A DNA stretch of 64,000 nucleotides from Felis catus (taxonomy: Eukaryota): the NCBI RefSeq assembly GCF_018350175.1, contig NC_058368.1, forward strand, positions 51,771,815 to 51,835,814, read 5' to 3'. The translations under genes were made by a program, and so were the position numbers. Below are positions 1 through 64,000 of the stretch, in pieces (the first letter of the stretch is position 1; every line of letters starts with the position of its first letter). The notes beneath the pieces were generated by a model, which was given only the letters and a program-made list of their open reading frames with translations, was not told where the DNA came from and ran no database searches.

Positions 1-69
1 AAGAAAAATCCATGACTTCCATGCTAATTTTTATTTAAAAGAGTATTTCAAATAGTCACCTCTTGTTTT

Positions 70-385
70 TCATATGTTGATGTGCGACTATGTGCATGCC
101 TACATGTGTCTACAGGCAAATAAATGTTTTATGTGTGTGTGTTTGCATGAATGTGCATATATGTACAGTTGCACCTTTGTATGTACACCAGTCCACATGC
201 ATATGAGTATGTGCATGTTTTTGCAAACGCACCTGTGTGTGATTGCATAACAATGCACGCATGCTGTGTATACGTGGATACGTGTATATCTATGCTTTTG
301 TATGTATATGAGTACATATGTACATGGATGTGTATGTGTGTGCACCCATGTCCAATGCTTGGGAGTATGCACAGTGTGTGTTTGT
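70..385. repeat. Degenerate alternating purine-pyrimidine (TG/CA/TA) tract
   Basis: tgtgtg/tgcatg/tatatg mosaic; source of the H/T/Y/V/C-rich spurious ORFs. Confidence 0.85.
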
Positions 386-456
386 GCTTGCTGAGAGCTT
401 TTAGGGACAGTAGTTGTCTTTTTCTTTTACTACGCATAATTAAGTTCTGTAGATCT

Positions 457-713
457 TTTATTTTTTTAACGTAAAAAAATCTTTTAATGTTTATTTATTT
501 TTGAGAGACAGAGACAGAGTATGAGTGGGGGAGGGGCAGAGAGAGAGGGAGACACAGAATCTGAAACAGGCTCCAGGCTCTGAGCTGTCAGCACAAAGCC
601 TGATGCAGGGCTCAAACTCACGAACCGTGAGATCATGACCTGAACTGAAGTCGGACGCTCAACTGACTGAGCCACCAAGGTGCCCCTAACTTTTTTTTTG
701 TTTATTTGTTTTT

Positions 714-746
<33 letters not shown>

Positions 747-915
747 TGCTCAAGCAGGGGAGGGACAGAGAGAGAGGGAGACAGAGAATCCCAAGGCAGG
801 CTCCAGGCTCTGAGCTGTCAGCACAGAGCCAGACATGGGGTTCGAACTCATGAACCACGAGATCATGACCTGAGCCGAAGTTGGACACTTAACTGACTGA
901 ACCACCCAGGCACCA
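457..915 (-). mobile_element. Two tandem Can-SINEs (SINEC_Fc type), ~465-686 and ~690-915
   Basis: tRNA-derived head, (CT)n and A tail in reverse; outer TSD CTGTA(G/T)ATCT at 447-456 and 916-925. Confidence 0.93.
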
Positions 916-1069
916 CTGTATATCTGTTAAAAGTAAAGCCAAATCCTGCTCCCTCTCTTATTTAAAAAAGTACAATATTTGTCCATTTCAGGTAGAATAC
1001 AATTCTAACCCTTAGCAATTGTCTTTCACTTGTTCAGTAAAGTCCAGCCAAACTGATCTTTTTTGTATT

Positions 1070-1420
1070 CCTGGCTCATTCCTGATTTAAGACTTCTGCA
1101 TATGCTATTCCCATTTTGGGACTGCTCTACCCTCATATTGTCACTTTCTCAAAGAAGTCATTTCTGACCACCAAATGTAATTGTCACCACCCCCTCCTCC
1201 AACCCCAGTTGTGTTCTGTGCCAGAACACAGGCACCAGGCACTCTCTAATTTTCTTCAGAGCATGTATTGTTATTTAGAATTGTGACATTCATTTATATG
1301 TTTGATTGTATATTGCCTGCCTCTTCCTGAGTTAGAATGGAAGCTTCATGAGGGCTAAGCCTATGTCTGTATTATTCACAGGTGTCCATAACTATTTGTG
1401 GATTGAAGGAATGAATAAAT
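1070..1420. mobile_element. L2-like ancient LINE 3' fragment
   Basis: tagaatggaagcttcatgaggg...tatttgtggattgaaggaatgaat. Confidence 0.55.
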
Positions 1421-1581
1421 ACTGAGGATGCGTACACTATGGGGCATTGATTCACATAGTTTAACTCAAAATATTATTTTAAATTACTGCATTAATTAGA
1501 ACACTCTTCTTTATTGATTTTATTTACTTTGAGATTTAAATAAACCCTCATTGATATATGTTTTATTTAATATGGTTAAAG

Positions 1582-1641
1582 AGATCAAGTTCTTGGCAAT
1601 ATAATCAAAGCTAACTCCAAAATCAACACAAGTATTACAAG
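1582..1641 (+). pseudogene. Degenerate SCEL repeat exon lacking the GT donor: DQVLGNIIKANSKINTSITR
   Basis: ggttaaag|A GAT CAA...ACA AG|ggagcg; exactly 60 nt, open in phase 2, repeat-like. Confidence 0.65.
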
Positions 1642-2069
1642 GGAGCGGTTGTAATGCTTACTGTTGTGTTATTTTTTTGAGTACTCAAATGTGAAAATAG
1701 AATCCTGGAATATTTTTTCTCTGACTCTGGAATTTAAATCTCACATACTTCATTTAGGCAAAAATCAACAAGAGGTAAAAAAAAAAAAACCCACATCAAC
1801 AAGGGGGTGTTCTGGGGTAGAATAGTTGGTTCTTTCAGGTTGTTTCATTTTGCATAAAAAAAGTCCACACATTTTTTTTTTGTTGCTGCTTTTAGCCTGG
1901 GTATATACATTCTCAGATATCTGGATAAAAGTAAAATCTTAAGTCAACATCTAGTTGCTTCAAAATACCTGTATCTGTGATGTTGTATACATGCAACCTC
2001 AGAGACTGTGATACAATCTTAGTAGGGTCACAGAGCATGGAGAAACAGGGTATAAAAGTACCTTCTTTA

Positions 2070-2279
2070 GAGGAGCCTGGGTGGCTCAGTTGGTTAAACT
2101 CCCGACTCTTGATTTTGACTCAAGTCATGATCTCACAGTTCGTAGGATTGAGTCCCACATCAGGCTCTGCGCTGACAGCATGGACCCTGCTTGGGATTTT
2201 CTCCCTCTCTCTACCCTTCCTGTGCATATTCCCTCTTTCTCTCTCTCTCTCTCTTGAAATAAATAAATAAACATTTTTA
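2070..2279 (+). mobile_element. Can-SINE
   Basis: gcctgggtggctcagttggtt...(CT)n...aaataaataa; TSD AAAAG(T/C)ACCTTCT. Confidence 0.92.
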
Positions 2280-3080
2280 AAAAGCACCTTCTGCGGATGT
2301 CCTTTACCCATGTGGCATCCTCTGTAGGTCACAGGGCTATTGGCTTGTGCTGCGTATGTGGAAAACAGAAACAATAAGAAAAGCAAAATTCCATTAAGAT
2401 TAGAAACAGAATATTAAAAGATAACAACAAAATACTGACATGTTTTTAATGACTACATGGGGTTTTTTATTATAGTAAATATATCTTACATTTCAGAACT
2501 CTATAGATTTTAATCTTCCTATTGTTTGTTGCCAATGCAACTACTCAAAATTTGTAGTTTTAACACATATTTATAAATGCCAGATAGATACCAGGTTCTA
2601 TATCACGGACTTTAACAAACTGGTATATTAATCTTCATCCAGTCTTGTGAATAGAAAACCTACTAATAAATGTCAATTTTTCAAAATATGGATTCTTCAA
2701 GGTTAATTTTAAATTCCCACAGCATATTGGAAGTTGATATTAAGATGATGTGGCTTCTGGAATGTTCCATGAGATGCATATACAGACTATTAGAAAATGT
2801 TTAGCGCACCTGGCAAAGGTTAGGAGCATGACATTAAACGAATCACAATAGAGACAGAGTTCAGTGCAGTATTTGTGACTGGCCTAAAGTCGCCAAGATT
2901 AAAATATTGTCTCACTGAATCTCAGAGATGTATAAATCCCTACATAGTCAACTTTAACATTATTCCATTCTTTGGCATGATCTCAGTAAATGTTAATAAA
3001 GTTTCTGAGTTTTAATAAATAGTTTTCATCATTTGGTGTTAATCTATCACTAACCTCACCGTTTCTTCAATGTTTTAAAG

Positions 3081-3140
3081 GGGCCAGAGCCTTGACAATC
3101 TCATCAACGTGACCCCTGAAGTAAACAGAAGTAATGCAGG
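3081..3140 (+). CDS. SCEL: SCEL repeat exon (60 nt, phase 2-2): [20 protein letters not shown]
   Basis: ttttaaag|G GGC CAG...GCA GG|gtgaag; repeat consensus. Confidence 0.92.
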
Positions 3141-6100
3141 GTGAAGATTATGTCTTATCTTTCTTCCTTCCCTGACTGCATCAATTTGTGGCCCTCATCA
3201 GAGAAGCTATATAGAAAAATCTTTGCATTGGAATCAGCAAGTCTGAAATCCATTACTTCCCAGCTGGGTGCCTTTGAGCAAGTCCCTTGAACACTCTGAG
3301 CTGAGGCTTCTTTAGTCATAAAATGAGGGTCATGTCTGTTCTACCATTGTCACTTGATTGTTGAAGGATCAAATGACATAATGGATATAAAATCCCTTTA
3401 AAGCAAGAAAGCACCAAAAATGGAAATTATTACCAAAATATAGTTAAGTAACAGCTACAGTGTTGGATTAAATACTTGGGAGGTGTGTGAAAGTTTTTGC
3501 AAATCACTATATTGTTCCTGATTGATTTTTTAAAAACTCAATATTGCCCTGATATTATGGTTTTATTTTGAGGGTAAATAAGAATCTGAGCCAGTATATC
3601 GATGATCTATATGGAAGTCAAAATTGTACTTTTTAAAATTAAGGCCATAGACTGGTATTGATTTCTCTTAAAACTTAATAGAAAAATTCATCTTGAGCAT
3701 ATATATCTTTTAAATAAATACTTAGTTGATTTAATTCCATTTTTACTTATCATTTTTTTTTGTTTAAGTTCCAAAGATCTTGATAACCTCATCAAAGTGG
3801 TTCCGAGAACAGGAAAAAGTGTGCAAGGGTAAGTTTTAATATGCTTCTTTTTTTTTTGTTTTTGTTTCACACATATCAATGCTTGAAAAGATAATTAAAT
3901 TAATATTTTAAGAGACTGACACTGAGGTCAATGATAGTTTAAGAATGTGACCTCCCTGAACTCATGTCTGAAATGGTTAACTAGAGAATAGCTGAACTAG
4001 AAGATAAATTTATGGAAAAAGGAGAAGCTGAGAAAAAGAGAGATAAAAAATCCAGGAGTATGAGGGGAAAATTAGAGAACTAAGTGATGCACTAAAGAGA
4101 AATAATCTACATAAAATTGGTATTCCAGAGGAGGAAGAGAGAGGGAAAGGTACTGAAGGTGTACTTGAAGAAATAATAGCTGAGAACTTCCCTGATCTGG
4201 GGAAGGAAAAAGGCATTGAAAGCCAAGAGGCATAGAGAACTCCCTTCAGATGTAACTTGAATTGATCTTCTGCATGACATACCATAGTGAAACTGGCAAA
4301 TACAAGGATAAAGAGAAAATTCTGAAAGCAGCTAGGGATAAACGTGCTCTAACATATAAAGGGAGACTGATAAGACTCGTGACAGATCTCTCTGCTGAAA
4401 CTTGGCAGGCCAGAAAGGAATGGCAGGAAATCTTCAATGTGTTGAACAGAAAAAATATGCAGCCGAGAATCCTTTATCCAGCAAATCTGTCATTTAGAAT
4501 AGAAGGAGAGATAAAGGTCTTCCCAAACAAACAAAAACTGAAGGAATTCATCACCACTAAACCAGCCTTACAACAGATCCTAAGGGGGATTCTGTGAGAC
4601 AAAGTACCAGAGACATCACTACAAGCATGAAACCTACAGACATCACAATGACTCTAAACCCATATCTTTCTATAATAACACTGAATGTAAATGGACTAAA
4701 TGCACCAACCAAAAGACATAGGGTATCAGAATGGATAAATAAAACAAGAGCCATCTATTTGCAAGATGGACTCTACAAGAGACTCATTTTAGACCTGAGG
4801 ACACCTTCAGATTGAAAATGAGGGGATGGAGAACTATTTATCATGCTACTGGAAGTCAAAAGAAAGCTGGAGTAGCCATACCTATATCAGACAAACTAGA
4901 CTTTAAATTAAAGCCTGTAACAAGAGATGAAGGAGGGCATTATATAATAATTACAGGGTCTATCCATCAAGAAGAACTAAATAAATGTCTATGTGCCGAA
5001 TATGGGAGTCCCCAAATATATAAAACAATTACTCACAAACATAAGCAACCTTATTGACAAGAATGTGGTAATTGCAAGGAACTTTAATACACCACTTACA
5101 ACAATGGAAAGATCATCTAGACACATGGTCAATAAGGAAACAAGGGCCCTGAATGATACATTGGATCAGATGGACTTGACAGATATATTTAGAACTCTGC
5201 ATCCCAAAGCAACAGAGGATACTTTCTTCTTGAGTGCACATGGAACATTCTCCAAGATAGATCACATACTGGGTCACAAAACAGCCCTTCATAAGTATAC
5301 AAGAATTGAGATCATACCATGCATACTTTTGGACCACAATGCTATGAAGCTTGAAATCAACCACAGGAAAAAGTCTGGAAAACCTCCAAAAGCATGGAGG
5401 TTAAAAAACACACTACTAAAGAATGAGTGGGTCAACCAGGCAATTAAAGAAGAAATTTAAAAATATATGGAAAGAAATGAAAATGAAAATACAACAATCC
5501 AAATGCTTTGGGATGCAGCAAAGGCAGTCCTGAGAGGAAAATACATTGCAATCCAGGCCTATCGCCAGAAACAAGAAAAATCCCAAATACAAAATCTAAC
5601 AGCACACCTAAAGGAAATTGAAGCAGAGCAGCAAAGACACCCTAAACCCAGCAGAAGAAGAGAAATAATAAAGATCAGAGCAGAAATAAACAATATAGAA
5701 TCTAAAAAAAAACTGTAGAGCAGATCAATGAAACCAAGAGTTGGTTTTTTGAAAAAATAAACAAAATTGATAAACCTCTAGCCAGGCTTCTCAAAAAGAA
5801 AAGGGAGATGACCCAAATAGATAAAATCATGAATGAAAATGGAATTATTACAACCAGTCCCTCAGAAATACAAGCAATGATCAGGGAATACAATGAAAAA
5901 TTATATGCCAAAAAACTGGACAACCTGGAAGAAATGGACAAATTCCCAAACACCCACACACTTCCAAAACTTAAACAGGAGGAAATAGAAAGCTTGAACA
6001 GACCCATAACCAGCAAAGAAATTGAATCAGTTATCAAAAATCTCCCAACAAATAAGAGTCCAGGACCAGATGGCTTCCCTGGGGAATTCTACCAGACACT

Positions 6101-9100
6101 TAAAGCGGAGATAATACCTATCCTTCTCAAGCTATTCCAAAAAATAGAAAGGGAAGGAAAACTTCCAGACTCATTCTATGAAGTCAATATTACTTTGATT
6201 CCTAAACCAGACAGAGACCCAGTAAAAAAAGAGAACTACAGACCAATATCCCTGATGAATATGGATGCAAAAGTTCAACAATATACTAGCAAATCGAATT
6301 CAACAGCATATAAAAAGAATTATTCACCATGATCAAGTGGGATTCATTCCTGGGATGCAGGGCTGGTTCAACATTCGCAAATCAATCAACGTGATACATC
6401 ACATTAATAAAAGAAAAGATAAGAACCATATGATCCTGTCAATCGATGCAGAAAAAGCATTTGACAAAATTCAGCATCGTTTCTTAATAAAAACCCTCGA
6501 GAAAGTCGGGATAGAAGGAACATACTTAACCATCATAAAAGCCATTTATGAAAAGCCCACAGCTAATATCATCCTCAATGGGGAAAAACTGAGAGCTTTC
6601 CCTCTGAGATCAGGAACACAACGGGGATGTCCACTCTCACCGCTGTTGTTTAACATAGTGTTGGAAGTGCTAGCATCAGCAATCAGACAACAAAAGGAAA
6701 TCAAAGGCATCAAAATTGGCAAATTTTGCAAAGCTTTCACTTTTTGCAGATAAATCATATTATATATGGAAAACCCGATAGACTCCACCAAAAGTCTGGT
6801 AGAACTGATACATTAATTCAGTAAAGTCGCAGGATACAAAATCAATGTACAGAAATCAGCTGCATTCTTAGATACTAATAATGAAGCAACAGAAAGACAA
6901 ATAAAGAAACTGATCCCATTCACAATTGCACCAAGAAGCATAAAATACCTAGGAATAAATCTAACCAAAGATGTAAAAGATCTGTATGCTGAAAACTATA
7001 GAAAGCTTATGAAGGAAACTGAAGAAGATATAAAGAAATGGAAAAACATTCCGTGCTCATGGGTTGGAAGAATAAATATTGTTAAAATATCAATACTACC
7101 CAAAGCAATCTACACATTCAATGCAATCCCAATCAAAATTGCACCAGCATTCTTCTTGAAGCTAGAACAAGCAATCCTAAAATTCACATGGAACCACAAA
7201 AGGCCCCGAACAGCCAAAGTAATTTTGAAGAAGACCAAAGCAGGAGGCATCACAATCCCAGACTTTAGCCTCTACTACAAAGCTGTAATCATCAAGACAG
7301 CATGGTATTGGCACAAAAACAGACATATAGACCAATGGAATAGAATAGAAACCCCAGAACTAGACCCACAAAAGTATGGCCAACTCATCTTTGACGAAGC
7401 GGGAAAGAATATCCAATGGAAAAAAGTCTCTTGAACAAATGGTGCTGAGAGAACTGGACAGCAATATGCAGAAGAATGAAACTAGACCACTTTCTTACAC
7501 CATTCGCAAAAATAAACTCAAAATGGATAAAGGACCTGAATGTGAGACAGGAAACCATCAAAACACTAGAGGAGAAAGCAGGAAAAGACCTCTCTGACCT
7601 CAGCCGTAGCAATCTCTTACTCGACACATCCCCAAAGGCAAGGGAATTAAAAGCAAAAATGGACTATTGGGACCTCATGAAGATAAAAAGCTTCTGCACA
7701 GCAAAGGAAACAATCAACAAAACTAAAAGGCAACCAATGGAATGGGAAAAGATATTTTCAAATGACATATTGGACAAAGGGCTAGTATCCAAAATCTATA
7801 GAGAGCTCACCAAACTCCACACCTGAAAAACAAATAATCCAGTGAAGAAATGGGCAGAAAACATGAATAGACACTTCTCTAAAGAAGACATCCAGATGGC
7901 CAACAGACACATGAAAAGATCCTCAACGTTGCTCCTTATCAGGGAAATAGAAATCAAAACCACACTCAGATATCACCTCACGCCAGTCAGAGTGGCCAAA
8001 ATGAACAAATCAGGAGACTATAGATGCTGGCGAGGATGTGGAGAAACGGGAACCCTCTTGCACTGTTGGTGGGAATGCAAACTGGTGCTGCCACTCTGGA
8101 AAACAGTGTGGAGGTTCCTCAAAAAATTAAAAATAGACCTACCCTAAGACCCAGCAATAGCACTGCTAGGAATTTACCCAAGGGATACAGGAGAACTGAT
8201 GCATAGGGGCACTTGTAACCCAATGTTTATCACTCTCAACAATAGCCAAATTGTGGAAAAAGCCTAAATGTCCATCAACTGATGAATGGATAAAGAAATT
8301 GTGGTTTATATACACAATGGAGTACTATGTGGCAATGAGAAAGAATGAAATATGGCCCTTTGTAGCAACGTGGATGGAACTGGAGGGTGTGATGCTAAGT
8401 GAAATAAGCCATACAGAGACAGACAGATACCATATGTTTTCACTCTTATATGGATCCTGAGAAACTTAACAGAAACCCATGGGGGAGGGGAAGGAAAAAA
8501 AAATGAGGTTAGAGTGGGAGAGAGCCAAACCATGAGAGACTCTTAAAAACTGAAAACAAACTGAGGGTTGATGGGGGGGGAGGGTGGGAGGGAGGGTAGG
8601 GTAGGTGATGGGCATTGAAGAGGGCATCTTTTGGGATGAGCACTGGGTGTTGTATGGAAACCAATTTTACAATAAATTTCATATATTAAAAAAAATAATA
8701 AAATGGTTAACTAAGTTTTAATATAATGGAGGTAACTTTGATTAGTTAGATGCACAGTTGATTTCCAAGAATGGACATGACACTTAATTGTTTTGTTCTT
8801 TTTCTTTTCTTTTTTTTAAAGTTTATTTATTTTGAGAGAGAGAACATGTGTGTGTGGACATGAGTGGGGGAGGGGCAGAGAGAGAGGGAAAGAGAGCGTT
8901 CTAAGCAGGCTCCAAGCTGCCAGCACAGAGCCTGATGTGGGGCTCAATCTCACGACCCACTGTGAGATCATGAACTGAGCCGAAATCAAGAGTTGGATGC
9001 TTAACTGACTTAGCTACCCAGGCGTCCCAATTTGTATATTTTTCTTAAGCAGAGGATGGCATAGAAGAGGTGAAAGAGAACTAAATGGGAGACTATAGAT

Positions 9101-12100
9101 TTGGATCTAGGTCTGGCTCTGCCCTCACTAACCGTGTGAAATGTAGTTGGTCACTTCTATTTGGGCTGCAGTGTTCTTGTCCTCACAATAAGGAAATTGG
9201 ACCAGGTGCTGTCTCGTCACTCCAATGCTAATTCAATTACTAAGTTCCAGTACAATGGTTGGTATCATGGAATCACGGTATCATGGAAAGTTGGTATCAT
9301 GGAATCTAACTCTTGAGTTAGATTACTTCACTTTCACTTAATCTTTCTGTGTCTGTGTCTCAGTTTTTCCCTTTGTGAATATGGGATGATAATACTTCCT
9401 ATATTGGATGATTGATTAAATTATATAAATCTTGTGAATCACTTGAACAGTGCCTGGCATATCATGAATTTTCTAAAACCATTGATTATTTTTTATTACT
9501 TCTATGCAGCTGTAGTTATGTCCAAATATATATATTCGTAGGACTGAAAATTCCAATCCTTTGAGATGAACTCTATATTTATAAATATTTTACAATAAAA
9601 TATTTTTACAATATAAAATGGTTCTCAGTTTTAACAAATATTTGCAACCACATGATATAAATCAACCACTGATCTGATCACTTCTTCCATGTTTAAAGGG
9701 GCCACAGTCTTGACAGTCTCATCAAAGTGGCTCCCGAAACAAACAGAACTAACCAAAGGTGAGGTTCGTGGAACTCTTCTGTACCTCTGTGTTTTTCTGT
9801 TTAACTTAAAAAAATGTAATAAAACTCATTGTCCCACCATGGAGACAGCCAGTGATGGGACCAAAAATCAACAGCTGTGTTAGAAACCTGGTGTTCAGGT
9901 CCTTGCTCAGGGCTCCCAGGCCGTGAGCTTTAATGGAGGATAGAGAATTTCTTATAATGTCTCTTATCAGTATGCAATTGTGCTTGGGATTTCAACATAA
10001 TTCTATTTCAGTATAATAGTTCCACATAATACGTTGCAATCATTTACATGAAAGGGCCTGTGTGTGATTAAATTAGTTTATGAGTTAACTGGAAAGATTA
10101 ATTAAATGATACAAACATTTCTGGCCTTTTTTTCTCTTCAGGGTATATAGCATATTGTACAATAATAAGGTATACCACATTAACCTTCTTGTTTAGGCTT
10201 TTGGTGTTAATGTTGGTATGAAAGCCCATTGTTATAATAATGTGTCTTTAGAGCTATGATTATTCATTTGAGTGTTTAGAATAAAAGCAATTTATGTAAT
10301 CTGAAGTCTTGCTTGTTCTGATTTAGCACTACATGAAGTGCAATTCTGAAGTGATTTAATTAATATCTTAGAGTAGCTTCAATGTTACAGATTCATGTTA
10401 TATATATTACCTGCATACCTTAAATCAGGAAGTAACTGTTTTTTAAAAGTCCTAGGTTATGTTGTTTTGCTTGCTTGCTTTTGTTTTTGTTGTTTTTGGA
10501 GGGGATGGAAATGGGGAACACATGGAAATGATAAATCTTATATGTTTATATTTTTCTTTTGTTTGTTACAACCTCCCAAAACATCCTAAATGCTAATTCT
10601 GCTACAAAATATAATGTGGAAAGTGAAAAGCTCAAGAGTAATTTAAATTTGGGGTTGTCTTGAAAGAAACAAGAATAAAACTAAATTCTCATATGTACAT
10701 AATTGTGTAAGAAATGAATTCACAGCCACCTGCTTTTACATAGGGCTAAAAAGAATTCAAGTAATGATGAAGTTTTAAGTTGGCAACAATTATTTAATTT
10801 AATATTCAAGTTGAAAAAAATGTACACATTATTATTGATTTTAGTTGATTTTACCACCTATTGCAACTTGCAACATTTTTTTAGGATCCAAACTCATTCC
10901 CTCAGCATACACAAGGTAGGTTTTACCAAGATTACTGAGACTTTTGAGCAAGTCTCCAATTTCTGCCAAAAAATAAGATTAATCATTTGGCTAAAGGCAT
11001 TCTGAAAGAGGACATGAAAAAAAATGAGAACAAATTGATTTATTGATATGTAGTGGTGTTGGATTTTTTCATTGTTTCAATTTACTTTACTATGGTATTG
11101 AAGCAAATTCTTTATAATTACCATTTGAGAAATTCATTTTGACACAATAATAGCATAACTAGATCATTACTGTAAATTCATAGTAAATTAATTGTAAATT
11201 CATAAAGCCGGATAAAACAAAGAATATTGGCTTTCTACTCTTTCACAAACCCAAAGATTGATCTCTAAATGACTCGAGAAAGTTGGTGGCATGCATAACA
11301 TTCCTATACTATTCTTATTCTTATACTAGAATATTTTTGGATGACATTGAATATATTTCTGTCTTCTTGGGGAGTTAAGACTCATCGTATATGGGGTCAA
11401 AAGTCAAGAAATGCATACCAGAATAAGTCCAAGCTCCCTCTCAGGATTACTGCGATGACATTGGTGAAGAGCATGGTGGAGATGTAAGCAGTTACTGTGG
11501 ACAGAGAGAAAGGATGATAGTGGGAAGGAGCGTGAGGTTTGGGGTCCAGTTGCTATGGTTTCAAACCTGGTTCATTCTTAATCACTTCTTCCTACCTGCC
11601 CCCAAAGAGTGCCCTACCTTCCAGGAAGCTCGGTTTCTTTATTTGTAAAGGGAAGATGGTGATATCTACCTCAGTGGGTTGTTTTGAGGATTTTAAAAAC
11701 TTTGGGAAGTAGAAACTCAGTACACTTGTTACTTTTATCTAGGATCCCATTGTATGATTTACATGTGTCAAAAGAAAAAAATGTCAGTCATAAAATTTGC
11801 TGGTTTCCAGCTGAATTTGACCTTTTATTTTATTTTGTTTTAGCAGTAAAGCAAGTCTTGATGAACTTATTAATGTAGGCCCCAAAGCTGTCAAAAACAT
11901 GGCCGGGTAAGAGAAAGATGTTAATTTGTTTTGTTTTATTGTGTTTTGTTTTTCCTCTTAAAACACAATACAAATGTAAATAATTTGTAGTCATTCTGTG
12001 GGCAAACTGAATATAGGTCTTGAAAAACCATCATGATTTTGATATATTCCTGGAAATAAATATCTATTTGTTCCTAGCAAGAAAGAGAGGTAACTGAAGA

Positions 12101-15100
12101 AAATAATATGCTGGTGTCTTTACTTCTTTCCACCTCAAGTGAAGCAGTTGAAGAGACCGATTGTGAGAACATAGCTGGTCTATGTGCTAATTTGTTGTTT
12201 TTTCCTTTATGATATTGATGTTAACACCTTTGTCTCTCGAACTGATGACAATTTGTTAATAATAGTTAATTCCTAAAAACACCTAGAACACTTTATTAGA
12301 TGTAGTAGCAGCATTACCTTTACTTCATTTCATAGAGCATTTTCTGGTAGTCGGTGGAAATTTTAGGAGGTTTATTGTTTCTTAGATGGTCTGATGCTCC
12401 CAGCAAAGTTGTGGACATAAAATTTGGTGTTTCTTTAGGCAGTGTCTGTAAGATAATAAATTCGCTTTTTGTCTCTGGGTACATGAAGATTTTTAAACTC
12501 TTGCACACTATATACATATATTGATTTCCCTTTTTGAGTTTAGTTGGTACATATAAAAACTGCAAAATTTTAGAGATCAAGGAAGGAATCCCAGAGAACT
12601 CCCAGCCCTGTTAGTCTGAACAATTTTGAAAACCCCTGTTTCAGTCAAACCTATTCAATTTCCAGAAGAGGAAACAGACAAAGGTTAAGTGATCTGACCA
12701 GGGTCACGGAGAAAACTAGTGGAAGACTGATAGTTTTGTGATCTGTTAGGGAATGAATAATTATGAGGAACCTATTGGGTTTGAAGCTTACAACTAGGTA
12801 TCATTAGTTGCACATTAGGTATAATTATAGGCCATGGATGCCAAAAAGAGAATTCAGTAGACATACTCAGTCTTATTAACAGCAGGCAATTATCATAGAT
12901 TAAAGCTAATTATGTACTGGAGGGCACAGAGATGTTACTCCAAGAGAAGAATAGGTTGTCAATTTAATATATTACATTTTGGAACACTAATGTACTGCTT
13001 GCTGAATATAGAATGCATTGTCAGTACATTGCATTTAAAAGGGAAAAGAAGCACTGAATAGCTAATTTAATAAACATGACAGGCAGTCAAGCCCATATCC
13101 ATAGTTTCCTAGGAGTAGAAGACGTTGGAGATGGGCAGAGTCTTAGAGATGTTCCAGTCTCCTCATTTTACAGATGAGAATACTGAGGCCAGGAGCAAAA
13201 ATCTCATAGTCTCCGTGAGTTCTTCTAACTCCCAGCCCAACTCCTGGGGCTCCCAGCACACCAACTTTGATCTTAAAAGAAATGAAAGTTAATTAAACAC
13301 CTCCAGAAATAGTGGAGGTTTATAAAGCTAGGATTGTTGCTCTTGCCATGGGACAGCCAGAAGGTGTCCTTTACTGCTCTACAGGGTCACTTGAAATATT
13401 ATTTCATAGGTGACAATGGCACAAATGTGCAAATGGCTGCAAAACACTTTGCAGCTCTTAAACTACATGGAGTCAGTGATAGATAAATATTCTAACATAT
13501 CCCTTTACTATATCCTTAAAGCAAAACAAATGAAAGCAGAAACTTGTTACAGAAAGAATGTTACATTTTTCCTGGATAAAGTTTAGATATAAGATTTCTG
13601 CATTTTCAGGGACCCAAGGCCTGAAAAGGGGGTCTATAAATTTGTTATTTTCAAGTCATTGAGATAAATTGTGTGATGCTATCAATCAAGGCAATTCAGA
13701 ACTGATACTGAGATCCTCGTTTTGTTAAAACACTGTTGTCTTTTCAGTAGTGGTAGAACATAGCATACAATTATATATTTTCTAAGCCAAGATTTCTCAA
13801 ACTATGGGTCAAAACCCACCAACGGGTCTTGTAATTAATACAGCAAGTAGCAATCAGCACTTTCCCTCAATTAAATAAAATTAATTAAATAGAGTGGAAA
13901 ACATGAGAGTTATTATGTAGTAAGGGTATTATTTAATGAAATTTGTGTTTGCTCATGTGTGTGTGTGTGAGTGTGCATATCTCTATCTGAAGAGAGTATT
14001 GAGTTGTGATGTAAACCTTATTTCTTTTTTTTAAGTTTATTTATTTATTTTGAGAGAGAGAGCACAAATGCCTGCAAGTGTGAGCAGGTAAGGGGCAGAG
14101 AGAGTAGGAGAGAGAGACTCTCAAGCAGGCTCTGTGCTAATAGCAGGGGCTCAATCTCACGAACCTTGAGATCATGACCTGAGCCAAAATCAAGAGTTGG
14201 ATGCTTAACTGACTGAGTCACCCAGGCGCCCCTAAAATGTATTTCTTAATGCGCTTTATGAAACAGTAATTTGAATATCACTTTCCCAGGTTGTTGCATA
14301 AATGACATTTTCTGTGCTCATCAGAAGAGTGAAAATGGAAGTTCCCATGGTTGTGTGTGCAGTTTAATCATGTTGGCACATGAATGTTGTATGTAGTTAC
14401 ACTAGAAAATATTATGGCCTTTGAACACATTATCTTCTCTACAAAGTCTTATTCTTTGTATTTTTTATTCTAATCTATGAAATTAACCTCACTTTATTTT
14501 ATTTAAAAAATTTTTTAATTCCTGTACAGTTAACATACAGTGTTACAATAGTTTAAGGTGTAAAATAATCTCACTTTAGAGATCATTGTCTTTTAGGCAC
14601 AGTTGAGCTTTATACTAAATCTTGCAATCAATTTATACAAGGAAATTATATTTTGGATAGCTCTTATAGGATAATCCTTCCTTTAATAGTATTTGTAGAA
14701 ACCAATTGGTTATCGTTAATTGCGAATACTATTCCTGAAGATAACTCAAAACAGTGAAAATTCAGTTAGCAGCTTTCTGTCTACCGTGGCAATCTGAGAA
14801 CAATGATGGAAGCCAGGGGCTGGGAAACACATTCAATGGAAATATTAGGTTTGGGGGAGGGAAATGCAGACTTTTTCTCAGAACTTTTCAGTGATGAAGT
14901 TCTAAATGGCGCCCCTTCAGCTCTCAACATTGTTTTAATATTTTTGACAAGTAAAATGTCTCTTATTTTTATATAAGGAGAAAGGACTGTTTGGAGGGAA
15001 GGGTAGACAGGCAAGTTGCTGTCCAAGATGGTACTGAAAGCAGGCATTCTCAGTCCTGTGATTTCTATTTTTTTTAATGTTTATTTATTTTTGAGAGAGA

Positions 15101-18100
15101 GAGAGAACACACACGCTCACGAGTGGGGGAGGGGCAGACAGAGAGGGAGACAGAGAATCTCAAGCAGGCTGTGTCCACTGTCAGCGCTGAGCCTGACATG
15201 GAGTTCGAACCCGCAGACTGTGAAATCATGACCCGAGCTGAAATGAAAAGTTGGACGCTTAACTGACTGAGTCATCCAGGCACCCCAGTCCTATGATTTC
15301 TTGCCATTACAGGCTGACACATTTCTCTGAATAAATATTAAAAAGGGGTTTACAGGAACAACTGAAAAATCACCACCTGCCAGCCCTTAAAACAAGGTAT
15401 GACACGAAGGCAGTGAATGGCAGCAAACTATGTGGGAAGAAATACGGTTCTTGACTGAGGAAACAAACTGGTGTGGCTTCAGATAGGAAGCAGACAGTCT
15501 TCAGAGCATGTAACTAATTTGACCATGAACAGCTGAGTTCATTTCAGCTTTTTAGTCATTGTAAAAGAAAGAAATGTCATGGTTTTGAAGGATTGCTAGA
15601 ATGCTCCTTGCCAAGTCTTATGCTAAGTATAATCCCAATTTTGGAGCTTATTTTAAAAAATATCCTCAGTTGGTGAATATGATTTAAAAACTAACAAGGA
15701 CAAGGGCATTAAAATCAGCTTGTATCTTCATAACGTTAAAACACTGCAGAGTGGAAAGTTGTTAATCCCAGATGTTTGCTGTGAACACCAGCCAGCTGTG
15801 CTCTGGCTATGAAGTATGTAAAGTCAGAGCAACTTCTCTTCAAATCCAGCATAGACTGTCCCCCCAAATTAGCTAGAAAACTTATTTCAAGGCTGTTCTA
15901 TGCCAAACCAGTATGTCTCATGCTAAATGATAAGACGGCTAATCCTTTCTTCTAATTCCAACCAACTTGAACCCGCATTACCTCTAACCCAAGCTGCTTT
16001 AATTTTTTTTTTTTCACTTAAAGAAATCGAGATCTTGATAAGCTCATCAGAGTGAGTCCTGAAACTCTCACCAACAACCGAAGGTAATAGAACTATATTA
16101 ATTTTTGTGCTTTGGGCAGGAAGAATATTTTGGTTTATTATTATTTCAAGCAGATTTATAACCTTAATGCTCCTGCCAAAAGAACTTTACCATTAACCTT
16201 CTCTCCTTTTATTTTTCTATTTAAAGAAACCAGGATCTGGATAACCTCATCAAAGTGAGTCCTGCAGTGACCAGAAGCAGTCAGAGGTAATCAAATAAAA
16301 TAGTCATTTCATGTTTTCATCTGTCTGTTGCCCCTGGGTGCAGTGGATTTATAATGTGGCTTTATTGACCCAGCACAACCAAAACCTATCACTAATCTGA
16401 ATTTATTTATTTTTTTCTCTTTTGAACAGTGAAGGCTTGGACAGTCTCATTAAAGTGAAATCTTCAGGTCTCAAAAACACTGAGCGGTAAATGACTTTGC
16501 CTATCTTGAGGTGTTCTCAAGGTTCTAGTTAGGAATTGTGTTTCTTTCTCTCTCTCTCTTAAAGAAGCCTTTTATTGGGGTGCCTGGGTGGCTCAGTTGG
16601 TTAAGCATCTGACTTCAGCTCAGGCCATGATCTCACAGATGGTGAGTTCGAGCCCCATGTCAGGCTCTGTGCTGACAGCTCAGAACCTGGACCCTGCTTC
16701 CGATTCTGTGTCTCCCTCTCTCTCTGCCCCTCCCCTGCTTGCTCTCTGTCTCTCTCTCCCTCTTAAAAATAAATAAACATAAAATTTTTTTTTAAAAAGA
16801 AGCCTTTTATTTTTCTTTAGTGTTCAAATGAAGACACAGTTCTAAGTCATGTGTCTCCTGTCAGCAAGGAAACATCTTGCACTCCTCTGGAATCGCACTA
16901 TTTGGGACTCGGTTCTGTACTTTTTACTTATTTACAGGAGTGCAACTTTGTTTGTTGTCTACAGCATGTTAGGACTGAAATGAAAACTGAATGCAATCAA
17001 ATCAGAAGAAAACGTATTTCCAAGAAACTGAACCAAACTGGTGGCTTATATAGATGACTATAGAGCATCAGAAAGGATATTCAGGGTCCTCAAATTACAG
17101 ATCCACAGTTTGTGTGGACTCACAGAATATTACAGCAGATTTTTAACCTTGAACTTCCATTTTGAGTTCTGCAAATATAGTATAATTTAGTATCTTTATG
17201 TGATATCTACATCTTTCACCTCAAGGGGCTTATTAATAGACAATAAGGTAATAATAGATAATGCACCCAAGTGCCTAATATTAGAAATTCAAATTGTCCT
17301 GCTGACCTGAAATGTTATCATTATAAACATAAATCTTGGAACCATAGTGTCAATATTCTAAGATGAGGAAAGCAAGTTAACATACGGAAACGTGCTTTGA
17401 ACCCACTGGGGGAAAGAAGGCAGTGTAGTACATTCATGGCTCAACTCTTGCGTCTCCTAGTTTGTTGTCTATGTTACTATGTGATTTTGCTATTTCTGCT
17501 TATATGGTTTTATTACTGGGGTGATGGGGTGTTTGGAGGAGGGAGGCACTGGAAGAGCCACCGTCACTGAGAGAAGTAGCACTTACTGAGTCCCTTTCAT
17601 GTGACTGGCAATTTACATACATTCAATCCTTACAATGAGAAACATATTCATGAGAAATATATTCATATAGCCTACTTTATAGAAGAGGGGAGTATAGCTC
17701 AAAGACATTAAATGACCTTCTGAAGAAAGAAAACATATCCTGGGTCTAAACTCAAGTCCTTCTGATGCCACTGCCTAGAAGAAAAACAGACTCCCATCTT
17801 CTTTCCATCCTTTATACTCACCACAGTCCCTTCCCTTCTAAATCCCCCTTCCTGCAGCGAAAGAAGTACAATTACATACGCTTATTCTAGCAAATTATCA
17901 CTTAAGTGACAGGGAAGAGAGAAAGTACTTACCTCATAGAGGTTTCCTACTAGCTGAAATAATAGCAGATTTTGGTGTCAACCCTGCCACTGATGATTGT
18001 ATGGAAATATCTCTGTTAAGTAGAAGCATTTCTTCACAGTGGTTTTGGTTGGGATGGAATTTTCTTTTTATTAGTAATAGTATTAAGATTGTTAGGAGGT

Positions 18101-18250
18101 CCCCAACTGTGCTGGAAGTGATTAGGTTTAATAACCACGTACAGAATAACTAACAGTGGCTCCTGTAGCCAACCCCTCCCTCAGTGTCTGATTCCATAAA
18201 ATGTACTTCTCTCTGTCTCTCTGTCTCTGTCTCTGTCTCTGTCTCTGACA

Positions 18251-18293
<43 letters not shown>

Positions 18294-21200
18294 TCCTCTT
18301 TTTCTCACTTTTCCTTCCTTCCCTCCTTCCCTCTGGCAAATGTGCTATGTTGACAGACCATGGTAACTTTCTGGTAAGGGTTTTATCTTTTGTTTATTAG
18401 AAGATGCCAGTTTTATAAAGAGGTAGTTTGTATTTCAGCAACTTCTAATAAAACATCTATAGAAAGAAGGCATTTTCCTTATATGGATGAGATTCCTATA
18501 AAAAGAAAATTTTAAAATATTGGCCATCATGTGGCTTTCAGATGGAGGCTTGATCCATAAATCTAACCTAAGCAACGTCTGGCTCTTCTTTAGGAGTGAC
18601 ACCAGATTTAATGATAATCAGCCAGGTTATCAAGAATTAGAGCAGAACAGACAAACAGGAAAACTGCTTACTTGAAAAAAGTGACTTCATTCAATTGGCT
18701 CAGCCACCTGTAACTATAATGTATCTACCCTGCCCACTTGATTTTAATGGGTAAAGAGAGGGGCATTTTAAAGCATCTCCCAGAGGGATAACAGCCACAG
18801 GCAATTTTACATCCAATTCAATGTGACATGGCCACTGATTATTTAATAGCAGAACAGCAGTGAATTAGAGTCCTTTTTATGTGACTTTGCTGACATTTCC
18901 AGCAGCTGTATATGTAATTCACACTTGGGGTGGAATAAACTTGGGTCATCGATCAGGATATAAGCAGGTGTCCCTGAGCTCCTTCTAGGAACATAACAAC
19001 ATGAACAAATGCAAATATGCACAGAATTTTCATTTATTCAGGGAGAAACTGCATGGCTTTTAGCAGTGACAGCCTCACATTGTCATGAACCAACATAAAA
19101 AGGAGGCATTCAATTATCTGAGGCTATAAACTTCTGCTCCCAAATGAAGATTGAAAAGCAGCTGGTGCCATGGAGGCCTTTACAGTTAGAAAATACATCC
19201 TTCATCTGAAGTAGAAAAAAGATTCTGAACTATTTGTATTATTATACTTCCATAATTTTAAGGGCTTCCTACTTCCTGAGACATATACCTCCAAGTTTTA
19301 GTATTCCAACAAGAGAAGAGTTTCTTCCTATCTTCCTATTGCAGATTTCTCATATTTCTGCTCAAGGAAGAAAGCTGGGGGAAGGGGTGACCTTGACTCT
19401 TTCCAGTGCTTCATTCCCCATAATTGGCAGGCCACTCTGCATGCCTCTATCTCAGGAACTAAGATACCTTATCTTTTCCGATACTACCAGGACCAGAATA
19501 CAATTCGGCCTCCTAATTGGTCCCTCTGCTACCAGTCTCGCCTTCTGTCCTTTAGTCCATTAGCCACACTGTAGAGTGATCTTCCTGAAGCACAGATCTG
19601 ATCACGTCATTCTGATTAAATCCTCTTGTGGCTTCCCATTGCCGTTGGACAATGGCCATACTCCTTAACCTGGTTTCCAAAGCCTAGCTGATCCTGCCTT
19701 CACAGGCTTTCCCCACCCCTACCCACCGTGATGCTCCCTCCACAGGCAAACCCCACCCATCTTTCATTCATATTGCATTGATAACTTCTACTTATTCTTT
19801 AGGTCTCAAATTAGGTGTCTCTCACTTAGCTCAGGGAGGCCCCCACCCTGGACCCACCACATCTGCATCAGATGCTTCTTTTAGATATTCTCAAGCTCTC
19901 TGACCTTCCTGTCCCAAGCTTTTGTCTCCTAGAGGGAATTATTATTTAATCACCTCTCCCCAACTATAAGATCTTTGAGGGTAAGGATTGGGTCTGTCTT
20001 GTTCACTTCTTTCCTTACAATATAGGTAGAGCACAATGCCTGACACATTTTCGGTGCTTAACAAAAACTCTGTGAATTAAAGTCTAAAATCTCAAACTAA
20101 TCAAGGACCTTTGGTCGTCCATCTAGATAAAGCTTATTGCTTTTCAGCTCTAACATTCTGAGCCCCCACAAGTGAAACCAGATTGAAGGAATCTGATATC
20201 TTATGACTGGTCTGCTTGCTGAAGCCATTGACTATCTCTTGCTCATGACATAACCTCAATAACCATGGTGATGACTTAAAGCCACTAAAATTCTTGAGTA
20301 CACCTTACATTTAAAAGACGTATATTTTCCAATTTCCTAGGGGCCTGTGAATTTCTTTAATATAAAATATTTAAGACTTTCTCATTGAAAAGACCTATAA
20401 AGATATATAAAACCAGGCCCATTTTGCCATGTCAACAGAGCTGAAGAATTATACCACTTATCTCTCTGTACTCTGTACTTCCTTTTGAAAGACAAATATT
20501 CCTTTTGAACTAAAGCTTAATGCCTAAGATTTAGTTCTTGGCATAGAAGAAGTGCCATAGTAAATTTTTTATATGGAGGCTCTTAATTTTGCAAATGTGT
20601 TTGATACTCTACAAAAGCAATTTAAGTAAACTGTAGAGAGAGAAACATATTGCAGCTTTTAATAAATACCTCCCACACCCTCATGAGAGTGGTGAGTGAG
20701 CTGTTAACTTTCTCTCATGCAGAGCGTATCTTGAGAAAAGTTGTATAAAGGCAGACATAGTAATACCTATTTTTTTCCTCATCTGCTCTGTAGTGGGACA
20801 GTGGAAAATAGATATTACTATAACAAAGATAAATGCTTATATTCAAGATTTGTGCTGTGACTTTACATAACAGGTAACTCATTCCCCACCCCACCCCCAA
20901 TTTTGAAAGCTACATTTAAAAAAGCATTTTTAGGTGCAAAGGCTAACAAAATTTCTTTTTAGCCTTCCTCACCGTATCCACAGAGAACTGGCAATTTTTC
21001 TTGGAGCTAATTCAAATCGCTCATAAATGTATACAGTTATAAAGTCTTCCTTCCACTGCAACTGTCATGGAAAGGGTTTGGAATCAAGCCTTTGCTCCAC
21101 CCTGCTGCATGTAGCCGGGCTTCTATAAAAATCTACTTGTCACACTTTGGCGCACAGCTTTTCATTTTCTACCACAGTGTAAAAACACAACGCAATAGAT

Positions 21201-24200
21201 GTGTTCTTACTGAGAGAGTGGGAATTTATTTTTGTATCCTTCAACTTGGGAAGTTTATGGGCAATCTGAACTTCTTTTATTGGATCTTCCAATCTAGCCG
21301 ATGACGTCAATCAGAGTGAGCAACCAAAGCAAATACACATTTTGTGCTTCTCATACTCTGGAACTTTTCATTTTGCTTTGCATATTAGTATAGATTATTC
21401 AGAATAAAATATTATAATCCACTCGGTCAAATTTGATATGTGATGCTGTTTAATAAAAGCAACAAAAATTCTATGAAACCACTAATGTGGTTTATTTGAT
21501 GATTCACAATTATACCACTTTGGGCATACGCTTCTTTGAAGGCTTTTGCATAGGTTCCAATTTTGAGTTTCCTACTTGTAGTTGTTGGATTTGTTAGATT
21601 CTGGCTTCTCCTTGTTTCTCAGGTCCAAGCCTATTCCTGCTCTCCCTCCTAGTAGCTGGGGTCCACAAAGGCTTGGGTCCTTGGGCGGGGATGGAGGATG
21701 TGCAAAGACCCAGCGTCCGCAGAAGCCAGGAACAGAAAGTGCCAGCAGAAGTGAGGATGTGCAGGATCAGGCTGAGAAACCGAGTGTAATCATGTCGTGA
21801 AGGCACAGGAGATCTCTATTAGTTTTCTAGGGGTGCCATAACAAGTACCACAGACTGAGGGGCTTAAAATAGAGATGTATTTCGCACAGTTCTACGAGCT
21901 AGAAGTCCAAGAATAAGGTGACTTGTCTGCAGGGTTGGTTCCCTCTGATGATTGAGAGAGAAGAGTCTATTCCAGGTCTCTCTCCTTGGCTTGTAGAAGG
22001 CTGCCTTCATCCTGTAGCTTCACATTGTCTTCCATCTGTGTGTGTCTTAGTCCAAATTTCCTCTCCTTGTAAAGATACCAGTCATATTAGATTAGGGCCT
22101 ACCCCAATGACCTCATTTGAATGTGATTACCTCTGTGAAGACCCTATCTTTAAGTAAAGTCACATTCTGACATACTAGCATTAGGACTTCAGCATGTGAA
22201 TTTGGTGGGGGAAACACAATACCATCCCTAACAATGTCCCAGAACAAGGATACAAAGCCAGATCTAAGACCTGCATAAAAAAAGAAATATATGCAATTCA
22301 GGGGTGACTGACACCAATGGAGATGAAATGTCCATCACTTCCTTTACTGATCTTTTTCTACAAGGTCATGGTGCACACTAAGTGTCTGGATGTGGGTGGA
22401 GCTGACTGCCTTAAAAGTTCGGGGTCTAATGTCTTCCCCTTGGGGACCCATTTAATATCTGTTCTCAGAGCTAGGTAAGGTAGTTAAAGGTCTCCCCTAG
22501 AGAAGTGGAAAAAGGGAATTTAAATTTAATCTTAGAAATCTTTTGGAGCAGTTTCTAAGTGCAAAGCCATGTAAGGCCATGGCAGTGAGACTCTACTCTC
22601 AAGTTATACTGAAAGCAATCAGTGTCCATCAGTGGCCCTCAGTTCATCCTAGGTTAGCAGTAGGAGAATCATTTGCTGGGACAAAATTCTAATTCCCCCA
22701 AGATTCACATATCCTGGTGAAACTGGATATGTGACATCATGGTACTTCTTTTAATTTTATTTCATTATCCCCAAGTATTTAGTAAAGTATTATTTTAAAA
22801 TTATCAAAGGAGGATTACTTAATGCCCAGATTATTAAAGTAGTACAGTGGCCCTTGAGGCCAAGAAGGTAGCTCTAATAATTAGCGAAGGGCCATCGGGG
22901 TTTGGCAAAAGTCTTCTGTCTCCCTTTCTAAATTTGAATGATGTGATCTGGGAAGTTTCCTTACATAGTTCATTGAGAGAGTCAGTTCTGAATTTTACAT
23001 CATTCAGACTGCAGAATCAGATGGTTGCAATACTTCTGAGCTACTTCTGAAATCTTGTGCTTTTTACTTGTGTTACTTAGCATATTTTCCCTACTGTAAC
23101 TCCCATTAAAAAATAATCTAACTAATTTCTACATTTTCAAAATTATGCAGCTAGTATTTTAAATGCGAAGTTTAAATGTAGCTATGGAATGCTACCCAAT
23201 TTGCAGATTTATCAATTATTGGTGGTTTGGATGTTATATAAAAGGAGTATTAAATCTCAAGACACTACAAGAAATTTTTGTAGTATTTTTCATCCTTATC
23301 AATATTAATTTTGTGAGTGAGAGTCCATACTCTGATTCCATGTGAGTGAGAATCCATACTCTGATTCCTTGTTTAAATCTACTATTCAAAATCATGAGCA
23401 GGGAGATTTATAAAAACTAGAGTTAATTCCAAAGATGAGAGAAATTAGAGCAGAAATACAAATGAAAAGGCAGTCCATCAAAATACTGAAATCAATAGTG
23501 CCTCCTGCTGTGTCACTGAACTTCTGTTAGCTGTCATTTATTTATGCTTATTCAGTTCACCCACAACGGAGGTCGCTGTGCCATGAATGTTACTTACATT
23601 AACTCATTCATTCTCACCACAACTTAATGAAATTAGATAGGGTTAGTCTAGTTTACAAAAGGAAGATTAAGAAGGTTGATTAACTTGTCCACAGAAATAG
23701 AAGAGATGGCCTCATTGTTCTGGCTTCTAAACAATTGTCCTAATCAATTGGGTTCATGACAAAGGCTTTTCCAAACTCATGGAGGAAAAAATAATCAAGA
23801 ACCACCAGTGATATAGCCAATATATAAATAACTAATATTTGAAAAAAAAAACATATCAGAGGACATTGTAGATCGTGAAAGCATATGAAAATCATTGCTG
23901 CAGCTCAAGATTCAAGAATCTAATTGTCCCATTTATCCTCCACATTATGTATTGTTTATTCAAATTTTGGGTTTCATGTTTCTGTGATCTACAAAGATGG
24001 AATGAAGTCTCTAATTAAATATCCAAGAATTGATATTGGATGGGCAGGTGGCTTGGCCTCAAATCTTGACTCTTTTACAAATTAGTTAATTGACCTTGGA
24101 AAATTCACTTAGCCTTCCTGAGCCCCAGATGCTGTCCTGCAGGGTTTTGTGAGATCTGAATGAGATAATCCATGTGAAAATACATAGTTAGTACTTTGTG

Positions 24201-27200
24201 ACACAAAGTTAGTACTCATTAAATGTTAACTGAATGAGACTATAAATAATTGTTTATTTACAGACCAGATTTCTCAAAACTTCCAAAAGATTAGTTCTTT
24301 CTTTCTCACACATAATCTATGCTTTCATATTTGAGTTATAGATCAAATAGCTCAATGTCTGATTTCCAATGTTCTATATAATATATATATTTATTTATAC
24401 ATATTTATAGTATACATAATAATTATGTGGGTTTTTTTCACCTATAGCGACCAAGACCTGAAAAATTTAATTGAAGTAAATTCTAATGTCTCTGAAAATA
24501 AAAATGGAAGGTAAGACTTATTATAATTTACTTTTTTTGTTATCAATTTCATATGAGCCTACACAAATTATATAACATTAGAATATTTACTGAGGAGTTG
24601 AATTGTATTATGGTATTTAGATATAAATACGATTGAAATACAAAAATCAATATTCAGAGTACTTAATAGATAATATGGAAAAAAGTTAACAAAGTTCAAA
24701 TTCTGTTGGAATTTCTGACTAAGGGCCTTCTATTCAATTGCTTAGTGTAAAAGGCATCATGGAAATTCAAAGCTCTGCACTTGGCTGTGAAAATTTATTT
24801 TTACTTATTGTTGCTTGGTAGTTTTTCAGTGGTGCAGAAAGCACTCTGGGAATGTCTTCCTTGGATACCTAGTGCTAAAAGAATGCGCAAATTCATCACA
24901 GCTACAAAACAAGACCTAGTTTTGGAATTTCTTTACACTGCACAGTATAATGGCATTAAAACTGTTGTATTTTGTTTCTTATACAAGGAAAGTTGGGATA
25001 GAAGCTCTACTTCATTGTTGTTACAGACTGTTTAGGGAAGAATTAAATTGTTTTCCGTGTTTTGCAGTCTCCCTAGACCTATGGGGGACTCTAAAAACAA
25101 TGGGTTCCTATTTCTTACCTTCATAAGGTACAGTTGTCTTTTCTATTAAAAATTTTGTTATGCAAAGAAATGATACTGTCAATGTTGTGTGTGGAGAGTG
25201 GAAAAGCAGAAAGAGATCTGGGTCCCCAAAATGTCTACAAAAGACTCTTGCATCTAATGTTAGTTTCTTTCCCTTCCATTAATTCCCTAAATCATCTTAT
25301 GCCTTCTTTTCTTGTGATCACACAAAACGTTTTGATAAAACTAGGGAGGGTAAGTTTTCAATAGAATCTGTTTATCTTAGAAAAACATCCATTATTTTGG
25401 AAGCAGGACTGGGCTTACAGTTAGCCAGTCTCACTCAAGTATTATCTGGAAATGATTAAGGTAAAAAATTGCAAGTAAATGTTTATGTATGGTTAAGGAA
25501 CTTCTCATTTTAATATGATTTGACACATGCTCCAATTTCAGCGTGACTTGCTTACGAAGGATTAATGAAGAAATGGAATATTACGGAAATTTAAGAGCAG
25601 GAATGGTAGCATGGGCGGACCTCATAGAGGCCTGATCTGGAAGGTTATTTCTTCTTGGCCAGAGGACATTCCATAAGGAATCCTTGGACATTAACCCTAG
25701 TTCTTTGTTATTACTATAACTTAGCTACTTCCTGAATATTGGCCACTTCCTATTTTTGTCTTGCTTTTCCTTCTGCGTATTGGCTTCCTTATTCTTTACC
25801 CTATATCTATTTGATAACCAAGAATCTTTGCTGCTTTGCAGTTTCTACCTCCTCATACCTTGAGCTTATTCGTGGTAAGCTTTTTCATGGCCTGTCTGGC
25901 CTTCTAAAGCAAGGCATTATGGATGTGGCCATCTGCACTGAAGATGGTGTATAGATGGAAAACACCATGGTTGACAATAAGATACACATATTCTCCTTTC
26001 CTTTCCTGCAGTTTTGTCTGTGTCTCCTGCCTGACATAATCCAACTGTGACATACATTCACAAATGTACCCACTCTCTCCCAGTGAGACAGGAATCATCA
26101 CATTCAGTTACTATATCAAGAAGCCTTAACTACCACCACTACAAAACCATTTCTTGATCCCTGACTTCTGTTTCCAGGTAGTGTTCATTCTCCTTCAGTT
26201 CGATCACAATCCTGAATATGTACAATGTTTCATGGTCTGCTCTCTAGAAATGAAATGGAAAATGTAAGCACCACCCTGGCACTGACACAAGAACTGTAAT
26301 AAATGGAACAGAATGGCAAAAAGAAATCTCTGGGCCCAATTTTTGTGCCCATGTATTCTGGCTACAAAAAAGGACTTTCAAAATGGGTAAATGGGTAAAT
26401 ATTTAATAGGAAGAAAATTAAGAAAATTCACAGAGAGTAAGAGACTTGACTAAGTGTAGAAGTTTAGTAATTAGAGGGCTGGGGTGAACCTGATTGTTAT
26501 GGCATCAGGTCCTCTCTTTATTTTTTATAGTAGACTACTTTTTAAAACCATGTTTAAAATTTATAGTTTTTTACAAGAGCTCAAGACCTTGACATTTTAT
26601 ATACAACACATAGGATACAAAATAGTAAGCTCTTAATAAGATTTTATTCTTTATGCAAAAGAGATTTATAAAATTTGCAGTGGTATCGATGTTTATCAGT
26701 TGAAGTTGTTTTATGGTGTTCAAATCTTAGGTTGCTAATGTTAAGTTAGTAAGACAATGGAAATCTAAATAAGAGTCCTGGGCCAATCTGCTAAACTGAT
26801 ACTTGATTCACTTTATGAATGTATTCACTTTGTATAGTAATTGGATGTCCAAGTAAATATATTTTTATAATTAGCATATTCATAGAGTGTACAACCATCA
26901 CCACAATCAATTTTAGAACATATGTATCACCTCAGAAATCAACTCCGTACCCATGAACAGTCACACATCATTTTCCTCCCAACCCCTCATCCCTAGCCTA
27001 CTTTCTGTTTCGATGAATTGCCTATTCTGAACATTTCATATAAATGGACTCATATAATATGTGGTCCTTTATGACTGGCTTCTTTCAAGATTCATCCATT
27101 TAATAGCATGTATCAGTACTTTATTTCTTTTTATTGCCAAATAGTATTTGTCCATTGTATAGCTAAACAGCATTTTGTTTATTCATTAATTGATGGACAT

Positions 27201-30200
27201 TTGAATTGTCTTTGAATTTTAGATTGTATTTAACTATTGTAAACAATGCTGCATATATGTTTTTGTGTGGGATATGTTTTCATTTTCTTGGGTGTATACT
27301 TAGGAGTGGAATGGTTGGATTGTATAGTAACTCTATGTTTAACCATCTAAGGAACCACCAAACTATTTTCAAATCAGCTGTACCATTTTATACTCTCACT
27401 AGCAATGTATGAAGGTTCCAGACAGGTGAATTTTCAAGCTGAATTTCCACCACAGGAAACATTTTCTCAAGAGTAATCCCATTTGAAATTCTGTAAGATC
27501 CGACACAGTGTTTGAATTTATATTTTGTAGAGTTGTTATTTAATTAATTAAGACACGAAACTATGACCATTAATTGGAAGTTATAATTCAACAATTTGTT
27601 TCAATGAATAATAACTTTTAATGATAAAACTGTTAATTAACAAACATTGTGAGTCATGAGTTCTCCTTTATGAGGATTATTCAAGGCATCTGAGAGCAAT
27701 ACTTGGGCAGGGTTCCTCAATTGTACTGGTTCCCAAACTTTAGTGTATGTCACAACCACCTGCTGATAGAGAGACCACATTTTGAGAACCAGTACTCTTC
27801 TGGGTAAGATGATGGGCTGCCCAGCCTCTTAGGTGGTGGTTCTCAACCTTAACTTGCATGTGAGACTCAGTGAAAAGGCTTAAAAGAATCCCAGTGCCCA
27901 AGCTGTAGTCCAAACTAATTAAATCAGAATATCTGGATGTGGGGCCCAGTAGCATTGTAAAAAGTACCACAGGTTATTTCACTGGTTGCCAAAGTATTTT
28001 TTAACTATTTCTATGGTTCTAAATAATTAAAAAAAAATATATTGTTACCACTTATTGGCATCAAGATAGAATTTCCTTTTTAACATCTATCACCATCTCT
28101 GGAAGAACAAAGAAAGACTTGGCAAGTATTACAGAGCCTAGGAGACTAAAGAGACATGATTATTATGTGGAAGATATATCCTGATTCTGATTCTGGAACT
28201 GAGAAAGGACATCAGTGGAAAAACTGATGAAATACAAATGAAGTGTGTAGATTAGTAAATAGTATTGTACCACGTTGATTCTTTAGTTTTGACAAATATA
28301 CCATGGTTATATATGATATTAGTATTAGGAGAAGCTAGGTGAAGGGTAGACAGATTCTCCACCTGTCTTTGTAATTTTCCCATACACTTAAAATTATTCC
28401 AAAATAAAAGGTCTTTTTTAAAAAAATCTGTCATCTTCCAAACCTACTGGCATAGCAAAACCTGTCAAAAAGTTTATTGTTCCACATTTCAAATTTGCTT
28501 ACTAGCATTTAGTTTTCATTCATAATTATAAAAATTAAATCTTAGTGAAGCCATTATCATCATCTTATGATAAATACAGCTAGGAGATGCTACTTGTATT
28601 ATTACTCTGTCTGGGCTTCCATAACAAAAGACCACAGACCAGGTGGCTTAAACAACAAAAATTTATTTTCTCACAATTCTGGAGGCTAGAAGTCCAAGAT
28701 CAAGACCACAGACCAGGTGGCTTAAACAACAAAAATTTATTTTCTCACAGTTCTGGAGGCTAGAAGTCCAAGATCAAGATGTTGTCAGGTTTGGCTTCTC
28801 CTGAGACATTTCTCCTTGGCTTACAGATGGCCACTTTCACACTGTGGCCTCGCATGGCCTTTTCTCTGTGTATGAACAAACATACACAAATCTCTGGTGT
28901 CACTTTTTCTTATAAGGACACAAGTCCTGTGATATTAAAGCTTCACCCTTATGACCTCGCTTAACCTTTTTTACCTTCTTATAGTCTCTGTCTCCAAATC
29001 ACAATGAAGGTTAGAATTTCAAAATGGGAATTTGGGGGGGAAACAATTCAGTCCATTATAGTACTGTATGCAGTTTATTCCCCTTTCTTCTTTGAAGATT
29101 TTGCTAACTAACTGGTGATATTTGATTTTATATTGCTGGGGATGGTGCAAACACATTCCAAACTCACTGACAACCTTCATTCCTTGAAGCTGTCTGTTAA
29201 AAATGGGTTTTTTATTGTATGTTATATGATTTGAATATTTTTAAGCAATTCCTAGCTAGGTTTATTATTCCTGGAATGACATATTCTAATAATTACATTA
29301 GAAAGGTTTCTAATGTTCATTCTACTTTCTCATTACTTAGTATAATTTTAATGTAGCTGTATGGATTGTGAAACATCTGTCTTAAAAGTAGAAGATGATT
29401 GTATGCCAGAGATAATATGTGAACAATGTTTTCCTCTTCTTTAAGAGCTATCTGGAAATGGAAGGAAAGTATGTTTAAAAATGATAAGGCTTGATTAAGA
29501 TCTAATCTGCCCTCTTGTTTTTCACATCTCTTCTATATTGGAGTTTACTAACCTGGAGGGATGAAAAGTGGCTAAAATTTTTGCTATTCCTGCATTAAAA
29601 TTTTCCTCTGTTTCAGAGGAAAAAGAAAATATGCCTGCACTTGTTAAACGTTGTGACACTTTTAATTAGCAGAAATCTAAGTCAGAGTTCTGTAATCTTC
29701 AAAATATTTTTTTCCATTAAAAACAAGATGGAAACGAATTTCCAAAAAGCAACCGCTGGGTAATTTTCATTAAATTGATAAACTCACAAGTTTATCATAT
29801 TGTACATGAGATGCTTTCTACAGTGGCACTGCTGGTATTACAAGGTTACTGGAACCAATTTCAGATGGTTTTTGCCCTGGATAAAAAGGTCTTTTATTCT
29901 AATGTTAGATAATATGACACATGCCTGTAGATTATTCTTTAAGGTAAGACAGTGGTCACTCTGGAGGTGTAAAATAGTACATGTATTCTATCTGTGTATC
30001 TGCACAGAAGCCAGAAGACAAACATAAAGAGGTTTGTTGTATGTAAAAACTTAATTGCATAGAATTTTAATAAAACAAAAAAACTTCTAGTGGCCTTCAT
30101 TTAAGTGCCAAATATTTGTGTCTGCTTTCCCAGGCTAGACAGCCAAGTCGGTGGATCCACTGATGCTATAAACATCCAGTTTACTAGAACTCCTGCCCAT

Positions 30201-30981
30201 TCTTATGAAGCCAGGAAGAATCACAGGTACCACGGCCAATTATATACAAGTGACAGGACTTTCTCCTTCTGTTTTTAAAACTCATCTTCCTTTAAACCTC
30301 CCCTTGCTTTGAAATGCAGAAATTTCTAATTTTATCAGTAGCTTTATGTAAACAGCTCCACACAAAGGTGTTGCATTAGCAACTTGGTCGTTGGTAAGCT
30401 TTGATATCTGGGTAGGAAAGTGTAAATATTATTTGTTCCTGAAAATTTTACATTAAAAAAAACTGTGACACTGGTGTTGACATTCTTTAGGCAGATTTTA
30501 AAGTTTCATTAAATTAGTTGTTATCATGTTCATTAAAGTTCATTAAAGTCAACTTTTTATTTTGCTTTTCAGATTTTTATTTAAATTCTAGTTAGTTAAC
30601 ATTCAATGCAATATTGGTTTCAGTAGATTTCACTGATTCATCACTTACATACAACTCCCAGTGCTCATCACAAGTGCCCTCCTTAATACCCATCACTCAT
30701 CTAGCCCATCCCTCCACCCACCTCCCTCCATACAACCCTCAGTTTGTACTCCATTGTTAAGAGTCTCTTAAGGTTTTTTCCCTCTCTCTCTCTTTTTCCC
30801 CTTTCCCATATGTTCATCTGTTTTGTTTCTTAAATTCCACATATGAATGAAACCATGTGGTATTTGTCTTTCTCTCACTTATTTTTCTTAGCATAATACA
30901 CTCAAGCTTCATCCATGTCGTTGCAAAGGTCAAGATTTCATTCTTTTTATGGTTGAGTAATATTCCATTATGTATATGTGT

Positions 30982-31019
<38 letters not shown>

Positions 31020-34000
31020 TTTTCCATAGTTTGGCTATTGTTGATAATGCTGCTGTAAACATTCAGGTGCACGTACCTGTGCTTGAATGTGTATTTTTGT
31101 AACCTTTGTGTAAATACATAGTAGTGCAATTACTGGATCGTATGGTAGTTCTATTTTTAACTTTTTGAGGAGCCTCCATACTGTTTTACAGACTGGCTGC
31201 ATCAGTTTGCATCCAGTTTGCATTCCCACCAACAGTGCAAGAGGGTTCCCCTTTCTCCGCACCCTTGCCAACACCTCTTGTTTCTTATGTTGTTAATTTT
31301 AGCCATTCTCACAAATGTAGGCTTAGAGACCTCAGCAACTCCTTAAAATGTAATAACATTAGTATCATAGGAGTCCCAGAAGATGAAGAAAGAGGAAAGG
31401 GGGCAGAAGGTTTAGTTGAGCAAATTATAGCTGAAAACTTCCTCAATCTGGGGAAGGGCACAGACATCAAAATCCAAAAAGCACAGAGACCTCCCATTAG
31501 ATTCAACAAAAGTCAGCCACCACCAAGATACATCATCGTCAAATTCACAAAATACACAGACAAGGAAAGAATCCTGAAAACAGCAAGGAAAAAATCCTTA
31601 ACCTACTAGAGAAGACAGATCAGGTTTGCAGCAAATCTGTCCACAGAAATTTGGCAGACCAGAAGTGAATGACATGATATATTCAGTGTCCTAATATATG
31701 GGAAAAATATGCAGCTAAGGTCAACTTTTTGAGGTTTGTGGGGAAAGTTATGGTTTGAAAAATAGGAATGGGACACCAGGGAAACACATTAAAATGTATT
31801 ATAAATATTCAAAATAGTCTTCATGCTCTACAACAGATATTCTGAGCGACCAATTTCCATAGCAGCGTTCTGGAAGTAGGCCAAAACAGTGGACACCAGG
31901 AACAAAATAGGAGATGTGAAGAAATTTTGCAGAAGTGGATTAGTATCCCTTTAACAATTACATTTCAAAAGTTATAATTTAAAAGGAATATATAAACACT
32001 ATTTTTTGCATTGAATTGGATAATAGCCTTGCTGTTTTTATTATCCTTGTAAATAAGCTTTAAACATTAAGTAAATGGTTCATGTTACAGCTCCAATGCT
32101 GAAACCAGGCATGCAGGACCAAAGGATACTGTGGTATACACAAGGACCTATGTGGAGAACAGGTACTGGAAATTTATTTAAAATATTTTGCTGCATTTAC
32201 TCTAATTTTGAAATCATCTATGTTAGGAGAGATGCTATTATTTTGGAGTATGTTTGCTTTTCTCAAACAGAAGACCATTTAGGGGTATATTGAGTTCTAG
32301 GTATATCATTCTTTATAATGTTTCCAATGTTAAGTAGTTGGCAAATAACCATTGTCATTGGATGAACCAAATGCTTGAATATAACAAGTATACACATAAT
32401 AGGATAACCATGTGAAAGTTCTCACATGATCATATATAACTATACATTTATAACAAGCGTACAAAATTACACAATGCAAAATTACACAAAGTTACTCAGA
32501 TACTCTCATGCTAATTTTGAGTCACACTTTAATTAAATAGTTCTATACACTATTCTATCTAATCTAATCTATCTGTCTGTTTACCTCTCATCTGAAATAA
32601 GGGGTGTTACCTTTAGTAGATACACTCTGGCCCAAATTACAGAGAATGGATATCCAAAAAAATCTGCTGCTTGGAGTGATGGATGTTGAGAAGAATGTCA
32701 ACCAAGATGATGAATTCACAACCTATTTGATTTTCAGGGAGTATAAAAATAAGAATTAGCCTACCTGTGGAGTAATATACTGGTTAGGACTACAAATGTG
32801 ATGTACGTGACATATGTGTTAACCAGAGCCCATTTCAAAGAGGGGAGTCTATCTCTAGAGAGGGGTTCCTGAAAGGGCTCTGGGAAATTCAATACATGTC
32901 AGAAAATGGACAGTTTTCCAAAAAAACAAAAAAGGTTTCTCAAAACCACACCTAATTTACTTTGTAAAATGCAGGCTCAAGTTTGATTTTTCTGCTGAAT
33001 CTAAATCTCCCTAAACTCCACACTGACGATGTAGGATAGTGTAGAGGCCCTAGCATCAGATTTGGGATGGAGTCTGTCATTTACTAACCAAGTGGTTTTG
33101 GCAAAATCTACTTAACTTCTTCGAGTCTCAATTTCCTTATCAAGAAAATGGAAGTAATAATATATGTATCACGCACAAATGTGTGCAAACTCTTACTGAG
33201 CATTGTGGGTTATGTATTCCGAAGATACTCTATTTCTTTTCTTTTTTATATTCTTTTTTTAAAGTAAATATAATTTATTGTCAAATTGGTTTCCATACAA
33301 CACCCAGTGCTCTTTCTGACAATAGTCTGCCTGTGGACAATTGGAGGGAGAAAGATTTCTTATTTAAAAATCCCAGGTAAAGTCTGTGGAATTACCACTC
33401 ACCCTATGAAATAATAGGAATGTATTGCTTCCAGCCCTAATATACTCACAGGTAGCATAAGTAGTTGGGAAGCAATTATGAGCTGCCAGCTGGTTAGTGC
33501 ATTGCAAGTTTCATTTGTCTCACAGAAGGACTGACATTTACAAACTGGGGCAGTCTGAAAAATAGAACAAAGGGGACTTAAAATTACACTTTTTTGCTTT
33601 CATTCTAGACTATTCTTTCTTAGATGTTTTCAAGTAAAAATAAACATTTCTACAGCTTTCTCTAAAAGTTTAAGAGTCTCTGTGTCTCTACACAGAGAAT
33701 GTTGATGTTGTGAATGTTGATGTTTCTATGTGCTTACACTGGCCCATGCTTTGCATAGTTCCTTTTCTGTGTTAGATTACATGTGGCTTTCCTATAGCAA
33801 ATGAATGAGGGAGGGGCAAGTATGCATGTCATGAGAAATGATAACTTCTTTTCCTGCTCACGCTTTTTCCTGCGCTCCTTGTCCTATGCTCTATTTCCTT
33901 CAATAGATTTGTCAATTTATATCAACCTGGAGGTGGCTTGTGCATCAGCACTTTCCACATTTAAAAAAAAAAAAAAAGAAAGAGGTTAGTACATGGTCCT

Positions 34001-37000
34001 AACTTGTAACATCATAGAGAAGAATGACAAAGCTGCATGAGGTGTGTGTGCTTTGTCACCTGTGTATGGGTGTGTACATCAATACTAGGGAAATAGCTCA
34101 GTCCTCACATGTCAATTTTGTTTGTTTCTAGTAAATTACTGAAGGATGGATATCAGGAGAATATCTCTGGAAAATACATACAAACTGTTTATTCAACTTC
34201 AGATAGGTGAGTTGGTCTACATTTCCATATCTAAAGGTATATATACATATATATACACACACATATACGTATGCATATACATACATACTTATATATACAT
34301 ATATTCACATATATAGGTGTATATACTTATATATATAACATTTTATATATTTTAGTGTATATGTATATACACGTGTATGTATATATACTTTTACATGTTA
34401 TATATATTTTATATTCATATTTGATATATTTTTATTATATATATAATACTGAAATACATGATTCTCATCCATTGAACTTAGAGATGCTAATTAAGTGATT
34501 GTTATACGTGTGTATGGATGGAACAACGTACAACAATTCTGCATCCCAGGAATTCATTCCGTGGCTTCCTGGCTGTTTCTGCTCTTTAATTGCTGTACTT
34601 TATTCCAGCAGAGCTTTCCATGCCCTACAGCTGCCTGCCAGACCAGCCCCTCTGTTGTTGCTGATTCCCAGGAGTCCCTAGTAATGCCACATATTTAGTG
34701 TCTAGGCTTCATTGCATCACTTGACTGTGCCCTCAGCCCTTTCTCCTTGTGGTTTTCCAGAGCCAGCTCACCTACAAACAGCTGCATAGAGATGCTGCTA
34801 TGACCCAGTCTGGGCCCACAGTCAGTTCCGAGGACAGGGGTTGCAGTGATTATCAAGTTAGTGCTAGTATGTTGACCCCAAGCTTTCACTGTTGGTGATC
34901 TTTTTTTATTTTTTTTATTTTTTTAATGTCTACTTTTTTTGAGAGAGAGAGAGAGAGAGAGAGACAGAGACAGCATGAGCAGGGGAGGGGCAGAGAGAGA
35001 AGAAGACACAGAATCCAAAGCAGGCTCTAGGCTCCGAGGTGTCAGCACAGAGCTGGATGCAGGGCTCAAACCCACGAACCGTGAGATCATGGCCTGAGCT
35101 GAAGTTGGATGCTTAACTGACTGAGCCCCCCAGGTGCCCCTGGTAATCCTTTCTTACCATTTAATGTTCAGTGGGGTGCATAGATGATGCTCTTGAGAGT
35201 ATGACCTGCAGATTTCCAGTGGAGAAAATTAAAATAATTAGCATTTCAATTCAACCACTGGAAATCAGCTGTAATGCAGATGTGTAACATTCTATTAGTG
35301 ATGTTCCTTTATAGGAGAGGCTAGAAATATGACTTATCGAGGGTAAGGACATATCTTATTTTTATGCACAGCCTAAGCTTGTAATGCAGTGTTTGGCACC
35401 TAAGGCTACTCAGTAAATGTTTTCTGAAAAAAATAAACTAATGCAGTATTTGCGAAGGAAAACATGGATGGGCCAGGCACCAAAATTCTATCCTCTTTCG
35501 GTCACTCTTTTAAGATCTTGTATTACCAGTGATCTTCTGAGTGTCTTGCTTTTAAAGCACACTTCTTAGAAAAATAAAGTCATCTACACAAGTATTAGAA
35601 TTACAAATGCTGCCTAAATAACTAGAAGCAAACAAATAAAAACAGCTTTTTTTCATAATGCTTTGAGAAGGTCTTTGGCTAACAATATGATCTTTTTTTT
35701 TAAAGTTTATTTTATTTCTTTTGTGTGTGTGAGAGAGAGAGGCAAAGAGGGTGAGAGAGAGAATCCCTGTTAACATGGAACCCAACATGGGGCTCAAACT
35801 CGTGAACCATGAGATCATGACCTGAGCTAGTCAATAAAGTCGGTCGCTTAACCGACTGAGCCACCCAGGTGCCCCAACAGTACGATATTAATAAGGTCAA
35901 CACTATCATCCGAGACTTCCCTGGGCTGATATTATCATTGTTAACTTAAGGAAGGAAAACATTCTTCACAAAAGTATTGCTCTTAATATGAAGAATTTCA
36001 GTTCAGCTATTAACGTGGTCCTTGAAATTTTCCATAGTCATCAGAGCAAAAGTCAATTCTCTGTAAGACCAGCCCGTCAAGCAACTTTTTTCTGTTGATT
36101 GTTGTGTGAAATTAGCTATGTCCCCAGAGTTCTTATCTAAGCATTTCAATCCCATTGAAAGTGGCTTCCCACTTAACAAGATAAAGTCTAATTCCTTTGC
36201 ACAATTATTTATGGGCCTTTAGAACCTGCTCCTACTGAATATTGATGGCCGTTTAATCACTCCAGATACTTTCTTTCTCTAGCACTTTGGTACGTCCTGT
36301 TTGTCCTGCTTGAAATTCCCCCATTACGCCCCTCCACACCTTGCCCAACTCACCTTGAGAGCCCCTTTGTCTTCAAGCTTTAACTCATGTGGCACTTTTT
36401 CCACAAGGGCTTTCCTGACTCTACCCCAGGGAATAGTTGCTTCGTTAGCCGTGCTCTCCTAACTCTCTCCACGTATCCATAATATGCTATGATTATTGAA
36501 TCACACACCTGGCTACCCTCGTGGAAAAAAGGAGACTGTCTTACTCTTCTTTATATTCCCAGCTCTTACCTCAGTGCCTCTGGGAATGGAAGAAGATTGG
36601 AGAGTGCCTGTTTTCTACTCTTGACAGGATTACAATATTACATGGGAAATTTAAGTATGTGTGCATGTATGTATATGCATATGTATGAATTTCCCCATAG
36701 GGAAGTATTTGCCAGGAACATATAAGGAATTAGCTGTAGAGTTAGTTGAAAGGGGAAAATATTTATTAATATGCATAAGGACTAGGAAATTCTTAGAATG
36801 ACTGAGCGTATAAAACCAGACACATTTCATCTACTTAAATCCCTTTCTTCTTTTACCTCCTCCTTCCACCCATTTTCCCTCCTCTCTGCTTCTAGTCCTG
36901 GGCTTGATCATAGGAGCATGGCTCCTGGGCACGACTAGTTCACTTTCACACAGTGAGCCTGATAGTCCTCATGGGCAGGCCTAGAGGTGACACAGGGACT

Positions 37001-40000
37001 CTGGGGCCACACTGCCTTCATTCAAATCCTGCCACTGCCACTCAACTGGCTGCGTGATGAGAGCAAATTTATTACCCTTCTGTGCTCAGTTTCTTCTTCT
37101 GTAAAAGGATGTAAAAATAACAGCACCAGCTTCTCAGCAATGTTGCGAGCAAGAAATGAGTTTATATAACCAAATGCGTGGAAAGCACTCTGCATGTATT
37201 ATAAAGCATATTAGCACTATATAAATATTGGCTATTTTTATTTTACCCTTCTATTATGTACCCTACTCTGAAAATTTCAGGCCTGACTGCTAGTTCCCTG
37301 AAACTAGTAAATTCTGCAAGGTACTATTTAAGACAATCCTAGTCCCTTCCAAAAGGAAAAAAAAATCACAGTTGTTGGCCTTTCTTAAGGTTCTTTGTGA
37401 CCTGAGCTCTTTTGGTCTTGCTGATCATATCTATGGTTCATTTGTTACTGAACACTCTCTTTCCAAAGTAAATAACAATACTCTCTTTTCCTCATCAAAT
37501 TTGTGGTGGGGTTATATCTTGTTGGAGAATATAAATTTTGTCATGAAAGCTACACCAATATTCTGATTCTTACAATGACACCAAGAGACTTGTCATAGGA
37601 GAACATTTTGGGGACTCTAGACCCCAGAGTCTGGGGTCCTACAGACCCATCACTTGTGAATTTATGAAAATGATTTAAAATTTTTTTTATATTTATTTAT
37701 TTGAGAGAGAGAGAGAGAGAGAGAGAATGAGTTGAGGAGGGACAGAGAGAGAGGGAGACGTAGAATCTGAAGCAGGCTCCAGGCTTTGAGATGAGCTGTC
37801 ATCACAGAGCTTGATGTGGGGCTCAAACTCACGAACTGCAAGATCATGACCTGAACTGAAGTCGGACGCTTAACTGACTGAGCCACCCTGGAGCCTCAAA
37901 TTGACCAAAACAGTCTTGAACGGATTTGTACTTTTGTCCTATTGAATGTTTTGAGAGTTAAAATTTTATATTAATCTACAGCATAATTTTTCTATAATAT
38001 ATGCAAATTAATAATTCAAAACCCTCTTCTAGCTTCAAGGGGTACTCATGACCTAGTTCAATTAAGAAACTGTGAACATCTTTGCCTTGCCCAGCTGCAC
38101 TCTTGATTGCTAATGAATTAATAACTTGAGATTTGTCTTCATCTTAATTCTTTGATATCATTTTGAGGTAGCTAGGAGAATCAATTCTATCGCTAGAACA
38201 AGTAAGTCCCCAACTTTCTTTGGTTTTCACACAATTTCCTGAAGTATCAACAAAATTAAGCTATCATTTCCACATGTCTTTGTGGGGAATACATCCATCT
38301 TTTGCATGATGACAAATTTACTTGTAATTGCTTATGTCTCTATAGGTCTGTCATCGAAAGAGAAATGTGCACTTACTGCCGGCAACCACTGGGCACAGAC
38401 ACTAAAATGATTTTAGATGAATTACAAATTTGCTGCCATTCTACTTGCTTCAAGGTAAGGGTATGTTTATTGCAGTTCATTAAACACGGCATTGCATATG
38501 ACTGGGATAAAAATAATTATTTAATGAAATACATGCGATGAAGTTAAAACTTTCAGAAGAACATCCACATTAATAATGCACTACTTAAATATTTCTAGGA
38601 GTTATGCAGCCTCAACCTCAAAGGTTTATAATTACTATCTTGGCTTTAGGCTTAGAGTTGATTACTGACACATTTATTACTCTTACCCTGGAGATTTAAA
38701 TCTGTGAAAATATAAACACTTGTTCTCTTTATAAAAGTTTTTGCAACATTTTAATGAATCATGCATTACATAAAAAAATAATGAAATCCAGAAAGAAAAA
38801 GAAATTATTGAGAAGAAAGTTAGCAGCTTTTTATATGGTATATGTATTCAGGATGGATAGACCTCACAATAGTTGAAACTCAGTCTGCTTTTGAGAACGT
38901 GATTAATTCTAACTCATTGTGGCTTAGTATAATAATAATAAAGCTTATGTGGTACAATGCTTCAGTTTGTGGCTATATGCCATTTCTTTTACTTCTCACA
39001 ATAATATTGGGTAGGTCAACGGGACGGTTGTTGATGTAAACGGATGAGCACTGAACTGGAAGCCTGAAGGCCTGAGTTCGAGTTCTAACTTTCACTAACT
39101 ATGGCTATAATTTTGGACAATCACCTAATTAGCTTGGCTTCAGTTCCCTTATCTGTAAAATGGGGTAGCTGATTAGACTAGTGGTTCTTAATGCTGGCTG
39201 TATGTCATAATCATCTGGGGAAATTAGGAGAAAAACAGAATGGTTGGGGCCAGCCGCAATTAAATAAAAAATCTCAAAGATGCTTCCTTTTGGTATTTTT
39301 CAAAACTCCTTAGATAGAACTAAGGGCAGCCAATTTGAGAATCATTTGCTTAAATCCAAGGGTCCTTTTTGTGCTGACGTTCTGTGGTTGATGCAAATTA
39401 TCTAATTCAGTCAAGTAAATGTAATACTTTAACAACTGATTGCTTCTCCTTCAATTAGCTTCAGACAGTGACACATAGCACAGATATATGGTGTCTCATT
39501 TTGAGAAAAAGAATCCAATTTTAGGCCATAGTATATAGAATTCCACATAAAATAAAAGCTATTTCATTTATTTATTTGTTTGTTTGTTTGTTTGTTTATC
39601 ATTTGCTTAAAGCTATTATACAGAAAACTTTTTAAAATAAAGAGTTCTCCTGATTATGACTTTTAGTAAATAACAATAATGTCCATTTATTATATTTCAA
39701 ATGATTTGTTTCGATTTTCAATTTAATTATAAAATACTACTAACTGAAAATAAAAATGTCCCCACACTCAGAGGAAAGGATATATTATTCTATAGCCATG
39801 ATAATAGAACTACCTGGACTAATTGATCAATGACAGTTTGCTTTAGTGAACTCACCTCTGAAAGCCAACAATCAGAGACAGGCTCATGCTTGAAAGTCAG
39901 CCAGTTGGCAGGCGAACTTGTTTCCAATGAGCACAGGTCTAAGGCAGATGTCAACCCTTTTCTATCTCCATAACCAACACAACACAAAACAAACTGTTCC

Positions 40001-41995
40001 CTAAACCTTATGTAAGATCAGAAGTTGTTTTGTCCAATGAGACTGTAACTGGACAGCGTAACTTTTAGTAAGCAAACAAGTACGCTTTGTGTTTTTGTTT
40101 GAGATATTGAGTGGTGATTTTATCTTTGGCATAACCAACTTTTGAAAATTTTTATCTACTTTATTGTGAGTTCAGGAGAAACTTCAGTGGTATATATACC
40201 ACTGTACATTTTCAGAGTGGAGAGATGTTGTGAGTATTTATTTGAAAATTTCAGCAGTAGGATCATAAACAAGTGCATTCTCACTTTCCCTGTGGGTCCT
40301 CTTTCAAATCTGAGTGTTGCTATGAAGGATGGTACTGAATGAATTGAAAGGGCTTTTCTATCCCTTAAATTACAGTTAAAAGTCTACATATATAATGTGT
40401 GTAAATTTTACATATTCTTTTTTTCCTTAGTGTGAAATATGCAAACGGCCTTTGGAAAACCTACAAGCAGGTGACAGTATTTGGATTTATAGACAGACAA
40501 TACACTGTGAGCCTTGCTACTCTAAAGTTATGGGTAAGTGTTAAGCTCTTTAAGGAATGATCGCTTTTACTAATATTAATGTCCACTTAATATTGTTGAA
40601 ATGAAGGATTTCAATAAAGTAAAAAGTATTTTATCAATTCTACTTAGTTAAGAATTTAGCTGAAGATAGTTATACTATGGTAGTATTTTAGGGTATAAAA
40701 TCAGCCAGCATTTATTATTGTCTCCTGATATCAGACTGGACATAGTACAACTAGGCAAAGAGGATTTATTCTGGAAATTTTTCTATTTTTTTCTGAACAA
40801 AAATAGATCTTTTCTGCTCAAATAATTGTGTGAATTGAAGTCCATTTCTGTGAATGACCTTTCATATTTGTCCTGAAATATACGTTTGTACCTAATTTGA
40901 TTATTCCACTAACTGCTTTTTAATGTTACTTTTAAATGGGAAGTTTAGAGCTAGTTCTATATACTTCTATATTAAATACAGCATCAAGTATTTTTTGTGA
41001 GTTTAAGACCAACTTTACTATAATTTGGGCTTTTAATTGGCATAAATGGTGTGAGAAGAAAACACTAAGGACTTGAGTTTTTAATTCACTTTCTTTAAAC
41101 AGCATGAAAACTTTAAAAGTTGATTTAAAAGATATGCACAATGTACACTAAATTAGCAAAATAAAATGCTACAAAACTTGATCAGTTTTTAATAGCCAGT
41201 ATTTTATTTTTAATTCAATGGTAAGTAGATAGAATAATCAGAATGATGTTGGATAGCTGGTCAACAGCACAATGTGAAGGTGAGTTTTCTGATGCCTCAT
41301 TGGTATGGTGAATGAAGGAGGAACATGTGTGATTCTTACATGGGATCCGAAATATGGAATTTAACGACAAATGTGTGACATTAATGAGGTACTGGGAGGC
41401 TACATCTGGAAAATGCTCTGAGAAATATTCAGAAACCCACGTTCCATCAGGCTGCAGTTCCAATTACAAGAACAAACCTAATTATATTCATACTTCGCCT
41501 TCTATTTTCTGCTTTCCCTAGCCAGTTCCCATATTCCATTTTCTTCCTAATTCAGCAGCCTTATCATGATACAATATTATATCAAGGGACTTGATGTGCA
41601 TGGTGGCAGCTCTAAAACTTTCAGTCTTCCAGAAGTCCATGAAATGGTTTAGGAAATATGACTATCAAAAGACTCAGAAGTCTTTGTGCCTTCCTCCCTG
41701 ACTATGTGCACCCCATAGGCATTGCTATTTTATCGGACACAGCAGTTGTCAAGATATGACTCTCAGAGGAATCTCCTAAATATGAGCGCCAGGCATTGGT
41801 ACTTTGTGTTCATGGTATATGACCAAAAGCCAGAGTGATGAATGCAGCAGAAATAAAAAATAAAATGTTTAATCCACCACTACCCCCTTGATGAATGGCT
41901 ATTTAAAAAACTTTCGTTACAGGCTTATTTTTGTACTGAAGTTGTATTTCTAACTGGTACTTTCTTTAAATTTTTCAGCAAAGTGGATTCAATAA
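3081..41995 (+). CDS. SCEL: Sciellin, 3' part of a spliced CDS (5' exons outside window): join(3081-3140,3769-3828,9699-9758,11844-11906,16024-16083,16227-16286,16430-16486,24448-24510,32091-32162,34132-34206,38346-38454,40431-40533,41979-41995)
   Basis: Manual splicing at AG/GT boundaries gives one open frame: eight ~20-aa repeats (e.g. [40 protein letters not shown]), a linker ([12 protein letters not shown]...[21 protein letters not shown]), then a C-terminal LIM domain (CTYC...HSTCFKCEIC...CEPC) ending AKWIQ*. This matches the sciellin C-terminus as I recall it. Confidence 0.96.
3225..3400. mobile_element. MIR SINE
   Basis: MIR core: ctttgagcaagtcccttgaacactctgagctgaggcttcttt...taaaatgaggg. 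Confidence 0.6.
3769..3828 (+). CDS. SCEL: SCEL repeat exon (60 nt): [20 protein letters not shown]
   Basis: tttgtttaag|T TCC AAA...CAA GG|gtaagt. Confidence 0.93.
3984..8700 (+). mobile_element. LINE-1 (young carnivore/felid type), 5'-truncated in ORF1, full-span but disrupted ORF2, sense to SCEL
   Basis: ORF1 C-terminal fragment ends at 4597; ORF2 runs from ATG 4648 to 8460 in many frameshifted EN/RT/C-terminal pieces; RT FADD motif mutated near 6743-6755; G-rich 3' UTR, AATAAA at 8671, A tail; TSD AAATGGTTAACTA at 3971-3983 and 8701-8713. Confidence 0.97.
8791..9028 (-). mobile_element. Can-SINE
   Basis: Reverse SINE consensus ending cccaggcgtccc. Confidence 0.9.
9699..9758 (+). CDS. SCEL: SCEL repeat exon (60 nt): [19 protein letters not shown]
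   Basis: gtttaaag|G GGC CAC...CAA AG|gtgagg. Confidence 0.93.
10885..10915 (+). pseudogene. Internally deleted, frameshifting SCEL repeat exon (31 nt) with intact splice sites
   Basis: tttttttag|GATCCAAACTCATTCCCTCAGCATACACAAG|gtaggt; the 3' part reads KLIPSAYT, resembling KVIPSANKS recalled at this position of human sciellin. Confidence 0.75.
11844..11906 (+). CDS. SCEL: SCEL repeat exon (63 nt, or 60 nt from 11847): [21 protein letters not shown]
   Basis: ttttgttttag|cag|TAAAGC...GCC GG|gtaaga; NAGNAG acceptor. Confidence 0.9.
14027..14232 (-). mobile_element. Can-SINE
   Basis: Reverse SINE consensus ending cccaggcgcccc. Confidence 0.9.
14497..14565 (-). mobile_element. Very short L1 3' tail
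   Basis: gttaacatacagtgttac motif; TSD TAA(C/T)CTCACTTTA at 14484-14496 and 14566-14578. Confidence 0.7.
15067..15285 (-). mobile_element. Can-SINE
   Basis: TSD CAGTCCT(G/A)TGATTTCT. Confidence 0.92.
16024..16083 (+). CDS. SCEL: SCEL repeat exon (60 nt): [20 protein letters not shown]
   Basis: ttttcacttaaag|A AAT CGA...CGA AG|gtaata. Confidence 0.92.
16227..16286 (+). CDS. SCEL: SCEL repeat exon (60 nt): [20 protein letters not shown]
   Basis: ttctatttaaag|A AAC CAG...CAG AG|gtaatc. Confidence 0.93.
16430..16486 (+). CDS. SCEL: SCEL repeat exon (57 nt): [19 protein letters not shown]
   Basis: ctcttttgaacag|T GAA GGC...GAG CG|gtaaat. Confidence 0.92.
16577..16795 (+). mobile_element. Can-SINE
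   Basis: ggggtgcctgggtggctcag...; TSD AAAGAAGCCTTTTATT. Confidence 0.93.
18206..18291. repeat. Compound microsatellite (TCTCTG)n-(CA)n
   Basis: Seen directly in the sequence. Confidence 0.95.
19500..20080. mobile_element. L2-like ancient LINE fragment
   Basis: agagtgatcttcctgaagcacagatctgatcacgtc...tgtcttgttcac...agcacaatgcctgacaca. Confidence 0.6.
21817..22232. mobile_element. MaLR solo LTR (MLT1-like)
   Basis: tattagttttctaggg...ccataacaagtaccacagactg...agaagtccaag...attagggcctacccc...aggacttcagcatgtgaattt. Confidence 0.8.
24448..24510 (+). CDS. SCEL: SCEL last repeat exon (63 nt): [20 protein letters not shown]
   Basis: tttcacctatag|C GAC CAA...GGA AG|gtaaga. Confidence 0.93.
26870..27420 (-). 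mobile_element. Ancient L1M 3' fragment
   Basis: caaccatcaccacaatcaattttagaaca...gatggacatttg...aactctatgtttaac. Confidence 0.72.
27835..27990. mobile_element. MER5-like hAT DNA transposon remnant
   Basis: gtggttctcaacc...aattaaatcagaatatctgg...caggttattt. Confidence 0.55.
28095..28420 (+). mobile_element. Ancient L1M (L1MC-like) 3' fragment
   Basis: ggagactaaagagacatg...aaaggacatcagtggaaaaactg...ttgacaaatataccatggt. Confidence 0.6.
28595..29060. mobile_element. MaLR solo LTR (MLT1-like) with an internal 74-bp tandem duplication
   Basis: tgtatt...ccataacaaaagaccacagac...ttctggaggctagaagtccaagatcaag...caattcagtccat. Confidence 0.82.
30134..30226 (+). CDS. SCEL: Candidate additional in-frame SCEL exon (93 nt, phase 2-2): [30 protein letters not shown]
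   Basis: tctgctttcccag|G CTA GAC...CAC AG|gtacca; length is a multiple of 3, stop-free in the SCEL phase, non-repetitive. Confidence 0.55.
30559..31715 (-). mobile_element. LINE-1 insertion: 3' end on - strand (to ~31313) joined to an inverted ORF1 fragment on + strand
   Basis: ORF2 C-terminal pieces on -; ORF1-like peptide [26 protein letters not shown] on +; TSD TAA(A/G)GTCAACTTTTT at 30544-30558 and 31716-31730. Confidence 0.88.
32091..32162 (+). CDS. SCEL: SCEL linker exon (72 nt): [24 protein letters not shown]
   Basis: catgttacag|C TCC AAT...AAC AG|gtactg. Confidence 0.92.
33238..33312 (-). mobile_element. Very short young L1 3' tail
   Basis: aatttattgtcaaattggtttccatacaacacccagtgctc closely matches the reverse complement of 8638-8678. 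Confidence 0.8.
34132..34206 (+). CDS. SCEL: SCEL linker exon (75 nt): [25 protein letters not shown]
   Basis: tttgtttctag|T AAA TTA...GAT AG|gtgagt. Confidence 0.95.
34238..34447. repeat. Degenerate (TA)n/(CA)n tract just downstream of the 34132 exon
   Basis: Seen directly in the sequence. Confidence 0.9.
34901..35140 (-). mobile_element. Can-SINE
   Basis: Reverse consensus; degenerate TSD TGGT(G/A)ATC. Confidence 0.92.
35692..35875 (-). mobile_element. Can-SINE
   Basis: Reverse consensus; TSD AACA(A/G)TA(T/C)GAT. Confidence 0.9.
36990..37235. mobile_element. MIR SINE
   Basis: ttcaaatcctgcc...ttctgtgctcagtttcttcttctgtaaa. Confidence 0.65.
37675..37897 (-). mobile_element. Can-SINE
   Basis: Reverse SINE consensus. 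Confidence 0.9.
38346..38454 (+). CDS. SCEL: SCEL LIM domain exon 1 (109 nt): [36 protein letters not shown]
   Basis: tctctatag|G TCT...TTC AAG|gtaagg; CxxC...HxxC zinc ligands; contained in ORF 38302..38541. Confidence 0.97.
40431..40533 (+). CDS. SCEL: SCEL LIM domain exon 2 (103 nt): [34 protein letters not shown]
   Basis: ttttccttag|TGT GAA...ATG G|gtaagt; CxxC...CxxC zinc ligands. Confidence 0.97.
41979..41995 (+). CDS. SCEL: SCEL terminal coding exon: (A)KWIQ*
   Basis: tttttcag|CA AAG TGG ATT CAA TAA; phase 1 matches the preceding donor. Confidence 0.92.
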
Positions 41996-42975
41996 TTCTG
42001 GCACATGGAAATCAAGATAAAAGCATTTATCAGGATGTTAAAATTTTATTTTAAGAATATGTAATCTAGAAAAGTTTTCACACTGAAGATTGACTCTTGT
42101 ATACAACTAACAATTCTGCTATTGCATAAATAATCTGATTGCCTTCCATAAAGTCATATACATAAAGGAAACCATCTAATATCTGGCTAGATTTAGCCAT
42201 GAAAAATTCAAGTGGTTCCAGTTACCAATGTCAAAGGAATGATGCTTCTCATGGCAACGAGCTCTGTCAACACTAACTAGGTCCGTCTCTGCTCCGTATG
42301 TGAGCTGTGCATCGTGGTGACCATAGTAGACAAGTTTCCCTTTTTGTCATCTTTGTTTCCCTACAGACTTGAATTTACAGATATTATTGACATCCTGATG
42401 AACTGTCAAAAAAGCAAGATATGCATGTATATCTTTCACATGCAAAAGAAATGTTGATAGAATTGTTTTTTTAAACAAAGTTTGGCGGAAAGGTGTTTCA
42501 TATAAAGCTGTATGGACCTCAGAGAATCACTTGATCTTTCCAGACAAAATTATTTCTAATGTCCCTTTCTGCTCCTCAGATTATCTGATTCTAAAACACG
42601 TGTTGCTTGCTCTTTGAAAGTATATTTGAATATGTGTCTGTTAAGTATATTGAACTAAATAGGGTATCTAAACAATTTAATGTTATCCTTCAATTTACCA
42701 CAGAAATGATTTTTATAGAATATTTTAAAAACAAAAAACGTGGATTTGTGGGTAATGGGTAAAATCTCATGACATGTATAGTTTACATATTATACCTTGT
42801 TAAATTTTCTTTGCATGCATTTCAAAATCTGGGTATATGAATAATTTCTAAAAATAATGGTTATAGACTTCAGAGACATGCTCTTTGGCATATCACATCT
42901 ACTCATATTACATAGCCCTTTACAATTACAGACAGCTTATAAATAAAAATAAAATGAACTACCAGTTACACAGGA
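41996..42975 (+). other. SCEL: Putative SCEL 3' UTR (end approximate)
   Basis: AT-rich stretch without recognisable repeats between the stop codon and the tandem AATAAA. Confidence 0.6.
42942..42953 (+). terminator. Tandem polyadenylation signals AATAAA-AATAAA
   Basis: AATAAA at 42942-42947 and 42948-42953, about 950 nt after the stop. Confidence 0.6.
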
Positions 42976-44642
42976 TCTTTTCGTGAAGTGTCTATAAATA
43001 TCATTCGCTGACATTGATTTTGTCAATTACAGAGATCACAATTTATTATAGCCTATGCCATGCTGGTTAATTTAATTCTTTAGCTGCTTGAGCTGTAGCT
43101 TTTAGTTTTAAAGAGCTTTTTCTCGAGGAATTGAAAATTCAATAAGCATATGTGAGGAATGAGTATTAGTGTTAAAATTGAGAAATCGAACTTATAAACT
43201 ATTTTATATGCACATAGCAACTGCTTCTCAAAGGAAGGCACATAGAACACTGAGGGGAGGGTGGAATTTTGGGGAAGCTTAAGGTAGTTGTGAAAAACTG
43301 ACATCAACTAGGGAGAATAAATGATCATCATGTATTTTCCGAGTGTTGATAAATTTAAAGAATTATTCTTCTGTATAGTGATTCCAAGCATCTGTTCCTC
43401 TTAGGGCCTGGTCCACAAAGTGTTAAACACAAAATGCTTATCAAAATGCAGCAGTGTATAATTGTTGTCCTATGGAGAAGCAGCCAGAAAAAAACAATTA
43501 ATAATAATTTGATATTCATTAATTCATGCTTGATGAGAAGCAGTGGTAATTGAGCCATATGTTTTATTGTTCTTTTATTACATGCTATCAAAGTGGATCA
43601 AAAGAAATAATTTTCTTAGGGTTGAAATTAGTGACAGAAAAGGAAGGATGGAATAGTATCCCTGCCTTTTATATAAAGTGTATTAACATCTCAATGCCTT
43701 TGTAGTAATTAAAAATCATTTGAATATCATTTCAGAAGTATTCTACTTTTTAATGCTTCATTTAAAAAAACTTAAAAGGAACATATTTCTCACTTTTCTG
43801 TAGCTGTTTAATGGACCCTTTCTTCTATAATAATGTATTAAATTAAACCCAAAGCTGTTATAAAAATGGAATAAATATAGAGTGGAGAGATCAGGGCTTC
43901 CAATTCACGAAGACCACTTCATTTTGTCTGGGTTTATTTGCACCATCAGAATACAGATTTCTAAGACATTTGGAAGATCTCTTTTTTTTTTTTTCAGCCA
44001 GTCCATTATGTTATTATTGGCATACTTTTCCTGGACACAATTGCCTAACTCTCAGAATACCAGGTCCTGAATTCTATTGCTAATTAAGAGATACCTCTAA
44101 AAAGAATGAACTGCTGCAGCATGACAATATCCTTCTAAAAAAGCAAAATGGAAGAAATATAATAATCTTGGAAATAGAATTTGTTAAGATAGTATTCTTT
44201 GTTTTAATAAGGCGAAGAAATAAAAATGTATTGGAGAAGTAATCTGTACACCCTAATTGTCTGATTGCAACCACTCCTCTACTTAGATATGAGTGACAAC
44301 ATATGGTCCAGCTCTGACTGTCAGTGCAGAGTCGGACTTGTTTACTACCATAAAAACATCATGAGCGTTTGGAACGTTTTCCTACTCAGCTTGATTCAGA
44401 GCTCTACCAAAACAAGGGACTGTTTGGTCTACATTATGGCAAACTAACAATGATGATGTTGATTTTTATTCTTGTGTGTGTATACTACTGAATTTACTGG
44501 TTATTTTGTGACAGTGTAAATAAGTTGCCTCCACCTATTCTTAAGTACTCAGCATTTCCCAGGAGCACCCATAAATATCTCTGTTAACTTGGGCATGCCC
44601 TTTCCCTCATGGGCCTATTCACTATTTAAAATGTGAGATTTA

Positions 44643-44761
44643 AAGGCGCCTGGCTGGCTCAGTCGGTGGATCATGAGATTCTTGATATCAGGGTTGTGAG
44701 TTCAAGTCCCATGTTGGGGGTAGAGTTTACTTAACTAAAAAAAATTTTTTTTAATAAAAAT
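44643..44761 (+). mobile_element. Short tRNA-derived Can-SINE lacking (CT)n
   Basis: ggcgcctggctggctcagtcgg...gagttcaagtccc; TSD AAAATGTGAGATTTA. Confidence 0.85.
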
Positions 44762-45103
44762 AAAATGTGAGATTTAGAACATTTAGAACTTGTAGCCACC
44801 AGCTCAAACATTGCATGAATCTGGGAATCTATTCCTGCTACTTATCCCATTCTGAGATGATCTCTTTTGTTAGATGCCTAGGAGTTGTTGAATGTTTTAT
44901 ATGTATTTATTTTTTCTTTTTATCTTTTGGCCCTCTACACCCATTTCTCCTACCCCCAACCCTAACCCTTGCCTGTGGTAATCACCAGTCTATTCTCTGT
45001 ATCTATGATCTTGTTTTTGTTTTTTGCTGTTGTTGTTGTTGCTTACGATTCCACATATAAGAGAGATCATAGCGTACTTGTTGTTCTCGATCTGACATAC
45101 TTT

Positions 45104-45322
45104 TTTAAAAAAATTTTTTTTAACGTTTGTTTATTTTTGAGACAAAGAGAGACAAAGCATGAATGGGGGAGGGTCAGAGAGAGGGAGACACAGAATCTGA
45201 AACAGGCTCCAGGCTCTGAGCTGTCAGCACAGAGCCCGACGCGGGGCTCAAACTCACGGACCGCGAGATCATGACCTGAGCCAAAGTCGGCCGCTTAACC
45301 AACTGAGCCACCCAGGCACCCC
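45104..45322 (-). mobile_element. Young Can-SINE inserted in older L1
   Basis: CpGs retained; TSD GATCTGACATACTTT. Confidence 0.93.
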
Positions 45323-45925
45323 TGGATCTGACATACTTTAATTAGCACGGACCTTAAGGTCCATCATGTTGTTGCAATTCACATTTTCATTTTCTTTGGA
45401 TAACCACCAAGAAGTGGAATGGCTGGATTATAGGATAGTTTTATTTTTAATATTTTGAGGAACCTCCATACTATCTTCCATAGTAGCTGCACCAATTTAC
45501 ATTCCCATCAGCAGGGGTTTCCTTTTCTCCACCAACCCTTGTTATTTCTTTTCTTTTTGATAATAGTCATTCTAACAGGTGTGAGGTGATATCTTATTGT
45601 GGTTATCTGGCATATAGAAATGCAGAAGAGTTTTGTGTATTGATTCTGTATCCTGTAACTTTACTGAATGTGTTTATTAGTTCTAACAGGTTTTGTTTTG
45701 TTTTTAGTTCCAACATTTTTTTGATGGATTTCTATATATAATATGTCATCTGCAAATAGTGACATTTTTACCTCTTCCATTCTAATTTGGATGACTGTTA
45801 TTTCTTTTTCTTGCCTAATTGTTCTGGCTAGGACTTCCAGTACTATGTTGAATAAAATTAGTGAGTGTGAGCATCCTTGTCTTTTTCCCAATCTTAGAGG
45901 AAAAGCTCTCAACTTTTCACTATTG

Positions 45926-46178
45926 TTTTTTTTTTTTATTTTTATTTTTATTTTTTTTAATTTTTTTTAACGTTTATTTATTTTTGAGACAGAGAGAGAC
46001 AGAGCATGAACGCATGAACGGGGGAGGGGCAGAGAGAGAGGGAGACACAGAATCGGAAGCAGGCTCCAGGCTCTGAGCCATCAGTCCAGAGCCCGACGCA
46101 GGGCTCGAACTCACGGACCGTGAGATCGTGATGTGGCTGAAGTTGGACGCTTAACCGACTGCGCCACCCAGGTGCTCC
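45926..46178 (-). mobile_element. Young Can-SINE inserted in older L1
   Basis: CpGs retained; TSD TCAACTTTTCACTATTG. Confidence 0.93.
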
Positions 46179-48748
46179 ATCAACTTTTCACTATTGAATA
46201 TGGTGTTAGCTGTGCCCTTGTCATACATGACATTTATTACATTCCCTCTATACCCACTTTCTTGAGAGTTTTTATCATAAATGGGTGTTGAATGTGTCAA
46301 ATGCTTACCTGCATCTGTTGAAATGATCATATAATTTTTCTCTTTCATTTTGTTAAGGTGGTATTGACTGATCTGTGGATGTCAAACCATCCTTGTATCC
46401 CACTTGATCATGGTACAATCATGTATTATCCTTTCAATCCGTTGTTGGATTCAGTTTGCTAGTATTTTGGTAAGGATTTTTGCACCTATGTTCATCATAT
46501 ATTGGCTTATAATTTGTGGCATTTTTGTCTGGTTTGTTATCAGGATAATGCTGGCCTAATAAATGAGTTTGGAAGAGTTCTCTCCTCTTCTATTTTTTGG
46601 GGGGAGACTTTGAGAAGGATTGGTATTAATTCTGCTTTGAATGTTTGGTAGAATCCACTAGCAAAGTCATCTGGTCCTGGACATTTGTTTGTCAGAAGGC
46701 TTTTGATTATGGATTTAATTTTCTTACTAGTAATCGGTCTGTTCAGATTTTTTATTTCTTCATGATTCAGTCTTGTTAGGTTGTATGTCTCTAGGAATTT
46801 ATCCATTTCTTATAGGTTGTTCAATTTGTTGGTGTATTATTGTCCATTGCAGTCTCTTATGATTCTTGGTATTCCCGTGGTATCAGTGCAACAGTCTCTT
46901 TCATTTCTGATTTTATTTATTTGAGTCCTCTTTCTTTCTTCGTGAGTCTAACTAAAGGCTTGTCAATTTTGACTATCTTACAAAGAATCAGCTCTTAATT
47001 TTATTGATCTTTTTTTCTATTTCATTTTTTAAACTCCCATTTCATTTATTTCTGCTCTAATCTTTGTTATTTCCTTTCTTCTTCTAACTTTGGGCTTTGT
47101 TCTTCTTTTTTATAGTTCCTTGAGGTGTAATTTTAGGTTGTTTACTTGACATTTTTCTTATTTCTTGAGGTGGGCATTTATCACTATGAGCTTCCCTTTT
47201 AGAACTGTTTTTGCTACATCCCACACATTTTGGTATGCTATATTTTCATTTTTGTTTTTCTCAAAGTATTTTTAAATTTCTTTTGATTTCTCTTTGACTC
47301 ATTGATTATTCAGTAGCATGTTGTTTAATCTCCATCTATTTGTGAGTTTTCCAGTTTTCTTCATGTAATTAATTTTTAGTTTCATATTATTGTGCTTGGA
47401 AAAGATGATTTATTTGATTTTCATCCCCCCAAATTTTGTAAGACTTGTTTTGTGGCCTGATATATATTCTCTACTGGAAAATGTTTCACATAGACTTTCA
47501 AAGAATGTGTATTCTATTGCTTTTGAATGAAACGTTTTGTGTATATCTGTTAAGTCCTTCTGCTCTAACATGCCATTTAAGGCTGATGTTTCCTTATCAA
47601 TGTTCTGTCTGGATGATCTATCCTTTGATTTAAGTGGGTATTAAAGTCCCATGCTATTATTTAATTGCTGTCTATTTCTCACTTTAGGTCTGTTAATATT
47701 TGCTATATATATTTTGGTGTTCCTATGCTGGTTGCATGAATATTTACCTGTGTTATATTTTCTTGTACTTCAGAATTGCATGTTGGCTTTATCACAATAT
47801 AAATGTTTGGCACCATCTGAATCTTATTTCCTGGATCTTTATCCCATCATTTGAGAAGTCTGGCTCCTGAAAGAGATTAGTGAAATGTTGAGATACATGG
47901 GTCAGGTAAAGGTTTCAGTTTTTCACTAGAAGAGAGGAAACTAAATATCATGATTGCCTTATGAATGATATAAGAAGGACGTTTTAACATCATTGTCTCT
48001 GTAGTTTCTTTGATACATTCTTTTCCTAATAACATTGAATTGCTGGATTGTTCTAGGTGCTGTATAAAAAAATGCATAGGTTATAATCTCCCAACATTCA
48101 TTTGTTTATGCATTCATTCATTCTATTATTCAATAACTTAAAAATCTTCATTTAGATCCTATGTTCCAGTCTTAGCAATGAACAAAACAGCCAAGGTTCC
48201 TGCCCTCATGGAACAGTTTTAAAGACAAAAAATAAACACAGTAATTTCTGAAAGTAATAAGACCCGTGAAGGAAATAAAACACAGTAACTAGGTCCTAGT
48301 ATTGGCCAAAGTCAGACATTTTCTCCTTTTAAGCATAATAAAATGAAAGTTCAAAGATGCCAGGAGATGGAGATCAGCCAAAAAATGTTAAGCTTCCTCT
48401 ATTCCTCATGGAAAACAATATTCAAATACTACTCAGATAGCTTTCAAGTCTCTGCAGGGGGTGGATTATACCAAACAGCTCCTGAAATCCTGGGCCTCAA
48501 GCGGAAGTTCCTCACTTAGATAAAGGAGCCAACAGGCATGTTCTGGTGATTGTGCCAAAAAAGCTGGTGAAGGAAGAGAGGGATGTCTGAACCAGCCCTC
48601 AAATGGAGTGGAACCCATGGGTTGGGTATGACAGTTCCTCACTTCATTTGAGATACTAAGGATTAAGTCCCTTTCTGTTTTCCAAATGGAAACATGAAAC
48701 AGCCAGCATCATTTCTGATCTTGGAGAGATGTCTCATAGGGATTTTAT

Positions 48749-51700
48749 TTTATTTTATTTTATTTTATTTTATTTTATTTTATTTTATTTTATTTTATTA
48801 TTTTATTTTATTTTATTATTTTATTTTATTTTTATTTTTATTTTTAATATGAAATTTATTGTCAATTTGGTTTCCATACAAAACCCAGTGCTCATCCAAA
48901 CAGGTGCCCTCCTCAATGCTCATCACCCACTTTCCCCTCCCTCCCACCCCCCATCAACCCTCAGTTTATTCTCAGTTTTTAAGAGTCTCTTATGGTTTGG
49001 CTCCCTCCCTCTCTAACCTCTTTTTTTTTTTTCCCTCCCCTCCCCCGTGGTCTTCTGTAAAGTTTCTCAGGATCCACATAAGAGTGAAAACATATGGTAT
49101 CTGTCTTTCTCTGCCTGACTTATTTCACTTAGCATAACACCCTCCAGTTCCATCCACATTGCTACAAAAGGCCGTATTTCAGTCTTTCTCATTGCCAAGT
49201 AGTATTCCATTCTGTATATAAACCACAATTTCTTTATCCATTCATCAGTTGATGGACATTTAGGCTCTTTCCATAATTTGGCTATTGTTGAGAGTGCTGC
49301 TATAAACATTGGGGTACAAGTGCCCCTATGCATCAGCACTCCTGTATCCCTTGGGTAAATTCCTAGCAGTGCTATTGCTGAGTAATAGGGTAGATCTATT
49401 TTTACTTTCTTGAGGAACCTCCACACTGTTTTCCAGAGTGGCTGCACCAGTTTGCATTCCCACCAACAGTGCAAGAGAGTTCCTGTTTCTCCACATCCTC
49501 TCCAGCATCTATAGTCTCCTGATTTGTTCATTTTAGCCACTCTGACTGGCGTGAGGTGATAGCTGAGTGTCGTTTTGATTTGTATTTCCCTGATGAGGAG
49601 CGACGTTGAGCATCTTTTCATGTGCCTGTTGGCCATCTGGATGTCTTCTTTAGAGAAGTGTCTATTCATGTTTTCTGCCCATTTCTTCACTGGATTATTA
49701 GTTTTTCGGGTGTGGAGTTTGGTGAGTTCTTTATAGATTTTGGATACTAGCCCTTTGTCCATTGTGTCATTTGCAAATATCTTTTCCCATTCCATTGGTT
49801 GCCTTTAGTTTTGTTGATTGTTTCCTTTGCTGTGCAGAAGCTTTTTATCTTCATAAGGTCCCAGTAGTTCATTTTTGCTTTTAATTCCCTTGCCTTTGGG
49901 GATGTGTCAAGTAAGAAATTGCTGCGGCTGAGGTCACATAGGTTTTTGCCAGCTTTCTCCTTTAGGGTTTTGATGGTTTCCTGTCTCACATGCAGGTACT
50001 TTATCCATTTTGAGTTTATTTTTTTTGTGAATGGTGTAAGGAAGTAGTCTAGTTTCATTCTTCTGCATGTTGCTGTTCAGTTCTCCCAGCGCCATTTGTT
50101 AAAGAGACTGTCTTTTTTCCATTGGATATTCTTTCCTGCTTTGTCAAAGATTAGTTGGCCATACTTTTGTGGGTTCAATTCTGGAGCCTCTATTCTATTC
50201 CATTGGTCTATGTGTCTATTTTTGTACCAATATCATACTGTCTTGATGATTAGAAGCATAACAGCAAAGACACCCCAAACCCAGCAGAAGAAGAGAGAGA
50301 TAATACAGATCAGAGCAGAAATAAACAATATAGAATCTAAAAAAACTGTAGAGCAGATCAATGAAACCAAGAGTTGGTTTTTTGAAAAAATAAACAAAAT
50401 TGATAAACCTCTAGCCAGGCTTCTCAAAAAGAAAAGGGAGATGACCTAAATAGATAAAATCACAAATGAAAATGGAATTATTACAACCAATCCCTCAGAA
50501 ATACAAGCAATTATCAGGGAATACTACGAAAAATTGTATGGCAACAAACTGGACAACCTGGAAGAAATGGACAAATTCCTAAGCACCCACACACTTCCAA
50601 AACTCAAACAGGAAGAAATAGAAAACTTGAACAGACCTATAAACAGCAAAGAAATTGAATCAGTTATCAAAAATATCCCAACAAATAAGAGTCCAGGACC
50701 AGATGGCTTCCCTGGGGAATTCTACCAGACGTTTAAAGCAGAGATAATACCTATCCTTCTCAAGCTATTCCAAGAAATAGAAAGGGAAGGAAAACTTCCA
50801 GACTCATTCTATGAAGTCAATATTACTTTGATTCCTAAACCAGACAGAGACCCAGTAAAAAAAGAGAACTACAGACCAATATCCCTGATGAATATGGATG
50901 CAAAAATTCTCAACAATATACTAGCAAATTGAATTCAACAGCATATAAAAAGAATTATTCACCATGATCAAGTGGGATTCATTCCTGGGCTGCAGGGCTG
51001 GTTCAACATTCACAAATCAATCAATGTGATACATCACATTAATAAAAGAAAAGAAAAGAATCATATGATCCTGTCAATCGATGCAGAAAAAGCATTTGAC
51101 AAAATTCAGCATCCTTTCTTAATAAAAACCCTTGAGAAATTCAGGATAGAAGGAACATACTTAAACATCATAAAAGCCACTTATGAAAAGCCCACAGCTA
51201 ATATCATCCTCAATGGGGAAAAACTGAGAGCTTTCCCCCTGAGAGAAGGAAAATGACAGGGATGTCCACTCTCACCGCTGTTGTTTAACATAGTGTTGGA
51301 AGTGATAGCATTGGCAATCAGACAACAAAAGGAAATCAAAGGTATCAACATTGGCAAATATGAAGTCAAGCTTTCACTTTTTGCAGATGACATGATATTA
51401 TACATGGAAAATCTGACAGACTCCACCAAAAGTCTGCTAGAACTGATACATGAATTCAGCATAGTTGCAGGATACAAAATCAATGTACAGAAATCAGTTG
51501 CATTCTTATACGCTAATAATGAAGCAACAGAAAGACAAATAAAGAAACTGATCCCATTCACAATTGCACCAAGAAGCATAAAATACCTAAGAACAAATCT
51601 AACCAAAGATGTAAAATATCTGTATGCTGAAAACTATAGAAAGCTTATGAAGGAAATTGAAGAAGATATAAAGAAATGGAAAAACATTCTGTGTTCATGG

Positions 51701-51931
51701 GTTGGAAGAATAAATATTGTCAAAATGTCAATACTACCCAAAGCTATCTACACATTCAATCAACCCCAATCAAAATTGCACCAGCATTCTTCTCGAAGCT
51801 AGAACAAGCAATCCTAAAATTTGCATGGCACCATAAAGACCCCGAATAACCAAAGTAATTTTGAAGAAGATGACCAGAGTGGGAGGCATCACAATCCCAG
51901 ACTTTAGCCTCTACTACAAAGCTGTAATCAT
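48749..51931 (-). mobile_element. LINE-1 with 5' inversion (twin priming): 3' part on - strand (48749-~50252), inverted ORF2 segment on + strand (~50251-51931)
   Basis: (TTTTA)n tail at left; ORF2 C-terminus on - (49067..49795); RT region on + (50534-51802, FADD intact); TSD TCATAGG(G/A)ATTTTAT at 48734-48748 and 51928-51942. Confidence 0.96.
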
Positions 51932-52174
51932 AGGAATTTTATAAACATTACATGCTCTCTTCCCTTGTTGCAATATGAATAATGTATCTGGTGAAAAGAA
52001 ACATTCAGATATTGGTATAACTTTCTTGGCAGTCACAATTTGTTAATTTTACCTCTTTTCCCAAGAGAAAAGGAATTCATAAGCTTCAAGGACCCTTCAG
52101 GCTCATGAAGGAATGAACTATCACATCTGCGGAAACATGGATGCTTCTTAAATGTCTACTGGTAAATTAATAAA

Positions 52175-53875
52175 GTCCATCTGACAAAGGCTCCATACTG
52201 TATTATTCCACTACTGTGACATTCTGGAAAAGACAAAACCATAGAAACAGTAAGCAGATCAGTGATTGCTGGTGGGGGAGGGGGGGTGGAGAGGTAAGGG
52301 AAAGCGGGTCTAGGAAGATGGAGAGTTGAATAAATGAAGCACAGGGAAGCAAACTGTTCCATATGATACTACAATGGCAAGTAAATGACACTATGCATTT
52401 GTCAAAACCCATAGAATTTTTCAGTACAAAAAATAAACTTTATTATGTGCAGATTCAAAATCTCATTTAGGTGGTCACGGGCAGGGGATCTCAGGATAGA
52501 ATGCAGAATGTGCCAAAAGAATTTAACTGTATTACAAATATATGACACCATGTCACTGATGCTGACCTAAGTAACTTTGGAGATGAGTGGCCTCTGTAAG
52601 ACTAATGACAAAAGTAACTGTACATAGACCCTATATTCTAGCTGATACAGTTGTTTTCTATGGGGTCCAGGTTAACAATTCTGAAACCACTATAGATAAA
52701 TTCTGGAATTGAATAATTAAGTGCATAGTGGATAGTGGGGTCACATTTCCCACAGTTGGAGTAGGAGGTTACAGATAATAAGCAAGGGGAGGAGGCTAGA
52801 ATGATCTGTGCAATAACGGCTATGTTGGTATGGATTCAGGTTTAGCTTAACATAGGTACAGATGGTTACATATAGAAATATCTCTAGATATGCACATATA
52901 CATGGATTGCCGCACACACATATTTTCTTGCTTTGTCAGCTGAGAGGGCCGAGAAGCAATGAAACTCCAATAGCAATGAGTATGCTGATAGCTAGATCTT
53001 GATTTCTAATGTCATTTTCCAATGAAAGGGACTAAGGCTTCTTGGAAAAATGGCTGGTTTTAGGACTGCCGTAGGATGTACATAAAATGAATCTGGAGCA
53101 TCTTGTAGTGCTAGAAAATAAGGAAGTGTTCAAATGCACATGAGTACACACACACTCAAAATAATGTAGATATGTTAAAGGGACATAGGATTCAACAGAA
53201 GGAGTTTGCAATGGACAAAGTTGGAACAATTTGAGCAACTAAATAAATAATGTAGTATTGAATTATAATGCAAAGTATAAAATGAAGGTCTGTAAGTCCA
53301 TGCTGGTTGAAATGAATGATTGAGTAAATAAATTCAATAAAGGAGACACAATTCTCCCATGCAGAAGAATTCCAAATAATTTATATAACTACTCTGTCTT
53401 CGAGGAGGTAGAGTACAATTGTCCACTTCTTGTCCGCTTCTTATGCGTGGGCTGCACATGGTGACTTCCTTCCACAGTACAGTGTGGGATGAGAGAAGGA
53501 GCAACTTGACAGTGGAGAGACCTGATAAACAGTACCTCAGACAGGTTATCAAGATTAACATCAATGATAATAAATTATATTGCTAACATGTATCCTTGAT
53601 AGGATGTGATAAGAACGGCACAATATCCTTGTGATTTTCTTCCCCAAAATCCATAACCCCAATCTAATCATGAGGAAAACAGGAGACACATCTTAATTAA
53701 AGAGCCAACACTCCTTAAAACTGTCAGTCATCAAATACAATAAAGTCTGAGAAACTGTCACAGCCGAGAAGACACCTGACAACTAAATGTAACGTGGTAC
53801 ATGGATGAGATTCTGGAAAAAAAAAAAGGAACTTAAGTTAAAACTGAAGAATTCAGAATAAAATGTAGGCTTTAG
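52175..53875 (+). mobile_element. Ancient L1M (L1MC-like) 3' region
   Basis: catactgtattattccactactgtgacattctggaaaag...gcatttgtcaaaacccataga...aactaaatgtaacgtggta. Confidence 0.7.
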
Positions 53876-55494
53876 TTTTAGGTTCTTTCTTTCTGGCTTT
53901 TTTCCATCTCTTCTCCTTGAATCACGAGTGCCATAGCTAAGGTAAGTGAGAACTTTGCCAAATGTTTGGCCTTGGTGTAACAAGGGTTACCAGATCTCCA
54001 TCCAGCCTGCAACATTTATTCCCTCATCCCCTAATACACGAAAAATAAGCTAACACCACATGTGTTAGGCTTTTGTTTGACAGCATACTGTTTCTAGCAC
54101 CAGTTTCTAAACAAGTTAGGGCACAACTAAATGGCTGTAACAGAGAACTTCTGAAGTATAGTGGCTGAGATAAGACTGCTTTTTCTCCTTCTCAAACTGA
54201 AACAGAAATAGAGGCTCTGTCCATAAAATTGTCCAGAGCATACGTTGTACGGCCATCGCCTAGTATCTCCCAATCAAAGCTGGCTCACCAGCTGCATAAC
54301 TGTGGCCCTGCCTGAGGGAAGAGAGAAAAAAAAGAATGTGATGAAAAGCTGCCCTGTTCCTGCCACTCACATCCAATTGGCCACTCATGCCCCATTGGCC
54401 ACACCTAACTGCAAGGTGACGTATAGTTCCTAGCCACGTGTCTGCTAAGATAACTTGAGATTTCTGTTACTAAAGGAAGATGGACGAATGGGCTGTTGGA
54501 GCAGGCAGAAGTCCTCATACAGAACCCTGTGACCTGGGGCTCCCCACCCATCCCCTGTGATAGCTTATCAGTGGATAGTAATACAGCGTCTCCTGTAAAA
54601 CACGTCTTTGTATACAAAGACATTGTGATCAGATTCCCCATAGTCATTGTTAATAATGTTTTTTTTTCCCCTACAAACAAAGGATTTTAGATCTGTGTGG
54701 CCATTTGAGAATGATTCTGACATGATGCTCTCAACTTATGGGATTTGCAGATGAAGAGAATTGGGGACCTGAGTCTCTGAACGGTTCCATGATACAGCCA
54801 GTTTGTCAACGGCAAAACTGGGTTTGGAAACCAGCACGCTGAAGTCTCTTTCACTAAATGTGGGGTTTAAAAATGAATACAATGATCTAAAAATGATCTC
54901 ACCAGAATGGAACACATTGACAGACTAAGCCTCACATGCCATTCTCTTATTTAGGTAATTCAGTATTTTATTAACTTTTAGAATTACAGTGACACACTGC
55001 TAAGTCCTACTTATCGTGTGGTTTGTATGATTCTAAATCATTTTATGCAATACATTTGCAAAACAAGTTCTGTCCTAGCTCGCATTTGTATAGATTTCTT
55101 CTTTCATGAGCTGCTTTTGGTACTCTCTATGTGTCACTATTAAATTAGTTGGATCCTATTTAATGTCAAATGCTTTAAAGAGTCAAACCCTGGGACGAAA
55201 TAAAAATTTTACTGAAGTTCATGTGTGTTGTATCCATAATATGCCCCCAATTTACTATATTTATCACTATTGTAAAAAAATTAGATTAGGATTTGCTCCT
55301 TTATTTTCCATATTTTGCTACTTTGAATGTGTATTCGAATATTTCTTCTAGGGATACAGTTTATTGGTCTCTAATTCTAGACTTATTCCCTTCTAAATCT
55401 GGTTTTCTTTTTCACTGTAAGGTTTTCCATGAACACTTCACTTCTCGTTTTGTGTAGAGATATATTTCATCATGCACTTCTGCTAAGTTTGTGG

Positions 55495-56100
55495 ATGTCC
55501 AAGACCATCCTCACTTCTGACACCTACTGCAAGTTCAAGAGTTCTCCTGGACCACAGTTCAATAATTACAAAAAGACACCTAGAACTCAGAAAATCTATT
55601 ATACACGTTACAGTTTATTACAGTGAAAGGGTACAGATTAACATCAGCCAGGGGAAGAGGCACATAGGGCAGTGTCCAAGAAGCACCAAACACAGAGCTT
55701 TAGTTGTCTTTCCCCCAGAGGATTTGTGTGGGTTTCTCCTGTTTCTTCCAGCAATGATATGTGACAATACACAATGAGTTGTGACAACCACGGAAGCTCA
55801 TCCCAGCCTTGGTGTCCAGAGTTTTTACTGGGGTTCAGTCAGGTAAACTTGGTTGACTGCTGGCATAGTTGACCTTAATCTCTAATAGTGTGTAGCCCAA
55901 AACCCCACCATAAATCACTGAGATTTATCACTGTCAGCTGAGAATATGAGAATATCTGGAGTGGTCCAAGACCTCCAGGCAAACAAAGATACACTTAGCA
56001 AGCAGAACATTTTAAAGACTCCCCCCCCCCCCACCCCTGTCATTCCCTGCCCAGAGCCTCAGGGAAAGGCCAAATCTCTCTTTAGGTTGATTTTTACTAC
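55495..56100. mobile_element. ERV-class LTR (MER21-like)
   Basis: aagaccatcctcacttctgacac...acagtttattacagtgaaagggtacagatt...ggtgtccagagtttttactgggg. Confidence 0.6.
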
Positions 56101-57329
56101 ATAACAATGTTCAAGTAAATAATAATATAAGCTTGTAAATCCAACACACCCAGAGTTCAGTCCCATAACAGTGCTACCTTTAAGAAGTGTCGTTCAATTC
56201 TTCAAGGGTAATTAAAAAGAATTCTCTTTTACTAGTGACTCTCAAAGGACATTCAATGGGCTCCGAATACATACTATACAACCACTTTTATGAAAATCTC
56301 CTTCCCTCATTTCCAACCCTTCTTCCCCACCAAAACTCTCTTAAACTCTTGGTTCTGAATATTGCCCTCCTCCTTTTCTCTCTCCTCTTTCTCATCACAT
56401 TATTTAGCAGAGTTTAGTCCTAAATTCAGCATAAAATTATCCATCCCCTTTAGGCACGGGGAAGAGGTGGAGAATTAGGCCTCCCAATGCAGATTTTCTT
56501 TGATAGGTAGGAAAATGGGGGAAAACCAAAGCATATGCCAGTGTTCATTTTTTTCTGATACAAAAATAATAACTTCCACTCACCAGGTGTCAACCATGTC
56601 TCTTTGCACACCCGGGTTTCTGCATCTAGTATCTCACTACTTCGGAGATGGCACAGCTTGGAAAATTTTTCAACAGTTGTTGCATGGAGGCAAAATCACT
56701 TACGAAACGCCATAGGTGTATACTGCTGAAGTGATTAACTCCATGATACTTTGATACAGAAAAGGAAATATGTGCCTCAGGAAGCAAAAATATGTAAGTA
56801 TCAAAGTATTTGGCCTCGAGAATTCTTTTTTCTTTATTATTTTTCACTCTTACGGTTGCCTTCTGGCTCCAGTATTGGATGGTTAATTTAGGGGGAAGAG
56901 GGGGAAAAAATCTTACGGTCCTATCCACTTTTAACAAACACAGAATTTTAAACTGCAGGCATATATCTGTATCTTTAACTCTTTCATAAGGTATTGACTT
57001 CTATTCTATAAATCCAATATATGTGGAGATGCTTGAATCTGTTACAAAATTTCAGGATGCTCTTGTTTTTAGTAGAGAAAAATGAGCCAGAGAGAAAAAT
57101 TTTCCACTATCTATATGTGCTTTAAGAGCATCATCAATTCATTTGTTAAACTACTCATGTACATGCTTCAGGGTAAACTAAAACCACACTTGAACCACAT
57201 TTTATAGTTTATTCTTCTGGCAAAAGGAAGCAGCAACTCTTCCTTTCCACTTCCGTGACCCCCCGGTCTTCCATCCCTACCTACTCCCACTTATTCCAGC
57301 TTCAAGAGACTGGTTCAACGGTGGCTAAA

Positions 57330-59070
57330 ATAGCGTGCTTGCTATATTACATTTACTATGCTTACACTTCTAAAACATGACACAATATCACCAATACATC
57401 TCCCAAATCAGCTAGAATTCCTCAATCCCCTCAAATATCCAAACAGTGCTCACATTCCCCAAATTATGCTATAAAAGTTCTCTATTTGAGTTTCTTTGAT
57501 CATGATTCAGAAAGTTCCATACACTGCCTTTTGGTTCACATGCTCTTGTCTCTTTTAATATACAGATTCTCTCTCCATCTGTTTTTCCCCACCTTGAAAT
57601 TTTGTAGTTGTTGTAGAAGAAGAAGAAGGAGAAAGGGAAAGTGGAGGAGGAGGGGGAGAAGGGAGAGAAAGAGAAGAAGGTAGTCACTTGTCTCATAGAG
57701 TTTCCTGCAGTGTATATGTTTGTTTTGTTGTGTTTTATACACTTTTCTTGGCCCATGTATTTCTATGTTTTGAGATATGGTCAAATTTAGGTTTGGCAGT
57801 GGTGGTAGTGGTATGGTATGTGTATGTGAAGACTACTTAGGAAGTGGTGTTGGGTACATTCGTCAGAAGAGCATAATGTCTTTCATTGTGGGGGGAAGGT
57901 ATTAGCAATGTGTTAGAGATTGCAAAAAGCAATTTTCTCATTCTATTTTTCCTTTCTGATTTATTAGCCAAAACACAGTTATTAAGAGATACTTTCTCGC
58001 ATTGATAATTTGGTTACCCATAATTTGTATAGAAAAGATAGAATAAAGGCTTTCTCCTTTATTTACTAGTTTTCAAAATAAGAACTCAAAGCCCTAGTAT
58101 GCTCCAAAGATGATCCATGCATTTAAGTAGCATTTTGAACGTGTAGATTTAAACATATTTGATGTGTTTCAACTCATGGTAGTTATTGTCCTTATTGATA
58201 CTTGAGTTGTGTGATCTTTGGACAGTGGGAGCTTATTGAAGTTGGCTTCTGGTTCCTTTCGACACGATCCTGCTAGGCTTTGACAAAAAGTTTCAGAATC
58301 ATCTAGTACATTTCCTACCTCAGACTTCCAACCAACTCCTTTTTTTCAAGAGCCCTGGTCTCTCTCTCTCTCTTTCTCTCTTTTTCAAATTTTTATTTAA
58401 ACTCCAATTAGTTAACATACAGTGCAATAGAATTCAATGATTCATCCCTGACAGACAACACCCAGTGACCCTCATAACAAGTGCCCTCCTTAATGCCCAT
58501 CACCCATTTAGCTCATCCCCACCCACCTCTGTTCCAGCAACCCGGAGTTAGTTCTCTATAGTTAAGAGTCATTCATGGTTTGTTTCCCTCTCTCTTTTTA
58601 TCCCCTCCCCACATGTTCATCTGTTTTATTTCTTAAATTCCACATATGAGTGAAATCATATTGTATTTGTCTTTCTCTGACTTACTTCACACAGCATAAC
58701 GCACTCCAGCTCCATCTATGTCATTACATCTGGTCTCTTTTGGTGAAAAATGGTACTTAAAGACCAAAAGCTAAGCACTAGGGTAATTCATTGCTATTGT
58801 ATTGGCCAATATCTCTAGGCCATTTCAGTGGATAGTGCTAAAAATAAATATTTTTTTTTTTACTAAAAATGAGTGTGAATGGATATTCCAATTCAATTCA
58901 GCTTAGAATCATAAAGTTAAACTCATGATCTTAGTGGAGATGTCTTTTCTCCCATGCTGTTAACACCAGTTCTCAATGACACAAACATTACACTCTTTTA
59001 CACTCTTTTACTTTGTACCAGAGTGCACACATCACAGTCTCTAAATTACCATATCAACACCATTATCAAC
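57330..59070 (-). mobile_element. Ancient L1M fragments interrupted by a younger L1 tail
   Basis: Degenerate L1MC-like 3' motifs; boundaries approximate. Confidence 0.45.
58364..58729 (-). mobile_element. 5'-truncated carnivore L1 3' end
   Basis: Homologous to 30573-30920; flanked by CTGGTCTCT direct repeats. Confidence 0.8.
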
Positions 59071-60191
59071 AATATATTTCTAGTAACTTCTTCAACTCAA
59101 ATAAAAGTATCTCTAGGAAAGAGATGGAATCAGAAAACTGACAGTATGGATGATTCTTTCTGAAGCAAAGACTCAATGAATGGCTTAAACATATTTACGT
59201 GGTGTTATTTAAGGTCAGTGGAAGTAGTATAGTATGCGTGGAAGTCCAGCTCGAGACGATGGTAGAATTTTCTTGTTCTCAGAATTAGCACCTTGTAATT
59301 CAAATGATTCGTAGGAATGTCTATAATTAATTCTTATCTCTGCTGTGCATTAACCAACTGCTAACATATTTGCAGAGAAACTCTCTTGAAATGTGACAAG
59401 ACTCACAATGAGTTGGTCTCCCTCCATTAGAAAGGCACAGTAGGGGTCAAGCCATACCCGATTACACCATGGTTCTGTCTGGTATCCTTGAACAGTTACC
59501 ATAGCCACTTTGAAGCACTGAAATAACAGATGGTAAATTTAAAAGAACAGCTTCTGAAAATTTAAAACAAATCCAAATGTAAACCTCTCTCAACTTCATC
59601 CCACTCTTTGCCAAGAAAGGGGAGAAAAACATCACAAGTATGATTCTGAGATGTTTATTTTATAAGTATCATTTATCCTAGATTTCAAAATCCATTACAA
59701 CTCGTATTAAACAGTGGGTTGTTTGCGGTTTCTTTGGTGAGCCAATGCTTGATTTTTATCAGCTTTCCCTCGCTCGTGACCAAGAGATGGGAGCATCAAT
59801 GTTATGAGGTTCACAATTTCTAGGAGGCAGTAGTAGAACGGAAGCCGCAGCCACTGCCCAGTTGCGTCTTCCAGGTTGACACAAGACATCCCATCACTAT
59901 ACCTGAATGCATGTGAACATTTTTTGCCTTTCTTCTTGTGAGAAGATGTTTAATGCAATTTACCTTTCAGTTTTTATAATAGAGAGAGGTTTAGAATCAT
60001 TGTAGCTTCCCCTTGTTCTGTCATCAAGGATGATCTGCTGATGAAAGGGTGCACCGTCCATGGTGTGCTACGGGCTAGTGGGGCTGTAGCCTGCAGAGAG
60101 AGGGAGCGCACACTCAGACATCTCCTGTGGAGTGGGGTGTGCTGCTCTTGTTAGTTGTTTTTTAATAAGATAATGAAAGAGTGCAGACTTC

Positions 60192-60625
60192 TTTTTTTTT
60201 AATGTGTATTTGTTTATTTAAAAAAAAACTGTTTAATGTTTATTTATTTATTTATTTTGAGAGAGAGAGACAGAGTGTGAGCAGGGGAGGGGCAGAGAGA
60301 GAGGGAGACACGGAATCCAAAGCAGGCTCCAGGCTCTGAGCTGTCAGCACAGAGCCCGATGCGGGGCTCGAACTCACACCTGAGCTGCCGTCAGATACTT
60401 AACCAACTGAGCCACCCAAGTGCCCCAAATGTTTATTTATTTATTTTGAGAAATAGAGAGACAACACAGAGGAGGGGTAGGGAGAGGAAGAGGGAGAATC
60501 CCAAGCAGGTTTCGCGCTGTCAGTACAGAGCCCAACATGGGGCTCGATCCCACAAACCATGAGATCATGACCTGAGGCAAAATCAAGAGTCAGATGCTTA
60601 ACTGACTGAGCCACTGAGGTGCCGC
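60192..60625 (-). mobile_element. Two tandem Can-SINEs (~60219-60426 inserted in the tail of ~60427-60625)
   Basis: Outer TSD AAAGAGTG(C/T)AGA(C/T)TT; inner repeat AATGT(G/T)TATTT(G/A)TTTATT. Confidence 0.9.
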
Positions 60626-61406
60626 AAAGAGTGTAGATTTCAGATCAAAATGACATTCAAAGTTCGTACATTGATCTACCCACAGACTTTACACCCAAAC
60701 AAATAAAACTGGAAGAAAAAAGTCCTCTTTAGGCACCAGGAACTGAAGAGAAATGTGGGGGAGAAACCATAGGACTGCCATCCTCAGTACCAGGTGTGGC
60801 CAAGACAGGGAGGATACAAGTTGCCAGGACCATGGAGAAGTGAGGTGGTGTAACAAGTCACTCTCCTCCCTCCTTCCTTTGTCCCCATCCTGGGAAGAGA
60901 TGGCAGCAAAAAGGTGCTGCCATTTGCTAGCCAGAGGTACAGCTGGTAAGAGTCTGAGCGTGCAGGCAGGCACCAGGGCAGACTCAACCTTCATAACCAA
61001 GTGTATCCAACATATCTGACGCTAAACTACTCCCAATATCATGGTGGAATACGAACCCTGAGCACCAAGAGATCTGGTGTTGGATTGTGGGTCCTAGGGG
61101 CTGAGTTGAGGCAACCACAAAACCTCTTAAATAAAAAAGAATAAGAGAGAGGAAAAGAAAACTAGCACCAACTTAAGGTGAATTTGAAAACCAAAATTTC
61201 AAAACATGCAAAGAGTATCAACACCAAGAATGGCACCCAGTAAAATCAAACATTGGGAAATAAAATCATTCAGCACAAAATAAAATGTGCCACTTTAAGA
61301 AGACTTCAAGATATCTGGAGTTATCAAAGAGATATAGAAAATACTAGCATCCTTCCAAAGAAGTGAGAAATTATGCAAAAAAAGATGATTTTTAAAACTC
61401 AGTTGT

Positions 61407-61622
61407 GGGGCGCCCGGGTGGCTCAGTCGGTTGAGCATCCGACTTCGGCTCAGGTCATGATCTTGCTGTCTGTGAGTTCAAGCCCCGCGTCAGGCTCTGT
61501 GCTGACAGCTCAGAGCCTGGAGCCTGCTTCAGATTCTGTGTCTCCCTTTCTCTGCCCCTTCCCTGCTCATGCTCTGTCTCTCTCTCTCAAAAATGAATAA
61601 ACGTTAAAAAAATTTAAAAAAA
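61407..61622 (+). mobile_element. Can-SINE
   Basis: ggggcgcccgggtggctcagtcgg...; flanked by AAAACTCA. Confidence 0.92.
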
Positions 61623-62900
61623 AAAACTCAAGTGGGTGAACACAAACTGGAATAATCAAAATAATATGAATGAATTGGGAGGCAATTCAAAGGCTTTCAC
61701 CAAGAATATAGCAGAGAGAAAAAACATTTGAAATGCCAGTTAAGAGATATGGACATAGATTGATACGGAGATAGTTATCAATGAATGAATAAATTAGTGA
61801 ATACACACACACAAGCATACACGCACACACACGTGTACATGCACACACCTGCACACACGAATCCCAGAAGAGAATAGGGGCAGAAGCAACAATCAGAGAG
61901 ATAAAAACTGAAAATTTTCAGAGTTGATATAAAACACGGGATGTCAGACTGAAAGTATATTCCAGATGAATAAAAGTAAATGCACAACTAGACACATTAA
62001 AATAAAACAACAAAACACAAATGTATTCTTAAAATGTACCAGGAAGCAAAGACAGCATATCTACACATTCACTTCTTATTACCAGTAGATTCCAGAAGAG
62101 AAAATTATGTCTTTGAAATTCTTAGGGAAAGTATCTATCTACTCAGAATGTTATATCTCGTTAAATCCAAACTCAGAGGTAAGAGAAAGATAACAGAAAA
62201 ATAATGAGGGTATAAATTGATTTTTTGAGAAGTTAGTAATTCAGCTATTTACCATTAAACAACTATTGTGTATGCATGAGTGTGTGCAGAAAAAGATAAA
62301 ACTAAAACTCTGAGGACCAATAACAAGGATTCTGAGGAAACAGTGCCAGAGTCCAAAGTCCTTGTCCTATCCAGGAAAGAAATATATTAAAATTTTGACA
62401 GAAAAATTTACAGTTGAACAGAATCTTAAAAATTGAAGGGTAATTGCAAAATAATAGAAATAAAACCCATAATTTCTTTTTTAAATTTTATTAAGTTTTT
62501 AAGATTTTAATTCCAGTATAGTTAACAATACAGTGTTATATTAGTTTCAGGTGTACAATATAGTGATTCAACAATTCTATATATTACTCAGTGCTCATCA
62601 TGACAAGTGTATTAATTCCTTTTACCTACTTCAGCCATCATCCCCTAACTACCTCCCTCTAGTAACCATCAGAAGGTTAACCATCAGAAAACCATTTGTT
62701 ACCTAGAGTTAGGAGTCTGTTTCTTGGTTTGTCTCTCACTCTTTTTTCCCCGCTATGTTCACCAGTTTTGTTTCTTAAATTCCACACATGAATGAAATCA
62801 TATTTGTCTTTCTCTGACTCACTTATTTCACTTAATATTATACTCTGTAGCTCCATCTATGTTGCAAACGGTAAGATTTCATTCTTTTCATGGCTGAGCA

Positions 62901-63030
62901 GTATGTGTATATATATACACATATATATATACACATATATATACACATGTGTATATATGTGTGTATATATACACATATGTGTATATATACACATATATAT
63001 ATACACATATATATACTGATATATATATCA

Positions 63031-63070
<40 letters not shown>
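62901..63070. repeat. (TA)n/(TATACA)n microsatellite within L1
   Basis: Seen directly in the sequence. Confidence 0.95.
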
Positions 63071-63072
<2 letters not shown>

Positions 63073-63412
63073 ATACCATTTCTTCTTTACCTATTCATCT
63101 ATTGTTGAACACTTGGGCTGCTTCCATAGTTTGGCGATTGTTGCAATAATGCTGCAATAACCATGCGGGGTGCATATATCCTTCTGAATTAGTGTTTTTA
63201 TGTGTTTGGATAAATATCCAATAGTGTCATTACTGGATCATAGGGTAGTTCTATTTTTAATTTTTGGAGGAACCTCCGTACTGTTTTCCACAGTGGTTGC
63301 ACCAGTTTGCAACAGTGTAGGAGCGCTGCGTTTTTCCATATCCTTGCTCACACTTGTTGCTTATATTTCTGATTTTAGCCTTTCTGACAGGCGTGAGGTG
63401 ATATCTCCTTGT

Positions 63413-63600
63413 GTTTTTTAAATATAATTTATTGTCAAGTTAGCTAACATACAGTGTATACAGTATGCTCTTGGCTTCAGGAGTAGATTCCCATGAATCA
63501 TCGCTTACGTACAACACCCAGAGCTCATCCCTACAAGTGCCCTCCTCAATGCCCATCACCCATTCCCCGCCCCCATTATCAACCCTCAGTTTGTTCTCTC
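63413..63600 (-). mobile_element. Short nested L1 3' tail fragment
   Basis: aatttattgtcaagttagctaacatacagtg...caaccctcagtttgttctc; host sequence resumes afterwards with a degenerate TTGTG duplication. Confidence 0.75.
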
Positions 63601-64000
63601 TTTTGTGGTTTAATTTGCATTTCCCTGATATTGGGTGATGTTGAACATCTTTTCATGTGTGTGTTGGCCATCTGGATGTCTTCTTTCGAGAAATATCTGT
63701 TCATGCCTTCTGCCCATTTTTAACTGGTTAAATCCATAATTTCTAAATCAGCGAGGCAAAAAACACAAACCATAAAAATTGTATAAATCCAAGAAAAAGT
63801 AGAAGAAAAAGTATGTTAAAAAACCCACAAAATATTATGATAGATATAAGTCCAGAAATACCAATAAGCACAATAAATTAATTCACTTAATAATTAACAG
63901 AGGCCATCAGATTGGATGATAAAGCAATATTTAGCTATATGTACCTCATAAAAATCACTTCTAAAAGCAATATAGGAAGATGAGAAGATTAAAAATACTA

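Follow-up and report, generated by a model that had tools for sequence, protein, structure and literature searches.

A 31-nt segment in an intron of a felid sciellin (SCEL) gene is supported as the remnant of a 51-nt repeat exon that stands at the same position in other mammalian lineages. It was found in a 64-kb window, by which we mean the whole stretch of DNA that was analyzed, and it sits between repeat exons 9699-9758 and 11844/11847-11906. The lesion disables coding: the segment has 31 nt in place of 51, inclusion shifts the frame into a stop, and the L-D-x-L-I core is gone. We think it likely that this is a decayed pseudoexon that is skipped, that stray inclusion is removed by nonsense-mediated decay (NMD), and that the whole is an ordinary exon death in a repeat gene. 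If this plain reading is right, the locus is a small, clean case of a modular repeat protein losing a unit, in which a frameshifting deletion in an in-phase cassette exon led to default skipping and left a splice-competent fossil.

The sciellin gene and its surroundings

The 3' two-thirds of SCEL lie on the + strand of the window. Its identity was established with the stop-to-stop open reading frame at 38260-38538 around a LIM-like exon, for which 368 of 376 candidates (E <= 0.001) were sciellin matches, with felids at the top of the best 120 of the 368 matches that were listed. The exon chain in Table 1 was obtained by mapping the window against felid sciellin models; when joined, these exons encode an intact C-terminal sciellin in which up to 307 of 311 residues equal those of felid models. 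Two residues, R in place of Q within the second LIM exon and A in place of T at the end of exon 11844, place the sequence with the small-cat models and not with those of Panthera and Neofelis. Human sciellin is described as 16 inexact 20-residue repeats followed by a LIM domain (PMC5041940). The eight repeat exons mapped in the window are 57 to 63 nt long, every length is a multiple of 3, and all have phase 1 at both ends. A stretch of the sciellin 3' untranslated region (UTR) was present in 20 of the 24 sequencing runs listed, one of those 20 being recorded as RNA.

Table 1. Positions of sciellin features in the 64-kb window
Feature	Position	Strand	Details
Repeat exon	3081-3140	+	60 nt; felid-model mapping
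Repeat exon	3769-3828	+	60 nt; felid-model mapping
Upstream flanking repeat exon	9699-9758	+	60 nt; phase 1-1; encodes a peptide of 19 letters
Acceptor region of the putative remnant	10853-10884	+	UUUAC, T7 tract, AG at 10883-10884
Putative remnant, 31 nt, of the sciellin repeat exon of 51 nt; frameshifting pseudoexon	10885-10915	+	Sequence, three frames, register match
Donor GTAGGT (AAG/GTAGGT) of the putative remnant	10916-10921	+	7/9 consensus matches; 5.93 bits; U1 duplex -10.3 kcal/mol
Downstream flanking repeat exon	11844 or 11847-11906	+	63/60 nt; tandem TAG/CAG acceptor
Repeat exon	16024-16083	+	60 nt; felid-model mapping
Repeat exon	16227-16286	+	60 nt; felid-model mapping
Repeat exon	16430-16486	+	57 nt; felid-model mapping
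Repeat exon	24448-24510	+	63 nt; felid-model mapping
Exons after the repeats, intact	30134-30226, 32091-32162, 34132-34206	+	Felid-model mapping
Two LIM-domain exons, intact	38346-38454, 40431-40533	+	Felid-model mapping
Last exon and 3' UTR	41979-42965	+	End of coding sequence; stop at 41993-41995
AATAAA poly(A) signals	42942, 42948	+	Sole basis for the inferred 3' end at 42965

Several further observations concern the gene and its surroundings. The second LIM exon reads K-R-P-L here and K-Q-P-L in the Panthera, Neofelis, and meerkat models; the R form is also found in the models of Lynx, Leopardus, Herpailurus, Prionailurus, and Felis. At the tandem acceptor TAG/CAG (11842-11849), felid models use both 11844 and 11847, giving the junction residues 'SS' or 'S', and dog and fox models alternate likewise. 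A sciellin-repeat-like segment lies at 1582-1647 (+), in the intron upstream of exon 3081, where the DNA profile of the paralogous exons matched 1571-1642 with an E value of 1.7e-5. It forms a 66-nt open frame behind an AG and has a weak GTTGTA donor, its motif occurs in none of 28 felid models, and this too may be a repeat exon that is unused or in decay. Adjoining opposite-strand copies of an interspersed repeat of about 3 kb, at 5620-7292 and 7286-8703, are 91 to 94% identical to 48830-51931, which is a single copy downstream of the sciellin gene; our guess is that this repeat is probably a LINE. SINE-like repeats of about 220 bp occur at 8800-9050, 14020-14250, and 15060-15290.

Splice signals and reading frame of the segment

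About 32 nt upstream of the segment lies a UUUAC that resembles a branch point, judged by eye against the yUnAy branch-point consensus, and no AG intervenes. On crude splice scores, based on a position-weight table and a U1 motif, the donor ranks 6th of 14 exons in bits and among the strongest three of 14 in predicted U1 duplex energy; the acceptor, with a pyrimidine fraction of 0.65 and a longest pyrimidine run of 7, falls at the low end of the real exons. Because these signals match those of several real exons in quality, appreciable inclusion of the segment is conceivable. Applying the segment's own crude values as thresholds to the 42 kb of the gene that lie in the window returned eight AG...GT pairs, made up of three real exons, the segment itself, and four unannotated decoys. 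The existence of four decoys as good as the segment means that good-looking signals by themselves do not predict use.

When the segment is spliced after exon 9699-9758 (slices were joined by script), the frame shifts and a TAA is met at 11847-11849, at the start of the next exon: acceptor 11844 gives CAG TAA, and acceptor 11847 gives TAA at once. When it is skipped, the frame is kept with either acceptor. Under the general rule for NMD, a premature stop lying more than about 50 to 55 nt upstream of the last exon junction marks a transcript for decay. Since the TAA here has ten exon junctions downstream of it, NMD is predicted for mRNA that includes the segment. Other AG/GT pairs within 10860-10960 yielded no in-frame form that uses the segment's own sequence, and the alternative acceptors 11852 and 11856 of the next exon, followed by hand, gave no frame rescue. 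A donor after 9763 was also considered as a rescue and was ruled out by hand, as the product reads through TGA. In its other frame the segment reads SKLIPSAYT. Compared with a functional repeat exon (57 to 63 nt, here 51 nt, phase 1-1), it has 31 nt and lacks the L-D-x-L-I-x-V core.

These results agree with much of a preliminary description of this DNA, which had reported a 31-nt segment with a good acceptor and an AAG/GTAGGT donor and had noted that the other repeat exons are 57 to 63 nt long and multiples of 3; the first point is read directly from the sequence, and the second holds for the eight exons mapped through felid models. Its derivation of CAG TAA or TAA upon inclusion after exon 9699 was reproduced with the joined slices, the NMD that it had named as one outcome of inclusion is also what the ten downstream junctions predict, and felid-model mapping bore out its view that the downstream exons and LIM domain are intact.

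Orthologous exons and the age of the lesion

Between the orthologues of exons 9699 and 11844, many placental protein models carry a 17-residue repeat plus split codons, which amounts to 51 nt, and in many placental orders this exon encodes a peptide of 18 letters. It is present in primate models (orang-utan, capuchin, owl monkey, and slow loris), in rodents (marmot and squirrel) and hare, in xenarthrans (anteater and armadillo) and afrotherians (elephants and manatee), in moles, horse, rhinos, and horseshoe and fruit bats, and in cetartiodactyls (pig, peccary, alpaca, hippo, whales, and ruminants). A regular-expression pull of the exon returned 34 proteins, from primates, hare, xenarthrans, afrotherians, bats, horse and rhinos, and cetartiodactyls, with 20 distinct 17-residue versions, all of which imply 51 nt. 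The preliminary description had proposed that the segment is a 51-nt exon with an internal deletion of about 20 nt, and the full exon in so many placental orders upholds a net loss of 20 nt. The peptide that it had given for human equals the version in orang-utan model P0150; the rows listed include no human protein.

Homology of the segment to this exon draws on several comparisons. Its second frame, K-L-I-P-S-A-Y-T, aligns with the end of the 51-nt exon, K-V-I-P-S-A-N-K, with the donor in the identical codon register, and the first bases after its acceptor read x-Q where the full exon starts N-Q. In a MAFFT alignment with eight paralogous exons, it falls on their second half. The best ungapped peptide score in the intron belongs to the segment, yet 72 of 300 shuffles matched that score; the DNA profile of the eight paralogous exons did not report the segment at E values up to 100, and a profile of 20 orthologous peptides gave it an E value of 4.7, with five non-exon open reading frames equal or better. 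Among 2000 shuffles of the intron, 37 produced a match to KVIPSANK over 8 codons with a score of 22 or more, and 0 produced such a match with GT in the exact register. Outside the gene, at 60911-60936 (+), a chance 8-codon match to the end of the lost exon also has a GT in register, and for this reason the register test should be taken with caution. The similarity by itself is therefore not significant, and the proposed homology would rest on position together with the exact register of the splice sites. To explain the segment, one deletion of 20 nt and four substitutions would suffice, with the boundaries and the date of the deletion read from proteins.

The same comparisons bear on the possibility that the segment is a decoy, its likeness to the lost exon being no more than chance in an intronic AG...GT pair, the true remnant being gone or elsewhere in the intron. 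A similarity that is not significant taken singly, the comparable in-register match at 60911, and the four further decoy pairs in the gene are what such a decoy would lead one to expect. Against it stand the segment's rank as the best peptide match within the correct intron, the donor in the exact codon register of the end of the orthologous exon, the x-Q after the acceptor, and a meerkat version that keeps the ancestral N of P-S-A-N and is nearer to the ancestral peptide. We regard a chance decoy as rather unlikely.

Models from other carnivores bear on both the use and the age of the remnant. All of the listed NCBI felid models that carry both flanking exons (13 of 13, from six species) join the flanks directly, without the remnant, which agrees with the earlier suggestion that the gene survives by skipping; protein models would not list NMD-targeted isoforms, and default skipping is to this extent a statement about annotation. 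All three Ensembl lion models and all three from meerkat take two residues of the remnant from one frame and the following seven from another, with the same frame switch as in the remnant of the window. A two-frame reading of this kind is a typical patch by which gene builders accommodate a 1-nt frame problem. Users of these annotations should be aware that the remnant is patched into the protein in the models of lion and meerkat from Ensembl and is skipped in those from NCBI. The meerkat reading retains the N noted above, and its junction residue implies, from protein only, a T at donor position -1 (G to T), which would weaken the donor.

Because the lion and meerkat models share the frame-switching remnant, the lesion would predate the split between cats and mongooses, and protein comparisons suggest that the exon loss is at least as old as the felid-herpestid ancestor. 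The term 'lineage-specific' used in the preliminary description does not survive these models, nor does it fit the listed caniform and pangolin models, in which no such exon is found; a 'lineage-specific poison exon' is unlikely. In the remnant, the cat-type reading departs from that of meerkat at 3 of 11 residues, as compared with 2 of 41 for the pair of flanking exons (Fisher p = 0.057), and the other repeat exons are 75 to 100% identical to the meerkat model. On these sequences, the divergence of the remnant would be neither proof of neutrality nor a hint of constraint.

Ninety rows were scored as 'skip'. They include the 13 NCBI felid models, one NCBI meerkat model, and all caniform rows (dog, foxes, raccoon dog, bears, panda, mustelids, and sea lion), as well as both pangolins, three phyllostomid bats, and most pig isoforms. 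Among these rows, no listed caniform or pangolin model has any residues at the position of the 51-nt exon, and in the transcript-length contig proteins P0048, P0049, P0056, P0057, P0063, and P0064, which are also among the 90, the flanking repeats are identical to those of dog models. Six rows scored as 'full' are isoforms without exon 9699 and so were mislabelled, and 33 rows with weak flanks were dropped from the skip/full count and read from the model listings instead. Outside Carnivora, the exon is missing from the phyllostomid models P0081, P0100, and P0152, although horseshoe and fruit bats keep it, and from the pangolin models P0091 and P0099; these absences suggest repeated independent loss or skipping of one repeat. 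In the Ensembl tiger models (3 of 3), the remnant is replaced by a 29-nt piece at 9845-9873 (Q-P-V-M-G-P-K-I-N), just past exon 9699 and spliced to an AG inside the next exon (11852). In the window this piece is followed by GC, not GT, and it is probably a gene-build artefact.

Taken together as a history, the decayed-exon reading would run as follows. The ancestor would have had a 51-nt cassette exon in the sciellin repeat array, of phase 1 at its start and end like its neighbors. A net loss of 20 nt would have taken the part encoding the D-L-D-N-L-I core, leaving 7 nt from the start of the exon and 24 nt from its end, which make up the frame-shifting 31 nt of today. As all repeat exons share a common phase, omitting the remnant would cost only one 17-residue repeat and keep the LIM domain, and in mature mRNA position 9758 would by default be joined straight to 11844 or 11847. 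The usable acceptor and strong donor would persist for want of mutation so far and not by selection. Transcripts that contain the remnant, with a TAA far upstream of the last junction, would be lost to NMD as splicing noise. Searches of the sciellin/SCEL literature on repeats, exons, the LIM domain, the cornified envelope, and Carnivora yielded no paper on this exon; one apparent SCEL match (10.1101/482315) was a surname, not the gene.

Poison exon, truncated protein, and known systems

The preliminary description had seen in the segment a candidate poison exon, and a functional, regulated one would mean that feliforms keep the splice-competent remnant as a means of reducing SCEL output, by NMD of the transcripts that include it, in certain tissues or states. 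The sequence is compatible with this idea, since the acceptor has a T7 tract and an AG-free zone, the donor is strong, and ten junctions lie downstream of the premature stop, and the frame-switching remnant is still recognizable in lion and meerkat. However, the differences between cat-type and meerkat readings are 3 of 11 in the remnant as against 2 of 41 in the flanking exons, the meerkat donor appears, from its protein, to be weakened at -1, and four unannotated decoys of equal crude quality lie within the same 42 kb. A search among shorter proteins gave no truncated felid product (1 match in 51 candidates at E <= 0.001, from camel). Known conserved poison exons are far better conserved, according to two reports (PMC11357089 and PMC13228269), and unproductive splicing is a pervasive by-product that, according to a third, accounts for 15% of the transcript molecules of human protein-coding genes (PMC11387194). 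No felid transcript-contig proteins were present among the cluster representatives. We therefore hold a regulated poison exon to be unlikely, and its fuller form, in which a poison exon born of exon decay has had its sites kept for tens of millions of years in feliforms and regulated inclusion tunes epithelial SCEL dosage, to be distinctly so. A remnant in such use would matter more than a fossil, as a poison exon that a structural gene had acquired through exon decay, with SCEL dosage tuned through NMD in stratified epithelia.

Were the remnant included and NMD escaped, the product would be a truncated sciellin without its last repeats and LIM domain, possibly with a function of its own. The frame is indeed open until the TAA after inclusion, but the stop is a long way upstream of the final junction and the single match among shorter relatives was the camel protein, and we judge this very unlikely. 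An assembly or sequencing error hiding an exon that is in reality full length or in frame is extremely improbable: the lion models come from an independent genome and call for the same frame switch within these residues, so that the lesion did not originate with this assembly, and the NCBI models of all six felid species avoid the segment.

Among known systems, the segment comes nearest to the pseudoexons that exon death leaves behind in modular repeat genes. As in other exon deaths, a disabling frameshift has struck a formerly coding cassette exon whose neighbors are in phase, so that skipping is harmless, and the remnant is recognizable at the syntenic position; unlike many dead exons, which lose a splice site first, the sciellin remnant has two sites that look competent. 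Poison exons of the alternative-splicing-NMD type, such as the ultraconserved ones of SR proteins, resemble it as cassettes that, once included, place a premature stop far ahead of the last exon junction. Poison exons are defined by observed, regulated inclusion and by conservation, none of which was seen for the remnant in the models compared. They also differ in that sciellin is a structural protein of the cornified envelope and not a splicing factor with an autoregulatory loop, and in that its remnant arose by decay of a coding exon, not as a dedicated noncoding exon. Another known system resembles sciellin in that small exons each carry one repeat, with numerous predicted isoforms differing by whole repeats, whereas the sciellin repeat has been lost from coding capacity across a whole clade and is not optionally skipped. 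In tropoelastin (ELN), some exons have been lost or are never spliced in some primates. Like sciellin, tropoelastin is a repetitive structural protein of small in-phase exons, some of them lost or silent according to lineage, but it belongs to another gene family.
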